From an uncultured delta proteobacterium (GTDB lineage Bacteria; Myxococcota_A; Polyangia; Fen-1088), in assembly GCA_963796685.1 (NCBI GenBank), contig CAWCMR010000014.1, forward strand, positions 64,001 to 128,000: 64,000 bases of DNA. The letters are read 5' to 3'. The notes below the pieces were generated by a model. The model did no database searches, was not told where the DNA came from, and saw only the letters and a list, made by a program, of their open reading frames with translations. This document shows positions 1 through 64,000 of this stretch, piece after piece (within the stretch, counting starts at the first letter, position 1; every line of letters begins with the position of its first letter). A program made the translations under genes and the position numbers.

Positions 1-1013
1 AGCATGACCGACGAGAGACCGGCGATGGCGCCGATCTCGACGGCGGACTCCAAGAGGTGCGAACCGGTCACCGCGATGCCGACGGCGATGGGGTTGGGGA
101 CGGATAACCTGGTGTAGTGGACGACTCCGGTCAGGATGAGCGAGACGGCGATGTAGAGAACCGTGCAGATGGCCAGCGATCCAAGGATGCCGATGGGCAG
201 GTCGCGCTGGGGGTTCTTGGTCTCCTGGGCGGCGGTCGAGACGGCGTCGAAGCCGATATACGCAAAGAACACCATGGTCGCACCTTGCAGGATGCCGGAA
301 ACACCGAACCGGCCGAAGGTGCCCTCGTTGGGCGGCACGAAGGGGACCCAGTTCGCGTGGCGGACGAAGGGCGCGGCGGCGACGATGAACATCAGCACGA
401 CCGCGACTTTGACCAGCACGATGATGCCGTTGAAGCGGGCCGACTCCTTGATTCCCACCACCAGGATGGTGGTCACCGCCAACACGATGAGCACAGCGGG
501 CAGGTTGATGATGGCCCCGGTACCGTGCAGGTGGTGCGTGGCCTCGTCCCAGATGAAGGGCGCGCGAGTCCACGTCGCCGGCAGCTCGTGGCCGGTCACG
601 TTCTTCACGAACGCACAGACGTAGCCCGACCAGCCCACGCTCACGGTGGCGGCGCCCACGAGGTATTCGAGAATCAAGTCCCAGCCGATGATCCAGGCGA
701 CAAGCTCGCCCATGGTGGCGTAGGCGTAGGTGTACGCGCTGCCGGCGATGGGTATCATGGATGCCATCTCGGCGTAGCACAGGCCCGCGAAGGCGGAGGC
801 CACGGCGGCTACCGAGAACGAGAGCGCCACGGCTGGCCCGGCGTTGGCGGCGGCGGCGCGGCCGGTGAGCACGAAGATGCCGGTGCCGATGATCCCCCCC
901 ACGCCGAGCAGGACGAGGTCGAAGGCGGTGAGGCTGCGCTTGAGCCCGTAGCCGTACTCCGCGTCCGAGCGCAACTTGTCCACGGACTTGGTCAAGAAGA
1001 GTGGGTTACCCAT
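1..1013 (-). CDS. APC-family amino acid permease (3' end outside window)
   Basis: Manual translation from ATG 1013: MGNPLFLTKSVDKLR...LKRSLTAFDLVLLGVGGIIGTGIFVLTG..AGPAVALSF, with GSAYTYAY and later FFAYIGFDAVSTAAQE motifs. Overlaps the stop of the upstream gene. Confidence 0.93.
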   Translation of the reverse strand, partial: MGNPLFLTKSVDKLRSDAEYGYGLKRSLTAFDLVLLGVGGIIGTGIFVLTGRAAAANAGPAVALSFSVAAVASAFAGLCYAEMASMIPIAGSAYTYAYATMGELVAWIIGWDLILEYLVGAATVSVGWSGYVCAFVKNVTGHELPATWTRAPFIWDEATHHLHGTGAIINLPAVLIVLAVTTILVVGIKESARFNGIIVLVKVAVVLMFIVAAAPFVRHANWVPFVPPNEGTFGRFGVSGILQGATMVFFAYIGFDAVSTAAQETKNPQRDLPIGILGSLAICTVLYIAVSLILTGVVHYTRLSVPNPIAVGIAVTGSHLLESAVEIGAIAGLSSVM

Positions 1014-2001
1014 GCGAGTTCATGCTTTCTCCGTGTGCTCCATCTCGTCCGTGCTCTCTCCTCTCGGAGGCGAGCATGGCCAGCGCGCTGTAGGTCGCCA
1101 CCGCGATCACCAGCCACAGAAGATATCCGACGGAGAGCTGGCGGACCACGTAGGCCGCCAGCAACACGCCTGGAATGCCCCCCAGGGCCAGGCCGAGGGC
1201 CGCGCGCGAGGCGTAGCTGCCGCGGCCGATGAAGCGAATCCCGCTGGTCGGCATGATGAATGCGCAAGACCCCATCATGATGGGGAAGATGGCCTTGAGA
1301 TCCATGCCGAGAAATCCGAACAGGATGAGGCTCGGTGCGTAGGCGCCGATGCCGAGGTTCATGAGCGCCCCGAAGGTGAAGTTACCCAAGAGGCCGGCGG
1401 CCATGCGCCAACCGTGCAGGCCCAGGGTTTCGCCGCCGCTGGGCAACCAATGCACGGCCTTGGCCAACATCAGACCCGCCGCGCCCAGCAGGGCGAGTCC
1501 CATGCCAATCTGGACCTTGCGTTTAGACCACGCCGAAACCACCCCGGCGCCCAGCCACGAGCCCAGGATCGAAGCCGCGATGAGCGCCACCAACGAAGGC
1601 ATTTCCACCTGGATGATGGTGATGGAGATGACCGCCTGTGCGACAGTCGGCCACATGTGCCCCACCAGCAGCGTACCGGGGATGCGGCGATCGGGAACCA
1701 TGTGGAACAGTTTGTAGATCGACGTGGTGGTGGCGTAGGAGCCGATGCCCAGGAAGTCGAAGAAATTCGTGATGAATCCAATGACGGCCTGGGCTGCCGA
1801 CGGTGGGCCGGGACGCGTGGCCGACGCGTCCTCGTCATCGTTCGACGCGGACCGGGGCTCGTCCCGCGTCCCAGCATTGCGCGCCGTCCGAAGGCGTTTC
1901 TTCGCAATATCGCGGCTCCACAGCGCGGTGAAGGCGACTCCGAACCCACCGAGCGCGATGAGCAGCAAGGATCTGGGACCCAACATTTGCGCATGGTACA
2001 C
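1006..2001 (-). CDS. TauE/SafE (TSUP) family sulfite exporter-like membrane protein
   Basis: Multi-TM protein with internally repeated GFITNFFDFLGIGSYA / GALMNLGIGAYAP motifs. ATG 1986 is an alternative start. Confidence 0.8.
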   Translation of the reverse strand: MYHAQMLGPRSLLLIALGGFGVAFTALWSRDIAKKRLRTARNAGTRDEPRSASNDDEDASATRPGPPSAAQAVIGFITNFFDFLGIGSYATTTSIYKLFHMVPDRRIPGTLLVGHMWPTVAQAVISITIIQVEMPSLVALIAASILGSWLGAGVVSAWSKRKVQIGMGLALLGAAGLMLAKAVHWLPSGGETLGLHGWRMAAGLLGNFTFGALMNLGIGAYAPSLILFGFLGMDLKAIFPIMMGSCAFIMPTSGIRFIGRGSYASRAALGLALGGIPGVLLAAYVVRQLSVGYLLWLVIAVATYSALAMLASERREHGRDGAHGESMNSHG

Positions 2002-2137
2002 CGAGCCTTGTCGTGTGGGGAGACGGGCTGGCTTGTTCCTTTGCCCGCGGCCTGTGCCGGCGGCGACTCAAGTTATGACGGCCCTTCCGCCGATGCTGTC
2101 TTGGTTGGGATTGGCTGCCCATGGGTCAAAGTGCAAC

Positions 2138-3328
2138 GTGACGGGGATTGAACACGGCGAGACCGAGGACTTGAGCCCTGCTCTTGGGGGTGGTCGTTCC
2201 GCGATCCTGGTCGTCGATGACGACGAGGAGTTCATGCGCGCGTGCGTTCGCGTCCTGGAGGCTTGGGGCTATCTGGTGTCGCGGGCAACGTCGAGCGAAG
2301 CCGCACTGGAGATGGCGGGCGAGCGCTCCTTCGACGCGATCCTCACCGACATCAATCTGCCCGGGTCGAGCGGTCTCGATGTCCTGCGCGTCGTGCGCAG
2401 CCGCGACAAGGACGTTCCGGTCATTCTGATGACCGGAGGACCCGAGCTCGAAACCGCGCGGTTGGCGGTGGAATGGGGCGCCCAAAGCTATCTCATCAAG
2501 CCGCTCGCCATGCCGCAGCTCAAGGAAGTCCTGGAACGAACCATCCGCGCCTACCACCTGGCGCGACGGCAGCGGCAGATTCTGGCGGTCAGCGATCGCT
2601 TGGCGCGTGAGACCGAGGCGCTGCGCGATCAGTTCGGCCGTACCCTCGATGGCCTGTGGATGGCCTTTCAACCCATCGTCTCCTGGTCGCAGAAGACTGT
2701 GGTCGCGTACGAGGCGCTCATGCGCAGCACCGATCCCACGCTGCACCTGCCCATCGACATCCTCAATGTCGCCGAATCGCTGGGAGAAGTTCACACCCTT
2801 GGACACAAGACGCGCGGCCTCATCGCCGAGGTGCTGGAGAACCATCGTGATTTGCCGGGCGTCTTCATCAACCTTCACGTCCTGGACCTCTTGGACGAGC
2901 AACTCTACGCGCCGGACAGCTCGCTGCGACCGTTCGCCTCGCGCATCCATTTCGAGATCACCGAGCGCATGGCCATCGAAAAGATCCCTGACACGCACGA
3001 TCGCATCGAGCGTCTGCGCAAGCTCGGCTACAAGATCGCCGTCGACGATCTGGGCGAAGGCTATTCCGGCCTGAACAGTTTCGCGGACTTGGAGCCGGAC
3101 GCCGTCAAGCTCGACATGTCCTTGATTCGAGGCATCGATCGCGCGCCGACCAAACGCCGGATGGTCCATGCCCTGGCCACCTTGTGCCGCGAGCTTGGTA
3201 CGCCGCTGGTGGCCGAAGGCGTGGAAACCCAAGCCGAGCTCGATATTTTGATCGATCTGGGAGCGGATTGGCTGCAGGGCTACCTGTTCGCCCGTCCCGA
3301 CTACCCGTTCCCGGTGCCGCGGATGTAG
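2138..3328 (+). CDS. Response regulator with EAL c-di-GMP phosphodiesterase domain (REC-EAL)
   Basis: ILVVDDD...TDINLPG..G receiver domain, then FQPIV, YEALMR, FEITE, VDDLGEGYS, VKLD, AEGVET and QGYLF motifs. Start uncertain (GTG 2138 or TTG 2171). Confidence 0.92.
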   Translation: MTGIEHGETEDLSPALGGGRSAILVVDDDEEFMRACVRVLEAWGYLVSRATSSEAALEMAGERSFDAILTDINLPGSSGLDVLRVVRSRDKDVPVILMTGGPELETARLAVEWGAQSYLIKPLAMPQLKEVLERTIRAYHLARRQRQILAVSDRLARETEALRDQFGRTLDGLWMAFQPIVSWSQKTVVAYEALMRSTDPTLHLPIDILNVAESLGEVHTLGHKTRGLIAEVLENHRDLPGVFINLHVLDLLDEQLYAPDSSLRPFASRIHFEITERMAIEKIPDTHDRIERLRKLGYKIAVDDLGEGYSGLNSFADLEPDAVKLDMSLIRGIDRAPTKRRMVHALATLCRELGTPLVAEGVETQAELDILIDLGADWLQGYLFARPDYPFPVPRM

Positions 3329-3461
3329 GCTGAATTCCGTGTGATTCGGGCGGCGAACTGGGCCGTCTCGCGGGGCGAGAATTGTGTTGCGCCCCACGAA
3401 CAGGAGACGTAAGAACAGGTCGCTTTCTTTCCCCAAAAGCACTTCACGGAGGACCCACGAA

Positions 3462-7052
<3,591 letters not shown>

Positions 7053-7077
7053 TTCCTGGTCTCGCATCGCCGTAAGC

Positions 7078-7130
7078 AAGGGCCGAGAGACGCTCCATCG
7101 AGGGCGCGCTCCTCGGCCCTTCGCTTTTTC
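7078..7130 (+). terminator. Intrinsic terminator after PFOR
   Basis: Stem AAGGGCCGAG/CTCGGCCCTT followed by CGCTTTTT, between convergent genes. Confidence 0.65.
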
Positions 7131-7142
7131 ACCGCGACGCTC

Positions 7143-9206
7143 TCAGCTGCTCGGGGCGCTCTCCGCGACGCGTTCCAAGACATCGAGCAAGGTCGCGCGA
7201 TCGAATGGCTTGGCAAGTGCGCCCCTGAACCCGTGCCGGGGGTAATCTCGCATGACCTCGTCTTCGCTGTGTCCGCTCATGACCACGATCCGGGCCGAAG
7301 GATTGCTCGCGAGTAGGGCACGCGCCGCTTCCTTGCCCCCCATGGCGCCCCGAACGGTCAGGTCCAAAATGACCACGTCGAACCGGCGACCGTCTTGCCT
7401 GGCCTTGCGGTAGAGTTCCATGGCGCTCTCTCCATCCGCCGCGAGCCCGACCTCGCACCCCATCTGTCTCAGCATCCTGGCCATGACCGTGCGCATGGTG
7501 GGCTCGTCGTCCATGATCAGCACCCGCCCTCGCCATCCGCGGTCGTCGTCCTGGTTCGCCTTGGTATCCAAGTTGCGTCGAGGGGAAGCCGGAAGATAGA
7601 CATGAAAGGTCGTGCCGGTCGGGCTTGAAGCCACGGTGATGGCACCTGCGTGCTTCTTCACCACGGAGTGGCAGATGGTCAGCCCCAACCCCATTCCCTT
7701 GTCGGTTCCCCTCATCTTGGTCGAGAAGTAGGGATCGAAAATCTTGGGCAACACCTCGGGCGGGATTCCGGTGCCCTGATCTGCCACTTCGATCTGCACG
7801 TAGTCTCCCGGTGGAAGCGCTGCTGTTCCCTGGCCCAGCACCACGTTGCTCGCTCGGAGAGTGACCACGCCTCCCTTCGGCATCGCCTCGCGTGCATTGA
7901 GAACCAGGTTGCGAATCACTTGACCAATCTGGCCGCCATCGACCTCGGCCAGCGAGAGCTCCGGGGCAACGAACACCTCGCTGCGAACACTGGAGCCACT
8001 CAAGACCAGAGAGAAGGACTCGCGCAGCAGCTTGCCCAGATCGGTCGGCTGGCGGACCGAGGCTCCACCTCGCGCGAACGTGATGAGCTGCTGGGTGAGG
8101 CTCTTGGCGGCCAGCACGGAGCGTTCGATCTCTTCGATGCTCTCTCGCATTTCGTCGACCGTGCTTTTGTTCGAACAAGCTGTTTGCAAGCTCATCAGCA
8201 TGCCGGCGAGAAGATTGTTGAAGTCGTGGGCGATCCCACCGGCCAGGATTCCCGTGGATTCCAGCTTGCCGAGCACCAGGCGATCGTGCTCGGCTTGCTT
8301 GCGGGCCGTGATGTCGAGATGCGTACCGACGATGCGCATCGGACGCCCGGAGGCGTCGCGGAAGACGTGCCCTTTCGACTCGACCCAATGCTCCTGACGA
8401 TCGGATCGGGTCACGCGGTATTCCCAGCAGTCGTCCTCTCGATCCGAGCCGAGCCATCCTTTGAAGAAGTTGTCCAGGCCGACCCGATCGTCTTCGACGA
8501 CCCGCTCGCGCCAACTCGCGTAGTTGCCGGCGAAGGTTCCTCGGGGCAACCCGAAGATCTCTTCCGCCTCCCCGGACCAGAACACGTCTTCACGCGCGAG
8601 ATTCCAGTCGAAGACACCCACGTGGCCCGCTCGCTGGGCCAGCGCCGACCGTGCCTCGCTTTCCCGCAATGCACTCTCCGCCCGTTCGCGAAGCGTGACG
8701 TCACGGACGATCCCGATGAGATCGTGCCCAACGAAGGGCAACAGACGCATCTCGTAGAAGGGCCCCTGACCATCTCGACCGGTCGAGTACTCGAACGCGA
8801 CGGCGGTCTGGGAGTGCCGCGCCTGTTCCACGCCACTCCAGAATTGCTGGGCGGCCTCGGAAAACGCGTCGCCGGGCGAGGAATGCTCGAGGCCACGGAT
8901 GGCCGGGGCTTCCAATACCGAGCCTCCTTGCATGACGGCGCAGATTCGATTGTCGGCCTGCACGCGGAACAGGAGGTCGGGCAGAACCTGCAGCACTCCA
9001 CGGAGCTCGGCGTTCGCGTCGTGCAACTCCTTCGAGCTCAGCTCCAGGGCACGCTCGACCAGAAGCCGACCGGCGTCGGACTCGTCATAAGCCTGACTCA
9101 CGGCCTGCAGGAAACCGTGCCATTCGTGCGGCACGGGTTTGTCGCTGCCGAAGAAACGTCGCCACTGCCTGCGCAGCAATACGTGGAACGCCTGCATGCC
9201 TTCCAC
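7143..9206 (-). CDS. PAS-domain hybrid sensor histidine kinase (PAS-PAS-HisKA-HATPase-REC)
   Basis: H-box LAGGIAHDFNNLL, N-box NLVLNAREAM, DQGTGI, FDPYFSTK, GLGL, and a C-terminal receiver VLIMDDE..LDLT. Confidence 0.95.
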   Translation of the reverse strand: MEGMQAFHVLLRRQWRRFFGSDKPVPHEWHGFLQAVSQAYDESDAGRLLVERALELSSKELHDANAELRGVLQVLPDLLFRVQADNRICAVMQGGSVLEAPAIRGLEHSSPGDAFSEAAQQFWSGVEQARHSQTAVAFEYSTGRDGQGPFYEMRLLPFVGHDLIGIVRDVTLRERAESALRESEARSALAQRAGHVGVFDWNLAREDVFWSGEAEEIFGLPRGTFAGNYASWRERVVEDDRVGLDNFFKGWLGSDREDDCWEYRVTRSDRQEHWVESKGHVFRDASGRPMRIVGTHLDITARKQAEHDRLVLGKLESTGILAGGIAHDFNNLLAGMLMSLQTACSNKSTVDEMRESIEEIERSVLAAKSLTQQLITFARGGASVRQPTDLGKLLRESFSLVLSGSSVRSEVFVAPELSLAEVDGGQIGQVIRNLVLNAREAMPKGGVVTLRASNVVLGQGTAALPPGDYVQIEVADQGTGIPPEVLPKIFDPYFSTKMRGTDKGMGLGLTICHSVVKKHAGAITVASSPTGTTFHVYLPASPRRNLDTKANQDDDRGWRGRVLIMDDEPTMRTVMARMLRQMGCEVGLAADGESAMELYRKARQDGRRFDVVILDLTVRGAMGGKEAARALLASNPSARIVVMSGHSEDEVMRDYPRHGFRGALAKPFDRATLLDVLERVAESAPSS

Positions 9207-9207
9207 G

Positions 9208-10350
9208 TCAGTCTTCGAGCATGCTCGTGATGCTTATGGTCTCATTGTGCAGCTCGGGAAGGCAGGCCCCCTCGGGAGAGCCGATCTCGCCGTAGGAGTA
9301 AAACCCGGTCATCGCGGTCTGCTCGCCGAAGGCGTCCTGGATTGCCTCCACCTCTTCCTCGGTCCTCTGCGAAAGGATCTCACGCCGGCCGGCACAGCTC
9401 ACGACGAGAGACAGGCTGGGATGGGGGCGGCCGAGGTTCGCCAGGTTTGCTTTGGCTGCCTTCTGCGCCCCGCTGACCAGATCCTCGATCTGCCCCATCA
9501 TGAATCGCGCATAGGAGCCTTGGGGAACCTCGCTGGCGTAGGTAATGCTTTGCTCCTTTTCGTCCACGGCCAGCAATGCGCGCAACACCCGGTTCTTGTG
9601 CTCGGAATTGGACAGCTCGAGCGGAAAAAGATGTCCCGACGCCGGCAATCCGGCCGCATGTTCGCCCAGATATTGTTTGTAGAGCGCCAACGCCGGCCGG
9701 CCGTCGAACTCGTAGACCACGTTGCGCTGCGATCGCGTGATCAATCGGTCGGGGCCAAACGGGCGCCACCCTCCGGTGACCGAGAGGCCGATGTGCAGGC
9801 GCTCGCCGTAGAACCCGAGGGCGACGACGGTCTCGGATAGGGGCTCGCTGTCGCACCAGACGTGCGTGGAACGAAACAACGCTGGATCCGCGGCAAACCC
9901 GCCCGACGCGGACACGCCGGCCGGCAGCGCGCTGGAGATGCCCTTGACCATGTCTCCGCCGTAGACTCGCAAACCTTCGCAGAGAACGAAGACGTGTCGC
10001 AGGCCATCGGGGGGAAGCTGCCGGATCGCCGCTTGGCCGGCCGCGAAGCTGCCGTCGAGGCCCTCAATGTGGACCCGGCCCGTCGCCAGCCGAGTGTGCT
10101 CGAACGTGACGGCGGTGAGGACGAGGGTCCCGTTGCGGACTTGCGTTTTGAGGATCTCGCCCGCCGTCGTACAACCAAAGACGTGCGCCGCAGGGAACGC
10201 CTGTCGCACGAGCGATTGGCACTCTCGGTCGCCGACCAGCTCGACGTCGCCAAAGAGCAGAACCAACTGCACCACACGCCGCGGTTCTCGAAAGGGCAGC
10301 GTTGGGTTCCAACCGCCGGTCTTCGTCAATTCGAACTGCTCGATCTTCAT
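9208..10350 (-). CDS. FIST N/C domain (NosP-like) signal transduction protein
   Basis: GCTTAGEI, GGFAAD, GWRPFG, VYEFDGRPAL, SCAGR and GFYSYGEI motifs. Directly upstream of the kinase. Confidence 0.92.
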   Translation of the reverse strand: MKIEQFELTKTGGWNPTLPFREPRRVVQLVLLFGDVELVGDRECQSLVRQAFPAAHVFGCTTAGEILKTQVRNGTLVLTAVTFEHTRLATGRVHIEGLDGSFAAGQAAIRQLPPDGLRHVFVLCEGLRVYGGDMVKGISSALPAGVSASGGFAADPALFRSTHVWCDSEPLSETVVALGFYGERLHIGLSVTGGWRPFGPDRLITRSQRNVVYEFDGRPALALYKQYLGEHAAGLPASGHLFPLELSNSEHKNRVLRALLAVDEKEQSITYASEVPQGSYARFMMGQIEDLVSGAQKAAKANLANLGRPHPSLSLVVSCAGRREILSQRTEEEVEAIQDAFGEQTAMTGFYSYGEIGSPEGACLPELHNETISITSMLED

Positions 10351-10492
10351 CGACACACCTCAGATGTGGGGAAAGACCTCTCGCTCGTCGCCCGCTGGCG
10401 GACAGTCTACCGGCTTCCATTGTATCTTCATTGCCCTACTCAGGGAAGGCGAATCCCCGAGGCGGTCGAAAGCACAGTCGAAACAGGGCCGA

Positions 10493-10912
10493 TCACTCGG
10501 CTTGGCCGAGCCTTCGCTTCTCTTGCACGCGAGCGATGGCCTGCAAGGCCGGCTGGCTCTTGCGGTCGTTCCCCGCAGCCCACTTGGCCAGCAGATCTTC
10601 GCACGCGGAGCGGACCTCGGGGCTTTTGTCGTAGACCGCGAAGTGCTGAAGAATCGCAACCGACTCGGGCTCGCCGATGGCGGCCAGGGCGGAAATCAGG
10701 TTGACCTTTCCGTTGGGCGCCGCCGTGTGCAGGGCAGTCTCGATCTGCGGGACGGCCCTTCGGCCGATCTTGCGCAGGCGCTCGCGGGCCAGACCGGGAA
10801 ATTCGCCGTTCTTCAGCACGTCGATGGCCGCGCCGATCTCGCGGTAGGACCGATCCTCGCAGGCGGGCAGCACAAGCAGCGCGACCACGGACAGGAAGAC
10901 TAGACGTCGCAC
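10493..10912 (-). CDS. Small lipoprotein with HEAT-like repeats
   Basis: Signal peptide with lipobox-like LPA-C, then helical repeats (LISALAAIG, SPEVRSACEDLL). Overlaps the dusB stop. Confidence 0.65.
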   Translation of the reverse strand: MRRLVFLSVVALLVLPACEDRSYREIGAAIDVLKNGEFPGLARERLRKIGRRAVPQIETALHTAAPNGKVNLISALAAIGEPESVAILQHFAVYDKSPEVRSACEDLLAKWAAGNDRKSQPALQAIARVQEKRRLGQAE

Positions 10913-12003
10913 GTTTGCAGATCCTTCTCCGACCGGTCGGCAAGGCGGCGGGCATGGCGCTCCACGCACTTGGTTTCCGTCGAGACGGCGGGCTCACGCA
11001 AATCGCCGCCATGGACAGCCTCGCGCTTTGCCAGCGCGGCGAAGAACGCCTCGCCCAAATCGAGAAGCGCGGGAGGACTGCTCTCGGAAAAAGCACGGTG
11101 CCGCATCTCTGCGCCGCTGTGCAGGCCGCGCGAGTACCAAGCCAGGGTCTTGCGCAGCTCGTGCAGCACCATCTTCGGGGCGGCGTATTCGATGACGAGC
11201 TCGGCGTGGCGGCGCCAAACCGTACGGCGCTCGGCCACCGAGGGAGGATCGGGCAAGGGATGACCTTCCTCGACCGCGCGGACGGCACGGAACAGCCACG
11301 GATTGCCCCGCGCCGCGCGGCCGATCATCGCGGCATCGCAACCGGTTTCCCGTTTCATGTCGAGGTAATCGGCCACGGATTGGATGTCGCCGTTGCCGAC
11401 CACCGGAATCCGGCGGGGCAGGGCGGCGCGCACGTCGGCGATGGGGGCCAGTCGAACCGTACCCGAGAATCCCTGCGCCCGCGTGCGGCCGTGAACCGTC
11501 ACGAGTGCCGCCCCGGCTGCGACCATGCGGCGGGCGAAGGCGGCCGCGTTCAGCGAGAGATCATCCCAGCCGGCGCGGTGCTTGACCGTGACCGGGATGC
11601 TCTCTGGCAGGGCTGCGCGCACGGCTGCCACGATGCCGGCCGCCAGGTCGGGCTCGCGCATGAGCGCGGAGCCGCACAGCCCGGCCGTCACCTTGCGTGC
11701 CGGACATCCCATGTTGATGTCGACGATGCTGGCGCCGATGTCCGCCGCCATGCGTGCCGCCTGCGCCAAGACCTCCGGCTCACGGCCGAAGACCTGCACC
11801 CCGAAGCGTCGGCCCCCAAGGCTTGCCCACATGCGCCCCGTTGCCTTCACCGCGCCACGGGTCAGCGCCTGCGCGGACAGAAACTCGGTGTAGGTCAGCG
11901 CGGCGCCATGTTCTTCGCACACGGTGCGGAACGGCAGATCGGTCACCGCCTCCATGGGCGCCAGCAGCGCGCCCGCGCCGATGTCGATGTCGCCAATCCG
12001 CAT
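10900..12003 (-). CDS. dusB: tRNA-dihydrouridine synthase
   Basis: LAPMEAVTDLPFR, DINMGCP, GSALMREP, VHGRTR, GNGDI, MIGRAARGNPWLF. Confidence 0.93.
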   Translation of the reverse strand: MRIGDIDIGAGALLAPMEAVTDLPFRTVCEEHGAALTYTEFLSAQALTRGAVKATGRMWASLGGRRFGVQVFGREPEVLAQAARMAADIGASIVDINMGCPARKVTAGLCGSALMREPDLAAGIVAAVRAALPESIPVTVKHRAGWDDLSLNAAAFARRMVAAGAALVTVHGRTRAQGFSGTVRLAPIADVRAALPRRIPVVGNGDIQSVADYLDMKRETGCDAAMIGRAARGNPWLFRAVRAVEEGHPLPDPPSVAERRTVWRRHAELVIEYAAPKMVLHELRKTLAWYSRGLHSGAEMRHRAFSESSPPALLDLGEAFFAALAKREAVHGGDLREPAVSTETKCVERHARRLADRSEKDLQTCDV

Positions 12004-12035
12004 AAGGCCCGAACCATAGCACGCGCGGTTTTGTC

Positions 12036-12060
12036 GTAGGGGCGGGTTTCAAACCCGCCC
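12036..12060. repeat. GTAG-type REP-like palindrome
   Basis: GTAG tetranucleotide followed by the hairpin GGGCGGGTTT-C-AAACCCGCCC. Confidence 0.65.
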
Positions 12061-12117
12061 AGGGTTCAAACCGTTCTGTGATCCAGGGTCCCTTTTTGTA
12101 GTAATCAGGCCGGTACC

Positions 12118-12453
12118 ATGCGAACCGTAGGACTTCTGATAGCGAGCAATCTGTTCATGACCGTGGCCTGGTACGGGCACCTGCGCTTCAAGGGCGTGGC
12201 CTTGTGGAAGGTCGTCCTGGTCAGTTGGGGGATCGCCTTTTTCGAGTACTGCCTGCAGGTGCCGGCCAATCGCTGGGGGTATGGCCAATTCAGCGCCTAC
12301 CAGCTGAAGATTATGCAGGAAGTTATAACGCTCTTCGTGTTCGTCGCCTTTTCGGCCTTATGGCTGGGCGAGGCACCGCGCTGGAACCACCTGGTAGCCT
12401 TCGGGCTCATCGTGGCCGCGGTCGGCTTCGCATTTTTGCCTCGGGTCGCCTAG
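12118..12453 (+). CDS. DMT-superfamily small membrane protein (DUF486-like)
   Basis: SNLFMTVAWYGHL, SWGIAFFEYCLQVPANR, QLKIMQEVITL. Confidence 0.9.
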   Translation: MRTVGLLIASNLFMTVAWYGHLRFKGVALWKVVLVSWGIAFFEYCLQVPANRWGYGQFSAYQLKIMQEVITLFVFVAFSALWLGEAPRWNHLVAFGLIVAAVGFAFLPRVA

Positions 12454-12615
12454 GAGGCTGGTGTTACATGGCGGACCGAGCTCTGGCGGAGCGAGGAGCC
12501 CCGGCCGCGAGGCGCGAGGAGGGCGAATACTGGACGTATTTAACCGACGAGCAACGAAGCGGGCGGGGCCCGCAGCCCGCCAAGCGACGGGAGCCGTTTG
12601 ACACCAGCCTCCTAG
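12450..12615. mobile_element. MITE-like 166-bp element
   Basis: Perfect 15-bp terminal inverted repeat CTAGGAGGCTGGTGT ... ACACCAGCCTCCTAG and no transposase. Confidence 0.7.
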
Positions 12616-12721
12616 CACCGGTCCTTCGTGGTGGACGTGAAAGCTCGACGCGTCTCAAAATGCGACCCAAGGCAGCTTGAAACGAGCGCGAAACGTACAG
12701 ATGGGTTAATGTGCTCCTCTC

Positions 12722-14468
12722 ATGGGGTCAGGTAAGCCAACAGAGGACAAGGTTTTGAGCAGTGCCGCCGCGGTGCTCGGCATCAAATCGGGCGACGAGG
12801 TGACCAAGCTCGATCGCAAGGGGCTCTCGGGCTTTACGCAGAAGCAGCTCTTCGAGTGCGCCAAGCGCCTGCAACTAAAGGGCGTTTCCAAGCTCAGCAA
12901 GGACGAGCTTTCGGCCCGCATCGCCGGTGATTTCGCCGCCCGCCGGGCCTCCGCAGCCGAGGAGACCGCTGCCACGAAAGCGAAGACGACGCCGGCCGAG
13001 GGCGAGCTCCCCCGCGGCGGTGGAGGATGCACCCGCGGCCGCCGGTGATGGGGCCGACTCGGCATGGTCCCACAAGTTCGAGGTGCGCGAGCACGCCAAG
13101 GACGATTCGCCAGGGACCATTCCCTGGTCCTACGCCTACGATCGCGTGACCGGCATGGCCGTGGATCCCGATCGTCTGTTCGTGTACTGGGAGGTCACGG
13201 ACGACGCCATCGAACGGGCCCGAACCAGTCTGGGCAAGGGTGGAAGGGACGCATGGCTGAACCTGCGCATCTACGACACCACCGATCGCATTTTCGATGG
13301 CACCAACGCCCATTCCTACTTCGACCACCGTGTCGAGCGCGGCGACCGGCACTGGTTCTTCCACATCGGCAAGCCATCCTCGTCGGCCTTCATCGACATC
13401 GGCCTGAAGTCGAACGAGGGCTTCTTCGCCAAGATCGTGCGTTCGGGACGCGTCGAATTTTCGCGCCATGAGCCGGCCGCATGGGTCGAGCCCGAATGGC
13501 TCAGCGTGCGTTCGATGATGGGGCCGATCGAACACGCCGGACGCGGCCCGCACATGCGTAAACAGGCGCCCGGCCTTGCCGCGGCCTCGCCTGGAATTCC
13601 AAGCCCGGCGCCGCGCCGACACGTCGCGCTCTTGCCGTGGGAAGAGTCCTTCATCGTTGGCGAGGGGGGCCGCAAGGAGGTCGTCGAGTGGGAAGAGCAC
13701 ATGATTGACGGCACCACCGAGTTCCACCGCGAAACGGCCTGGGAAAGTCCGGTCATGGTGTCGGCTTGGGAGGCGGGCCCTTTCAGCTTTCCGGTGGCGG
13801 CGCCCGAGCCGGTGCGTGAAGACTTCGTCGGGCCATCGCGGGTCTACCGCGTCGGCGGGCAGACGCACGTGGTGCATGGACCTTGGCAGGTCGTGATCAA
13901 GGGGGTCGGGGCTCGTCAGGGCCGCAGCGTCGTCGCACGCTGGGAGATCTACCGTTCGTGGATCGCCGAGGATACGGCCGAGTTACCTAGCGGTGGGACG
14001 AGGGAGTACGCGATTCCCGGTAGCTCCGAGAAATTGCTGGTGGGCGCGAGCGAGCGCCGTTGGCGTTACGCCAGCGAAATGCGCCTGGGCGGTGCCTCCG
14101 AGGTCTTCTTTCTGGGCGCGAGCGAGTACAAGGCACGCGGGGCCAGCGAGCGCTTCTTCATGGGGGCCAGCCAATACAAGATGCGGGGCGCGAGCGAGCG
14201 CCAATACATGGGCGGAAGCGAGGTGCGCATGCGCGGGGCCAGCGAGAGGATGCTTGGCGGGGCCAGTGAAGTACGCATGGGCGGGGCCAGCGAGAGGATG
14301 CTCGGCGGCGGCAGCGAGGCGCGTCTCGGCGGGGCCAGCGAAGCGATGCTTGGCGGCAGCGAGGGCAGGCTGGCGGCCGGTCAGGCTGAATCGACCCCGC
14401 CCGCGACGAACGGGGGACACTATCCGTCGCCAGAATCGTTCGGCACAGAACCAGAGCACAAGGACTAG
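12722..14468 (+). CDS. DUF4912 protein with Rho-N-like N-terminus and C-terminal octapeptide GASE repeats (frameshift near 13010)
   Basis: 12722-13048 encodes KQLFECAKRLQLKGVSKLSKDEL (Rho-N-like). The second frame gives IPWSYAYDRVTGMAVDPDRLFVYWEV..LRIYD..WFFH. The frame switch lies near a C5 run. Confidence 0.75.
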
Positions 14469-14473
14469 CCACT

Positions 14474-16060
14474 ATGCCCACCGGATACTTCGCGCTGGTT
14501 TTGCACGCTCACCTTCCCTTTGTCCGCCACCCCGAGGACCCCACGGTCATGGAGGAGCAGTGGCTCTACGAGGCCATCACGGGGACGTATCTGCCGCTCC
14601 TGCAGATGTTCGAAGGGCTGCAAGCGGACCACGTCCCCTACCGGTGCACGGTCTCGCTGTCCGCACCGCTCATGGCGATGCTGACCGACGACCTGCTCAA
14701 GGTGCGTTACGCCGACCACCTGGACGACCTCATTCTGCTGGCCGAGAAAGAGCTCGACCGGACCAAGCACGAGCCGCAATACCATCGCCTGGCCGAGATG
14801 TACCACAACCGCTTTCAGAGCTTGCGCCACACCTGGCGCTGCCATGAAGGCAACCTGGTGGTGGCGTTTCGCAAGCTGCAGGACGCTGGCGGGCTGGAGG
14901 TCATCACCTCGACCGCGACGCACGGATTCTTTCCGCTGCTCGACCGCAACTGGGCGGCCCTGCGTGCCCAGGTTCACGTGGCCGCCGACTTCTACGAAAA
15001 GCACTTCGGCCGCCGGCCGCCGGGCATGTGGCTGGGCGAATGCGGCTACGTGCCGGGCGTGGACGAGCTTCTGCGCGAGGCTGCGGTCCGCTACTTCTTC
15101 GTGGACAGCCATGCCATCCTGTTCGCCGACCGGCCGCCGGTGTACGGCGTGTACGCCCCCATCTACTGCGCCACCGGCGTGGCCGCGTTCGGCCGCGACA
15201 CCGAATCGTCCGAGCAGGTGTGGAGCTCCAAGTTCGGTTACCCGGGCGATCCGCACTACCGCGACTTCTACCGCGATATCGGCTTCGATCTCCCCCTCGA
15301 CTACATCGGTCCGCACATCCATCCCGAAGGGCATCGGATGTACACGGGCTTCAAGTACCACGCCATCACCCACGACCGGTTGCACGACAAGTGGGTCTAC
15401 GATCCGGACGCCGCCCGTGGCAAGGCCGGGCTGCACGCGTCGCACTTCCGCGGCAACATGGAAAAGCAGGCCGAGCGCCTGGCCGCGGGCATGGACAGGC
15501 CGCCCATCATCGTCAGCCCCTACGACGCCGAGCTGTACGGCCACTGGTGGTACGAGGGACCGATCTTCCTGTCCGATCTCTTTCGCCAGCTGCACTTCGA
15601 TCAAAGCGTCGTTCAGCCCATCACGCCCGGGGAATACCTCGACCGACACGCCACCAATCAGCTCGCCACGCCCTGCGCGTCGTCGTGGGGGCTCAAGGGC
15701 TACTGCGAGCAGTGGCTGAACGAGAGCAATGCTTGGACCTGGCGCCACATCCACGCGGCCGGTGAACGCATGGTCGAGCTGGCCCGCGGCCACTGGGGCG
15801 CTTCCAACCCGCTGACGGTGCGCGCCCTCAAGCAGGCGGCTCGCGAGCTGATGTTGCTGCAATCCAGCGACTGGACGTTCATCATGTCCACGGGAACGAC
15901 AGTTCCGTACGCCACCCGCCGATTCAATGAACACGTCATCCGCTTCTCCCGGCTTTACGACGATCTGAAGAAGGGACAGGTGGACGAGAAGTACCTGGCA
16001 TCCGTTGAAGCACAAGACAACATCTTCCCGGACATCGACTACCGGATCTACGCGTCGTAG
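14474..16060 (+). CDS. GH57 1,4-alpha-glucan branching enzyme (DUF1957)
   Basis: LVLHAHLPFVRH, WLYEAI..TYLPL, GMWLGECGY (nucleophile), PYDAELYGHWWYEG (acid/base), LLQSSDWTF. Confidence 0.95.
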   Translation: MPTGYFALVLHAHLPFVRHPEDPTVMEEQWLYEAITGTYLPLLQMFEGLQADHVPYRCTVSLSAPLMAMLTDDLLKVRYADHLDDLILLAEKELDRTKHEPQYHRLAEMYHNRFQSLRHTWRCHEGNLVVAFRKLQDAGGLEVITSTATHGFFPLLDRNWAALRAQVHVAADFYEKHFGRRPPGMWLGECGYVPGVDELLREAAVRYFFVDSHAILFADRPPVYGVYAPIYCATGVAAFGRDTESSEQVWSSKFGYPGDPHYRDFYRDIGFDLPLDYIGPHIHPEGHRMYTGFKYHAITHDRLHDKWVYDPDAARGKAGLHASHFRGNMEKQAERLAAGMDRPPIIVSPYDAELYGHWWYEGPIFLSDLFRQLHFDQSVVQPITPGEYLDRHATNQLATPCASSWGLKGYCEQWLNESNAWTWRHIHAAGERMVELARGHWGASNPLTVRALKQAARELMLLQSSDWTFIMSTGTTVPYATRRFNEHVIRFSRLYDDLKKGQVDEKYLASVEAQDNIFPDIDYRIYAS

Positions 16061-17756
16061 CGGCTCTGCGCGCGGCAAGCGCGCCGAAAACGACACGCGA
16101 AGTAGCCCCAAGTTGAAAGTCGGCAGCAGCTCGGCAGGCGCCAAATCGGGCGTGGAGCCGAGATCCGCTGCCAAGCACGCCTCCGTGGTCCAGTCCGCGT
16201 CGCCCGGGCCAGGTCGGCCGTCCAGCACGGCACCGACGCAGACCGTGGTAGCGCCCGAGCAAGTCGTGGCCGTTCCCGGCGACCGAAGGCTGAAGGTTCT
16301 CTTCGTCGCCTCGGAAGTGGCGCCCTTCCGCAAGACCGGAGGGCTCGCCGACGTGGCCGGAGTGCTACCCCGGAGCTTGCGCCAGCGCGGGATCGACATC
16401 CGGGTGGTCATGCCGCTTTACCAGGGTGTGCAGTGGAGCACGCTCGAACGATTGGATGGAACCCTGTCCGTGCCCATGTATTACGGCAACGCGCGCGCGG
16501 GGCTGCGCATGGGGGTCTTGCCGGGCAGCGACCTGCCCATCTACTTCATCGAATACAACCGATTCTTCGACCGTCCCCACCTCTACGGTCCGCCAGGCCA
16601 GGCCTACACCGACAACCTGGAGCGCTTTTCGTTCTTCTCGCGTGCGGCGCTCGAGATGTGCAAGACCATCGGGTTCATTCCCGACGTGATCCACGCCAAC
16701 GACTGGCAGACCGCGCTGGTTCCCGTGTACGTCAACACGGTCGAGTGGTCGAAGCCGCTGCACGGCGCCGGTACCTTGTTCACGATTCACAACCTGGCCT
16801 ACCAGGGCAACTTCGAGAGCGGGGCCATGTTCATCACCGGGCTCGGGTGGAATCACTACAATCCATTCGAGTTCGAGCACTTCGGCGACATGAATCTGAT
16901 GAAGGCGGCCATCCGCCACGCGAATCTCCTGTCCACGGTCAGCCCCACCTACGCGCGCGAGATCCAGACCCCGGGCTACGGCTTCGGTCTCGACGGCGAG
17001 CTGTCGCTACGCAGCCGCGACTTGCGCGGGGTGCTCAACGGCATCGACACGCACGAATGGGATCCTGCCGCCGATCCCCATATCGCCGCGCCCTTCAGCG
17101 CCGCCGACATCGGCGCCAAGGCCGTGTGCAAGGCCTCCCTGCAGAAACAGCTCGGGCTGGCCGTGCGCCCGGAGGTGCCCGTGTTCGGCGTGGTCGGCCG
17201 CCTCACCCCGCAAAAGGGCTTCGACGTCCTGGCGCACGCCCTGGACAGGATTCTGTCGTGGGATCTGCAGATGGTGTTGCTCGGTAATGGCGACCACGAA
17301 GCCGAGCACTTCTTCTCGCACCTGGCTTCCCGGCGCAGCGACAAGTTCCGGACCTTCATCGGGTTCGACGAAGGCCTGGCGCACAGGATCGAAGCGGGCG
17401 CCGATTTCCTGCTCATGCCTTCGCGCTTCGAGCCCTGCGGGCTCAACCAGATGTACAGCCAGCGCTACGGCACCCTGCCCATCGTGCGCGGAACCGGGGG
17501 TCTGCTCGACACCGTGATGAACTACGATCAGGCGACCGGAAACGGGACGGGGTTCGTTTTCTGGGATCTGACCCCAGGCGCGATCGCCGACACCGTGGGC
17601 TGGGCTCTATCGACCTACTTCGAACGACCGGCCCACATCGAGGCCATGCGCAAGCGGGCCATGGAGCAGGATTTCTCCTGGGATCGCGCCGCCGAGGCCT
17701 ACGAAGGGCTCTACCGCGAGGCCTACCAGATCCGGCGCGGACACGTGTTTCCGTAA
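16005..17756 (+). CDS. glgA: Glycogen synthase (GT5)
   Basis: VASEVAPFRKTGGLADV, HANDWQT, TIHNLAYQG, TVSPTYA, MPSRFEPCGLNQ. The true start is probably downstream (16113-16266). Confidence 0.95.
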   Translation: MKHKTTSSRTSTTGSTRRSGSARGKRAENDTRSSPKLKVGSSSAGAKSGVEPRSAAKHASVVQSASPGPGRPSSTAPTQTVVAPEQVVAVPGDRRLKVLFVASEVAPFRKTGGLADVAGVLPRSLRQRGIDIRVVMPLYQGVQWSTLERLDGTLSVPMYYGNARAGLRMGVLPGSDLPIYFIEYNRFFDRPHLYGPPGQAYTDNLERFSFFSRAALEMCKTIGFIPDVIHANDWQTALVPVYVNTVEWSKPLHGAGTLFTIHNLAYQGNFESGAMFITGLGWNHYNPFEFEHFGDMNLMKAAIRHANLLSTVSPTYAREIQTPGYGFGLDGELSLRSRDLRGVLNGIDTHEWDPAADPHIAAPFSAADIGAKAVCKASLQKQLGLAVRPEVPVFGVVGRLTPQKGFDVLAHALDRILSWDLQMVLLGNGDHEAEHFFSHLASRRSDKFRTFIGFDEGLAHRIEAGADFLLMPSRFEPCGLNQMYSQRYGTLPIVRGTGGLLDTVMNYDQATGNGTGFVFWDLTPGAIADTVGWALSTYFERPAHIEAMRKRAMEQDFSWDRAAEAYEGLYREAYQIRRGHVFP

Positions 17757-17917
17757 CCGGCTTCGGCCGTTCAGCAGACGTCGGCTGCGATGGTCGCGCG
17801 TCTTCGAAAGGCCCGGCGAAGCCGGGCCACCGTCTTCACCCAACGGGTGACGGCTTTGTCGCATCAAAGGGCAAGCACCACGGCCGGACTGCGCTCCCGG
17901 TTGTGCCGGCGCGGGGG

Positions 17918-19621
17918 ATGGAGGAAGATCGGCCCGCCATGAGCACGTCGGATCCGGTCCCCCGCTTGCGCACCCGCTGGGGTGCACGAGCCTTGCTGCT
18001 TGCGGCTGTGGTGGCTGGGGCTGCCACGGTGACCTGGCAGCTCTGGGAACAGGATGCCTTCTGGCAGGTCCGCGCAGGGCACGAGCTGTGGGCAACCTGG
18101 CGGTGGCCCACCACGGATACCTGGTCCTACACCTCGGCGGGCGGGTCGTGGCGCAACTTCCAGTGGCTGTCCACCCTGATCATGGCCGCCGCAGACCGCT
18201 TGGGTGGCGTCGCAGGCCTGGTCTTGCTTCGCGCTGCCCTCGTCGCGGCAATCTTGGGCGTGGTCCTGTGGCTCTGTCGCCGTCGGGGTGCGTCGGCCCT
18301 GCAGGCTGTCGCCTTGGCCGGTTTGCTTTGGCTGGCCTGTGCCCGTCGGTTTCAGGTGCGTAGCGACCTCTTCGTGACGCTGGTGTTCGCCGTCGTGTTG
18401 GCGACGGCGGAGACGGTCTGGTCCTGGCGCATTCGCCGAGCAGTGCTGGTCGTCCTCGTCGTTCTAGCCGCGAACCTGCATCCGGGCACCGCACCCTTCG
18501 TGCAGTTGGCGGCCCTGGCGGTGGTGCTTCAGGATGAACACCCCGACCGGCCGTCGCACGGGATCGAGGCGCTCTTTCTGGCCGCGATCCTGCTCGGCTT
18601 GCTGGCGACGCCCTATCACCTGCACGTCCTGCCCTACCTTTGGCGGCACCTCTTCTACGGGGCGTATCAGGCAGTCCCCAACCCCGATCACCGTTCGCTT
18701 GCACTCGCCGATTTTCTGCCGAGCAACGGCGGCCTCGGACCCATGGCCTGGTTGGCCCTGGTGCTCGCCGCCGTCCTCCTCACCCTGGCAAAGATGCGGA
18801 CCGCGGGCCAGGCCGCCCAACGACGCTTGCTCCCCGGGTTTCTCCTGCTCGTGCTTCTGGCCGGGCTCAGCGTGAATCGGGACCGGGTCATGCCCTATGC
18901 GGCCACGGTCGCGGCGGTCTCCCTCGCAGGCCGCCTCCCCGCCGGGGGAGCTGCGCGCTGGCGCGGTGCCCTCGCTGCCCTGGCGGCCGCCCTCATCTGG
19001 CTGGTGGCCGTTCCGCTGTGGCTTTCCCGGCCCGAGATCCGCTTCGGCTTTGGCCCGAACCCTCACCTGCATCCGGTGGGCGCCGCGCGCTTCCTCGCCG
19101 CGCAACGGCCCGAGCGCGAGATCCTGCATTTTCAGGGCGACGGCAATTATCTCCTGCAGGCGCTGCCCGACTATCGGGTGTTCCTCGACACGCGCGAGAG
19201 CATGTACGAGCCTCTGCAACGGGTGTACCGGGACATGGTCAACGACCCGGTTCTGATGGCTGCGGTCATGGCCCGATACCACGTCAGTACCGTGCTCGTG
19301 CCCGAGGCCTTTCTGCTCACCCCTTGGCAGGATCGGGTCTCCCGGCGCGCGGCGTTCTTTCCCAAGCGCGACTTCGCGCTGGTCTACTTTGACGAAGACT
19401 ACGCCGTGTTGGTGCGACGAATCCCCGCGCACGAGCGGCTCATCGCCGCCCACGAGTACGAGCTCCTCCTTCCCTATCGCGATCCGCGAGCCTATCTGTC
19501 GACGCAGGACCGGACGCCGGAGCGTGACCGCGCCTTTCACGCCGAGGTCGAGCGCTGCCTCCGCGAGGTGCCGGGCTTCTCGTACTGCCAGCAGGCGAAG
19601 GCCGCGCTGGCCGGCCGGTAA
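17918..19621 (+). CDS. Polytopic membrane protein, putative GT-C-fold glycosyltransferase
   Basis: First loop EQDAFWQVRAG...DTWSYT, then ANLHPG, about 10 TM segments and a soluble tail with GNYLL..YRVFLDTR. Paralogous to 23574-25448. Confidence 0.6.
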   Translation: MEEDRPAMSTSDPVPRLRTRWGARALLLAAVVAGAATVTWQLWEQDAFWQVRAGHELWATWRWPTTDTWSYTSAGGSWRNFQWLSTLIMAAADRLGGVAGLVLLRAALVAAILGVVLWLCRRRGASALQAVALAGLLWLACARRFQVRSDLFVTLVFAVVLATAETVWSWRIRRAVLVVLVVLAANLHPGTAPFVQLAALAVVLQDEHPDRPSHGIEALFLAAILLGLLATPYHLHVLPYLWRHLFYGAYQAVPNPDHRSLALADFLPSNGGLGPMAWLALVLAAVLLTLAKMRTAGQAAQRRLLPGFLLLVLLAGLSVNRDRVMPYAATVAAVSLAGRLPAGGAARWRGALAALAAALIWLVAVPLWLSRPEIRFGFGPNPHLHPVGAARFLAAQRPEREILHFQGDGNYLLQALPDYRVFLDTRESMYEPLQRVYRDMVNDPVLMAAVMARYHVSTVLVPEAFLLTPWQDRVSRRAAFFPKRDFALVYFDEDYAVLVRRIPAHERLIAAHEYELLLPYRDPRAYLSTQDRTPERDRAFHAEVERCLREVPGFSYCQQAKAALAGR

Positions 19622-19671
19622 GGCGGGACGCGGACTGCGGCCGAGGCGGCGAGAGGTCTATACTGCGCGGG

Positions 19672-21431
19672 ATGATCCTGCGCGAGATGATGCTGCGCTA
19701 CCTGACCGTGCTCGGCGAGGCTTGGCCCTGGGTGCTCCTGGGAGCGCTGGCCAGCGCCGTTCTCGCCATTCCGCGCGTCTGGCGAGCCGTCGATCGCATG
19801 TCCTCCACGACCGAGCGGTGGTTTCTGGTCGCCCTGGTGCTCTTCTCGGTGGTCTTGGCGGCGCGCATGGCGTGGGTCTGCGACGACGCCTTCATCTCGT
19901 TTCGCTACGCCGCCAACCTGGCCCACGGTCGAGGGTTGGTCTTCAACCCGGGCGAGCGGGTCGAGGGCTACACGGACTTTCTGTGGGTCGTGCTCCTGGC
20001 CGGCGCCATCCGCATCGGTCTTGATCCGGTGCAGGTCTCGGTGGTGATGGGCCTTTGCGCCCTGGCGGGAACCTTGCTGGGCGTGGCCAGGCTGCGGTCA
20101 CGGCTCTTGCACGAGGCGGAGCTGGCGCGATTTCCGCTTGCGGTGGTGGCCCTGGCCTTGCACCAGACCTTCGTGGCCTTTGGAACCTCCGGCCTCGAGA
20201 CCATGCTGGCGACCTGCTGTGCCCTGTGGGCCGTCGAGCGCGCGGTCGCGGGTGCCCCCTTGTCGAGCAGCCTTGCCGGCGTGCTGGCCGTGATGGCCAC
20301 CCTGATCACGCCTTGCTCTGGTTGGCGCTCGGGATCGCCCTCGCGCTGGAGCCGGGGCGAAGGCGAAACCTCCTCTCCTATCTGCTTCCGCTCGTCGTGG
20401 TGTATCTGCCTTACTTCGTGGCTCGCTTCGTCTACTTCGGGCGCGCCTTCCCCAACACCTATGACGCCAAGGCGGGAGGCGGCTTTTATCTCTCTCAGGG
20501 GGCCCTCTACTGGGCGGCCTGGCTGATCGGCGGCGGGGTCTGGGCGTTGCTGCCGGCGATCGCGGTCGGGCTTTGGCGGGTCCGCGCCACTCTGCTCGGG
20601 CGCTACGCGCTGCTGGCGGTCGTGCTCATGGTGGCTTACGTAACCAAGATCGGCGGCGACTACATGCTCGGACGCCTCGTCGTCGCCATCCTTCCCGTGC
20701 TCTTCCTGATGGCCGAGCTCGGGCTGCGGGCCTGGACGAGGCACGGCGCCCTTGCCATCGGATTTGGTTGCTTGGCCTTCGCGATCGCGTCGCTACCCAC
20801 CACCCTCGTTCGACCGCGCGCCATCGAGTGGAATCTCGCGGACGAACGCACGCACACGCCTCTCGTCTCGTTCTCGCCCGTGCGCATCGGATCGAACATG
20901 TTCGATCGCGCCAAGCTCTTCGAGCAGCACTTCACGAAGGCCGGTCTCCGACCCATCCTGGCCGACTTCGAGATCGGCATGATGGGCTACTACACCGACC
21001 TCGAGCTCATCGACATTCACGGCCTGACCGACCGCCACGTGGCTCGCCAGGCGCTCTTGCGGCGCGGGCGCCCCGGGCACGAGCACGTCGCGGATGTCGA
21101 CTACCTGCGCGCGCGAGGCGTCGCCCTGGCCCGCATTCCCCTGTGGCTTGGTCGCTACAAGCCGGCGACGCGAATCCTCTTTCCCGATGGATCCATCTAC
21201 TACTTCGGCACCTGGCGTCCCGACCTGGCCCAGGCGCTTCGCGGGATTCCGGGCGTGCGCTTCACGGACGCCCCGACGTTCATCGACTCGTACCTGGACA
21301 AGGGCAACCAGATCGCGAGCGATGAGGTCAAGCAGGATCTGCGTGACTTCTTCGAACCCTACTACTTCGCGGGCAACGTCAATCCAATGCGGCGGGCACG
21401 CTTCGAGAGCGCCATTCGAGGCGGTCGCTGA
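19672..21431 (+). CDS. GT-C glycosyltransferase, AftB/arabinofuranosyltransferase-like (frameshift near 20300)
   Basis: DDAFISFRYAANLAHGRGLVFNPGERVEGYT, TSGLET, FPNTY.AK, GGDYM..R, IDIHGLTD, RPGHEH. Adding one C at ATGGCCAC restores ..VMAHPDHALL.. Confidence 0.75.
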
Positions 21432-21638
21432 ATAGGCCGATACCACGCCCCTTTGGTACCAAGGACATAGGACAGGGCACGTTGGCAGGTTCTGCACCAT
21501 ACATGAAGGGTCCCTATCGCGTCGCCCGCGGCGAGGTCGTGAGCCGATTCACGGCGCTCGCGGACACTCTAGACTAGCACCTTGTTAGTCCCGGCCGGGA
21601 GCCCCCCCGGACGACCACGCGCCCCACGGAGGTATTCG

Positions 21639-23561
21639 ATGAGGTCACTTTCACTGAAGTCATTGGGACATGTCGCGGCCGTCTTGGCGGCGACATACAC
21701 GGGCGCCGCCTGCAACAACCAGGCAGGGGGCTCCACGAACGCGGGCTTCGGTGGAAAACCGGGATCGGGAGGGGCCGGCTCGGGTGGTACGTCAAACGGC
21801 GGCTCGGGCGGCGTCTCGAACGGCGGCTCGGGCGGCGTCACGAGCGGTGGTTCGGGCGGCGTCTCGAGTGGTGGTTCGGGCGGCACCGTGTCGATTGGCG
21901 CAGGTGGCACCGCGGTCGGCGGGGCGGGTGGCGGCACGGGTGGAAAGACCGGCACCGGCGGGGTGTCGAGCGGCACCGGCGGCACTGCGACTGGCGGCGT
22001 GCAAGGCACGGGCGGAACCACGAAGCCCGGCAGCGGTGGGAGCATGACCGCCCAGGGCGGCTCGGCCGGCGCCACTTCGGTGCCTCCTCCAAATGAAGAC
22101 TTCACGGACAAGGTAGGCAGTGCGTCTGTTGACATGGTCTACATACCGGGCGGCACATTTACCTTAGGGTGCGAAACCAGCACCTGCGATCAGTACACAA
22201 ACCCCGTTCAGAACATCACGGTCAGCGACTATCACATCATGAAAGCCCAGGTGCCCAAAGGTGTGTGGACTGCCGTGGGCCTTACGGAAGGCACCTGGTA
22301 TGACTGCATGTCAGTCGCTTGCGAGCTGACCAAGCAGACAGGTCATGCGTATCGGATGATGACCGAGGCCGAGTTCGAATACGCGGCGAAGAACTACCTG
22401 GACAAGTTGAGCCAAATAGACGGCAGCGAAGAATGGGCGTTCAACTCCTGGGAAGACAACTATTCGTGCAAGCCGGGCGACGTTGATCCCTTGGGGCCCA
22501 ATCCCGCAGCGCACACACAGAAGACGCGGCGCGACGCGGCGAACGGCGACCACATAACCGGGCGACTCATCCGTTCAATCGACGGCATAGGCCCCTTTTG
22601 TCGCTTGACCATCTCGGATAAGACGACATACCCGCCGGGCTATGTTGCGCCATGCGATATTCATGAACCGGTGCAGAGCGGCGAACCAGAGAATTCGTAC
22701 CGCGACCCGCGGTGGGTTACAGGCAGCGATAACAAGTGGACGACGGGCTCGACAGCGATAGGCAAGTTCGATCTCCAGACTTGGGACGATGGTACCGCGA
22801 TCATGAATGGCAAGAACGGTCAGTGGTTCACATCAAACAACATTGCCTTCGTGTTTGTTCCGAGCTCGGGTGCCAGCGTGAAATACCCGTATATGTTCCT
22901 CGATAACACCCAAGGTTCGGTTATTTCCGATGCAGGTTTCATGAATGGTTTCATCGGGAGATTCCAGATTACGTCGACGGCCAGTAGTACCACCAAACCG
23001 ACCATAGCCAACCTGAAGAGCGGCGCGGAGTTGGCCGCGGCAGCGGGGCCTGATTACAAGATGGTCGACATGGTCAACATCCCGGATTCGGCCAAAGCAC
23101 AGGATCCGCGGCTGATTGACACCACCAGCGATTGTTGGTTCCAGAACAACATAAACGCTGGCGGTACGCACAACTACAGACAAGACATAGATGCTGACGA
23201 ATTCCGGTTCGCCGTTATTGATAAGGGGCAAATTACCATGCTCGCCAACGGCAAGTGGTGGACAGTCAACAATACGTTCCTGCACATAGAGCACTCGGAC
23301 GGATATGTGGCCGAATATCTCTACGCCTTGACCTCGGACGGGTACTACTTTCATGACTCGTACATGGCGTATGAGCGCGCTGACTTCAGGATGTTCCAGA
23401 AATATGCAAACGACGGCGGCCAATTCCCCTCCACCTGCATCGACAACAGCTGCAGCAGCGAGCTCCCCAAGGGAGTAGCTTCTTCGATGTATTCCAAAAT
23501 GGGGGACACCGGAAAATCGACGTTTACACCGGCACCGTGCCCGGCGGACGGTTGCAAGTAG
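21639..23561 (+). CDS. Lipoprotein: Gly-rich linker, FGE/SUMF1-like domain and duplicated unknown domain
   Basis: GGAGG RBS, lipobox-like GAA-C, ~120-aa G/S/T linker, then VDMVYIPGGTFTLGC..MTEAEFEYAAK..EEW. Confidence 0.7.
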   Translation: MRSLSLKSLGHVAAVLAATYTGAACNNQAGGSTNAGFGGKPGSGGAGSGGTSNGGSGGVSNGGSGGVTSGGSGGVSSGGSGGTVSIGAGGTAVGGAGGGTGGKTGTGGVSSGTGGTATGGVQGTGGTTKPGSGGSMTAQGGSAGATSVPPPNEDFTDKVGSASVDMVYIPGGTFTLGCETSTCDQYTNPVQNITVSDYHIMKAQVPKGVWTAVGLTEGTWYDCMSVACELTKQTGHAYRMMTEAEFEYAAKNYLDKLSQIDGSEEWAFNSWEDNYSCKPGDVDPLGPNPAAHTQKTRRDAANGDHITGRLIRSIDGIGPFCRLTISDKTTYPPGYVAPCDIHEPVQSGEPENSYRDPRWVTGSDNKWTTGSTAIGKFDLQTWDDGTAIMNGKNGQWFTSNNIAFVFVPSSGASVKYPYMFLDNTQGSVISDAGFMNGFIGRFQITSTASSTTKPTIANLKSGAELAAAAGPDYKMVDMVNIPDSAKAQDPRLIDTTSDCWFQNNINAGGTHNYRQDIDADEFRFAVIDKGQITMLANGKWWTVNNTFLHIEHSDGYVAEYLYALTSDGYYFHDSYMAYERADFRMFQKYANDGGQFPSTCIDNSCSSELPKGVASSMYSKMGDTGKSTFTPAPCPADGCK

Positions 23562-23573
23562 ACGACTCTTCGT

Positions 23574-25448
23574 TCAGCGACCGGCGGCGGCTTTCTCGGC
23601 GGCACGCTGGCCGAGGTCGGTGCCGGTGGCCAGGGTGGCGATACGGGTCCAGATCTCGTGCGCCTCGTCGACTCGGCCCAGACCGGACAGGGCCAGGGCG
23701 CGGTTGGTGAGCACGGCGGTGTCCTCGGGGGCGATGGCCAGGGCGCGCTCGAGGAGGGGCAGGGCCTGGTCGAAGCGACCGGACGAGACATCCAAGGAGC
23801 CGATCCAGGCAGAGGCCGAGAGCTCGTGCTCGCGCTCGAGGCAGCCGGGCGGCGCGCCGAGGGCGGTCCGGTAGGCGGCCACGGCGCGGGCGCTCTTGCT
23901 GTTGTCGAGATCGAAGTAGAGGTCGCCCAGGCGGACTTGCCACTCGCACGCCGAGACGGGCGAGAGCGCGGGCGGCGCGAGGATGGGGCGGGTCCTGGCT
24001 CCCTCTTCGACGGTGAAGTCGAACGTCGCCGGAATCTCGTAGGTTGCGATGAGCTCTTTCCAGCGCGGCAGTCGGCGCACGAACACGCGGCTGTCCTTGG
24101 CGCGGAAGACCAGGGCCCAGCGCTGGGGATCCCAATAGGCCACGCGGCGATTGATGCCGGCATAGTCGAGCAGGGCGCTCTGTACGCCGAGCACGTCCAT
24201 GGCCTGGCTCCATTCCTGGCGCGAGACGTCCATGCGACCGAGCAAGCGATGGAACGAAATGGGGTAGGCGGGCAGGCGTGGATCCACGAACACGCGGTAG
24301 CGGGGATAGCCTTGCCACAGCAGGTAGGCTCCGGTCTCGAAATCGTTGTACATGCGCTCGCGCAGTCCGTGCTGCTCGACGAAACGGATGGCGTCGAGGG
24401 GCAGGGAGCTTTCGTCGAGGCCGATGCTCAGGAAGCGTCCACCCCGGGCCGCTTCGGCAAGACGAGGCCAGAGGGTCGCGACGGCAAGAACAGCGACGAG
24501 GGCGCCTCGCAGCAGTCGGGCATGGGCTCGCTCGAAGCGCTCGGCCAGCGCCGAGAGGGAGGGCGCTGCGACCACGGCCAGGACCAGGAGCGCGTCGGCA
24601 GTGAAGCGAACGTGCCAGGCCCCGAGCGCCAGCAGGCCGAGCACGGGCAAGCGACGCGACCAGGTCTGTCGGCGCGCGAGCACGAGCAAGAGCAGCGAGC
24701 CCAACGCAAAGAGAATGGAGGGCGCATCCGAGCGCCAGGTCAGGCTGCGAAATTCGTCGACGGGATGCAGGTCGAAGATGCCGACATGGAAAGCGAGGTA
24801 GCGGACGATTCCCGTCTCGACCGGCGTGGCGAGGAGCGCAAGCAAGGATAGGACCGCGAGGAGGAAGAAGCGCAGGCACACGCGTACTCTGGCTTGGTCA
24901 AGACAGGCACCAGCTCCCGCCAGCATGAGCAATACCGCCGCGAGGAAGGCGCCCGCGTGAAGGTTTGCCCACAGCACCACGAGCGGGAGCAGCAGCCAGG
25001 CGCGGCGTCTGCCTGCTTCGATGCTCGGCAGGAAGGCCAGTATGGCCATCTCGCCCAGAAGCGAGAAGATATGCGGTCGCTCGACCAAGCGCTCGCGTAT
25101 GCACAGAAAGGCGAGCGCCAACGTCACCACCGCGGCGACGGCCGAGGCGCCCTGGCGGCGGCAGACCCGGTATGCGACGGCTGCGGCGAGCAGGATCACC
25201 AGCGTCTTGCCGACGACCACCGCGGGGAAGCCGCCGAGTCGGTAGAGCAGGGCTGCCCCGGCGTCAAACAGCCAGGCACTGTCGAGGTAGGGCGCGTTCG
25301 GATAGGTGAAGGAAAAGAGGTTGTGATGCACGAGCGCGCCCGTGCTCAGAAACTGCTCGCCGCTGGCCAGGCGAAAAAACAGATCGGTCTCCTGCACGGG
25401 GCCGAGGCACAGCCCGGCCACGAACAAGAGCAGCCCGGCGAGGGCCAT
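23574..25448 (-). CDS. Polytopic membrane protein (putative GT-C fold) with C-terminal TPRs
   Basis: ETDLFFRLASG..NLFSFT, ERPHIFS, WANLHAG, YNDFETGAYL, RVFVDPR. TPR motif ALPLLERALAIAPEDTAVLTNRALAL. Confidence 0.65.
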   Translation of the reverse strand: MALAGLLLFVAGLCLGPVQETDLFFRLASGEQFLSTGALVHHNLFSFTYPNAPYLDSAWLFDAGAALLYRLGGFPAVVVGKTLVILLAAAVAYRVCRRQGASAVAAVVTLALAFLCIRERLVERPHIFSLLGEMAILAFLPSIEAGRRRAWLLLPLVVLWANLHAGAFLAAVLLMLAGAGACLDQARVRVCLRFFLLAVLSLLALLATPVETGIVRYLAFHVGIFDLHPVDEFRSLTWRSDAPSILFALGSLLLLVLARRQTWSRRLPVLGLLALGAWHVRFTADALLVLAVVAAPSLSALAERFERAHARLLRGALVAVLAVATLWPRLAEAARGGRFLSIGLDESSLPLDAIRFVEQHGLRERMYNDFETGAYLLWQGYPRYRVFVDPRLPAYPISFHRLLGRMDVSRQEWSQAMDVLGVQSALLDYAGINRRVAYWDPQRWALVFRAKDSRVFVRRLPRWKELIATYEIPATFDFTVEEGARTRPILAPPALSPVSACEWQVRLGDLYFDLDNSKSARAVAAYRTALGAPPGCLEREHELSASAWIGSLDVSSGRFDQALPLLERALAIAPEDTAVLTNRALALSGLGRVDEAHEIWTRIATLATGTDLGQRAAEKAAAGR

Positions 25449-25455
25449 GGGTCGA

Positions 25456-26013
25456 CTACTTGAGGGACTTCGACAGGGCGATGGCTTGGCTCTTGGTACA
25501 CACCTTGGTCGAGGCGGCCACGCTGACGAAGTATCCGCGGCCGGGCAGGTAGAGCCCCGTACTGGCATTGACCTGGGCCATGGCCTTGGGGGTCTTCGCC
25601 TTGTCGGTCACCCAAACCTTGCCGACCTTCTTGAAGCTCATGAACGGGTCGGTGGGCTTTTCGGGGACATCCTTCACGATCTGCATGTACACCTGCACCA
25701 TGGTGTCGTCCGAATTTTCGCCCGGAACCTTGAAGTAGTATTTGCAGGTGTCTTGTTTTTCAGCCGCTTCTCCCAGGTAGGTGGCGTCGGATTCGCCACA
25801 CGCCGAGTAGATGGCTTGCTTGGTGAGGTGCAATGCGAGATCGGGATTGCAGCACTTGCCCGCGCCGTAGGTCTTGCAGTTACCGGCGGGCGGGGACGCG
25901 GCCGCGCCCTGCGCGGGAGGGGCGGCGAACGTCACAGTCTGATGGAGCAGCACCGGGACGGCGAGGGCAGCGACGAAAGCCGAGCTTGCGAGAATGATGC
26001 GAATGGGCTTCAT
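25456..26013 (-). CDS. Secreted Cys-containing hypothetical protein
   Basis: Signal peptide, 6 Cys, host-like codon usage. Confidence 0.7.
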   Translation of the reverse strand: MKPIRIILASSAFVAALAVPVLLHQTVTFAAPPAQGAAASPPAGNCKTYGAGKCCNPDLALHLTKQAIYSACGESDATYLGEAAEKQDTCKYYFKVPGENSDDTMVQVYMQIVKDVPEKPTDPFMSFKKVGKVWVTDKAKTPKAMAQVNASTGLYLPGRGYFVSVAASTKVCTKSQAIALSKSLK

Positions 26014-26076
26014 GGGCCGCTATCCTAGCACCACCCGCGCCGGAGGGAACAAGCCGATGCGTTCGACCGAAAGGAT

Positions 26077-26580
26077 CTACTTGGCGCCCCGGTTGACCAT
26101 CAGGTCCAAGTCTTCGCGCAGGCTCTGCAGATCCTCCTCGTGCTCGACCTCTTGTTCGAGGATGGTGAGCGCCATGTTGTAGGTCACCATGTCCTTGTCC
26201 TTGGTGGCGTCCATGAGGCTCTTGTAGGTCGAGATGGCGCACTGTTCGCCGACGATGTTCTGGTCGAGCAGAACCGCCACGTAGGGATCTGCCGGCGCGT
26301 CGTACTTGCACGGGCTGAGGTCGAACCAGTCCTTGGGTGAGAGCACCGGTGTGCCACCCAGTTGGTGAATGCGGTTCGAAACCAGGGTGGCGTGACCGAG
26401 CTCCTCGGTGGCGTGCAGGGTCAGCTCGGCCGCCACCGCGTCCTTCATCGGACCCTTGATGACCTTGGCGCCGAGCCAGTATTGGTAGTAGGCCAGCCAC
26501 TCGCTGGCGTAGGCCTGGTTGAGCAGCTTGAGCAGCTGGTTGATGTCGATACCGATGATTTCGCGTGCTCGAGTTCCCAT
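26077..26580 (-). CDS. DPS-like (DpsL) ferritin-family protein
   Basis: LNQAYASEWLAYYQYW, EELGHA, EQCAI, EVEHEEDL di-iron motifs plus conserved cysteines. Confidence 0.9.
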   Translation of the reverse strand: MGTRAREIIGIDINQLLKLLNQAYASEWLAYYQYWLGAKVIKGPMKDAVAAELTLHATEELGHATLVSNRIHQLGGTPVLSPKDWFDLSPCKYDAPADPYVAVLLDQNIVGEQCAISTYKSLMDATKDKDMVTYNMALTILEQEVEHEEDLQSLREDLDLMVNRGAK

Positions 26581-26595
26581 GTCTTGTGTCCCTTT

Positions 26596-29500
26596 CTATC
26601 CGCCGTATAGCTTTTCCAGGAATGCGTGCATGTCTTCGCGGTTGCCGGTGAGAAAGACGCGGCCGACTTGTGCCGCCAGACGTGCCAGCGGCGGGCCGGA
26701 CTTGGCTATTTGTTCCAGGTGATCTTTGGCTTCGTTGCGCTTCGCCTCTCCCATGGCGGCGAGCTTCGTACCTTGTTTGGCATCCTGCGGTTGAGAAGCT
26801 TGAAGCACAAGTGCCTCCAAGGCCACCATGCGGCGCACACTGTCGGCTTCCGAGGCTTCGAGAATGGAGGCAACCTCGGCGGGCGAGCGTTCGGCGGCCC
26901 ACACGGCGCCCAGGCCGCGCACAGCGGCAGAACGAACGTCGTAGGCCGGATCGACAAGCGCACGTTCCAGCAGGGGCGTGGCCGACTTGGGATCGCGCTG
27001 GGCGATGCGTCCGATGGCCTCGGCCGCGGCGGCGCGCACCGATTCGCCGCGCTGGCGCAGCACCAACCCCAGCATGGCGGTGGCGGATTCGGAGGCGCCG
27101 GCAACCTCGCCAAGGGCGATGGCGCCTGCCCTGCGGGTGGCGGGATCGCCGGAGCGCAACATGGTTTCGAACATGGGCAGGACCTTGGCCGCGCCCGCGC
27201 CGGACGAGGTAGACAGGGCGCGCACCGCCTCGGCGCGCACGAAGGCGTCGCGATCCTCGGAGCCGGCTTGCAGGATGTCGAGCACCATGGGCTCCATTGC
27301 GGCCGCGGCTTTCACGGCTTCGAGGCGCATGGTCTCGTCTGCGTCGCGCGCAGCCTGGCGCAGGACCGTGGTCACGTTCAGCCGGGCCGCCACGCGTAGG
27401 GCGACTTGGCGCTCTTCCAGATCGCCTTGACCGAAGAAGGATGAAAGCCTCTTCTCCAGGTCGGGCAGGTGCTTGCCGACGGGAACGTGGGCCTTGCCGC
27501 ACGCGATGAGGGCGTCGGCGGCGGACATGCGCACCGAGCGTTCGTGGTCCTCGAGCAATCCGATGAGTGGGGTCAGGACGATGTCGCGGGCCTCGCCGGC
27601 CAGGGCTCCGAGCGAGGAGGCGGCGGCGGAGCGCACGGTCGGCTCGTCCGAGGCGGCGAGTTGTACGGCCATGCGCGCGGCGCCCTTGGGATCGCCCTCG
27701 GTCAGGCTGCCGAGGCATGCGGCCGCCTCGGTGCGCACCTCGCGATTGTCGTCGCGCGAGGCGATGCGAAGGTAGGGCGACGCCGCCACGGGCGACTTCT
27801 TGGCCATCTCGCAGAAGGCGCGGGCGGCTGAAACACGCGTGGGGATCTCGCTTTGCTTGAGCGCCCTGGCCAGCGGCGGGAGGGCCGCTGCGGGTCGCGT
27901 CTGTCCGATCTGCCCCAGGGCCTCGACGATGGCCTTGCGCGTACCCGGCCGCACCTTGACCATGGCATGTCCGAGATCCTCGGCGACGAGCGCGGATTGC
28001 GTGGACGCCAGGCGAATCGACGATTCGATGGCCGCTTTCGCAACCTCGGGATTGGGGTCGAGCAGCGCCCTGCGCACGAGCTCGGGTCCCTCGCGCTTGA
28101 GGTAGCCGAAGGCGCGCGCGGCCTCGGCCCGCACATCGGGCGACTGATCGTAGAGGAAACCCTTGAGCGGCTTGCTGGCGGAATCGGGCTGCTTGATGGC
28201 CACCACGCCCCACAAGGCTGCGGCCGTCACGCGACCGGTGGGGGGGCCCTTGGTCGCGGCCGTGGCCAGGGTCTCCACCTCGGCCGGATCGATGAGCCGG
28301 GCGTACACGGGCAGCGCGGCCGTGCGCAACCGCGGCGGCGCATCCGGGGCCACGGCCTTCTCCAGCACGGCGCGAAGCGATGCCTGTGCCTCGCCGCTCT
28401 TGCGCAAGTACGACAGCGCCGAGATGCGGGCCTCCTCGGGCGCCTGCTCGTCGGCCGCGATCTCGGTCAGGGCGGACATCGCCTCGCGCGGAACAGCGGC
28501 GGCGATGCGATCGAGCAAGGCCAGGGCGGTGCGGCGCGACTGGCTGTCGGAGCTACCCAGGCCCTGGCGAACGGCATCGATGGCGGCCTTGGGCGCGCGC
28601 GCCGCCAAATCCATCACGCCCTTCTCGGCCAGGCGCCGGAACGACGGATCCTTGTCGGCGAGCGCGATGGCGAGAATGCTTGCGGACGTGGGGCCGTCGA
28701 GGCTGGCACATTCATGCAGGACCGTGCTGCGCACCGCGAACGAGCTGTCGGCCAAGGCCGTGCGCAGGATGGCGGCGTGGGTGCCCTTGCCCTGGCGACG
28801 ATCGATGGCCGCCGCGACCTCGACGCCGCGGCGGCGCACGTCCGCGGATTGATCGCTGAGCGCGGCGGCGAGGATCTCGTCTTCGCCGGCGCCGCCGGTC
28901 CCGACCACGGCCAGGGCTTCCAGGGCCTCGCGCCGCAGCGTCGGATCCACGAAGGCCTGCTTGAGCGACACGATGCCCGAGGGATCGCCGAGCAACACCA
29001 GCGAGATGCCGCGCGGAACCGGGCCAAGCCCGTCGAGCACCGTGCGCAACCAGGTGGGGATCGGCGTGCCGCGGTTCTTGTCGAGGGTTCCCGAGGCGCG
29101 ACCGGAGGTGATTCGCCGATGCAGGTCGGTGGCCACGCCGGTCGCGGCGAAGCCGGTGTCGGCCAGGATGGCGCCGAAACGCGGGTGGGCGGGAATGAAA
29201 TTGAGGAAGGACAGACTGCTACGCCCGCGACGAACGACCACACGGCTCGACGGCGAATCCGCGGGAGGATCGAATGCCAGGGTGTACGAGGTGCGTAGCT
29301 CGAAGACCAACCCGAAGAGCACGACGAGCAGGGCGACAAGGACGAGCCCGGCGCGCAGGAACACGCGGCGTATGCTGCGGTGGAAGACGGTTGCCTCTTC
29401 GCTCGATAAATCCTTGGCCGTGTGGGCGCGCACCCTGCGGATCTCGAGCAGGGTCAGAGCGGTGCCGGTAAGAATGCGTCGGCGCAAGGTGCGCCGCGAT

Positions 29501-30591
29501 TCCCGCACGTGCGCGGTGGCGATGGCGGCGTGCTCGCGGATGCGAGGGACGAGGCAAGGGTGGGCCAAGGCCAGGCGGCCTTCTCCCTGGCCGGAGGTGT
29601 CGCGTAGGATCCCGCGCGCGGTCAGCACGTCCACCGCCTTTTCCACGGCGCTCTCGGCGACTTTGCTGCGCGAGGCGAATTCGCCGGTGGTCGGTCTTTC
29701 CTTGTCCGCGCAGGCCAGCAGCAGTCGCATGGCCACGGTCTCGCCAGCTTCCACGATGGCGCGATGGAGGAAGCTGTACAAGATGGTGCTGGCGCCGCCG
29801 GCGCGCTCGTAGCGGCGCAGCGTCGTCATTCGCTGCTCGACCGCGGTCGCGGCCACGATTTGCAGATCCGCGGGCAGGCAGGGACCGGGCCGGCACAGGT
29901 CTGCGGCCATGAGATCGGCCAGCCCCGCCTCGAAGAACGTGCCCGTGTTGAGCGCGGTCTGTTCGAGGATCTCCGCAGCCTGGCTTTCGCCCAGTCGGCC
30001 AAGCTCCATCCACGCGCCCGCGGCGGGGGAGATGGCCGCGCTGTCGTGCAGGCGCTCCAGGCGATGAAAGGACGCGCCGTCGATGCACAGCAGCAGACGC
30101 AGCCGGCTGCCGGCGCCGGCCATGGCCACCTTGAGCAGGGCGGACAGCGTGGGCAAGGCCGCCGCCGAGGAAGCGTCCGCGTCGTCTCCGAGCAAGTCCT
30201 CCAGGTGGTCGAGCACGAGCAGGGTGCCGCCCGGCGAGGAGCGCGCGACACTGATCAGGTAGTCGGACGCGCTTTCCCCTGGCGTGGGCGGCTCGCCGCG
30301 CACGCGCCCGAGCGCCTGCCACAATTCCTGATCGAAATTGACGTAGCCGCCGAGGTAGACCGCGGCCACGTTGCGCTGGGCAAGCAGGGGCAGAAGACCC
30401 GCGCGCAGCAGCGAGGTCTTGCCCACGCCGGGCTCGCCGCACAGGGCGGCCACGCGTGCGAAATCCTTGGTGATGAGTTGGAGCAGCGCCTGGGTCTCTT
30501 CCGTGCGACCGAAGAAGAGACTGGTGCTGCTTTCATCGTATGAGGCGAGCCCCCGGAAGGGCCCCAGGGCGGGATTACCAGACGAGGACAT
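26596..30591 (-). CDS. nSTAND1-type NTPase with TM helix and long HEAT-repeat region
   Basis: PFRGLASY..FFGR, Walker A GEPGVGKT-SLLRAGL, Walker B LLVLDHLE. TM LVLVALLVVLFGLVF, then many D....VR..AA.AL HEAT units. Confidence 0.85.
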   Translation of the reverse strand: MSSSGNPALGPFRGLASYDESSTSLFFGRTEETQALLQLITKDFARVAALCGEPGVGKTSLLRAGLLPLLAQRNVAAVYLGGYVNFDQELWQALGRVRGEPPTPGESASDYLISVARSSPGGTLLVLDHLEDLLGDDADASSAAALPTLSALLKVAMAGAGSRLRLLLCIDGASFHRLERLHDSAAISPAAGAWMELGRLGESQAAEILEQTALNTGTFFEAGLADLMAADLCRPGPCLPADLQIVAATAVEQRMTTLRRYERAGGASTILYSFLHRAIVEAGETVAMRLLLACADKERPTTGEFASRSKVAESAVEKAVDVLTARGILRDTSGQGEGRLALAHPCLVPRIREHAAIATAHVRESRRTLRRRILTGTALTLLEIRRVRAHTAKDLSSEEATVFHRSIRRVFLRAGLVLVALLVVLFGLVFELRTSYTLAFDPPADSPSSRVVVRRGRSSLSFLNFIPAHPRFGAILADTGFAATGVATDLHRRITSGRASGTLDKNRGTPIPTWLRTVLDGLGPVPRGISLVLLGDPSGIVSLKQAFVDPTLRREALEALAVVGTGGAGEDEILAAALSDQSADVRRRGVEVAAAIDRRQGKGTHAAILRTALADSSFAVRSTVLHECASLDGPTSASILAIALADKDPSFRRLAEKGVMDLAARAPKAAIDAVRQGLGSSDSQSRRTALALLDRIAAAVPREAMSALTEIAADEQAPEEARISALSYLRKSGEAQASLRAVLEKAVAPDAPPRLRTAALPVYARLIDPAEVETLATAATKGPPTGRVTAAALWGVVAIKQPDSASKPLKGFLYDQSPDVRAEAARAFGYLKREGPELVRRALLDPNPEVAKAAIESSIRLASTQSALVAEDLGHAMVKVRPGTRKAIVEALGQIGQTRPAAALPPLARALKQSEIPTRVSAARAFCEMAKKSPVAASPYLRIASRDDNREVRTEAAACLGSLTEGDPKGAARMAVQLAASDEPTVRSAAASSLGALAGEARDIVLTPLIGLLEDHERSVRMSAADALIACGKAHVPVGKHLPDLEKRLSSFFGQGDLEERQVALRVAARLNVTTVLRQAARDADETMRLEAVKAAAAMEPMVLDILQAGSEDRDAFVRAEAVRALSTSSGAGAAKVLPMFETMLRSGDPATRRAGAIALGEVAGASESATAMLGLVLRQRGESVRAAAAEAIGRIAQRDPKSATPLLERALVDPAYDVRSAAVRGLGAVWAAERSPAEVASILEASEADSVRRMVALEALVLQASQPQDAKQGTKLAAMGEAKRNEAKDHLEQIAKSGPPLARLAAQVGRVFLTGNREDMHAFLEKLYGG

Positions 30592-30710
30592 TGGCTGCAG
30601 AATAGCCGCCTCTGGACCGGACTGGGCAGGAAAGTTTGCGCCCGCAGAGCGCGCAGAGGATGGGGAGGGAGGGCACAGCGAGGGATGGAAAGGTCCCGCT
30701 GTGCTCCTTG

Positions 30711-31043
30711 CTAGACGTCGCCGGCAAAATCGGACTCGACCACCGCGGGGTCGTTGTCGTAGTCCGAGATGACGACCTCGCGCATGGTCGCGTCGGTCGA
30801 GGAGGGCGGGAAGAAGCCGTCCACCATGTCGGCGATTTCATCGTGCGAGGTACCGCGCTTCACGGTCGCCAGCGCATACACCACGTTGCCGTCGTCGACC
30901 ACGGATAGAAAGCCAACGCGGCGCCCATCCTCGACCGCCCACAAATCCCAGACCTCCGACGACTTGGTGCGCGTGGTACGTGTGGCATAGAAGGTTCGGG
31001 GCTCGTGGCGGGTGATGGGCGTGATCTTGGGATCGCGAGGCAT
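30711..31043 (-). CDS. Hypothetical protein
   Basis: Fits between same-strand genes, acidic globular composition. Confidence 0.6.
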   Translation of the reverse strand: MPRDPKITPITRHEPRTFYATRTTRTKSSEVWDLWAVEDGRRVGFLSVVDDGNVVYALATVKRGTSHDEIADMVDGFFPPSSTDATMREVVISDYDNDPAVVESDFAGDV

Positions 31044-31113
31044 GGGCCGGCAAAGGTAGCATGATCGGGGGCCAGATGCGGAGGATGGATGCCGAAGCCG
31101 ATCGCCGTTGGTG

Positions 31114-32856
31114 TTACCGCCAGGGCGCGGGCAGGATGGGCGGGCGTTCCAGGGCCCGGCGGGTACGTTGCAGCTCGATCTCGCTGATGAGCACGGCGGG
31201 CGCCACGGTCGATACCGGGATGTAGCCCGATTCGGCGCCGCAATAGCCGTTGAACACGGCGCTCTCGTTCGAGGCGGCCACGACGCGGTTGAGCGACCCG
31301 ATGGGCGTGCCCACGAATTCTACGCCGCGCACCAGGGTCTCCTCGCCGGTCTTGCCGTCGACCTTGTACACGATGCGAGGCATGCCCTTGAAGGCCTGGA
31401 AGTCGTAGGTCGTGGTGTTGGTCTGGCCGCCGCTGATGTCGGCGATGATGAGGCCGAAGGCCTTCTTCTGGCGGCGGATCTCCTCGAGCAGCATCTCCTT
31501 GAGCTTGGCAAAGGGAACCACCTTGTCCGAGCGCACGATGGTGCTGGCCATGCGGCCGATGGGATCCAGGGTGCCTTCGGCGCGGCCGTGGCCGTTCGAC
31601 TCGAGCGAGCCTTTCACGGGTGTGCGACTCTTGAGGTAATTGCGCAGGATGCCATGGTCGACCAGGGTCACCGGACGCGCGATCACCCCCTCGTCGTCGT
31701 AGCGGTAAAAGCCATTGAGCGACACGTCGCCGACCTTGCGGAGCGTGGGGTCGTCGAACACGCTGAGGAAGGCAGGGAGCACGGGCTTGCCGATCTGTCC
31801 CTTGAAGGTGGCGCCTTCCTTGTTGTCGTTCTGGCGCTCGCCTTCCAGACGGTGGCCCAGCGCCTCGTGGAAGAACACACCGGCGGCCTCGGGCAGGAGG
31901 ATGGCGGGGCCGTTGAAGGGATCGAGCATGGGGGCCGCGCACAGGCGTTTGATCTCGTCGGCAAGCTGGGCCGCGGTGACCTTCAGCTCGGCCTCGTCGG
32001 GCAGCTCGGCCTCGCTGGAGCCGTAGAAGCTCTTGAAGTGGTTGATGAGCAGGCCGTCCTTGGCGCGCGCCGAGGCGAGAAGCTGGATGGAGTAGATGAG
32101 GCGTTCGTTGATCGGCTCGGTGCCCTCGGTGGTGAGGATGGTGCGGGTCTGGTGGTCGACCGACATCTTGACCTGCGAGTCGAAGATGTCGGGATAGCTC
32201 TTGAACAGGGCCGACACGCGGCGCAGCCGGTCGTCCCACTTCGCGCGGTCCAGTTTCAGGGTGACCGGCGGATCCACGGAGCGCGCGGGCTTTTCGCGCG
32301 AGAAGCTGGGCATCTTCTCGTCTTCGACCATCTGGGTGACGCGGGTGCCGCGCTTCTTGTGCAGGGCCGCCAGGGCATCCTTGTAGCGCGCGTCGGTCTG
32401 CAGCCACATGGTGGCGCGTAGGGCGTCCACGTTGTCGTCGATGGGCGCGAACGTCGGGGGTTGGTAGCGGTCGAAATCGTCGAGGTCGAAGCTCTTCTCG
32501 GTCGAATCGTTGGCGGTGTTGTCGAACTGGTAGCTGCCCACGCGCACCTCGACGGCAGCCTGGCGAACGTTCTGGTAGCTGTCCTCGACCATGGCGCCGA
32601 AGCGGGCGCTGAGGTCGTAGTCGTCGTACTCGCGGACGAGGTAGCGGATGAAATACGGGGCATCCTCGCCGGGCATGCGCAGCTTCTGCTTGGAACGGCC
32701 GAGCTCGTCCTCGAGCGCGTGGAGGACGATCAGCCGATGGTCCTTGGACGTGGCCGCGCCGGGCTTGGCCGCCGCGGCGCTCGCGACGTGACCGCTGAGA
32801 ACGAGGAAGAGGGGAAGAAGAGCCTTGAGGGGCGATGCCTTGAGGGGTGATGCCAT
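31114..32856 (-). CDS. tldD: TldD/PmbA-family metalloprotease with signal peptide
   Basis: FFHEALGHRLEG zinc motif, DDPT, YDDEG, SNGHGR, NGYCGAESG..PVS..AP. Confidence 0.9.
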   Translation of the reverse strand: MASPLKASPLKALLPLFLVLSGHVASAAAAKPGAATSKDHRLIVLHALEDELGRSKQKLRMPGEDAPYFIRYLVREYDDYDLSARFGAMVEDSYQNVRQAAVEVRVGSYQFDNTANDSTEKSFDLDDFDRYQPPTFAPIDDNVDALRATMWLQTDARYKDALAALHKKRGTRVTQMVEDEKMPSFSREKPARSVDPPVTLKLDRAKWDDRLRRVSALFKSYPDIFDSQVKMSVDHQTRTILTTEGTEPINERLIYSIQLLASARAKDGLLINHFKSFYGSSEAELPDEAELKVTAAQLADEIKRLCAAPMLDPFNGPAILLPEAAGVFFHEALGHRLEGERQNDNKEGATFKGQIGKPVLPAFLSVFDDPTLRKVGDVSLNGFYRYDDEGVIARPVTLVDHGILRNYLKSRTPVKGSLESNGHGRAEGTLDPIGRMASTIVRSDKVVPFAKLKEMLLEEIRRQKKAFGLIIADISGGQTNTTTYDFQAFKGMPRIVYKVDGKTGEETLVRGVEFVGTPIGSLNRVVAASNESAVFNGYCGAESGYIPVSTVAPAVLISEIELQRTRRALERPPILPAPWR

Positions 32857-32915
32857 GGTGTCTTGAGCAGTCTGACCGTTTCTGATTGGCAAAGAAAGCG
32901 CTATGGTTGCAAACC

Positions 32916-34151
32916 ATGGCGACGATCAATACGAACTATCAGAAGCTGCAGGCCGGCTATTTGTTCCCGGAAATCGGCAAGCGCGTGCGCAATTTCGCGG
33001 CGGCCAATCCGTCCGCGCGCATCATTCGCCTGGGTATCGGTGACGTGGTGCTGCCACTGCCCGCGCCCATCATCGACGCCATGAAGGCGGGCGTGGAGGA
33101 GATGGCACGCAAGGAGACCTTTCACGGCTACGACGACCGCGGCCGAGGCTACGACTTCCTGCTTGAACCTATTGCGGCGCATTTTCGCAGCCAGGGCGCC
33201 GACGTAGCCCCCGACGAGATTTTCGTCTCCGATGGCTCGAAGTGCGACACCGCGAACATGCAAGAGATCTTCGCTATCGACAACATCGTCGCGGTGACCG
33301 ATCCGGTCTACCCGGTGTACGTGGATACCAACGTGATGGCCGGGCGCACCGGGCTCGCCGACAAGAACGGCCGCTATGCCAAGCTGGTCTACCTGCCCAC
33401 CACCGACGAAAATGGCTTCGAGCCCGCCCTGCCGAGCGGGCACGTGGATCTCATCTACCTGTGCTCTCCCAACAACCCGACCGGCGCGGTCATGTCGCGC
33501 GCCTCGCTCCAGCGCTGGGTCGAATACGCCAACCGCGAGGGCGCCGTGATTCTATTCGACGCCGCCTACGAGGCCTTCATCCGCGAGCCCGGCCTGGTGC
33601 ACAGCATTTTCGAGATCCCCGGCGCGCGCAACGTGGCGATCGAGTTTCGCAGCTTTTCCAAGACTGCGGGATTCACCGGCACGCGCTGCGCGTTCACCGT
33701 CATCCCGAAAGAGCTGTGCGCGCGCGACGGCTCCGGCGAGGCCGTGCCGCTGCACGGCCTGTGGAACCGCCGCCACACCACCAAGTTCAACGGCGTCAGC
33801 TACCCCGTGCAAAGGGCCGCCGCCGCCGTCTTCAGCCCCGAGGGCAACCAAGCCGTACAGGCCAACATCGACTACTACATGGAAAACGCGCGCATCATCC
33901 GCGAAGGTCTCGGCAAGGCCGGCTACCGCGTCTTCGGCGGAGTCAACGGCCCCTACATCTGGCTGCGCGTGCCCGAGGGGCTGACCTCGTGGCAGTTCTT
34001 CGACCGCTTGCTGGGCGAAGCCAACGTCGTCGGCACCCCCGGCTCGGGCTTCGGCAGCTGCGGCGAAGGCTACTTCCGCCTGTCCGCGTTCGGGTTCAGG
34101 GCGAACGTCGAGGAGGCAGTGGAGCGGATTCGGACGAAGGTAAAGGTGTAG
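32916..34151 (+). CDS. dapL: LL-diaminopimelate aminotransferase
   Basis: [67 protein letters not shown]. Confidence 0.96.
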
Positions 34152-34175
34152 GCGCAGCTGGGTTATGATAGGGAC

Positions 34176-34943
34176 ATGCTCTCCAGGCCTGCACGCGCGC
34201 TTTCGGGGCTCGGGTACGCGATGATGGTTGCGGCGCTAGGGGTGGGCCTGCTCGTCTCGATCGGGTGCAAGGGGGGCACTGAAGGCACCGCCCTTGACGG
34301 CGCCTCCCCCGATCCGGGATCGTGCGATCCGGATCCGCTGCGCACGAGTCTCGCCCCCTTGTGGAACGGTCTCTCGGTGGACATCGACGACTGCCCCATC
34401 GTCGCGCTGACGGCCAAGTACCACGAGCCCGACGCCATGATCTTCAAGTCGATCATCTACGTCGAGTCGCGCTTCCAGTACGATGCGGTCGGGTGCACTG
34501 GCAATGGGGCATGTTGCCCGGCGCGCGGCTGGACCGCGGCCGAGTGTGCCTGCCTGGGTGCGATGCAGACCGGGCCTTGGTGCGACTCCTCGAACCTGCC
34601 CGTCGGGTGTACCGGGAGCGGACTCGGTTTGCTCCCGAACGGGCACGTGGACATGGAGACGACCCCCGATACCGGGAACTGGGCCAACTCGGTATTCAAC
34701 CCCTCGGTCAACATCGAGCTCGGCATCGCCGGCATCGCGTGCAACCGCGCGCAGGCAAAGGCTGCCTTTCCGGGCTGCACCGAGGATCAGTACACGATGA
34801 TGGCCATCGGCAATTACAACTCCTACGGCAGCACGAAGGGCTGCACGGTCTACACCTTCGATTACGACGCCACGGTGGTCGACGCGTACGACACCTACTC
34901 GACCGCTGCGGGCTGGCCGGCCCACCCCTACGTGACCCATTAG
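34176..34943 (+). CDS. Cys-rich lipoprotein with lysozyme-like/SLT transglycosylase motifs
   Basis: Lipobox-like SIG-C, IFKSIIYVESRF (catalytic Glu), GAMQ, FNPSVNI, AIGNYN. Confidence 0.7.
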   Translation: MLSRPARALSGLGYAMMVAALGVGLLVSIGCKGGTEGTALDGASPDPGSCDPDPLRTSLAPLWNGLSVDIDDCPIVALTAKYHEPDAMIFKSIIYVESRFQYDAVGCTGNGACCPARGWTAAECACLGAMQTGPWCDSSNLPVGCTGSGLGLLPNGHVDMETTPDTGNWANSVFNPSVNIELGIAGIACNRAQAKAAFPGCTEDQYTMMAIGNYNSYGSTKGCTVYTFDYDATVVDAYDTYSTAAGWPAHPYVTH

Positions 34944-34992
34944 ACGCCGCTGGGTCAGGGGGACCAGCGCTTGATGCGACGGCTCCCTCTGG

Positions 34993-35021
34993 TTGACTTG
35001 CATGCCATTTCTGCTCATACT
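34993..35021 (+). promoter_or_regulatory. Sigma70-like promoter, copy 1 of a duplicated ~80-bp leader
   Basis: TTGACT-N17-CATACT. 34993-35072 is similar to the reverse complement of 53384-53463. Confidence 0.55.
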
Positions 35022-35129
35022 GCGACAACTTCTCAGATTGCGAAGCGACGGGGAAATTCAAGATGAGGTCAACTACACCCACCTACATGCCCGGGTATCC
35101 CCCATACCCAGTTTGAGCCCAATCGCCTT

Positions 35130-35312
35130 GATGCGGCCATCTCCAGCCTAAAGGCGGCACTCAAGATCCAACCGTCGGAAGCGAAAGCTCTCAACGATCT
35201 CGGAGTCTAGAGGTATGGGACGGCACCGTGGTCGTCGTGGCTATCAACAAGGGTAGTGCGGCGGCGATCGGGCCGATTATCGCTCTCCGGCGGGACGGCG
35301 CCAGCCTTGTGC
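35130..35312 (+). pseudogene. Gene remnants: TPR fragment followed by GH30 C-terminal fragment
   Basis: DAAISSLKAALKIQPSEAKALNDLGV*, then GTVVVVAINKG...SGGTAPALC, which matches the GH30 tails at 37075 and 46300. Confidence 0.6.
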
Positions 35313-35458
35313 GATGGCACTTGGGTCCTCGTCGCCACCCACCGCTGGTGTTGAGCCAGATCCGTGATATGTGGTGACTGCTAAGGGGAATACATGGGGT
35401 GCCCGATGGTCAGGCGCCAAGTGTGTGGGACAATGCATTCCATCGTTGGGAGGTTGAC

Positions 35459-37280
35459 GTGTGCAAAACAGAGCTTCGTAGCGTTATTTTAGCGGGCCTA
35501 CTCTTCGGCTGGGGCTGCAGCTCGGGCAGCGCTGGCGGTGGTTCAGGCGGCTCCGCGGGGTCTGGAGGATCCTCCCCAAGCAATGGAGGATCAGGTGGCG
35601 CATCCAGCGGTGCGGGCGGGACGACATCGAGCGGTGGAACGACCTCATCCGGCGGAAGCCAGGGCGCTGGCGGCACGACCTCCAGCGGGGGAGCGACGAC
35701 CTCGACAGGCGGAAGCTCGGCTACGGGCGGCAAGACGAGCGCGGGTGGTGCGCCAGGCTCGGGCGGGGCAACCTCCGCGGGCGGCGTGACAGGCAAGGGG
35801 GGCGCGACGGGTGATGGCGGCGTGACGGGTGCTGGCGGCGTGACGGGTGCTGGCGGGCTGACGGGTGCTGGCGGCGTGACGGGCGCTGGCGGCGTGACGG
35901 GCGCTGGCGGCGTGACGGGCGCTGGCGGCGTGACGGGCGCTGGCGGCGGCACCTCGACTGGTGTGACGGTGCAGCTCGATAGCACGAAGCAGACCATTGA
36001 GGGGTTTGGCCTCAACACCGCTTTGGGAGGTGGCACCGTTCCCTGGGACTCCTTCTACGGTTCAAACGGCCTCGGCTTCAACATCGTGCGTGTCGGAATG
36101 ACTTCGAACGGTAGCCTTTCGGGCAGCATTCCGGCGGCCAGCTACAACGCGAAGGTCATCGGTTCAGTCTGGACCGCGCCCTCCAATTGCAGGACCAACG
36201 TTCCATCAAACGGCTATGGTCTCTGGGCACTTCGAGCACGAGCTGCTACGACTCGTTCTCGACGACGGTAGCCAACTTCGCGAAGAACCAGAAGATCTAC
36301 GCGATGTCGGCGTCGAATGAGCCCGAATTTCAGTCGTGTGGCAAGGCCATCGGTCCGCCGTGCAACAGCGACTACGATACGATGCTCTATACCGCCAACG
36401 AGATGGTGGCTTGGGTCAAGGTGTTGGGACCGAAGCTCCACGCTGCTGGCGTGAAGTTGATTGCCCCCGAGCCATCAGAGTGGATACACCTGTGGAGCAA
36501 CATGTCCGCTACGGGCTCCACTGTGGCCAGCCATCCGAACAGCTCTGACCCGCTGAACTGTGGATGCTTCGGAAATGATCCGGTGCACTACGGGGTGCGC
36601 CAGCACGTGTACTCAGGGCAACGGCTACGACTACGGTCACTGGCTCGCCAAGGACGCGACGGCTTGGCCCTTGATCGACATCATCGGGACGCACGAGTAC
36701 GATTCCCAGAAAGCGGAACCGTGGCCGGCTGATGTCGACGGCGGCCAGCGAACCAAGCCGATCTACGAGACCGAGGTATCCGGCGTGATGTACTGGCCCG
36801 AGCAGGGGCCGTCGAGCGATATCAAGAATGGTATCGCGGTTGCCGGATGGGTTCACTCGGCGATGGTGGTTGGAGAGGCTTCGGCGTGGCTCTATTGGTG
36901 GTACCAGCAGAGCAGCGACAACGAAGGCTTGGTGCTCACGGCCAACACCATGACCAAGCGCTGCTACACCATTGGCAACTACAGCAAGTTCGTACGCCCC
37001 GGCGCCGTCATGGTAAGCGTCGCGGGTAACACCAATACAGAACCTGCTGCTTTCGGCCTTCACGGGTACAGACGGCACCATCGTCGTGGGTATCAACAAG
37101 GGCACCAAGGATCTCACCGTTCCGATTGCGATCAGCGGTGGTACGGCGCCGGCCTCGTGCACGCCCAATGTGACATCGGCGAGCGACAACCTCAAAGCGG
37201 GCACCGCTGTCACCGTGACTGGCGGCAGCTTCAGCGCATCGTTCGCCAATCAAACGGTCACCACGTACGTCTGCAAGTAG
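35459..37280 (+). pseudogene. GH30 glycoside hydrolase lipoprotein with Gly-rich linker, 3 frameshifts
   Basis: Frames 35399-36271, 36187-36732, 36560- and 37086-37280 join into a paralog of 46098-47930 (SNEPE, HEY, YETEVSG, WLYWW, GNYSKFVRPG). Confidence 0.85.
35816..35941 (+). repeat. 18-bp coding tandem repeat, 7 copies (GGVTGA)
   Basis: GGCGGCGTGACGGGYGCT units inside the linker. Confidence 0.9.
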
Positions 37281-37303
37281 TCAGACTTCGCCAAGGAGCT
37301 GCG

Positions 37304-37340
37304 AAGGCCATGCGGGTGATCAGATCCGCATGGCCTTTTT
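37304..37340 (+). terminator. Intrinsic terminator
   Basis: AAGGCCATGCGG..CCGCATGGCCTT followed by TTT. Confidence 0.8.
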
Positions 37341-37570
37341 CCTGTCAGGTGGACGGCGATCCCACACTTCCCCGGTGTGGCGAATCATGCGCTCCATGGG
37401 GCCGGCGAACGACCCGGAGCTTGCGCACACGGCGGCTTCGTCGACGCCTGACAAGGTGTCTCGGCTATAGCCACGCCCCCCGGGGAGCCCGATCGATGAC
37501 CCGAGAGACTCGTCTTGCTAGTACCCTGACCGAGGCGTCGTGCTCTCGGGTTGCAGCGATAGGTTGAGCA

Positions 37571-38893
37571 TCAGGGGCCGGGCCACTCCCAGTCATAGTA
37601 GCTCGAGGTGCAGGTCAAGCCATTGGCCTGAACCACAACAGTCGTTCTGACTTTGTTGTAGCTGTAGGGGACATTCGGGTCCGTGTTGACATTGCCGACG
37701 TAGACCCACTGTGGAGTGGGCATCCCAGCGCAGACTTGGCCCAGTGGGGCGGGGAAATTCGTTGAACCGTCGTTCACGAAGGAATACGTGATGCACCCTG
37801 TGGGAGGCACATCGATCTGTACCGACAGCTTCGGATAGAGGGAATCGTCGTGGTATTGAATGTAGAAGGGATCTGGCTGTGCGAGCCAGAGCGTGGCAAT
37901 CCTGCTCTTGGCGCTCGCGCCGGTCTTGGGATCGGTCACGACAACGTAATAGTAGTACCTGTTCGGTGAAGTGGGCGAGCCGCGGCCCTGTAGGTACATC
38001 GTCAAGGTACTGGTTGTTGTGCCCGTGGCCTCGTTCCATTGAGTCTGGGGATTGCTACCCGCTAGATCATCGCACGTATACCACTGATAGGAATACGGAC
38101 CACCAGAGGCGCCGCTCGCACTGACAGTAAATACTGCATTGGGCTGCGAGCTCGAATTGCACATTGTTATGTCATTGACTCCGGTAAGTGTCGGCGGGAT
38201 TGCAGTAGCGCAGTTCGGAAGCGCCCAGCCTGTGTCGCACGTGCAGGTCCCTCCGCTGCAACTGCCGTGGCCGCTGCAGCCCACATTGAGGCAAGGGTCG
38301 ATTGTGCAGCCCGATCCGCCCCACCCACCTGTGCAGGTGCATGCGCCAGCGCTGCACGTGCCATGGCCATTGCACGTTACGCCAGAGCAAGGGTCGATTG
38401 TGCAGGCCGATCCACTCCACCCACCTGTGCAGGTGCATGCGCCAGCGCTGCACGTGCCATGGCCGTTGCAGGTCATGCCAGAGCAAGGGTCGACATCGCA
38501 ACTCGTTCCGGACCAACCACCGGTACAGGTGCAAGTGCCTGCGCTGCATGTGCCATGACCGCTGCAGGTTATGCCAGAGCAAGGGTCAACTTGGCAGTTC
38601 ACACCGGACCATCCGCCGTTGCATGTGCAGGTGTACCCGGTTGTGCTGTTGACGCAGGTGCCATGGCCGCTGCAAGTCTGGCCCGCACAATAGTTGGTCT
38701 GGGTGGTGCCCCCGGTGCCTGATATTCCACCCGCCGCCGCTCCACTCCCGCCCGTACCCACGATGCCGCCAGTGGCAACCACGCCGCCGCTGCCAGGCGC
38801 GCCTCCGGTTGACCCGCCGCGGCCGCCTGAGCCCGGGACACCGCCGGCTCCGCCCACACCGCCGGCTCCGCCCACACCGCCGGTTCCGCCCAC
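37571..38893 (-). CDS. EGF-like repeat protein with Gly-rich linker and Ig-like domain; 5' end decayed
   Basis: Five C..C.GHG.C....C.C..GW.G..C repeats, then YSYQWY..YYVVVTD beta-sandwich. No signal peptide in frame. Confidence 0.7.
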   Translation of the reverse strand: MGGTGGVGGAGGVGGAGGVPGSGGRGGSTGGAPGSGGVVATGGIVGTGGSGAAAGGISGTGGTTQTNYCAGQTCSGHGTCVNSTTGYTCTCNGGWSGVNCQVDPCSGITCSGHGTCSAGTCTCTGGWSGTSCDVDPCSGMTCNGHGTCSAGACTCTGGWSGSACTIDPCSGVTCNGHGTCSAGACTCTGGWGGSGCTIDPCLNVGCSGHGSCSGGTCTCDTGWALPNCATAIPPTLTGVNDITMCNSSSQPNAVFTVSASGASGGPYSYQWYTCDDLAGSNPQTQWNEATGTTTSTLTMYLQGRGSPTSPNRYYYYVVVTDPKTGASAKSRIATLWLAQPDPFYIQYHDDSLYPKLSVQIDVPPTGCITYSFVNDGSTNFPAPLGQVCAGMPTPQWVYVGNVNTDPNVPYSYNKVRTTVVVQANGLTCTSSYYDWEWPGP

Positions 38894-39204
38894 ACTGCCC
38901 TGCTCCGGTCACGGCGACCGGCGGTACTCAGTCTGTTGCGAACGGCGGCATGCCTGAAGCATCCGCCTGCCTTGGCCGAATTCGGCTTGGAGGCCCATCT
39001 GCCCACCGATCGGTTACGAATCGAGCGCGGAGCAGAGGCTCTGCACATGCACGGGGCGGCGGTCCTGATCTCAGAATCGATCCTGCCGCTGCGTGGATGG
39101 CAGTCTTCGACCCCCTCGGCGATCTGCACGGCGGCAGACTGGCGATGGCGCACCCAAAGGGCGACCTGCACCTGTACGGCCCGGTCCGGAGCATAGGCCG
39201 TTCT

Positions 39205-40660
39205 CATAGGTAGGATCTTAATTCCTCAATGAAATCGATCACTTACTGAACGGATGTTCAAGGTAGTTGCAGAAGACACAGGAATCCTCCTACACATTCG
39301 TTTGCGAAGACAAACGCGAGGAGGTTCCCTGTGCCCAAGAGAGACATTGCCACAATCGAGGCGGAGACACTCAGCCAAAAGCTACAGCAGGTTCTCAGCG
39401 ATGCCGAGGTGGAGAAGGTGGCTCGCCGGTGTGGCTTTCTTCGACGGCGCCGTGAAATCGCCCCGGCCGCGCTTCTTATAGCCTGCATCTCGGCATTGGG
39501 GGCAGGCACGGCTGCGTGGCTCGCGGACATCCTGCGCGCCTTCAACGCGTTCACCGGCAAGGCTGTTCGCTACAAGCCTTTCCACAACCAACTGAGCAAA
39601 CGGCGATTCCCCATCTTCATGCACGCCATTCTCGAACAGGCGCTCGCGAAGCTGACGGCACCTGTGCTTGAGAGTTTGCCCAAGGGCAAGCTGGCTCAGT
39701 TCTCGGAGATCCTGTGCCATGACGGCACCTCGTTTGCGCTCAAAGACACTCTGGCCAGAAAGTGGCCCGGCCGCTTCACGAAGGTGACCCCAGCGGCAGT
39801 GGAGCTCCACGTAACCATGAGCGTCTTGAGGGACAATCCCGTCGCCATTACGCTGGCCCCTGACAAGGAAAGCGAACGCCCATTCGCCCCCAAAGCGGCG
39901 TCTCTCAAAAATCGCCTGGTCCTCGAGGACCGTGGATTCGAGGATCGCGTTGTCTTTGCAGACACTCTCGACGCCGGAGGATTCTTCATCGTTCGCGGCA
40001 AAAAGAACAGCCGACCAATCATCCGAAGTGCTCGCGACAAGAATGGCAGGCGTATCCCTCGTCTCGAGGGCAAGCGACTCAAGTGGCGTGTACTGCCTCG
40101 TCATACGGTCGACCTAGAAATCGAGTGGAAGATCAACGCCCGCAGGACCTACTGTGGTCGTCTCGTTGCCATCTACATCGAAGGAAAACGCAACAAGAAG
40201 GGCTACACCTATCTGCACACGAATCTGTCGAGAGCGACCTTCACCGCTCACGAAGTAGGCAGAGTCTACAGACTCAGATGGCAGATTCAGCTCCTCTTCA
40301 AGGAATGGAAGTCCTACGCAAATCTCCACAAATTCGACACGGCCAAGTCACCCATCGCCGAGGGCCTGATCTGGGCAAGCCTGCTTGCCGCGACCATCAA
40401 ACGAGCGCTCACCCACGCCGCAGAACACGCATGCGGTATTCCACTGTCCACCCAGCGCGCAGCCTGCTCTGCCAAGCATTTCCTCGACGCGATCCTGCTA
40501 TCCATCCTCGAATCTGCCGCGCAGCTCCTGTCGCATATCCGTTCTGCCTTCACTTTCCTCGCGGAAAACGCACCTCGTGCGCATCCCAAACGCGATCAGG
40601 GAATGGGGCGCCTTGCGATGGGATTACGCCATTCCGCCACCGCTTAAGTACCTACCTATG
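39205..40660 (+). mobile_element. IS4-family insertion sequence (1456 bp)
   Basis: 17-bp IRs CATAGGTAGGATCTTAA / TTAAGTACCTACCTATG. 10-bp TSD AGGCCGTTCT at 39195-39204 and 40661-40670. Confidence 0.93.
39331..40647 (+). CDS. IS4-family DDE transposase
   Basis: HDGTSF, EDRGF, YRLRWQIQLLFKEWKS (YREK-like motif, with Q where the catalytic E is normally found). Confidence 0.92.
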   Translation: MPKRDIATIEAETLSQKLQQVLSDAEVEKVARRCGFLRRRREIAPAALLIACISALGAGTAAWLADILRAFNAFTGKAVRYKPFHNQLSKRRFPIFMHAILEQALAKLTAPVLESLPKGKLAQFSEILCHDGTSFALKDTLARKWPGRFTKVTPAAVELHVTMSVLRDNPVAITLAPDKESERPFAPKAASLKNRLVLEDRGFEDRVVFADTLDAGGFFIVRGKKNSRPIIRSARDKNGRRIPRLEGKRLKWRVLPRHTVDLEIEWKINARRTYCGRLVAIYIEGKRNKKGYTYLHTNLSRATFTAHEVGRVYRLRWQIQLLFKEWKSYANLHKFDTAKSPIAEGLIWASLLAATIKRALTHAAEHACGIPLSTQRAACSAKHFLDAILLSILESAAQLLSHIRSAFTFLAENAPRAHPKRDQGMGRLAMGLRHSATA

Positions 40661-40785
40661 AGGCCGTTCTAGCACCACTTTGCTTTCAATGTCCGGTAAG
40701 AAACATTACGTCAATTATGTGGCCTATTTCTCGGGGATGTAGGTGTCCGCCGGCCGGAGCATGCCGGTGCAGAGCCTGATTGGGA

Positions 40786-41305
40786 TCAACGGACGGAAGT
40801 GGGCGCGGCCGAGCGAAGCTCCTTGAGGTCGTCTCTGGCCTGTTCGAGACCCCGAGCAAGCAGCCGGGCTCTGTGGCCGGAAGGCCCCTCGCAGAGGTTC
40901 TTCGTGATCCAGAAGATCACGCTCTGAACGAGGGTGACGGGATCTCGGTCCACGGCGTGTGCCAGGTCGCCGCATGGAAGCTGGTAGCGATCGGCGATGC
41001 GGCTGAGGGCCTTGCCGACCCGCAAACCCGTCCGGCGCATGACGAAGAGGCCCAGGGCAATTGTCGTCCCGGCTTGCTTGAGGCGCGTCTGCAGCTCTTG
41101 GTCGATCACGGACGGCAGGGGGTGCGGCAGATAGTCCGGCTTTTGGGGCAGATCGCGGGACAGGATGAGCGCGCGCCCCGGAGCCGCGATCAAGCTGTGT
41201 TCCCACAGCCAGTCGAGATAGGTACGGAGGTTGACCAGCCAGCAAAACCGAGTGGTCGGATGGAGGCCACGCTCGTGCAGCTCTTGGCTCCAGGTAAGGC
41301 ACACG
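40786..41305 (-). pseudogene. Tyrosine recombinase remnant (continues at 44705-44800)
   Basis: LRTYLDWL..LPHPL..RRTGLRVG with the downstream catalytic region deleted. Reads through in frame when the 41306-44704 element is removed. Confidence 0.75.
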
Positions 41306-41482
41306 TGTTGTTTCTCACGTAGTTCCACCGCCTGCTTCTCACGGATGTTCGTGATGGGCGGGACGCCATTTCCCAGATTGGGAGGCGCGTTGATTGGCGC
41401 AGGGGCGGTGGCGTAAAGCCAAAGCCCCGACGCCGATGAGATCGGTGCCGGGGCCTTTGGTGATGGGACGGGTGGCGACGTG

Positions 41483-41794
41483 TCAGAAGTTCAAGTAGTC
41501 GCCTTCTGGCTCTGGGTTGAGGGCAAGCTGTCGGTAGTCTTTGATGGCGGCACGGAGGTCGTGGATACGGACGCACAGGTGGTTGGCCTTGCACGCCTCG
41601 GGGGATGGCAGGTCGCCTCGTGCGAGGGACTCAAGGTCGAGGTCTGGATGCTCGGCCATGAGCTGGTAGGCGGCCGTGGCCAAGGTGGCGTCGAGCGCGG
41701 CAAGGACGCCGAGCTCGGGTGCGATTGCCAGTTCGTTCGGGGTGGGCCGCAGGAGCGGCTGGTTGTGCTCGGGCAGCCAGGTCGCGGTCATCAT
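41483..41794 (-). CDS. Small helical accessory protein of the transposon
   Basis: ATGA overlap with the ATPase stop and GAGG RBS. MMTATWLPEH..PELGVLAALDATL..DYLNF. Confidence 0.65.
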   Translation of the reverse strand: MMTATWLPEHNQPLLRPTPNELAIAPELGVLAALDATLATAAYQLMAEHPDLDLESLARGDLPSPEACKANHLCVRIHDLRAAIKDYRQLALNPEPEGDYLNF

Positions 41795-42588
41795 GACACC
41801 TCTGCGAGCGTGGCCTGCACGTGCTCGGCGGTCACCACCTTGGCGCGAGCCAGGGCAGCGGCGAGGAGCGCGTGATGGGCGAGCAAGTTCACCTTGCGTG
41901 GCAGGCCCTGGGTTGCCTGGAACACGGCTTCGACGGCGGCGGGTTCCAGCAGTGGCAACTCGGTGCCGGCCAGGCGCAGGAGGTGCACGAGGTACGGTCC
42001 GATTTCGTCGCGGCCGAGGCCGGCCACGTGGTAGCGGACCACGATTCGCTGCGAGAGCGCCTCGTAGGCCGCCATGCCCAGCCGCCGGCGTAACTCGGCC
42101 TGGCCGACGAGCAGCAGGCAGAGCCTGTTCTCTGCGTCCATCTGGTAGTTGGTGAGCAGGCGCAGATCCTCGAGCACCTCGGAGCGCAGGTTGTGGGCTT
42201 CGTCGACGATGAGGATGGGGCGGCAGCGGGCCTCGGCACACAGGCGGGTGACCTCGTTCTTGATCTGGCGGTAGAGCGCGGCCCGGCTGCGCTCGGTAGG
42301 CAAGCCCATCTCCCAGGCGATGGTTTTGTACAAATCCATCACATTGCCGGTGGAGAGCGAGACGTAGACGACGCGGTACAGACCGGCGTGCAGAGCAGTC
42401 ACGACTTTGCGACAGGCGCAGGTTTTGCCGCTGCCACTCTCGCCGGTGACCAGGCCGATGCCACGCATCTCGATGAGATGGCCCAGGCGGGCCTCCAGCT
42501 CTTTGCCGGCGGCTGATACAAAGAGGTCGTTGGGCTCGATCTCTTTTCCGAAGGGGTGGCGGGTGAGGCCGAAATGCTTGCGGTACAT
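41791..42588 (-). CDS. ExeA-like AAA+ ATPase (transposition helper)
   Basis: MYRKHFGL..PF, GESGSGKT, LIVDEAH, LLVGQ, ALSQRI, GLPRKVN. Confidence 0.92.
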   Translation of the reverse strand: MYRKHFGLTRHPFGKEIEPNDLFVSAAGKELEARLGHLIEMRGIGLVTGESGSGKTCACRKVVTALHAGLYRVVYVSLSTGNVMDLYKTIAWEMGLPTERSRAALYRQIKNEVTRLCAEARCRPILIVDEAHNLRSEVLEDLRLLTNYQMDAENRLCLLLVGQAELRRRLGMAAYEALSQRIVVRYHVAGLGRDEIGPYLVHLLRLAGTELPLLEPAAVEAVFQATQGLPRKVNLLAHHALLAAALARAKVVTAEHVQATLAEVS

Positions 42589-43800
42589 CAGCGACCTCCT
42601 TGCTTGGCTTCATCACCGTCGAAGTCGCGCAGGCGCAAGCCCGCGGGCGGCGTCTCGGGCGCGCGCGCTGGCTGCAGCGTCTTGCTGGCGTGGTCGCGCT
42701 TGACGAAGCAATTGGCGTAGGCGTCGACGGGCTTGGCCATGCCGACCTTGCGTCCGACGTGCCAGACCTCGACCTTGCGCTCGGGGCGCGTGGGGTCGAA
42801 GCGCAGCGTGACGGTTTGCCCGACGAGGATGGCATCGACTTCGTAGACGCCGCCGCGCAGGCTCACCGTTCGGTCGCGCGCGACCTTGCGTTTCTCCTCG
42901 AAGAGAAAGAGTGCGGCCAGATCGAGCCCCGGCTCGGGCAGGCGGACCTCGTCGCAGACCTGGGCCCAGCGATCGAGCGGCGTCTCGCCATCGAGACCCT
43001 TGTGCGGCCGGTGGTGATATTCACCTTCAACCCAAGCCCACAGGCGCCGATTGAGCGCCTCCAGGCTGGCGGTGTCCTTGGCGCCGAGCAGCGGGAGAAA
43101 CTGCATGCGTACCGTCCTGAAGAAACGCTCAATTTTTCCGCGTCCCTGCGGCACGTACGGCCGACTGTGGATCAGCGTGATGCCGAGCTTGGCGCGGTAC
43201 CACCCTCGTCGCGTCGTCGATGAAGGCGATGAGATACGTCTTGTGCCGTCGCTTCCCCTCGACGGTTACCGACACCGCGTGCATCACGTCACTCATCCAC
43301 AGCTCGTTCGCCTTCTCGAAGGCGAAGTGCCGCCGATCTTTGCTCGTCGGATCCTCGGGGCGCTTTTCCATCAGCCCCCGCCGCGACAGCAGGCGGTGGA
43401 CCGTCGCTGGCGCCAATTCCAGATCGGCTGGCACCTCGCCCGAGGCGCGTGCGGCATCGATCACCATCCGTACCGACAATTCCTGCTTGTCCTCCTTGAG
43501 CATGCACAGAAGGTCGGACACCTTCTGCGGGATCGCCCGTGCCTGCCCCTGATCCGCGCGCGGCTGCGGGCGCAGAGCCTCGAAACCGCCCTTGCGCCAC
43601 TCGCGTAACCAGCCGCGCATGGTCTCGGCCGCCACGCGGGTGCGGCGCGTCCCTGGGATCGCGTAGCTTTTCGACGCTTTGTCCTTGAGCCGGGCGTACG
43701 TCCCCGCTTCGCCCGGTTCCATGTGGGTCAGATCGGCAATCAATCCGTAGCGGAAGAGCGCCACATCCTCACGTCGGTCGGTCGTTGCTTCGGTCTTCAT
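42588..43800 (-). pseudogene. DDE integrase/Mu-type transposase with internal deletion
   Basis: HTH N-terminus, LWMSDVMH..IDDATR, junction near 43195, then LIHSRPYVPQGRGKIERFF and a Mu-C-like tail. Confidence 0.88.
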
Positions 43801-43843
43801 CGTTTTCCTCCTCGGACCCCGTGCTTGGGGTCGCCCCAGACCA

Positions 43844-44473
43844 CTACCGGCTTGTGCGCGGCGGGTCCGGCCCCGTTCCCTGTTGGCTGCGCCTTCGCTT
43901 TCGCCACCGCCGCTTTGGCCGTGGCCCGAATCCGAAAGGAGGCGCCAGCGTCCCCAGATGCGCCGCCCCGATCTCCCGCAGCCGCATCAGCGCATGCTCC
44001 GTCCCGAGCACCTTGCGCACCGACCCCAGTCGAGGCTCGTTTCCGAGCCGCCCAGGCATCAGCGTCACCAGGGCCAGCAACGCCATCCGCACCGCCCCCA
44101 GCCGCCGCCGTACCCAGCGCACGGCCCCGGGCAGCTCGATGTCTGGCCGAATCCTTTCCGCCGCTTTCTCGATGCTCTCACCTGCCGCCACCTTGGCCTC
44201 CACGATGGCCACTACCTGCTCGACCTCGTCGAGACTTCCAGGTAGCCGACTCGCCAGGCAGTCCGGCAAAAGGCTGAAGGTGGTGTGTCCCGTCGGACAA
44301 TACCAGCGGGCGATCCGCATCCCGGCTGGCTCGACACGTGCGTACGTCCCGTGCCGCTCGAGATCGCAGTCCCCGCGAGGATGCAGCGGACATCGATCCA
44401 GCCTTGCCTCTTGCCAGCCCTTTTGCCTAACGTAGTCCTCGCTGGTGAGCGCCGTTCCCTGGCGCAGTTGCAC
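43844..44473 (-). CDS. Zn-finger/HTH-like accessory protein (DUF6431-like) of the transposon
   Basis: CPLH..C..HGTYAR..RWYCP..TFSLLPDCL. First gene of the element. Confidence 0.7.
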   Translation of the reverse strand: MQLRQGTALTSEDYVRQKGWQEARLDRCPLHPRGDCDLERHGTYARVEPAGMRIARWYCPTGHTTFSLLPDCLASRLPGSLDEVEQVVAIVEAKVAAGESIEKAAERIRPDIELPGAVRWVRRRLGAVRMALLALVTLMPGRLGNEPRLGSVRKVLGTEHALMRLREIGAAHLGTLAPPFGFGPRPKRRWRKRRRSQQGTGPDPPRTSR

Positions 44474-44950
44474 CGGCCACTGGCCCGCACGGCTCCAACC
44501 GTGGCGGGACTCTATTCTTGTCTATGGGTGTTCTTGCGGACGGGCACCATGCCCATCACCGGCCCCAGATTCACCCAACTTGCCCATCCCGCAAAGCCCC
44601 CACGCAACCCTGTCTCGAATTCTGCCCCCATCTCAGGCGAACCAACGCTGGCCCACTCCGCGATGCAACCGCCGGTGGATCACGAGACTACGTGAGAGCC
44701 AACAACACGGAACGATCGAGGTTTGCGATGGCGGTGTGCTGGTCATCAAGCCAGCGGTGGAACCGGCGCAAGACGAAACGATAACCTTGATTTGCTCGTA
44801 AAAACCCCGGTTTTCAGAAAGCCTGTCCGGTGGTGCTCTCGTGGAATTTTGGGTGCCCCGGCGTGGATCGAATGTGATCGTCCGGATAGGGTTCGCGCTA
44901 TTCTATGCTTCGGCGCATTCTTGACACGGATTTCGGCCGCAAAGCCGCAG

Positions 44951-46000
44951 TCAGCAGGCGCAGGTCGGAGTTGGATCGACGGCGGCGGCCACAGCTTGGG
45001 CCAGGTGGCCCACGTAGCGTTTGACGTTCAGGGCGAGCACCTTGAGGTGCACCGCCAGGGTGACCCGTGGTCGGCCTCGCACGCGCAGCTCGGCGAAGCC
45101 ATGGCATCGCTTCAACTCCGAGTTCGTGGCCTCGATGCCAGACCGGATCTTGTGCTGCTCCTTGAACTCCGGCGTTACCTGCTCCTGGCGTCGCTGCGCG
45201 ATTGCCACGTCGACGATTCGAAACGCGAAGACGAGCCGGTCACCACGACGCTGGACCGGACACTTGTCGCGAAGCGGGCAGCCATCGCAGCACTCGGCCG
45301 AGAAGATGGCCAGCCTGGTCAGCTTGCCAGGCTGCTCGTGCGCCATCGGCGCTTGCCCCATCGGACAGGTTAGCACCGTCGTCCGCGTCTGGTCGAAGTC
45401 GAAGTCACCGATGTTCGCGGTCTCTTCTGATCTGATGGTCCCTTCGACCCGATCGGCGCTCGCAGATCCGTCCCGCGCTCTTCGGCCCCGACGATGTTCT
45501 CGCCGCCCGCGTAGCCTGCGTCGGCGTATCGCGTTTCAGGCGTCGCCCCGCACGTCCGCGCCACCTGGTCGAGGACCGGCGACCGGCAGCACGTGCTGTT
45601 GGTCGCTCTCGTTGGCACCGTTCACGCTCACCGCGGTCACCACCTCGAACGGGTTGTTCTCGCCGCATGTCTCGACCAGCTGGGCCTCGTAGCCCTTGCC
45701 CTTGTAGCCATACGTCACGTCGGAGTCCGACGGGCTCTGCAGCGACGACGAGGACGGCTTCTCCTGCAGCTCGATCTGGACCGGCGCCTCCGTCGTCGGC
45801 GGTACGCACTGGTCGCGGTAGAGCCGCTGCAACAGAGCGAACGCTTCCATGCCCGAAACGGAGCGATGGTCTGATGCACGCGTAAATGCACCTCGCCAGC
45901 GACGGGACAACGGTGTCAAGGCTCGCGAAGCGACGGCCGAAGGCCGCTTGGCCTTGTCACCGTCGTCCGGCGCTGGCACCAAGAAATCGAAGGCATTCAA
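44951..46000 (-). pseudogene. IS1182-like transposase remnant
   Basis: Three frames: LQSPSDSDVTY..KGYEAQLVETC; ADAGY; CCDGCPLRDKC..RSGIEATNSELKR..LRVRG. N-terminus absent. Confidence 0.8.
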
Positions 46001-46097
46001 CCGCCAATCAATCCATTCTAAACAGCGAGGAGCCCAAAATGGCCATGGGGCCTATTGGGACCTATGGCCATTGCAGTTTCAGGTACTGATGCCGGGG

Positions 46098-47930
46098 CTA
46101 CTTGCAGACGAACGTCGTGACCGTCGCCTTCGGCAGCGAAGCGCTGAACGTGCCGCCGGTTACGGTGACCGCAGTCCCTGCCTTGAGGTCGTCGGTCGAA
46201 GATGTCACGTTCGGCGTGCACGACGCTGGCGCTGTCCCGCCGGAGATGGCGATCGGCACCGTTGCATCAGCGGTGCCCTTGTTGATGGCCACGACGACCA
46301 CGTTGCTCGATCCCGTATAGGCGGAGAGCAAGAGATCCGCGTTGGAATTCCCCGTAATATCCACCCGCTTGTAGCCTGGTCGTACGAACTTGCTGTAATT
46401 ACCAATCGTGTAATGGCGCTTGGTATCGGTTCCGTCCTGCAGCCATATGCCTTCGTTGTCGTTGGTGCCGTTGCTGGACGCGGACATCGGCTGGTACCAC
46501 CAGTAGAGCCAGGCTGACGCATTGCCGGTCACGAGCGCGGAGTGAATCCACCCTGCCACCGCGACGCCGTTGTTGATATCACTGCTCGGCCCCTGTTCCG
46601 CCCACCACTTCACGCCGGACATCTCAGTCTGCCAGACCTCTTTCTTTGCCGCGGTAACATCGCTTGGCCAGGCGTAAGCCTGCTGCGAGTCGTACTCGTG
46701 CACCCCGACGATGTCGAAAGCGGCCCAGGCCGTCGCATCTGCAGCCAGGAAGTGGCCGTAGTCGTATCCTCCGCCCGTCGAGCACTTGCTGGCGCAACCA
46801 GTAGCGGTGAGAGTATTGCCGAAGCAACCGCAGCCCAGCGGGTCCGAGCTGTTCTTGCCCGAAACATCAGGACCGGCCGATACATTGGACCACTGGTGGT
46901 TCCATTCTGATGCTTCCGCTGCAATGACCTTGATGTTCTTTGCTTGGAGCTTGGGGCCTGCCACCTTTACCCAAGCCACAAACTCGGTGGCGGTAAAGGC
47001 CATCGTATCGTAGTCGCCGTTGCACGGGTCGCTCTTGCCACACGACACGAAGTCAGGCTCATTCGCGATGGACATGGCGTACAGGCCGGTGCTCGATGCC
47101 CAGCTGGCTATGGTCGTTGACCACGAATCGTAACAGCTCGATTTCAGGTGTCCGCCGTAGGTGCCGTCGGTATTGGTGCTGTCCCTGCAATTGGCAGGCG
47201 CCATCCAGACCGACCCAATGGCTTTGAAGTCACTGCCCGCAGCGCTCTTCGCTGCGGAGATATTGCTCGACTCCCCGCTGTTATAGGAGTTGCCATCGCT
47301 ACCCATGCCGGTACGCAGAATGGACAAGCCGATCCCGCTCGTCGGGCTGAAGAGTGAGGACGTTTTGGAGGACGGTATGGGTTGCCAATTATCGTTCATG
47401 CCAAACCCTTGGATGGTTTGCTCAGTCTGATCGAGCTGCACCGTCACGCCCGTCGAGGTCGAGCCGCCAGCGCCCGAGTCGACGCCAGAGCTGGTGCCGC
47501 CATCGCCGCTACCGCCGACGGCCGAAGAACCTCCTTTGCCCCCTGTCGAGCTTCCGCCCGCATTGCTCCCGCCAGCACCGCTGCCGCCAGCTGCCGAACC
47601 GCCCTTGCCACCAGCTGCACTTCCGCCAGCGTTGTTACCGCCGGCCTGCGAACCGCTGCTGCCTCCGGTCGCGCTGCCGCCAGCCTGCGAACCACCGGCC
47701 CCGCTCGTTGTTGTACCACCGGAATTGGCGCCGCCGGAGCCGCTGCTGCCACCCTTCGCCGTTGTTCCGCCTTGGCCGTTGCCACCATTGCCGGTGCTTC
47801 CGCCGTTTCCGCCGGCGCCACCTGAGGAGGTGCTGCCGCCCGTTCCCGAGGAGCCCCCGTTGTTAGAGCAGTTCACCATTACCATGGCGAGGACGGCGGG
47901 CCCGACTAGCAGCTGGCACGTGCGACGCAT
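46098..47930 (-). CDS. GH30 glycoside hydrolase (xylanase-like) lipoprotein with Gly-rich linker
   Basis: Signal peptide then C-SNN, QTIQGFG, GLSILR, ANEPD (acid/base), WQTEMS (nucleophile), AWLYWW, GNYSKFVRPG. Confidence 0.88.
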   Translation of the reverse strand: MRRTCQLLVGPAVLAMVMVNCSNNGGSSGTGGSTSSGGAGGNGGSTGNGGNGQGGTTAKGGSSGSGGANSGGTTTSGAGGSQAGGSATGGSSGSQAGGNNAGGSAAGGKGGSAAGGSGAGGSNAGGSSTGGKGGSSAVGGSGDGGTSSGVDSGAGGSTSTGVTVQLDQTEQTIQGFGMNDNWQPIPSSKTSSLFSPTSGIGLSILRTGMGSDGNSYNSGESSNISAAKSAAGSDFKAIGSVWMAPANCRDSTNTDGTYGGHLKSSCYDSWSTTIASWASSTGLYAMSIANEPDFVSCGKSDPCNGDYDTMAFTATEFVAWVKVAGPKLQAKNIKVIAAEASEWNHQWSNVSAGPDVSGKNSSDPLGCGCFGNTLTATGCASKCSTGGGYDYGHFLAADATAWAAFDIVGVHEYDSQQAYAWPSDVTAAKKEVWQTEMSGVKWWAEQGPSSDINNGVAVAGWIHSALVTGNASAWLYWWYQPMSASSNGTNDNEGIWLQDGTDTKRHYTIGNYSKFVRPGYKRVDITGNSNADLLLSAYTGSSNVVVVAINKGTADATVPIAISGGTAPASCTPNVTSSTDDLKAGTAVTVTGGTFSASLPKATVTTFVCK

Positions 47931-48289
47931 AGATTCCGACACAAAATTGCCTGTTCGCATGCGCGAAGTTTGGGCCAGAAGGCAATGCGGAGTCAAGAGA
48001 TCATGCGAGCTCAAGAGTGCGCATAAAATTACTATGATCTCCGTGCTTTTGGCAGGGATGGCGCGTTGCGGATCACCCTCTCGGAGCGTAAGAACAAACC
48101 GTCAAGAAATGGGAAGTGGCATCCAGAAATGCGAAAAATGCGTTGCGCACGGGCAAGGTGAGAAAAAATCGAAACTAACTTATGAAAACGCGATCTGAGA
48201 TCGCCCTAATGGGCATATAAACAGCGCAGTCGGTATGTCGCGCGCGGTGAAGCCACGGGCGAGCGGATGTTCTAAATAAGGATAGTGCA

Positions 48290-50215
48290 ATGAACACAGC
48301 ACGGAAATCGATCACCAGCGTCGGAATCGCGGTCCTCTTCGCGGCTTGCAGCTCAGGCGGGGGCCAGGGCGGGGGCTCTGGCGGCAGCCAGAGCGGCGGC
48401 TCGGGCGGAAACGAGAGCGGGGGCTCGGGCGGTAGCCAGAGCGGGGGCTCGGGCGGCAGCCAGAGCGGGGGCACGAGTGGCAGCCAGAGCGGTGGCTCGG
48501 GTGGCAGCCAGAGCGGGGGCTCGGGCGGCAAGGGGAGCGGTGGCTCGGGCGGTAGCCAGAGCGGGGGCTCGGGCGGCAACGCGAGCGGTGGCACCACTGC
48601 GAAGGGCGGAACGAGCGGCGGCGGCGCGGGCGGCAGTGCAGCCGGCGGCACGACGAGTAGCACGGGTGGCTCCAGCACGCCGAGCGGCGGCACGACCGGC
48701 CCGGGTGGCAGTCAAAGCGGTGGCGCGACAGGCGCGGGTGGTGATTCGTCGCCCGGTAGCGGCGGGACCACAACCCCCTCGACGGTCCTTGTAACGTCTG
48801 CTAGCGGCGCCTACTGGAAGACCGGTACATGGACCGAGGTGACCAGCGGGAGCGCCACGGTTACGGTCAATGATACCTCGACCGCGCAGAACTGGGAAGG
48901 CTTCGGCGGCGCCTTCAACGAATTGGGGTGGACCGTTCTGACCTCGGCCACCATGCAGACTCAGGCCTTGACCTTGCTCTTCAGCCCCACCGATGGTGCA
49001 AACTTCACCATGGGGCGAATCCCGATGGGAGCGAGCGACTACGCCACCAGTCGCTACACCGACGACGACGGTTCGTGGACCGACGTCAATGCCAGCAGCG
49101 GCACGCGCCAGCCTGCGGACACGTCCATGGCAAATTTCTCGATCGATAGAGACAAAAAGAATCTGATCCCCTACATCAAAGCGGCGATGGCGATCAAATC
49201 CGATATTCGTTTCTGGGCCAGTCCGTGGACGCCACCGGTGTGGATGAAGAGCGGGTACAATTCCAACCAAGCTGGCAGCATGTCCGGCTGGAAGCCGTCA
49301 TTCTACGATGGCGGCAACATGAGCAGCGACTCTGGAACCTTGACGGCCTACGCCCAGTACTACACGAAGTTCGTGCAAGGGTACAAGGATCAGGGCATCA
49401 ACATCGAGCTCGTCTCGCCCCAGAACGAGCCAGGTTATGAGCAGAACTACCCGTCGTGCCTCTGGGACAAGACCACCTACGTCAGCTGGGTCAAGACTCT
49501 CGGGCAGGCCATGAGCAGCATCGGCGTCAAGGTCATGCTGGGTACGCTGTCGAATAATGGCGACACTGTTGAAGGCGTCAAGAGGACAGACCTTGACATC
49601 GCGTCTGCAGTGCTAGCCGATAGCACCGCGAAGGGCTTGGTCACGGTCGTCGGCGTCCAATGGGGCATACTCGACGCGGTGAACAAAGGTCAGACGTTCC
49701 AAGGGCTGCCCGTCTGGGCCACCGAGCACAAGTGCGGCAACTATCCGTGGAATCCCTCTGGCTCTCCTACGTACAACAGCACCCAGGCGCCCAACGATCA
49801 GGCGTACGGGGTGGAGAGCTGGGGCTACATCCGAGACGCGATCACAAAGGGAAAAGTGACGGCCTACAACGCCTGGAACATGGTCCTCGACAAGTCCGGC
49901 CTGGGCATCGACACGTCTCGTGATTGGAAACAGGATGCGTTGTTGGTGGCGAATTCGGGAAGTGTTACCGCAACGCCCGCCTACTATGTCTTCCGTCACG
50001 TCTCGCAGTACGTGCAGCCCGGCGCCACCGTGGTTGGCACCTCCGGCGGCGATGCAGTCGCCTTCAAGAACCCGGACAACAGCCTGGTTGCGGTCGTCTA
50101 CAACTCTGGCGCCGAGAACAAGAGCTTCATCGTCAAGATTGGTGGCAAGATGCTCCAGTTCGACATGCCCGGTGACAGCAAGGGCGCCTGGGCCACCATC
50201 AAGTACGGCCCGTAA
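48290..50215 (+). CDS. GH30 glycoside hydrolase (beta-1,6-glucanase/glucosylceramidase-like) lipoprotein
   Basis: FAA-C lipobox, GGSQSGGS repeats, EGFGGAFNE, RIPMGASD, ASPWTPPVWMK, QNEP, WATE, WNMVLD, AFKNPD. Confidence 0.9.
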   Translation: MNTARKSITSVGIAVLFAACSSGGGQGGGSGGSQSGGSGGNESGGSGGSQSGGSGGSQSGGTSGSQSGGSGGSQSGGSGGKGSGGSGGSQSGGSGGNASGGTTAKGGTSGGGAGGSAAGGTTSSTGGSSTPSGGTTGPGGSQSGGATGAGGDSSPGSGGTTTPSTVLVTSASGAYWKTGTWTEVTSGSATVTVNDTSTAQNWEGFGGAFNELGWTVLTSATMQTQALTLLFSPTDGANFTMGRIPMGASDYATSRYTDDDGSWTDVNASSGTRQPADTSMANFSIDRDKKNLIPYIKAAMAIKSDIRFWASPWTPPVWMKSGYNSNQAGSMSGWKPSFYDGGNMSSDSGTLTAYAQYYTKFVQGYKDQGINIELVSPQNEPGYEQNYPSCLWDKTTYVSWVKTLGQAMSSIGVKVMLGTLSNNGDTVEGVKRTDLDIASAVLADSTAKGLVTVVGVQWGILDAVNKGQTFQGLPVWATEHKCGNYPWNPSGSPTYNSTQAPNDQAYGVESWGYIRDAITKGKVTAYNAWNMVLDKSGLGIDTSRDWKQDALLVANSGSVTATPAYYVFRHVSQYVQPGATVVGTSGGDAVAFKNPDNSLVAVVYNSGAENKSFIVKIGGKMLQFDMPGDSKGAWATIKYGP

Positions 50216-50242
50216 CTGCGTAGCGACTCTCCCAACTGAGGG

Positions 50243-52573
50243 TCACTTCGATGAAGACGCCCAGCCCACCCCGGCTGGGCGTTTCGCTTTTCTCACGGTC
50301 GATTTGTGCGGAGGCATTCCGCCTGATTGCCACTCACGCCCTCTGGAGACACTCGACCTCGCATACCTGACGCGGCAGCGATGTGAACTTCCGCCTTTCC
50401 TTTGCTGCCTACCACGTCCCCTGTTCGAGCGCGCTGTGCGCATTTCCAGGCCCTGCGTCCGTAGTTCGGTTGCCGATATCATGAGCGGAGAAGAAAGAAT
50501 GCAGCAGAGCCAGAAGGTACCCAGGTCCTGGGTGGTCCAACTTCCCGATACCCCGGTGCGATAGACATGTGCGATCGTTCCGGTTGAGGTCAAAATGACA
50601 ATGTGAAGCGTATTGTCTGCGGTGACCACGCAGTCCGGTGACGACGCTGGGACCGAATTGCCTGACAGCTCCCAGGCTGAGAATGTGGTTTGGTCGACCG
50701 AGGCTGTCGTCCAGTCGGTCTGGGAATAGGCGACATACAGCTTCCCGCCTGCGACCGCCGCAGTGTACCGCCTGTAATCGCTCGTCGTCGGGTCGCTATG
50801 GTTGCACAAAGTCGGTGAGTAGCTATACGTTGCTGATGCTGGTGGGAGCCAATACGTATTCGGTTGCCAGCCCGATCCGAACCCCGAAGTGTGGTCAAAA
50901 TAGACCATCCCATTGCCGGTAAAGGCCACCATCTCGGCATGGTTAGGATTATCGCCATTTCCTTGCTGATATGCGATATCCGGCGCAGACGTCAGTGCGT
51001 AGTCCACCGTGGGAGTGTAGCCGCCATACGTGGTGCCATCGAAGGTAACCCAGCTTGGCATTCCAGACGCCGGCACGGCTGCCATCTGGTACGTAACATC
51101 GGTACTGTTGGGCCAAGCGGCAATGGACACGCCGATGTAACCGAAGGTCGAAGGGCTATTCGTGGACAGCTCTCGAGTGAACGCGTTGTAGCTCGTGCCA
51201 AATCCAGTGGCATGCATGTACGAGCCTGTTGGGCTTGCCCCGGATGCCACGATGTGAACCGTGTTCGAATTGCTGCTGCAGTCCAAATCCGAACGAGCGT
51301 CGAGCTTTGTGGCATCGAGAGCCGGGATGCTTGCCCAGGAGCCAGAGCTGCTGCCGCTGATGACCCGACGATAGATCTTCTGACCACTGCTAGCGAAAAC
51401 CTCGACGCTTGACAAATCGGGACTCGTAGCGCATGGCCCGCTGATAAACGCATTCTTGGCACAGGTTCCACTTCCACCCGAGCACCCGTTCCCGGTCACG
51501 CAGTCGGCGTCAGTTGTACAAGATGTCTTGCACGCGGTGGTGGATGCACAGACAAGATTGCCAGCACAAGATGTGGTCGTGCCTGGCAGGCAGGCGCCGG
51601 CACTACAAGCACCTTGCGGCACAAGAGTCGTTCCCGTCGGCTGCGACTGCGTGTTCGTCAGGGTCGTACAGCTACCCACTCCACAGGGCGTCGTTGGCCA
51701 TGTGCACTGACCGTTCGCCGCACCGGTGCAGCTGCCGCTGCAATCAGAGCTGGTGCCTGTGCAACTCCCATGTCCCGCATGGGGTGCACCAGTCACAGGC
51801 TTGCAGGCGCCAGTTTCGCACGACTCGCACGTGCCAGCGCACGCACGATCACAACAGTGTCCATCCGATGAGCATGACAACCCTGATGCGCAGGTTGCGG
51901 AGGACTGACAGGTCTGGCCCGGAGCGCCCGTACCTCCGCTTCCGCCAGATTCGCCACCGGTGCCGTTTCCACCAGATCCGCTTCCACCAGATCCGCCACC
52001 GGTGCCGCTTCCGCCAGATCCGCCACCGGTGCCGCTTCCGCCAGATCCGCCACCGGTGCCACCAAGGGGCGCATCGAGGGCGTCGGCATTGGGTGCGTCG
52101 ATCGGACCAGCTCCGCCGGTGCCGGGTACGCCCCCAGCGCCCGCCTCGGAAGACGTCGTCGGAGGACCATCGAGCGGCACGTCGGCCATCAAGTCGATGC
52201 TGCCATCCCATCCCCAAGCCCCGCCCGTCCCTTGCCCGCTGTCCATCGAGGCCACGCCTCCCGTGCCAAGACCGGTTTCTCGAATCGCGATGTCGTGGCC
52301 TGCTTGGGAATCGAGCGCAGTGGCATCCAGGCCACCGGAAGGGGGTGGAACCTTGCAGGTCTTGCCGTCCGTCGACTCACAGCAAATGTCGTTCGCTCCG
52401 CAAACGGAGCCCCACGGACAGCTCTTGTCATCTTTGCAGTGGTAGGTTTGGGTAGGATCGATCTTCGGGTCGTTGAAACACCCGAAGCTGAGAATGGAAA
52501 GCAGGGCGGCCAATGCCAGCCCCAGGCGATCCCGGCTGCAAGACGACTGTGAGGAAGATGACGAGAAAGACAT
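50243..52573 (-). CDS. Cys-rich, Gly-linker lipoprotein with beta-rich C-terminal domain
   Basis: ATG overlaps the upstream TGA, SFG-C lipobox, CCDRAC.G.CESC motif. Likely natural end near 50513 (..QDLGTF). Confidence 0.7.
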   Translation of the reverse strand: MSFSSSSSQSSCSRDRLGLALAALLSILSFGCFNDPKIDPTQTYHCKDDKSCPWGSVCGANDICCESTDGKTCKVPPPSGGLDATALDSQAGHDIAIRETGLGTGGVASMDSGQGTGGAWGWDGSIDLMADVPLDGPPTTSSEAGAGGVPGTGGAGPIDAPNADALDAPLGGTGGGSGGSGTGGGSGGSGTGGGSGGSGSGGNGTGGESGGSGGTGAPGQTCQSSATCASGLSCSSDGHCCDRACAGTCESCETGACKPVTGAPHAGHGSCTGTSSDCSGSCTGAANGQCTWPTTPCGVGSCTTLTNTQSQPTGTTLVPQGACSAGACLPGTTTSCAGNLVCASTTACKTSCTTDADCVTGNGCSGGSGTCAKNAFISGPCATSPDLSSVEVFASSGQKIYRRVISGSSSGSWASIPALDATKLDARSDLDCSSNSNTVHIVASGASPTGSYMHATGFGTSYNAFTRELSTNSPSTFGYIGVSIAAWPNSTDVTYQMAAVPASGMPSWVTFDGTTYGGYTPTVDYALTSAPDIAYQQGNGDNPNHAEMVAFTGNGMVYFDHTSGFGSGWQPNTYWLPPASATYSYSPTLCNHSDPTTSDYRRYTAAVAGGKLYVAYSQTDWTTASVDQTTFSAWELSGNSVPASSPDCVVTADNTLHIVILTSTGTIAHVYRTGVSGSWTTQDLGTFWLCCILSSPLMISATELRTQGLEMRTARSNRGRGRQQRKGGSSHRCRVRYARSSVSRGREWQSGGMPPHKSTVRKAKRPAGVGWASSSK
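50257..50292 (+). terminator. Intrinsic terminator
   Basis: ACGCCCAGCC/GGCTGGGCGT stem followed by TTCGCTTTT. Confidence 0.75.
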
Positions 52574-53379
52574 CAGAACGCTCCTGTCAGCACGGCACCT
52601 GCAGTGCCAGGCGCAACGGTTGGTACCAGGGCAACGCTGGACATTGAATCTCGGCCGGAATGCCAACCGAGATAGTAGAGCAATGACCCACCGGCCAGGC
52701 AGGCCGCGCCCGCGCCGTAGCTGACCCAACCGAGGGTCTTGTAGCTCTTGCGTGAGGTATCGGTGTCGCGGTTGAAGTTGTCGGGTTTCTGGAGATCGCT
52801 CGTCATGCTGTTGACCTTGAGGTTCAAGATCACGCCGGTGAGCAACGCGGCGGCACCGACGGAAGCCACCGTGATGCCAGCGATGCGCAGTCCCGAGCCC
52901 GTCTTGCCCTCGATTTGCCCTGGTTGCCGCGCCACGACCCCGGCCTCCGGCGAGATAGGGACCTGGATAGGCTGCGCTTGCGCGACGGGGGTCGAAACGA
53001 CGGCAGGAGGCGGCGAAACGACGGTAGGGGGAGGCTCGCTCTTGGGGAGATATGATTCGCAGGCCTCGATGCGCTTTTGCGCCACCGCCTTTTCTTCAGG
53101 CGTGAGCTTTTCCCCCTTGACCAGGTATTCGCGGAATCGGGCGATGGCATCCTCGTATTTGCGGTTCTGCTCGAAGCATCGTCCCTGGTTGAAGATATAG
53201 GTGATGTCGTTCGTGTCGACATAGAGCTCGGCCAGGAGGTCCACGCCTTTGGCCGGATCGCCGGACAGGCAGGCTTTCTTGGCCATGCGCTCCTTGGCTT
53301 GTCTGCTGGCCGCAGAAGCGGGCTCCGGCAACGACACCAGAATCGCGAGTATCACCAACAACATCCCTAGGCAACGCAT
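52573..53379 (-). CDS. Secreted TPR protein with C-terminal hydrophobic hairpin (myxobacterial type)
   Basis: Signal peptide, YIFNQGRCFEQ..YEDAIARFREYL, Pro-rich linker, GLRIAGI..G..F C-terminus. Confidence 0.8.
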   Translation of the reverse strand: MRCLGMLLVILAILVSLPEPASAASRQAKERMAKKACLSGDPAKGVDLLAELYVDTNDITYIFNQGRCFEQNRKYEDAIARFREYLVKGEKLTPEEKAVAQKRIEACESYLPKSEPPPTVVSPPPAVVSTPVAQAQPIQVPISPEAGVVARQPGQIEGKTGSGLRIAGITVASVGAAALLTGVILNLKVNSMTSDLQKPDNFNRDTDTSRKSYKTLGWVSYGAGAACLAGGSLLYYLGWHSGRDSMSSVALVPTVAPGTAGAVLTGAF

Positions 53380-53434
53380 GGTCTTGACCTCATCTTGAAT
53401 ATTCTCGTCGCTTCACGGTCCGCGAATTTGTCGC

Positions 53435-53463
53435 AGCATGAACAGAAATGGCGCGCAAGTCAA
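53435..53463 (-). promoter_or_regulatory. Sigma70-like promoter, copy 2 of the duplicated leader
   Basis: TTGACT-N17-CATGCT, with a GAGG RBS before ATG 53379. Confidence 0.55.
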
Positions 53464-53541
53464 ACAGCGGAGACCGCCGGTGACTCGCAACGATGTCGCG
53501 GGATCGCGGTACGTCGTCCCTCGGTGGCTCCATCCGGTGTC

Positions 53542-54831
53542 TCAGTGCAAGGCTGGGACGGTGGCGTCCGCGTAGCGGGCCGGATCCTGAATGAATCGAT
53601 CGCGGCACAGATCGCTGCAAAAATAGTATGTCTTGCCCTGGTACTCGGAGCGGGCGGCGGCATGGTAGCGGTGGATCTTCATTCTGCACACCGGGTCTTG
53701 CACCTCGACGTCGGCCTCTGCGCGGGTGGGTAGCACCTTCGCTGCTCCATCGGTGGCGACGAGCGCATGCAGATAGGAGACCAAGTCGTCGACCTCGGGC
53801 TCCGTCAGGTAGTCGCGGTACGAGGGCATGAGCGGGTCGTAGCCGGAGACGACCTGGTCGCCGGGATCGAGGATGGACCGCCGCAGGTAAGCGTCATCGG
53901 CCGAGACGGTGGCTCCGCCCACCATCCGCACTGTCCGGCCGGCCAAGCCGTCGAGCGAAGGCCCGGTCTTGAGGTCGGCGTGGCATCCTCGACAACCCAG
54001 GGTTTGAAACAAGCCCAGCCCGCGCGAGGCTGCGGACGTTTCGGGCTTCTTCTCGTTCGACTTGGTGACGCCTTTTGCCATCGCGGCGGCGTCCGCGTCG
54101 AGCATGGTGGCATCGGCCACCAGGCGCAGAACGGCTTTGTCGTCCAGGCTGCCGTAGACACCGCGGACTTGCCCGCGACGGTCGACCAGGAAAAGGAGCG
54201 ACGTGTGCAGGATCGGCTCTCGCGGAATATTGGTGTGCTCGAACGGCACCTTCATGGCTTGGGCGAATTCGGTTATCTGGGCCGCAGGGGGACGTAGGAG
54301 CAGCCAGCGCGGATCGGCGTTCCACTTGGCGGCGTAGGCCTTCAGCACCTCCGGCGTGTCGTGGTCGGGATCGATCGAGAACGACACGAAGCGAAGGTCC
54401 GCCGACGGTATCGCCCTTCTGAGCAGGCTCATCTTGGCCGTGATGATCGGACACATGGTCGTGCACCGGGTGTAGATGAAGTCGGCGATCCACACGTGCC
54501 CGCGCAAGGCCGACTCGTCCATCACCTGCCCCTCGGTATCGACGAAGGCGAAGGGAGGTACGTCCCCCAGAGTGGGCAAAGATCGGCGGGCATGCGGTAC
54601 CGGATGCGCGATCCGAATCGCGCGCGAGACTACGAGCGCGATCCCCAAGAGCGCTGCAAAGCCGCAGGCCCCCAAGGCCAGGAGACTCTTCGGCGCGACC
54701 CGCCTGGGCCGGGACGGCGAGGGGTGCTTCAGCGTCGTTGCCGTCGCCGTCGCCTTCGCAGCATGACCAACGCGCCGAGCATCGCGGTGCTGACGAACCA
54801 AGAAGCTCCGCCGCTGGCAGAGATGTCGCAC
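53542..54831 (-). CDS. SCO1/SenC - cytochrome c - YHS fusion protein
   Basis: TM anchor; FIYTRCTTMCP plus ILHT (SCO Cu site); CRGCH..LMPSY (heme c); DPVC.M..YYFCSDLC..F..DP.RY (YHS). Start uncertain. Confidence 0.88.
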   Translation of the reverse strand: MRHLCQRRSFLVRQHRDARRVGHAAKATATATTLKHPSPSRPRRVAPKSLLALGACGFAALLGIALVVSRAIRIAHPVPHARRSLPTLGDVPPFAFVDTEGQVMDESALRGHVWIADFIYTRCTTMCPIITAKMSLLRRAIPSADLRFVSFSIDPDHDTPEVLKAYAAKWNADPRWLLLRPPAAQITEFAQAMKVPFEHTNIPREPILHTSLLFLVDRRGQVRGVYGSLDDKAVLRLVADATMLDADAAAMAKGVTKSNEKKPETSAASRGLGLFQTLGCRGCHADLKTGPSLDGLAGRTVRMVGGATVSADDAYLRRSILDPGDQVVSGYDPLMPSYRDYLTEPEVDDLVSYLHALVATDGAAKVLPTRAEADVEVQDPVCRMKIHRYHAAARSEYQGKTYYFCSDLCRDRFIQDPARYADATVPALH

Positions 54832-55931
54832 CCGCCCGACCCGGTCTTGGCGGGCGCGCCCATCCCAGTGCTGGCCGATGTACCCGTCGAGCCGCTCGTT
54901 CCGCCCGCGCTGCCACCCGAGTCCGTCCTGCCTCCTGAGCCCGTCAGCCCTCCGGCTCCGGCGCCCCCGCCACCCTCGGTGGTGCCGCCCGTCCCCGCGC
55001 TGCCTCCTGAGCCCGATCGCCCTGCGGAGCCAGCACTCCCGCCCTCGCCAATGGTACCACCGGAACCTGGGCCACCGCCCGAGCCGGCCGTGCCCCCAGC
55101 GCTGTTGCTGCCGCCTTTGCCGGTGGTGCCGCCGGAACCCGCGCCACTGCCCGAACCGGCCGTGCCCCCAGCTCCGCTGCCGCCGCTTCCACCGGCCCCG
55201 ATGCTCGAGCCACCACCCCCACCCGAGCCGCCGCCGGCTCCGCTGGCGTCGGAGAGACCGGTCGATGCATCTTTTGCAACCGACGCATCCGCCGAATCGT
55301 TACCGCCGTCGGGGGACGATCCTGTCGAGATGTCCGCGCAGTGATGATAGTAGCAATCGTTGGCCGGGTGATCGGTCATCACCATGATGACCTGAAGGGT
55401 GCACGGCTGCGCGCTGGTGCAAGTCGCGCTCTTCGGAATCGTGACCTGGAATGTTTGATTGCCGCTCTGTTGCGTCGTCGCGGTCGAGCCGGCCGGCAAG
55501 CCATCGGCGATGACGGGCTGGGTCGGCGACCAGACTGGATCCTTCATGATGGCGGGCGTGCAATTGGTGCCTGCCTGGGCCTGCGGATCGGGCAGCGACG
55601 AAAGGGTGTGCGTCGAGCTCGCTCCCTCGACCAGTGCGATGCGAAACCAGCCCGGGTGCGTGACGGTCACCGTGATGGAGACGGGAACCGTCTGACCGGA
55701 TTGAAGCACGGTCACCGTCTTGGTCGGAGTGCCGGCAGAGTCGCCCAAGGCGGTGTTGGGCTGTGCCGCGCAAGGTCCGTTCTTCTGCGGACCACCGACG
55801 GAATCTTGCGACATCCAACTCGCCGGAGAGTCGATCTTGAAGTGGGCGTGCGCCGTGGATGGTATCCACGCCGCGCCAAAGGCCAACCACGGCACGAACG
55901 AATACTTCCGAGTCCAAGCCCGACACGCCAT
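54729..55931 (-). CDS. LPMO-like His-brace protein (myxobacterial SCE4755-like) with Gly linker and MYXO-CTERM
   Basis: Signal AHA|HFKIDSP giving His1, PQK.GPC, THPGWFRIAL, CTLQVI, YHHCADI. Tail GSGGC-TM-RRRRRR. Confidence 0.8.
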   Translation of the reverse strand: MACRAWTRKYSFVPWLAFGAAWIPSTAHAHFKIDSPASWMSQDSVGGPQKNGPCAAQPNTALGDSAGTPTKTVTVLQSGQTVPVSITVTVTHPGWFRIALVEGASSTHTLSSLPDPQAQAGTNCTPAIMKDPVWSPTQPVIADGLPAGSTATTQQSGNQTFQVTIPKSATCTSAQPCTLQVIMVMTDHPANDCYYHHCADISTGSSPDGGNDSADASVAKDASTGLSDASGAGGGSGGGGGSSIGAGGSGGSGAGGTAGSGSGAGSGGTTGKGGSNSAGGTAGSGGGPGSGGTIGEGGSAGSAGRSGSGGSAGTGGTTEGGGGAGAGGLTGSGGRTDSGGSAGGTSGSTGTSASTGMGAPAKTGSGGCDISASGGASWFVSTAMLGALVMLRRRRRRQRR

Positions 55932-56001
55932 GACTACGTTGGACGCCGCAGTCGCCGGAAGGTTTCCGGATCTCGTGCGCGTCCTTGGCCGATCGATTTG
56001 G

Positions 56002-57132
56002 TCACCCACCTACGCGGGCGAGAAACTGCTGCCGTCGATCCTCGCTCCAGCGCGCGCAATAGGCCGGCCTCTGCTCGACAATGCGCTTGGTGCAAAGCGT
56101 GCACGAGGGTTGGCAGGGGTTGATGGCCTCCACGACCTCGCCGCGCGCTTTGCGTGGCCACAAGGGATCTGCAAAGAGCACGCGGCCCAGCCCCACCAGA
56201 TCCGCCTTGCCATCGCGAAGCGCGGACTCGGCGATGGCCGGGTCTTGGATGCGACCGGCGGCAATGACCGGAATATGGGGAAGGGCCTGCTTGATCGCGT
56301 GGGCGAAGGGGACCAAGAAGGCCTGGTTGCGATCGTCCGCCAGGTAATTCGGCGAGGCGAACGAGTCGTAGCAGCCGGCCATGACCGAGAGATAGGCGAC
56401 GCCCGCCTGGGCCAGCCGCTTGGCGAAGGGCAGGGTGTCGGCCAGGGTCAGGCCCCCGGGAACGTATTCGTCGGCCAAAAAGCGATAGCCCACGGGATAG
56501 TCATCGCCCACCGCTGCGCGGACTGCGCCGACGACGTCGAGGGGAAAGCGCATTCGCCGTTCGGCGTCGCCGCCGTAGGCATCCTGGCGCAGGTTGGTTC
56601 GCGGGGATAGAAATTGGGGTAACAGATAGCCGGTGCCGCCGTGCAGCTCCACGGCGTCGAACCCGGCCTGCCTCGCGCGAAGGGCACCGGCCGCGAAAGC
56701 GGTGAGCGTCGTTTCGATGTCGGTCTGCTCCATGGCCTTGGGCACCGCTCCCCACGTGGGAAAAGCGGACGGCGCCACCCGATCGGGACGCTTGGCATAT
56801 CGTCCGGCGTGATGGATCTGCAACACCGCCTTGGCGCCGCCGCCTCGGATGGCCGAGGCCAGGCGCGCAAGCCCGGCAACGAAGCGATCGTCCTGGTGTT
56901 CGTCGGTGGTCAGCAGCGTGCGCGGATTGCCGAGGCCGCGCGGCTCGACCGTCGTGTTCTCCACCACCACCATGCCCACACCCGACTCGGCCATCTCGGC
57001 ATAGTAGTCGAGCACGAGATCGTTCACCTGGTGATCCGGGTCGGGGTACGCCAGGTACATGGGCAGACTGACCAGGCGGTTTTCGAGCCGCAGCTGGCCG
57101 ATGCGCAGGGGAGTGAAAAGAAGGTTCGTCAT
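56002..57132 (-). CDS. NADH:flavin oxidoreductase (Old Yellow Enzyme-like)
   Basis: LFTPL..LENR, LQIHHAGR, GFDAVELHGGTGYL..QFLSP.TN.R.D.YGG, ADLV.LGR..ADP. Confidence 0.92.
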   Translation of the reverse strand: MTNLLFTPLRIGQLRLENRLVSLPMYLAYPDPDHQVNDLVLDYYAEMAESGVGMVVVENTTVEPRGLGNPRTLLTTDEHQDDRFVAGLARLASAIRGGGAKAVLQIHHAGRYAKRPDRVAPSAFPTWGAVPKAMEQTDIETTLTAFAAGALRARQAGFDAVELHGGTGYLLPQFLSPRTNLRQDAYGGDAERRMRFPLDVVGAVRAAVGDDYPVGYRFLADEYVPGGLTLADTLPFAKRLAQAGVAYLSVMAGCYDSFASPNYLADDRNQAFLVPFAHAIKQALPHIPVIAAGRIQDPAIAESALRDGKADLVGLGRVLFADPLWPRKARGEVVEAINPCQPSCTLCTKRIVEQRPAYCARWSEDRRQQFLARVGG

Positions 57133-57141
57133 GGAGCGCGC

Positions 57142-57498
57142 CTAGCCGACGCCCAGCAGCTGGACCTCGAACAGCAACGTGGCATTCGGGGGGATGACGC
57201 CTCCGGCGCCGCGCGCGCCATAGCCCAGATTCGATGGAATCAGCAGCGTGCGCTTGCCTCCGATCTTCATGCCGACGACGCCCTCATCCCATCCCTTGAT
57301 GACCTGTCCCGTGCCCAAGACGAACTCGAAGGGATCGCCCCGATCGAGCGAGCTGTCGAACTTCTTTCCCTTCGCGTCGTTTGCCCACAGCCACCCGGTG
57401 TAGTGCATCTGGCAGGTCACCCCGGCCACGGCCTCCGCGCCCGTGCCCAGGGTGGTGTCTTCGAATTGCAGCCCGCTTGCGGTGATGGTCATGCTCAT
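57142..57498 (-). CDS. FKBP-type peptidyl-prolyl isomerase
   Basis: [37 protein letters not shown]. Confidence 0.96.
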
Positions 57499-57608
57499 GT
57501 GTCGTCCTAGGAAAATGGTTGTAGAAGGAGTCGGGGGCTTTTACCACTTTGGCGGTGATGGAGCGCGTCCACCGGTCATCCGTTCCGTGGTACCTTGGGG
57601 AAGCCATC

Positions 57609-58326
57609 ATGAAGACGAGAACCCTGGTATTGGTCGTGACGTTTCTCGCAAGCTGCGGTGGCTCAGGCTCGGATGCTCGCGATGCTTCCCTCGACGGCTA
57701 CGGGACGCCCGCGGATGTCCTGGGACCAAGCCCCGAGGTTGCCGTGGACCGCGCTTGGGAATCCACGGACGCACCGGAGCCGAGCTCTGACGTTCCTCTC
57801 GACGAGGCCGGGAAATCCGCGGACGCACCGGAGCCGAGCTTCTGACGTTCCTTTCGACGAGGCCGTGGGCTCCACGGACGGACCGGCGCAGAGCAATGAC
57901 GCTCCGGGTGGCGAGACCGGGGGAGCCTTGGACGCCACGGACGAGGGCGGTCTGTCTGGAAGTGGTTGCAGATTCAGAGACACCTCTGGGGTAGCGGTCA
58001 TCACGAAGGTCGTCTATTCCTCCGATCCCCGGAGCGCGTGCAATGCCATGGTGACGTTCTACTTCATTGCAGGCCTCACCCTGGACGGCGGCTCGGGGCC
58101 ATTCGCCTTGGATGGCGGCACGACCGTCGATGCCGGCGCACCCCCCAGCGGAGGTCGCATGTCGATCAATCCCGTCGAGGAGCCGCCCTGCAGCTATCTC
58201 GAATCGAACGGGATCGTTCTGGGGGCTATGTTGCCTGCCATTCGTCAGGATGCGTTTGCCGGAGCCTGTCCCACCCCGGTGTATGTGTTTCCAGGGATAG
58301 AGAATTCCCAGTATATGGGCCCTTAG
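57609..58326 (+). CDS. Hypothetical lipoprotein with 54-bp tandem duplication and a +1 frameshift
   Basis: LAS-C lipobox, STDAPEPSSDVPxDEA repeated. An extra T near 57840 shifts into the 57658-58326 frame. Confidence 0.6.
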
Positions 58327-58512
58327 CGTCCTGACCCCAACCGCCACGTGTGGCGTCGAAACTCAGGCGTGGGCGTATGGATGCCACGATTGTAACGCAG
58401 TCGACACGGATATCCCGGCTGTCGCAAGTCACATTCCAGCCTGCCATGGGCCATAGGGGGCTTGGGCCGGCTTCACGATCCGAGATCGTGTCTTCATACA
58501 AACGAGGTCACC

Positions 58513-60067
58513 ATGCACAATGTCCTTTCACGGGCGGCACGCGCCCTTTGTCATTTGGGTTGTGGGATTGTCGCGCTGTGCGCGTCGAGCGCGATCGTTC
58601 GGGCGGAGCCGTCGGTGCTCAAGCCCAACTCGCTGATCATCAGCAGTAGCACCTACGATCGGTCCCAGGGCGCCGTCGCATCGCTGACGGTTGGATCGAA
58701 CCTGCCCGGCTCGGCCAAGGCGACCACAGACTGCCGTCGCGGACAACAACTATGTCCACGTCTGGGACAATTCAGCGGTCGACGGCAGCTTTGGCGTAAC
58801 CTCCCCGATCCAATTGACCGTCATCGAACCGCACAGCGGTCACGTGCTCAAGACGCTGTCCGTCCCGACCGATCAGGTAGCCACGAGCTTTCCCTCCAAG
58901 TCGGAGCTGGGCCTGCACATCGCCCACGATTCGAACGGCGCACATCTCGTGTTCATGGCCTACGCCGGCCCTGGAATCGGCGCGCTCGACGTGTCGAACT
59001 CCGACGCAGTCGCAGGACAGGACCCGACGAACCCCGTGACTTTTGCTTTCGGGTCGACCTATGCGTTCGCCCGCACCATCGTCTCCATGAATGAGCGGGG
59101 ACACTTCTCCTATACGCCCACGATCAATTATGGAGGCAACAACGGCCGCTCGGCGCTGTTGGGATCGAACGGTCTCTACTATACCGTGGGCAACGCCAAC
59201 AACGGCGCTGCGTCGACCTTTGGCTCGAACGGCACCAATCCCGACGTCACCGAAACGACCGGCCTCGAGGTCGTCAATCCCATCAATGCGCGCATGTCGA
59301 GCGTGGCGATTCCGGCGAACAATTCGGCCGAGGTCGATCCTCTGATCCAATACCAATTCGGAACCAGCAAGCCCGACAAGCCCGGCAAGGACAACAACTA
59401 CCGAGGCGTGACGGAGTACGGCGGCGCGTTGTATTTCACCAAGGGTAGCGGCAGCAATGGAATCCAAACCGTCTACACCATCGGCACGTTGCCGACGACG
59501 GCACAGGCACCCACGACCAAGATCAGCGTCGTGCCAGGTTTCCCGACCGACTCGGCCAAGGCAACGGGCGGTGACTTTACCCCCTTCGCCGTGTTCTTCG
59601 CCAACGCCACGACCCTGTACGTGACGGACGAAGGCTCGGGCGACGCGCTTGACAAGTCCAGCCATGCGGGCCTCGAGAAATGGAGCCTCGCTGGCGGCGT
59701 GTGGCAGCTCGACTATGTGCTGACCAACGGCCTGCTCGGGACGGTCGATAGCAATTTGAACGGCTCCGACGGACAATATCCCGACGTAACGACGGTGGGC
59801 CTGCGCAACCTGACCGGCGTTGTCGATGGCAACAACGTGACCCTGTGGGCGACGACCTCGACCTCCAGTGCCTCGGGCGACAATGGCGCCGACCCGAACA
59901 AAGTCGTGGTTATCACCGACAGGCTGGGGTCGACGACCATGACGGGCGACGTGGCGCATGAGTCGTTTCGAGTGGTCACCGGGCCTACCTACGGTACCGT
60001 CTACCGGGGCGTCGCCTACGTGACTCATGGACAGTGTGGAGACGGCGGAGAGTCCAGGGACGACTAA
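58513..60067 (+). CDS. Secreted beta-rich hypothetical protein (frameshift near 58730)
   Basis: GAGG RBS, signal peptide in the 58462 frame, body in the 58691 frame with host-like codon usage. Confidence 0.65.
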
Positions 60068-60340
60068 GTCGCCGCTCGAGGGGCGTCGGAAAGGTGCTGC
60101 CAAGGGCCACGGCGGAGTCCACGAGGACCCCGCCGCCCCCGCGAGCAATCGGGTCTAGGCGACCCGCAAAGACGCGACAGGGGCGGGCGGCTGGTCGTGG
60201 CGGAGGGTTTCGATGTCCCGCCGGGGAGGCGCACCGAAGAGCCGGCGATACTCGCGGCTGAACTGCGTGGGGCTCTCGTAGCCCCAAAAGCTGTCCACAC
60301 CCGGGATAGCGCTCGTCCACCACGGTCGCTATCTTGGTGA

Positions 60341-60472
<132 letters not shown>

Positions 60473-60666
60473 GACGAAGTCCGGTGCCGCAAGCATGCCG
60501 GGCTACGGCGGCTCGCCGCAGCACCACCGCGATCAAGTGGGCTAGACGCCGTCTCGCGCAACGGCCGACGCCCCAGGATCGGCGGCTTCGTCGTGGTCGC
60601 GTTGGCAACACATTTTCTGCCCGCGGTACTTTGCACCTCCGGGCACAAGGACTAGTCTTCGCCCAA

Positions 60667-61590
60667 ATGCACGTGTCTCGCATGCTCCGAGGTCTCCTCC
60701 CCAGCCTCCTGGTCGCCAGCATGGTCGTGTGGATCAGCGCGTGTGCGAAGAAGGCCCCACCCGGTTCGCCGGCAACCACCGCCTTGTCCGGGATCGTCAA
60801 GCCACCAACCGACAAGCCATCGACGGAAGGCGATGGTTGGCCGCCCGGTATCGAGCCCGACAAGCTGGACCCGTTCAAGCGCAAGGTCTTCGACGATGTG
60901 ATCAACCGCGAGTCATCGGCGTGCGGCAAAGGGCACAGCCTGCTCCACTCGATCAGGCAAGACGGCGCCTGCCGGGCTTCCTTCTATGCCGTCCGCTACG
61001 TCGCCCGTTTGGCGGATGCGGGATTCTCCGAGCCTGAGATCGGCGAGAAGCTCACACAGCGTTTTCGCGCCCCGCGCGTCCCCTACATCGACGTGTCCCA
61101 GGCACCCAGCAAGGGCGGGCCATCCGGTCGCGTGACCATCGTGGAGTTCGCCGACTACGAGTGCGCGCATTGCAAAGCGGCGCAGAAGGTGATGCAGCCG
61201 CTTCTGGACAAGTACCCCGGCCTCGTTACCCTGTATTTCAAGCACTTTCCCATCAGCTCGAACAATGCCTTCAACGCCGCTCAAGCCGCAGCGGCGGCAC
61301 AGAAGCAGGGTAAGTTCTGGCAGCTCAGCGACAAGATTTGGGAAAACTCGGAGAATCTGTCGCCAGCCCTGCTGGAGAGCTTGGCCAAGGAGATTGGCTT
61401 GGATTTTTCACGCTGGTATAGCGATGTCGGATCGGAAGAGGTTCGGGCGCGTGTGCAACGCGACAGGGCCGAGGCACGCGCCCTGGGGATCCGCAGAACG
61501 CCCGCCATCTTCATCAATGGTCGCAGGTATACCGACGAGCCCGACCTTCCCGGTCTGACGGATTGGATCGACGAAGAGCTGGGGCGTTGA
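60667..61590 (+). CDS. DsbA-family thioredoxin-fold lipoprotein
   Basis: ISA-C lipobox, VTIVEFADYECAHC, FKHFP, QGKFW, GIRRTPAIFING. Confidence 0.88.
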   Translation: MHVSRMLRGLLPSLLVASMVVWISACAKKAPPGSPATTALSGIVKPPTDKPSTEGDGWPPGIEPDKLDPFKRKVFDDVINRESSACGKGHSLLHSIRQDGACRASFYAVRYVARLADAGFSEPEIGEKLTQRFRAPRVPYIDVSQAPSKGGPSGRVTIVEFADYECAHCKAAQKVMQPLLDKYPGLVTLYFKHFPISSNNAFNAAQAAAAAQKQGKFWQLSDKIWENSENLSPALLESLAKEIGLDFSRWYSDVGSEEVRARVQRDRAEARALGIRRTPAIFINGRRYTDEPDLPGLTDWIDEELGR

Positions 61591-61594
61591 GGCT

Positions 61595-62674
61595 CTATTT
61601 CTTGGTCTCTTCGAGCACGCTGGCCAGCTCGGGGTCGTCGCGTACGCTCTGCAAGTCCGGATCCCGGCGGGCGACCTTGCGATACTTGGGATCCAGGGCG
61701 ATGGCCTTCATGACGGAGGCAACGGCTTGCTTGTGGTTGCCAATCAAGGCGTGCATACATCCGACGTTGTAGTGCCCCTGACCGAAGTCGGGCGCGAGAT
61801 CGACGAGTTGCTCGAAGCAGGTCAGGAACTCGGGTGCGATCGTTTGCCTGCTCTGGCTCTTCGCCAACGTGAAGTAGTCGCGCAGCAATCCCTTCACGTG
61901 TTCCTTGGCTTGGGGCAGGGAAAGCGCGTAGCGCGCGCGGCGGGGCGAGCCGTCGGGGACAAGCCCCTTGGCGGTCAACAAGTAGTCCTGCTCGAAGGTC
62001 TCTGCCGCGGCGGCGAAGTAGTAGTACCAGGCGGCAGCTCGTTGCTGCACGAACCGAGCACCGCCGTGCTCCAACCCGGCAAGCCTCACGTCGATCGGGA
62101 TCCCGCTCGCGGCGCCGCACCGAGCGCAATCCTTGTTTGGGATGCTTCCACTGGCACTGCAAGGGCTTCGGGTGCTTCCCGGGAGACCGCCAAGAAACCG
62201 ACCACCGCCCTCTGCGGCCCAAAAGGCGAGGTCCTCGATCCCGTAGAAGTCGCGCCCGAATTTCCATGACACAGCGACGACCGGCAGGCCGCCGAGCCAG
62301 AAGACGAAGCTTCCCGGCCAGTCGGCAATCATGTGCTCCCGAGAGGCAGGGGCGGTGAGATCCGCGACGATGGCATTGTTACGCAAGAGCCATACGCGGG
62401 CCTTGCCAGCCTTGTCCGCGGCGGCAAAAAAGGTACCCTGCGGCGTCGCGGCGACCTGGAGCGCGCTGGCCGCGTCGCCCAGGCGGCCAGCCAGGACCGG
62501 TGGGACAGTGGCCAGCGGCTCGAATCTCACCAATGCCTTGGCGGAGGCATCGTCCAGCGGTCCGGCCAGCGTGACAACCGCATGCGCCGTCACCAACACG
62601 ACAACCAGCCCGACCCAGATTGCTCGGGCGAGAAACCCTCGGATGTTCTGGTCTTGCATTTTCCTGTTGCTCAT
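61595..62674 (-). CDS. Secreted protein with C-terminal TPR
   Basis: Signal peptide, GHYNVGCMHAL..AIALDP..ARRDPDLQSVR. Confidence 0.7.
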   Translation of the reverse strand: MSNRKMQDQNIRGFLARAIWVGLVVVLVTAHAVVTLAGPLDDASAKALVRFEPLATVPPVLAGRLGDAASALQVAATPQGTFFAAADKAGKARVWLLRNNAIVADLTAPASREHMIADWPGSFVFWLGGLPVVAVSWKFGRDFYGIEDLAFWAAEGGGRFLGGLPGSTRSPCSASGSIPNKDCARCGAASGIPIDVRLAGLEHGGARFVQQRAAAWYYYFAAAAETFEQDYLLTAKGLVPDGSPRRARYALSLPQAKEHVKGLLRDYFTLAKSQSRQTIAPEFLTCFEQLVDLAPDFGQGHYNVGCMHALIGNHKQAVASVMKAIALDPKYRKVARRDPDLQSVRDDPELASVLEETKK

Positions 62675-62785
62675 GGCGCCGAATCTACCTCAGTGCGCGC
62701 GATGTGGGGCCATCGATGAAACGGCATCTCCCGGGCGACGCCATATCGGGGCGCGACGGGGTCTGGCATAGTGCCACAGCAGCTC

Positions 62786-63445
62786 ATGTTCCGGTACCTG
62801 ACAGCCTCGACTGCGTGTGCTGCCCTTCTGGGGCTGGCTGCCGCTGGCTTCGTGCGCACGCATTTTCCCGAAGTCCTGTCGGCTTTGACACCGAAGGCAT
62901 CCGAGGCGTCGTTCGTGGACGAGCCCCTCCAGGTCGGTGGCGGATCCCCATCCTTTGACCCTGCGCCCAAGGACGGGGCGCTGGAGGGGGCGCGTCCCAC
63001 CTGGTTGCTTCCTTCCGAGGAAGCCAAGGGACGTCCAGCGGCCTGTGCGCGGTCCGGCTCATCGCACGGTTCGGCGCGTGGCACCTTCGCGCAGAGGCTG
63101 AATAGGGGAATCCGAAGGCTGGGCGAGCGTCGCTACGAGATCAGGCGCGGCACGCTGGAGCTTGCGCTCGGCAATCTCGCGCTGCTGACCGGTTCGGTGC
63201 GGGTCACGCCCGAGGTTCGCGATGGCAAGCCGCTCGGCTTTCGTCTCTTCGCGATCGCGCCGAATGGGCCATTTGCGAAGCTTGGTCTCCGCAACGACGA
63301 TGTCCTGGTTTCCGTCAACGGGCTCGATTTGTCGACACCCGAGGGTGTCTTGGACGCCTTCGGCAAGCTCAGGAAAGCTCCTCGCTTGGTGTTGGGGCTG
63401 GTCCGAGACAATCGCGAGATCACGCAGGAGTATACGATTCGCTAG
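62786..63445 (+). CDS. GspC-like PDZ-domain protein
   Basis: N-terminal TM, RVTP..DGK..GFRLFAI.P....KLGL.NDDVL.SVNG, Y.IR C-terminus. Confidence 0.75.
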   Translation: MFRYLTASTACAALLGLAAAGFVRTHFPEVLSALTPKASEASFVDEPLQVGGGSPSFDPAPKDGALEGARPTWLLPSEEAKGRPAACARSGSSHGSARGTFAQRLNRGIRRLGERRYEIRRGTLELALGNLALLTGSVRVTPEVRDGKPLGFRLFAIAPNGPFAKLGLRNDDVLVSVNGLDLSTPEGVLDAFGKLRKAPRLVLGLVRDNREITQEYTIR

Positions 63446-63520
63446 CCTATCGAATGTCCGACGGCGCCAGGGTGTCCATGTCGTCGAAGGTCTGGTGCTC
63501 GCCGGCCATGGCCCATCGCA

Positions 63521-64000
63521 CTAGCCGGACGAATCCACCCAGCCACCGTCGATGGCTTGCTGGCCGAGGCACGCGTATTCGACCGGGCCGCACGTGGCCT
63601 CGCAGCCTTGGGGGAGCTTCCCCGCCGTCGTGGGAAAGGGATCCTCGGTGTAGACGCTGGAAACGACCGAACCGCCAATCAGCGTTGCCCCGTCGAGGGT
63701 GTAATAGCAGGTCGCTTCGCCTCGCCGATCGCCCTCGGGCGAATCGGGAGGGAAGTAGACTTGAACATAATCGCTGCAACGCACGAGCCGGGCGGCATTC
63801 TGTCCGCAGCGCGCTGGCAGGTCGGCAAGCGTGACGGGACATCCGGAAGGATCGCCGAGCAGGTTTGCGCTTGCCTCGAGCTTGGTGTCCAGGAATTGGC
63901 AGGTCGAAGCCTGGGCTGCATCCGCAGCTTCCGCCGCGTCGGTCATCGCCATCGTGTCCATCCCGCCTTCATCCGGATGGTTGGCGTTTGTTCCCGAGTC
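63521..64000 (-). CDS. Cys-rich hypothetical protein (5' end probably outside window)
   Basis: DA-rich linker followed by a 7-Cys domain. Confidence 0.5.
   Translation of the reverse strand, partial: DSGTNANHPDEGGMDTMAMTDAAEAADAAQASTCQFLDTKLEASANLLGDPSGCPVTLADLPARCGQNAARLVRCSDYVQVYFPPDSPEGDRRGEATCYYTLDGATLIGGSVVSSVYTEDPFPTTAGKLPQGCEATCGPVEYACLGQQAIDGGWVDSSG

Follow-up and report, generated by a model that had tools for sequence, protein, structure and literature searches.

What kind of mobile element occupies positions 41306–44704 of the window, meaning the whole 64,000-nucleotide stretch of DNA that was analysed, and does it stand for a transposon class of its own? The element comprises 3399 bases, with all four genes on the minus strand. 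It is read here, with a probability of roughly 0.85, as an inactivated copy of a transposon of the Tn6049 group, which when intact would work in the manner proposed below. The preliminary description suggested a poorly described transposon class, a reading that depended on no described family having the same four genes. Tn6049 is already named and has these genes in the same order; hence that part of the description falls. The element class is poorly studied, and the window adds a further member to it, not an undescribed class. The features of the locus are as follows.

40786–41305, minus strand: downstream part of the host gene that the element interrupts, the remains of a tyrosine-recombinase gene (identified through a related genome's homologue)
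41301–41305, no strand: target-site duplication copy 1, ACACG (sequence; in five other copies the 5 bp found here differ but are likewise duplicated)
41306–41323, plus strand: terminal inverted repeat on the ORF4 side, beginning TGT (16 of 18 bases paired; the cross-copy alignment stops here)
41338–41355, plus strand: inward-pointing subterminal repeat CTCACG-N5-TCGTGAT (motif match)
41483–41794, minus strand: ORF4, 103 aa, a helical hairpin and a disordered acidic tail ending ..GDYLNF (ORF, homologues, predicted structure)
41791–42588, minus strand: AAA+ ATPase, 265 aa, intact, with GESGSGKT and LIVDEAH (AAA_22, 2.5e-26)
42588–43154, minus strand: DDE transposase pseudogene, C-terminal piece with the catalytic Glu region and the Mu-transposase C-terminal domain (ORFs, Pfam)
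43129–43800, minus strand: DDE transposase pseudogene, N-terminal piece with HTH domains and the first catalytic Asp (ORFs, Pfam, intact copies)
43844–44473, minus strand: ORF1, 209 aa, Cys-rich, an N-terminal three-stranded ribbon and a helical domain (homologues, profiles, AlphaFold2 model)
44679–44696, minus strand: CTCACG-N5-TCGTGAT inside the ORF1-side end (motif match)
44687–44704, plus strand: terminal inverted repeat on the ORF1 side, ending ACA (partner of 41306–41323; boundary agrees with the cross-copy alignment)
44705–44709, no strand: target-site duplication copy 2, ACACG (sequence)
44710–44813, minus strand: upstream piece of the host gene (rebuilt frame); on its own upstream side, a stop and an IS fragment cut the gene short

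The bounds had been deduced from an 18-bp imperfect inverted repeat starting TGT, an ACACG duplication on both sides and a host ORF that rejoins in frame, and all three observations hold: 16 of the 18 bases are complementary, the duplication is perfect, and excision of 41306–44709 in silico yields a 207-aa stop-to-stop frame that reads ..IANLDRSV up to the junction and CLTWSQELHERG.. beyond it. By itself, the inverted repeat is not beyond chance, since 45 inverted pairs, each 12 nt or longer, occur in the same 3.6 kb, and the in-frame rejoining is likewise weak because four of the six frames across the rebuilt junction are open for at least 100 aa. The motif CTCACG-N5-TCGTGAT has two matches in the whole window, both in the element ends, with 0.11 expected by chance; the one at 41338–41355 is likely a second transposase-binding site. 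What makes the bounds solid is, on sequence grounds, the comparison with independent copies. In BLASTN against copies in other genomes, the alignment extends exactly from element base 1 to base 3399 and the flanks are unrelated, so that the precise bounds first given stand. A 16-nt similarity between 41322–41337 in the ORF4-side end and the flank at 44748–44763, considered as a second end, is probably due to chance; it falls within the coding frame of the host gene (..FHRWL..).

Among 13 full-length copies with both flanks, six exhibit a perfect 5-bp duplication (the window, L003, L004, L005, L008, and L055), and each of these six lies on a contig of 12 kb or more. The remaining seven lack the duplication and are found on contigs of 3.7–6.1 kb, which are probably repeat-collapsed, chimeric assemblies. 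The duplications differ at each of the six mapped insertion sites, the window included, and one MAG holds three copies, again with a different duplication at each. Full-length copies with intact ends and duplications occur in several genomes and contain exactly the same four genes in 3.5 kb. L003 (5770–9307) is an intact example in which all four genes are present, and the intact element measures approximately 3.54 kb. It had been considered that the accessory ORFs might not be conserved inside the ends of homologues; both are retained there. The search for further copies in the own genome gave no other copy of the window element's subfamily. It contains a second, separate Tn6049-like subfamily (element B) of the same gene order, with no matching duplication flanking either copy. 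The frames interrupted at the six sites comprise one recombinase remnant, one IS200-type-transposase-like frame, one with TPR-like repeats, and three unknowns, the IS200-type and TPR-like calls being made by eye. No target pattern, including the suggested bias to integrase genes, was seen among these sites.

In the window, the element has inserted into a decayed tyrosine-recombinase gene, in the part encoding the N-terminus, amid a cluster of IS remnants, and the supposed landing in another mobile element is thereby borne out. The host gene was identified via a homologue from a related genome, in which the same flanking gene is uninterrupted (..NLDHSVCLAWSQELHERG..); a Pfam search of the 170-aa host fragment gave no match. 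The window copy is an inert scar within the IS cluster of the host genome.

This inertness resides in the transposase gene. Compared with four intact copies, a 140-bp deletion between 43195 and 43196 shifts the reading frame, splits the gene into two pieces and removes the second catalytic Asp. As judged from these changes, the window element is a dead copy, incapable of moving by itself. The term four-gene transposon applies to the intact copies; the preliminary description missed that the DDE gene of the window is in two pieces. In the intact transposase, which is 450 aa long, HTH domains at the N-terminus precede a DD(35)E core of the IS481/integrase-like kind, followed by a Mu-transposase C-terminal domain (Pfam rve 3.5e-12, Mu-transpos_C 1.7e-7, and HTH_32). 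Together with the AAA_22 ATPase, in which Pfam finds no IstB family match, this domain upholds the DDE plus AAA+ pairing first noticed. The element is neither an IS21 nor a TniQ-bearing Tn7, as was also stated: the NCBIfam IS21 model scores 44 bits on the DDE against a cut-off of 160, and no TniQ domain is found.

ORF1, described earlier as Zn-finger-like, is indeed Cys-rich and ribbon-like. On profile evidence, it is a divergent DUF6431-type ribbon-plus-helical protein. As a single sequence, it matches nothing in Pfam at E<=10, DUF6431 (PF20020) scoring 12.5 bits against a gathering cut-off of 26.6, and Pfam and NCBIfam contain no family for ORF1 or ORF4. Eight of 47 family members touch PF20020 weakly at E<=0.05. 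By hhalign, the family profile aligns with three DUF6431-annotated first genes at 97.6% (E 3.5e-12, 90 columns), and 27 of 30 ORF1 matches in the Atlas fall in clusters with DUF6431 on 15–57% of members. The AlphaFold2 model (pLDDT 91.9) finds nothing in the PDB by Foldseek at E<=0.001; its best Z in a wide VIA-align search is 4.3, to small HTH domains over residues 73–164, which is too weak to name a fold. ORF1 is probably an HTH-like DNA-binding regulator or site selector. Its family is not restricted to DDE transposons: at 60 loci, 39 members adjoin a transposase, 11 adjoin RIT (recombinase in trio) elements, and 10 neither. In RIT elements, the gene lies inside the 33–38-bp inverted repeats, between the left repeat and ritA, and tblastn found no DDE or ATPase at five such loci. 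A fourth RIT gene is unmentioned in the accessible literature, although earlier descriptions may already cover four genes or the RIT gene.

Could ORF1 therefore be a gene captured from a RIT element and kept as cargo or as a RIT repressor, not a working part of the transposon? Its place upstream of ritA is in line with this. In the tree of the ORF1 family, all 31 rows from transposons form one side of a branch (support 99/94) and, under midpoint rooting, nest among RIT-borne rows. However, the root of this tree is not established, ORF1 is open and occupies the same slot inside the ends at 39 loci, with 47–91% identity to the ORF1 of the window, and a DUF6431 gene fills that slot in other Tn6049-like subfamilies. 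Such a capture, as cargo or as a repressor, is improbable.

The core genes invite two further explanations. An IS481-family insertion sequence with passenger genes, in which the ATPase and both small ORFs have no part in transposition, would agree with IS481 (NF033577, 205.5 bits) as the top-scoring NCBIfam model on the intact DDE, with the label 'IS481 family transposase' that RefSeq gives to the transposases of Tn6049 and of the Geobacillus element, and with the TGT ends and short duplications, which are compatible with IS481. Yet the score stays under the model cut-off of 224, the DDE bears the Mu-transposase C-terminal domain, and the nearest solved relative of the ATPase is MuB (PDB 8xvb, 6.6e-5, a weak match). 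The genes are moreover interlocked, with overlaps of 1 nt between DDE and ATPase and 4 nt between the ATPase stop and ORF4, and the DDE–ATPase pair is kept together across Proteobacteria, Bacillota, and Actinomycetota, all of which makes passenger status highly improbable. Hardly any credence can be given to the idea that a Tn7- or Tn5053/Tn402-type transposon has decayed here through loss of TnsA, TniQ, or a resolvase. Several genomes hold full-length, duplication-flanked copies with exactly four genes in 3.5 kb, and Pfam and NCBIfam find no TnsA, TniQ/TnsD, or resolvase domain in any ORF of the element. The resemblances on which this explanation would build are the 5-bp duplication, the TGT ends, TnsB as the top PDB match for the DDE (1e-8), and a weak Pfam TniB match on the ATPase (2.3e-4), which with 21.1 bits lies under its cut-off of 22.4.

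ORF4 is predicted to fold into a helical hairpin followed by a tail of low confidence. Among 114 homologues, 92 end in F, and 89 of these 92 have at least two Asp/Glu among the nine preceding residues; 40 homologues terminate in [ILMV]PF and 39 in QLxLx[LF]. The tails of relatives, QLxLPF or DDIPF, resemble the host SSB tail DDDIPF, the own SSB of the host ending in ..GDDDIPF. Some relatives lack the acidic Phe tail: in one branch, whose ATPase is 75–77% identical, ORF4 has 107–109 aa and ends ..VLPPA or ..GVHAD, the Geobacillus element contains a small ORF of a different kind, and no small ORF was found at the Rhodococcus locus. A complex prediction of ORF4 with DnaN of the own genome scored 0.02 against a mark of 0.32, which is evidence neither way, and an Atlas search with ORF4 gave a best score of 0.76 and no lead. 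A replication protein of the host is the probable docking partner of this free, acidic tail with its terminal Phe; candidates are the SSB-tail-binding proteins or the beta clamp.

Under the Tn6049-group reading, the intact DDE transposase would bind the TGT-terminal repeats at one site in the ORF1-side end and two in the ORF4-side end, nick the 3' ends, and join them to phosphates that lie 5 bp apart on the two target strands; such joining would produce the 5-bp duplication, which itself is observed. By homology, the AAA+ ATPase would most likely act like MuB, TnsC, or TniB, loading with ATP on target DNA, handing the target to the transposase and activating it. Docking of the ORF4 tail would then connect the product of strand transfer to the replication or repair machinery of the host. 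It is possible, if doubtful, that ORF1 and ORF4 are portable adaptor modules, ORF1 being a DUF6431-type DNA-binding protein that moved between the mechanistically unrelated RIT and DDE/ATPase elements and ORF4 being a mimic of an SSB tail or clamp peptide. ORF1 would herein perform the same job in both kinds of element, namely end/target recognition or copy control, and ORF4 would bring replication-restart or repair proteins of the host to the intermediate of strand transfer. If true, this recruitment could explain how transposition is finished in a Mu-like transposon without a resolvase or TnsA.

Elements of the Tn6049 type are very common: the ORF1 family by itself has 3491 matches and 910 representative clusters. 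Metagenome assemblies break at these elements, as shown by the many contigs of roughly one element's length. With just 3.5 kb and two unexplained helpers, such a minimal Mu/Tn7-like machine is a tractable system for asking how an AAA+ target-loading ATPase is steered and how strand-transfer products are handed over to the host. If confirmed, the sharing of ORF1 by DDE transposons and RITs would give a first handle on the biology of the latter.

Compared with known systems, RIT elements have the ORF1 family in common with the window element but are moved by three tyrosine recombinases and contain neither DDE nor ATPase. IS21 consists of two genes, IstA and an IstB-type ATPase, in contrast to four genes and an AAA_22 ATPase here. 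IS481 provides the nearest NCBIfam model for the catalytic core and shares the TGT-starting ends; the element differs in scoring under the cut-off, in the additional Mu C-terminal domain of its DDE and in carrying three more conserved genes. Tn7-like elements share the TnsB-like DDE core, the 5-bp duplication, and TGT-starting ends with repeated sites, whereas the present element has no TnsA, TniQ/TnsD, or TnsE and, at 3.5 kb, no cargo. Mu (MuA/MuB), Tn552, and Tn5053/Tn402 (TniA/TniB) likewise pair a DDE transposase containing a Mu C-terminal domain with a partner AAA+ ATPase, of which MuB is the nearest solved one, and have TG..CA ends and a 5-bp duplication, although Tn552, which encodes a transposase, an ATP-binding protein, and the BinL resolvase, makes one of 6–7 bp. 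Tn5053/Tn402 contain TniQ, a serine resolvase (TniR), and a res site in addition to TniA/TniB. Unlike these systems, the element has no phage genes, resolvase, res site, or TniQ and instead carries two small accessory proteins of its own.

The closest counterpart is Tn6049. In the accessible parts of the published accounts, it is given as 3.5 kb in size with 12 copies in Cupriavidus metallidurans CH34 (PMC2864759), its transposition module 'could not be categorized' (PMC6210171), and a 4-bp duplication is reported for the copy on pHS87a (PMC4739549). No description of the mechanism of its movement was found in the accessible literature; Tn6049 is known by sequence only. The core proteins are just 26% identical, the terminal sequences differ, and the window copy is dead. 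For ORF1 and ORF4 against the first and last genes of Tn6049, BLASTP gives no match and hhalign 0.3% and 0.5%, respectively; the ORF4 profile reaches 6% with the last gene of the N-1 element, and in both ORF4 comparisons the tail alone aligns. Since the Tn6049 group has no formal family definition, this mismatch is treated as subfamily divergence. A link of both ORFs to Tn6049 is suggested by position, size, and composition, and for ORF1 also by DUF6431 in intermediates. One such intermediate, on pBB2 of C. necator N-1, is arranged as DUF6431, DDE (39% identity), ATPase (34–35%), and a 65-aa ORF; the same order is found in Geobacillus, A. caldus, and the second subfamily of the own genome. Tn6049, as annotated on pMOL28 and on P. 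aeruginosa pHS87a, has the four genes in the order seen here, all on one strand in approximately 3.5 kb: a Cys-rich ORF, a DDE, an AAA_22 ATPase ('gspA', GspA/ExeA-like), and a small acidic ORF ending in Phe. The DDE (BLASTP 26% identity over 436–437 aa, E 5e-29 to 2e-31) and the ATPase (26% over 211 aa, E 2e-16) are homologous. Both elements have TGT..ACA termini and a 5-bp duplication (TATGG for the pMOL28 copy), and in both TCGTGAT begins 19–20 nt from one terminus.

The element occupies positions 41306-44704 of the window and is bracketed by a 5-bp direct duplication, ACACG (41301-41305 and 44705-44709). TGTTGTTTCTCACGTAGT begins at 41306, and an imperfect complement of it finishes at 44704; the repeat finder reports this terminal inverted pair as 18 nt with 89% complementarity. 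Since 45 inverted pairs are listed by the same program across 3.6 kb around the element, the 18-nt inverted repeat, taken alone, proves nothing. At the level of sequence, proof of the bounds is given by other copies and not by features of the window alone. Relatives of the first gene, ORF1, were sought in species-representative genomes, which yielded nine loci. In BLASTN, the copies at four loci (L003, L004, L005, and L006) match the element from base 1 through 3399 with 87-92% identity and no further, and their flanks are unrelated to those of the window. Three copies within one MAG are flanked by the duplications CTCCT, GCCGC, and CCCCC, the copy at L008 by TAGGT, and that at L055 by CCAGG. 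Overall, a perfect 5-bp duplication is found in 6 of 13 full-length copies having both flanks (12 loci and the window), all six on contigs of 12 kb or longer. The other seven, which show no duplication, lie on contigs of 3.7-6.1 kb and are probably chimeras formed where repeats collapsed during assembly. Hence, the precise bounds and 5-bp target-site duplication claimed in the preliminary description are borne out by independent copies that share their end points.

The ends themselves contain the motif CTCACG-N5-TCGTGAT, which sits 9-26 nt from the tip on the ORF1 side and 33-50 nt inward on the ORF4 side, where TCTCACGTAGT occupies the tip. These are its only two matches in the 64-kb window, with 0.11 expected. 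The arrangement suggests one putative transposase site on the ORF1 side and two on the ORF4 side, as in Mu-type ends. A 16-nt inverted similarity (88%) also connects 41322-41337, inside the ORF4-side end, with 44748-44763; the outer arm is host DNA 40 bp beyond the other end, within a host coding frame (..FHRWL..), and the similarity is probably due to chance.

An intact element measures 3538 bp and consists of ORF1, a 450-aa DDE transposase, an AAA+ ATPase, and ORF4, the stop and start codons of neighbors overlapping among the last three genes. Aligned with four intact copies, the window copy shows a deletion of 140 bp at 43195|43196. In L003 the deleted segment encodes ..FAAFALAEN...LYVDNGAVYRSHHLELVC..; it includes the second Asp of the catalytic DDE triad, and without it the transposase frame is shifted. 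The other three genes are retained at full length (ORF1, 209 aa; ATPase, 265 aa; ORF4, 103 aa). The four-gene transposon initially described is thus real and bounded, but its DDE gene is broken by the 140-bp deletion, and the window copy is dead.

Transposase genes in and around the element
43129-43800 and 42588-43154, minus strand: DDE transposase of the element, split into two ORFs
44951-45535, minus strand: transposase fragment (Pfam DDE_Tnp_1_6), upstream of the recombinase remnant
39331-40647, plus strand: IS-type transposase (Pfam DDE_Tnp_1, 438 aa), downstream of the recombinase remnant

Scripted excision of 41306-44709 restores a 207-aa host frame (..IANLDRSV|CLTWSQELHERG..), as had been claimed; however, the in-frame join is weak evidence because, in this GC-rich DNA, four of six frames stay open for at least 100 aa over the rebuilt junction. 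The 170-aa host fragment has no match in Pfam. In a same-genus genome, an 88% identical stretch lies within a longer ORF that is continuous across the insertion point (..NLDHSVCLAWSQELHERG..), carries a phage-integrase SAM-like domain (E 8.5e-12), and is preceded by a complete tyrosine recombinase gene. This uninterrupted homologue identifies a tyrosine-recombinase gene as the insertion target, surviving in the window as a remnant, and agrees with the earlier proposal that the transposon landed in another mobile element. Upstream, the remnant is truncated by a stop and a transposase fragment. The surroundings form a small graveyard of mobile elements amid ordinary genes of the chromosome (aminotransferase, EGF-repeat protein, GH30, and SCO1/SenC).

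The source genome (7.3 Mb in 26 contigs, 88.6% complete) contains no second copy of the window subfamily, its sole other trace being a 32-nt relic of one end. The relic (C25:1655047-1655078) is 91% identical to the ORF1-side end, stops four bases short of the tip, and stands alone, with no element adjoining. A second subfamily, element B, is present in two copies of ~3.5 kb (C9:91974-95462 and C25:1191948-1195447) that are 99.2% identical to each other. The DDE and ATPase of element B share 32% identity with the window-type proteins; the 210-aa product of the first gene is rich in Cys, and the 74-aa product of the last ends in ..HDDCF. Neither copy has a matching duplication. The C9 copy lies between repeats resembling a CRISPR array, and the C25 copy appears to be nested between fragments closer to the named transposon Tn6049 (C25:1183991-1196332; first gene 42-43%, ATPase C terminus 65%, and DDE N terminus 62% identical).

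The ORF1 family is large but unnamed in Pfam: one search gave 3491 matches, mostly on contigs of about one element in size, and another gave 910 representative clusters. Among the conserved residues are C28-P29, C36, Y44, R46, C59, TxSxLP, and RWxRRR, with C28, C36, and C59 the only Cys conserved at 90% or more. The structure prediction proposed in the preliminary description gave an AlphaFold2 model (47 sequences, pLDDT 91.9) in which three N-terminal strands lead into a helical domain, and for which Foldseek returned no match and VIA-align only weak HTH-like matches (Z up to 4.3). Profile comparison pairs the family with an alignment of three first genes annotated as DUF6431 (97.6%, E 3.5e-12, 90 columns), 8 of 47 family members show weak PF20020 matches, and the look-alikes in the Atlas are clusters that bear DUF6431; together these argue for ORF1 being a divergent DUF6431-type protein. 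In one 638-aa representative (P0197), the first 199 residues match ORF1 with 47% identity, which may reflect an ORF1-transposase fusion or a read-through call.

ORF1 homologues also occur in recombinase in trio (RIT) elements, which the accessible literature describes as three-gene elements. By tblastn, nine plasmid records matched ORF1, and eight were examined. In five of the eight (Marinobacter pMAQU02, R. leguminosarum, M. japonicum pMLa, and two R. etli plasmids), the homologue directly precedes, in the same orientation, a trio of overlapping tyrosine-recombinase genes. In five loci, inverted repeats of 33-38 bp bracket the homologue and the trio as a unit of ~4.1 kb, the homologue being located ~100 bp from the left repeat, upstream of ritA, and left unannotated in RefSeq/PLSDB. 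A DDE or ATPase of the element's kind is absent from all five plasmid loci tested. In Cupriavidus sp. P-10, the DNA downstream of the homologue resembles the trio regions; in P. atlantica, a single recombinase gene follows, and in Sphingobium, the homologue is interrupted by IS21.

RIT units with the ORF1 homologue inside the repeats, by fetched locus
L012, 4875-8961
L087, 4868-8992
L088, 4866-8989
L089, 4867-8989
L092, 4367-8489

Across 60 fetched loci with ORF1 (9 genomic and 51 metagenomic), ORF1 is followed by the DDE gene at 39 loci, by a RIT recombinase gene at 11, and by neither at 10, 7 of which have less than 600 bp of contig remaining. In a maximum-likelihood tree of 40 ORF1 rows, from which short and near-end rows were excluded, the 31 transposon-borne rows all fall to the same side of a branch supported at 99/94; midpoint rooting, which does not establish the root, places them among the nine RIT-borne rows. 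The source genome has several complete trios with ritA, ritB, and ritC in order (C10, C11, C12, and C25, e.g., C25:681146-683957), but tblastn of the window ORF1 against this genome matched only C14, so these trios have no adjoining ORF1-type gene.

None of 114 ORF4 homologues carries a Pfam name. Their N-terminal 60 residues are strongly conserved, and structure prediction gives a helical hairpin (pLDDT 80.8) whose tail is modelled with low confidence. A C-terminal Phe is present in 92 of 114, with at least two acidic residues among the preceding nine in 89 of these 92; 40 end in [ILMV]PF and 39 in QLxLx[LF] (e.g., QLNLPF, QLHLPF, and DDIPF), and the window ORF4 ends in ..EGDYLNF. Last genes elsewhere end in LDLPF (C. 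necator N-1), DNDF (Tn6049), DDCF (element B), and HPPF (A. caldus). SSB docks other proteins through an acidic tail with a C-terminal ..IPF (the host SSB ends in ..GDDDIPF), and QLxLF or QLxLxL are motifs that bind the β clamp. On an SSB-tail or clamp-motif reading of these C termini, ORF4 is a candidate adaptor between the element and the replication machinery of the host. In one branch (L044-L047, L053, and L055; ATPase 75-77% identical), the last gene is 107-109 aa long and ends in VLPPA or GVHAD rather than in an acidic, Phe-terminated tail, and this slot may have been exchanged. The small ORF of Geobacillus differs from all of these, and no small ORF turned up in the Rhodococcus locus.

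Insertion is staggered by 5 bp, which is the one mechanistic step demonstrated; the remainder we infer. The DDE transposase would perform strand transfer of the Mu/Tn552-like kind, directed by a MuB-like ATPase, with ORF1 probably serving as a DUF6431-type DNA-binding helper and ORF4 as a replisome-docking helper. The transposase contains the Pfam domains HTH_32, rve/rve_3, and Mu-transpos_C; its best solved relatives in the PDB are TnsB (1e-8), retroviral integrases, and IS21 IstA, and its top NCBIfam model, IS481, scores 205.5 bits, below the cut-off of 224. The ATPase is assigned to AAA_22 (2.5e-26) with a sub-threshold TniB match, and its sole PDB match is MuB (6.6e-5).

Published reports describe Tn6049 as a 3.5-kb transposon with 12 copies in Cupriavidus metallidurans CH34, each with the ATPase gene gspA (PMC2864759), state that its transposition module "could not be categorized" (PMC6210171), record RIT elements inserted in the transposase gene of Tn6049-related transposons of Acidithiobacillus (PMC3414803), and report that the pHS87a copy has 12-bp repeats and is flanked by a 4-bp duplication (PMC4739549). 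On pMOL28 and pHS87a, Tn6049 has four co-oriented genes of 181, 479, 277, and 71-90 aa (RefSeq annotation) in the same order as the element. In BLASTP, the DDE proteins share 26% identity over 436-437 aa (E 5e-29 to 2e-31) and the ATPases 26% over 211 aa (E 2e-16), whereas the first and last genes gave no match to those of Tn6049. The pMOL28 copy, like the element, has TGT..ACA ends and a 5-bp duplication (TATGG). The element does not represent an undescribed class, since Tn6049 is already named and shares the four-gene order with homologous DDE and ATPase; the element belongs to this group, which is mechanistically unstudied in the accessible literature. The same order recurs on C. necator N-1 pBB2 (DUF6431 protein, DDE with 39% and ATPase with 34-35% identity, and a 65-aa ORF), a DUF6431 gene precedes the DDE gene in both Geobacillus pGeo12a and A. 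caldus, and the 213-aa first gene of the Rhodococcus element matches DUF6431 with E 3.6e-5. These four elements represent intermediate subfamilies with a common gene order.

Follow-up and report, generated by a model that had tools for sequence, protein, structure and literature searches.

What does a SCO-cytochrome c fusion do when its gene lies directly behind that of an LPMO-like protein? The question is raised by positions 53542-57498 of the window, by which we mean the whole 64,000-nt stretch of DNA analysed here. The original prediction had placed four minus-strand genes in this region, for an FKBP, an OYE-like flavin oxidoreductase, a secreted protein with an N-terminal histidine (His1) and a SCO fusion. 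All four open reading frames were present in the ORF calls and translations, and Pfam matches bore out their identities. The predicted AHA/H cleavage site, the THPG and YHHCAD motifs, the Gly linker and the tail (GC, hydrophobic stretch, Arg run) could likewise all be read in the translation of 54729-55931. The features, all on the minus strand, are as follows.

57142..57498, minus: FKBP-type prolyl isomerase, a local neighbour outside the unit (PF00254, E 4.9e-35)
56002..57132, minus: OYE-type flavin oxidoreductase, a local neighbour outside the unit (PF00724, E 3.8e-65)
55942..55967, minus: GGAAAC-N16-CGTC, a promoter-like element shortly before the SCE4755 start, conserved in relatives
54729..55931, minus: SCE4755-family His-brace (LPMO-fold) protein, P0001, 400 aa from ATG 55931 (NF043005, 100.4 bits)
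55845..55931, minus: predicted signal peptide ending AHA, whose cleavage would expose His1 (codon 55842-55844)
55323..55844, minus: 174-residue LPMO-fold domain (alignments, AlphaFold2 pLDDT, VIA Z)
54837..55322, minus: Gly/Ser/Thr-rich linker, of variable length among orthologues (from sequence)
54732..54836, minus: MYXO-CTERM-like tail (GC, hydrophobic stretch, Arg run; TIGR03901, 12.4 bits)
53542..54831, minus: P0002, the SCO-cytochrome c-YHS fusion in its longest frame, which runs across the stop of the gene before it (Pfam)
54604..54690, minus: N-terminal transmembrane anchor, the only one in the fusion (19-residue hydropathy windows reach 2.57)
54166..54558, minus: SCO1/SenC domain with CxxxCP (CxxxC at 54451-54465) and distal His (PF02630, E 1.9e-24)
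53764..54027, minus: mono-haem c-type cytochrome domain (CxxCH and Met) of caa3 subunit II type (PF00034, E 1.1e-4)
53563..53703, minus: optional YHS domain (DPVCxM ... FCSxxC; PF04945, E 2.5e-16)

Fold and candidate copper site of the two proteins

P0001 is a full member of NCBIfam NF043005, the SCE4755 family polysaccharide monooxygenase-like protein, a hypothetical equivalog (100.4 bits against a cut-off of 75), and its gene is single-copy in this genome. The family profile recovered 1,648 clusters (50% identity) at E up to 1e-10, a set that may include related LPMO-fold families; the name 'SCE4755' was not found in the searched literature. P0001 shares with the family at large His1, the HPG, CxLQ and YxxCAD motifs and a C-terminal sorting tail, whereas its subclade is the only one linked to a SCO-cytochrome c. 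No carbohydrate-binding module was found among 10 longer members scanned. In an alignment of 150 sequences, His1 and the two alanines preceding it each reached at least 90% conservation, and because of this conserved A-x-A-H, cleavage exposing His1 is predicted for P0001. The MYXO-CTERM model TIGR03901 scored 12.4 bits on the P0001 tail, below its cut-off of 20; among five orthologue tails, those of L075-L077 passed (20.7-30.9 bits), one scored 19.2 and one, at an estimated position, gave no match.

An AlphaFold2 model of the 174-residue domain (pLDDT 96.7) was compared with solved structures. The best VIA matches were the AA15 enzyme TdAA15A (5msz, Z 11.4, rmsd 3.3 Å, 139 aligned), the AA10 enzyme BtLPMO10A (5wsz, Z 11.2) and LaX325 of the X325/Bim1 type (6ibh, Z 10.9, rmsd 3.1 Å, 126 aligned). 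The top 22 VIA matches were all LPMOs or LPMO-like (Z 8.0-11.4), and Foldseek agreed. The LPMO-likeness claimed for the His1 protein was thus confirmed at the level of the predicted fold, an LPMO beta-sandwich. At the sequence level, the domain matched 5msz by profile (E 2.2e-8), neither of its two sequence profiles matched 6ibh, and identity to LPMOs of AA9, AA10, AA11, AA13 and AA15, among them TdAA15A, BtLPMO10A and PcGH61D (4b5q), was 22% or less. PF03067 (AA10/LPMO_10) scored 22.3 bits on the whole protein and 25 on the mature domain, with a cut-off of 23 and partial coverage. PF20238 (BIM1-like) was matched by 60/150 family members at E up to 0.05; the window's own domain did not match it at that threshold and matched LPMO_10 instead.

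The residues of the candidate copper site were examined in the family alignment. His1 and His63 (55656-55658) each occurred in 148/149 homologues, as in the histidine brace of LPMOs and of X325. Tyr166 (55347-55349), three residues before the CAD cysteine, aligned with the axial Tyr of AA9 and AA13 and was kept in 146/149, unlike in X325/Bim1. Gln151 was invariant, and Met156 and His159 nearly so. LPMOs generally carry a second-sphere Gln or Glu two residues before the axial residue. This canonical residue of AA9 type was absent from the SCE4755 domain, which has Cys164 at the AA9 Gln position (Cys in 111/149 homologues, Tyr in 29/149); a residue of another loop, for example the conserved Gln20, may substitute for it. 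Asp158 was present in all 35 close homologues of P0001 versus 17 of the 114 other members, and from the alignment either Asp158 or His159 could be a fourth copper ligand. The P0001 subclade also had hydrophobic residues in place of Glu59, His66 and Gln/Glu154, and had no counterpart to the His found behind the DG motif in most other members. Bim1 is tethered to the membrane, and this C-terminal tether is a likeness to the SCE4755 tail. In X325, an Asp on a Gly-rich loop is described as the fourth copper ligand (PMC7529816). Judged by motifs and modelled fold, P0001 is an LPMO-like protein, with the shape of a polysaccharide-cleaving copper enzyme.

The fusion may start at GTG 54831, TTG 54801 or CTG 54732, the last overlapping the upstream stop. 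Its one hydrophobic stretch (residues 48-76 of the longest frame) has a similar counterpart before the SCO domain of paired orthologues. With this anchor, CxxxCP, a distal His and a thioredoxin fold, the first domain is of SCO1/SenC type; its copper ligands C, C and H were invariant across 14 aligned fusions, and Foldseek matched it to Bacillus Sco (4hde, E 1.9e-14). The haem domain is a class I cytochrome c, with CxxCH and a distal Met invariant in two alignments, and its closest solved relative was 1w2l (profile E 7.4e-22, rmsd 1.6 Å). A caa3 subunit II-type haem domain accompanied SCO in 88/88 fusions, mostly without an LPMO-like neighbour. Although the linker between them is disordered, the AlphaFold2 model of SCO plus cytochrome c reached pTM 0.88, a value suggestive of direct packing of one domain on the other. 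The YHS domain is optional, being present in 4/4 same-genus pairs and in 0/6 pairs of genus g12.

Conservation and genomic context of the pair

The co-location and co-divergence of the two genes were borne out by a neighbourhood survey. All 14 distinct sequences of the P0002 clade lay directly behind one SCE4755 clade, and no member of the P0002 SCO clade was found away from SCE4755. Across 80 fusion loci, SCE4755 adjoined nine, and these were precisely the loci whose identity to P0002 was 59% or more; most of the 71 others had unrelated, variable neighbours, some of them cox genes, in a fusion family spread over several phyla. The trees of the two clades mirrored each other, and the pairwise identities of the partners correlated (Spearman 0.86, 14 pairs). 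In 18/18 paired loci the SCO domain began 122-190 nt past the SCE4755 stop, and the two genes stayed less than 200 nt apart even where identity had fallen to 65% and 53% and every other neighbour had changed. Read-through of the stop into the SCO frame was rejected as a conserved mechanism, since the two frames agreed in four pairs and differed in 14/18. The hosts are uncultured soil and peat myxobacteria, and no paper describing the pair was found in the searched literature (main texts, few subscription journals); tables of comparative Sco or LPMO surveys could list it.

According to the trees the link arose once, so the co-divergence may be plain co-inheritance. Within the partner clade the fusion accompanied SCE4755 at 10/14 GTDB loci and 6/19 informative metagenome loci, and more distant SCE4755 loci had a SCO neighbour in 0/55 GTDB and 0/11 informative metagenome cases. 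Loss was repeated: sequence homologous to the paired loci continued just past the SCE4755 stop and then gave way to unrelated genes. Since every fusion of the clade lies behind SCE4755 and SCE4755 is often alone, the dependence appears one-sided, as expected of an accessory. No natural SCE4755-SCO fusion was found among proteins of 701-2000 aa, which is weak evidence because the same search missed the 727-aa protein P0163.

P0163 and six 727-aa cluster members represent a separate lineage, in which a single reading frame joins SCE4755 to a di-haem c-type domain by way of an internal MYXO-CTERM. This fusion was found in 4/89 genomes of the order, one copy being frameshifted and two cut by contig ends, and among solved structures P0163 had no match with an E of 0.1 or below. 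An unrelated SCE4755 gene at locus L311 has a plain SCO three genes away, a single case, and an octa-haem cytochrome two genes upstream.

The remaining neighbours did not travel with the pair. FKBP and GH30 genes were each found in 0/18 other paired loci and OYE in 2/18, one of them inverted; the proposed four-gene module and its coupling to the GH30 island were dropped on these counts. The element GGAAAC-N16-CGTC, which resembles promoters of ECF-sigma type, occurred in 16/127 SCE4755 upstream regions; 15 of the 16 belong to genes closely related to that of the window, whether SCO follows or not. Genome-wide, its core was not enriched at spacer 16 (50 matches versus 41-68 at other spacers), giving no sign of a regulon, and the native site had no close rival in score. 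A sigma-70 promoter scan returned 0 sites, and terminator-like stems (five versus 2.1 ± 1.6 in shuffles) were not significant.

The original prediction had also argued from a lack of oxidase genes in the window. By tblastn, cox1 and cox2 indeed had no match in the window or in nine paired loci (L071-L079), which is compatible with action in trans. The argument built on it is weak, because the genome holds six PF00115 matches with a second SCO beside one of them, in an aa3 operon, and because sister SCO-cytochrome c fusions adjoin cox operons. A cox1 lay near the second SCO in 3/5 paired genomes checked, and four of seven unpaired fusions of the same order were next to cox1. A caa3-type operon on contig C7, with no SCO in the 12 kb examined, encodes an oxidase that could be the real client of the fusion.

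Proposed copper loading and its alternatives

We tentatively favour, with a probability of roughly 0.42, the explanation that the fusion is an accessory, inner-membrane-anchored copper loader of the SCE4755 protein, acting in the periplasm before export and comparable to Pseudomonas mcoA-PP_3183. Genes, motifs, folds, conserved adjacency and co-divergence are observed; where the proteins reside, that they bind copper, which way it is passed and what the haem does are inferred. SCE4755 and the fusion would form a unit of two genes read from a promoter of their own. The SCE4755 protein would be exported by Sec, lose its signal peptide and so expose His1, fold in the periplasm while held at the inner membrane by its MYXO-CTERM tail, and then be moved to the cell surface by a route inferred from M. 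xanthus. The fusion would sit in the same membrane, its SCO, its haem domain and YHS all facing the periplasm. There SCO, binding copper through Cys-x-x-x-Cys and His, would load it into the still metal-free histidine brace ahead of export. Most likely the haem would act within its own chain and control whether the copper or the dithiol of SCO is oxidised or reduced, YHS would be an optional extra metal site, and the whole fusion a dispensable accessory for low-copper habitats. Glycan cleavage by the loaded protein is putative.

Published work fits several of these steps. The histidine brace is described as binding copper only after signal cleavage (PMC10952591), and MYXO-CTERM proteins as reaching the cell surface through the T2SS once they have folded at the inner membrane (PMC11980579). 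Sco supplies GlxA, and a Sco role has been suggested for the Streptomyces LPMO LpmP (PMC9040799). For mcoA, the SCO encoded behind it has been proposed as chaperone (PMC13689576). The copper-loading claim is favoured by co-location at a near-constant distance, co-divergence, the one-sided dependence, the LPMO fold, the separate SCO of the aa3 operon, the suggested packing of SCO on the cytochrome, the plain SCO of L311 and these SCO precedents; against it stand the single origin, the many SCE4755 genes without a fusion, the varied or cox neighbours of most other fusions and the caa3-type operon on C7. Copper stability constants given for His-brace proteins range from about 1e9 to above 1e12 (PMC10952591), and such proteins may need no chaperone.

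Copper could instead be scavenged, which we consider unlikely: SCE4755 would be a non-catalytic surface copper binder like fungal Bim1/X325, and the co-expressed SCO-cytochrome c would receive copper for oxidases encoded elsewhere, with flow from brace to SCO or with both answering copper shortage. X325 tied with true LPMOs in the fold search, and the BIM1-like matches in the family, the replaced second-sphere residue, the candidate fourth ligand and the cox1 neighbours of unpaired fusions point the same way. CusA-like RND pumps adjoined 5/59 unpaired SCE4755 loci (some with CopB or MerT-HMA, four from one genus) and glycosidases only 3/59. Bim1 itself is reported as a copper-uptake protein for which polysaccharide activity was not detected (PMC7924993, PMC7529816). 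Scavenging is opposed by the LPMO-typical axial Tyr, the LPMO_10 match of the window's domain and the di-haem lineage, which suggests redox chemistry; moreover, no outer-membrane importer was linked to the pair, and direct handover from a surface protein to an inner-membrane SCO would be impossible.

Mere hitch-hiking we regard as improbable. A free-standing SCO-cytochrome c-YHS gene would have landed once behind SCE4755, to share its promoter and be co-inherited without acting on its product. The single origin, the repeated losses with unrelated genes past residual homology and the highly variable neighbours of the fusion family all suit such an event. Both partners are copper proteins, SCE4755 by its predicted brace, and the short gap persisted amid neighbour turnover in an SCO clade confined to SCE4755; these observations argue against it.

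A bolder version of copper loading seems no easier to credit. SCE4755 would be an unrecognised surface-anchored bacterial LPMO family with a non-canonical second sphere, and the fusion a dedicated maturase that loads copper and delivers it reduced via its own haem; the independent SCE4755-di-haem fusions and the SCO next to one of them would be a second, convergent recruitment.

The other half of the original prediction, electron supply, is very doubtful: reduction of the brace copper by the fusion haem, priming a true LPMO in the periplasm before export or at the inner membrane if the protein stays there, finds a precedent in c-type cytochromes able to reduce and activate bacterial LPMOs (PMC8981238) and echoes in P0163 and the octa-haem cytochrome of L311, but MYXO-CTERM proteins go to the surface and the fusion has one N-terminal membrane anchor, so the outer membrane would separate the partners after export (PMC11980579), and the haem accompanies SCO regardless of an LPMO-like neighbour. 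The di-haem module, for its part, also stands behind an internal MYXO-CTERM-like tail in L286, where the rest of the protein is unrelated, and 301 sampled genomes of the class gave no link between this module and SCE4755.

Relation to known systems

PP_3183 of Pseudomonas putida is, reportedly, a SCO-cytochrome c fusion according to Banci and colleagues. The favoured copper loader resembles both mcoA-PP_3183 and Streptomyces Sco-GlxA, in which a SCO serves, or is proposed to serve, an exported non-respiratory copper enzyme; it differs in the mononuclear His brace of the proposed client and in the caa3-type haem domain and optional YHS of the fusion. PP_3183 lies directly downstream of mcoA (PMC13689576), a layout like that of the SCE4755-fusion pair. 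As in Cbp2D (CjX183) of Cellvibrio japonicus, a c-type cytochrome proposed as a bacterial LPMO redox partner (PMC8981238), a haem protein is involved; here, in contrast, the haem domain shares its chain with SCO, an N-terminal helix serves as anchor, and the gene is directly coupled to the LPMO-like gene.

The single origin, frequent loss, uncultured hosts and putative activity limit the significance of the pair. Free copper in the medium is, in the account of PMC10952591, usually taken as the in vivo source for bacterial His-brace proteins. A conserved, directly coupled SCO-cytochrome c gene offers a concrete pair for tests of copper and electron transfer, and a functional lead for SCE4755, a large family of putative function.

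The gene pair and its distribution

The original prediction described four close or overlapping genes and proposed a module of two of them, next to a GH30 island. All four minus-strand ORFs were recovered at the predicted positions, and Pfam and NCBIfam name them as follows.

53542..57498, minus strand: the whole group, comprising an FKBP, an OYE-type flavoprotein and the two genes below
54729..55931, minus strand: SCE4755-family "polysaccharide monooxygenase-like protein" (P0001, the His1 protein)
ending at 53542, minus strand: SCO-cytochrome c-YHS fusion (P0002)

The His1 protein scored 100.4 bits with the SCE4755 model NF043005 (cut-off 75). Close homologues with names are labelled Polyangia or Polyangiaceae, which makes a myxobacterial host probable. 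The family is common in the order (70/89 genomes) and was matched in 58 of the 301 genomes of a phylum sample at E <= 1e-12.

The predicted co-location of the last two genes was borne out, the fusion lying directly behind SCE4755 in nine other genomes of the order, from two genera. Viewed from the SCE4755 side, the fusion was present at 10 of 14 GTDB loci with at least 62% identity and at 0 of 55 more distant ones; these loci were our own selection, and one further locus gave no domain match. Of 49 metagenome loci, 19 with less than 600 nt downstream were removed, and the counts for the rest were 6/19 for close and 0/11 for distant loci. From the SCO side, the 80 best genome loci, which include duplicates of loci counted from the SCE4755 side, held nine with SCE4755 directly upstream. 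These nine are exactly the loci with 59-82% identity to P0002; the remaining 71 reach 52% at most.

Trees were built by a quick method with SH-aLRT support only. Linked SCE4755 domains all fell in a single clade of 22 rows (support 95), where they account for 16. The 87 rows outside that clade contain none, but 20 of these have less than 500 nt downstream and are hence uninformative. Linked fusions made up the whole of a 14-row clade (support 99) in a tree of 88 rows; four loci were omitted from this tree, including two linked ones with frameshifts. The partners' pairwise identities correlate (Spearman 0.86), a result that co-inheritance would produce by itself. The pairing thus had a single origin, long retention and several losses.

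The SCE4755 stop and the SCO domain start were 122-190 nt apart in 18/18 paired loci (three identical). FKBP and GH30 were each found in 0/18 other paired loci and the OYE gene in only two, and the downstream TPR-like gene of the window was likewise found in none. GGAAAC-N16-CGTC, presumably an ECF element, stands immediately 5' of the SCE4755 start, and since it is conserved there in close relatives, the two-gene unit probably begins at it. Pairs of genus g12 (L074-L079) share another upstream motif, TGGCGCAGAAT-like and without a constant -12, which we take to resemble a sigma-54 -24 element. The pair is a real, conserved, lineage-restricted two-gene unit with putative activity and binding.

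Transposase genes and fragments (DDE, AAA, HTH) cluster at 39331-46000 of the window, flanked by a GH30-like fragment (36575-37564, labelled from sequence likeness) and two GH30 genes (46098-50215).

The two proteins

The mature His1 domain (174 residues) had a predicted fold of pLDDT 96.7, about equally close to AA15 (Z 11.4), AA10 (Z 11.2) and X325 (Z 10.9). His1 and His63 were each present in 148/149 homologues. Tyr166, which corresponds in alignments to the axial AA9 and AA13 Tyr, was present in 146/149. The AA9 second-sphere Gln position is occupied by Cys or Tyr instead. The protein therefore looks like an LPMO, as predicted, yet lacks one usual LPMO feature, and X325/Bim1 (PMC7924993, PMC7529816) illustrate that having both fold and brace is no guarantee of activity. 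Gln20, Lys21, Met156 and His159, all nearly invariant, might make up an alternative second sphere. Most members share Glu59, His66 and Gln/Glu154 as well as a His that follows the DG motif (alignment A2, window 55323-55844); in the window's subclade these are jointly swapped for hydrophobic residues, which could reflect loss of a buried network or second metal site. Elsewhere in the family, long Ig-like or S-layer-like regions are joined to the SCE4755 domains of P0226 and P0263, with Thermoanaerobaculia the named source of one cluster member, and L171 has a second, partial SCE4755 gene in tandem downstream of the first.

In the fusion, alignments showed conservation of CxxxCP with its distal His and of CxxCH with its distal Met. 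A single hydrophobic helix precedes the SCO domain, and the haem domain has its nearest match in the caa3 subunit II cytochrome c domain (1w2l). The model of the SCO and haem domains (pTM 0.88, linker disordered) suggests that they pack together. YHS was present in 4/4 same-genus pairs and 0/6 pairs of g12. The fusion gene is frameshift-split in genomes G036 and G073, possibly by assembly error.

Unpaired relatives and a second cytochrome link

The original prediction asked whether such fusions belong with cox genes elsewhere, and in part they do: 4/7 unpaired SCO-cytochrome c fusions of the order adjoin cox1. Most of the best 80 SCO genome loci had unrelated neighbours; about five had cox genes close by, and about six had CopC, CusF, TonB receptors or multicopper oxidases (121/225 cluster representatives scanned, heuristic gene calls, E <= 1e-13). 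L081-L083 and L085 hold longer SCO-cytochrome c fusions, divergent to cox1, that carry an additional domain of ~150 aa at the N-terminus; in L085, cox3, a PQQ dehydrogenase, a cytochrome c and cox2 come next in the operon.

Five of 59 unpaired SCE4755 loci lay by CusA-like pumps, four of these in one genus, and three had glycosidase neighbours (205/206 representatives scanned). Divergent SCE4755 genes occur in heavy-metal islands (L127, L128, L129, L131, L089) with CusA/CusB-like genes, CopB with a probable multicopper oxidase, or MerT-HMA; genome G239 has three such copies. An OEP/CusB-like pair lies at L076:13606-16418, ~4 kb from the paired locus of G066.

A separate SCE4755 lineage, typified by P0163, is an independent SCE4755-cytochrome link. 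A single frame, probably a polyprotein, encodes the His1 domain, an internal MYXO-CTERM, a second lipoprotein-like signal and a di-haem c-type domain. It occurred in 4/89 genomes of the order, and none was found in a 301-genome class sample.

L276: G059, contig C403
L277, L318: G063, contigs C9, C17
L278/L311: G055, contig C637
L280/L312: G068, contig C18

Upstream of the G055 fusion, L311:1109-4709 holds an octa-haem cytochrome and a 137-aa gene, with TMEM175 and a plain SCO divergently placed. At L284, L285 and L286 the di-haem module ends ~1,300-aa proteins bearing two further CxxCH motifs, following an internal MYXO-CTERM-like tail in L286.

Readings of the pairing

Passages in PMC11980579 describe MYXO-CTERM proteins as folding while anchored in the inner membrane before T2SS carries them to the surface, and a passage in PMC10952591 has the brace binding copper only once the signal is cleaved. 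An inner-membrane SCO would encounter its neighbour between signal cleavage and T2SS export. Of the two roles originally proposed for the fusion, copper loading would therefore fit the topology, whereas continuous electron supply would not. Loading of the His-brace protein by the fusion is our leading, still tentative reading (probability about 0.4). According to PMC7558416 and PMC9145763, Sco proteins are important chiefly when copper is scarce, and an accessory role for the fusion fits its one-sided dependence on SCE4755.

An unlikely alternative is that the pair is a scavenging unit of the Bim1 kind that supplies oxidases in trans. No cox1 or cox2 match lies in the window, in line with the original prediction, and the genome has six PF00115 matches. 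These include an aa3 operon with its own SCO and a caa3-type operon, both labelled by our reading of the translations; no SCO was found in the 12 kb examined at the latter. The caa3-type/cytochrome b operon occurs twice in this genome (G000) with near-identical starts (C7:47-5426; C11:212357-216893, the latter broken), through duplication or a binning artefact.

Hitch-hiking of the fusion gene behind SCE4755 is slightly less probable still. Electron supply to the His-brace protein is the least plausible reading: reduction of a bacterial LPMO by a cytochrome has precedent in part of PMC8981238, but a continuous supply fits the topology poorly.

SCE4755 was previously known by name only, and our open-access literature search turned up no publication about the family or its pairing with SCO-cytochrome c. 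SCO proteins serving non-respiratory copper enzymes have precedent in passages of PMC9040799 and PMC13689576. Each component is known already, and the pair is a variant of the "exported cuproprotein plus its own SCO".
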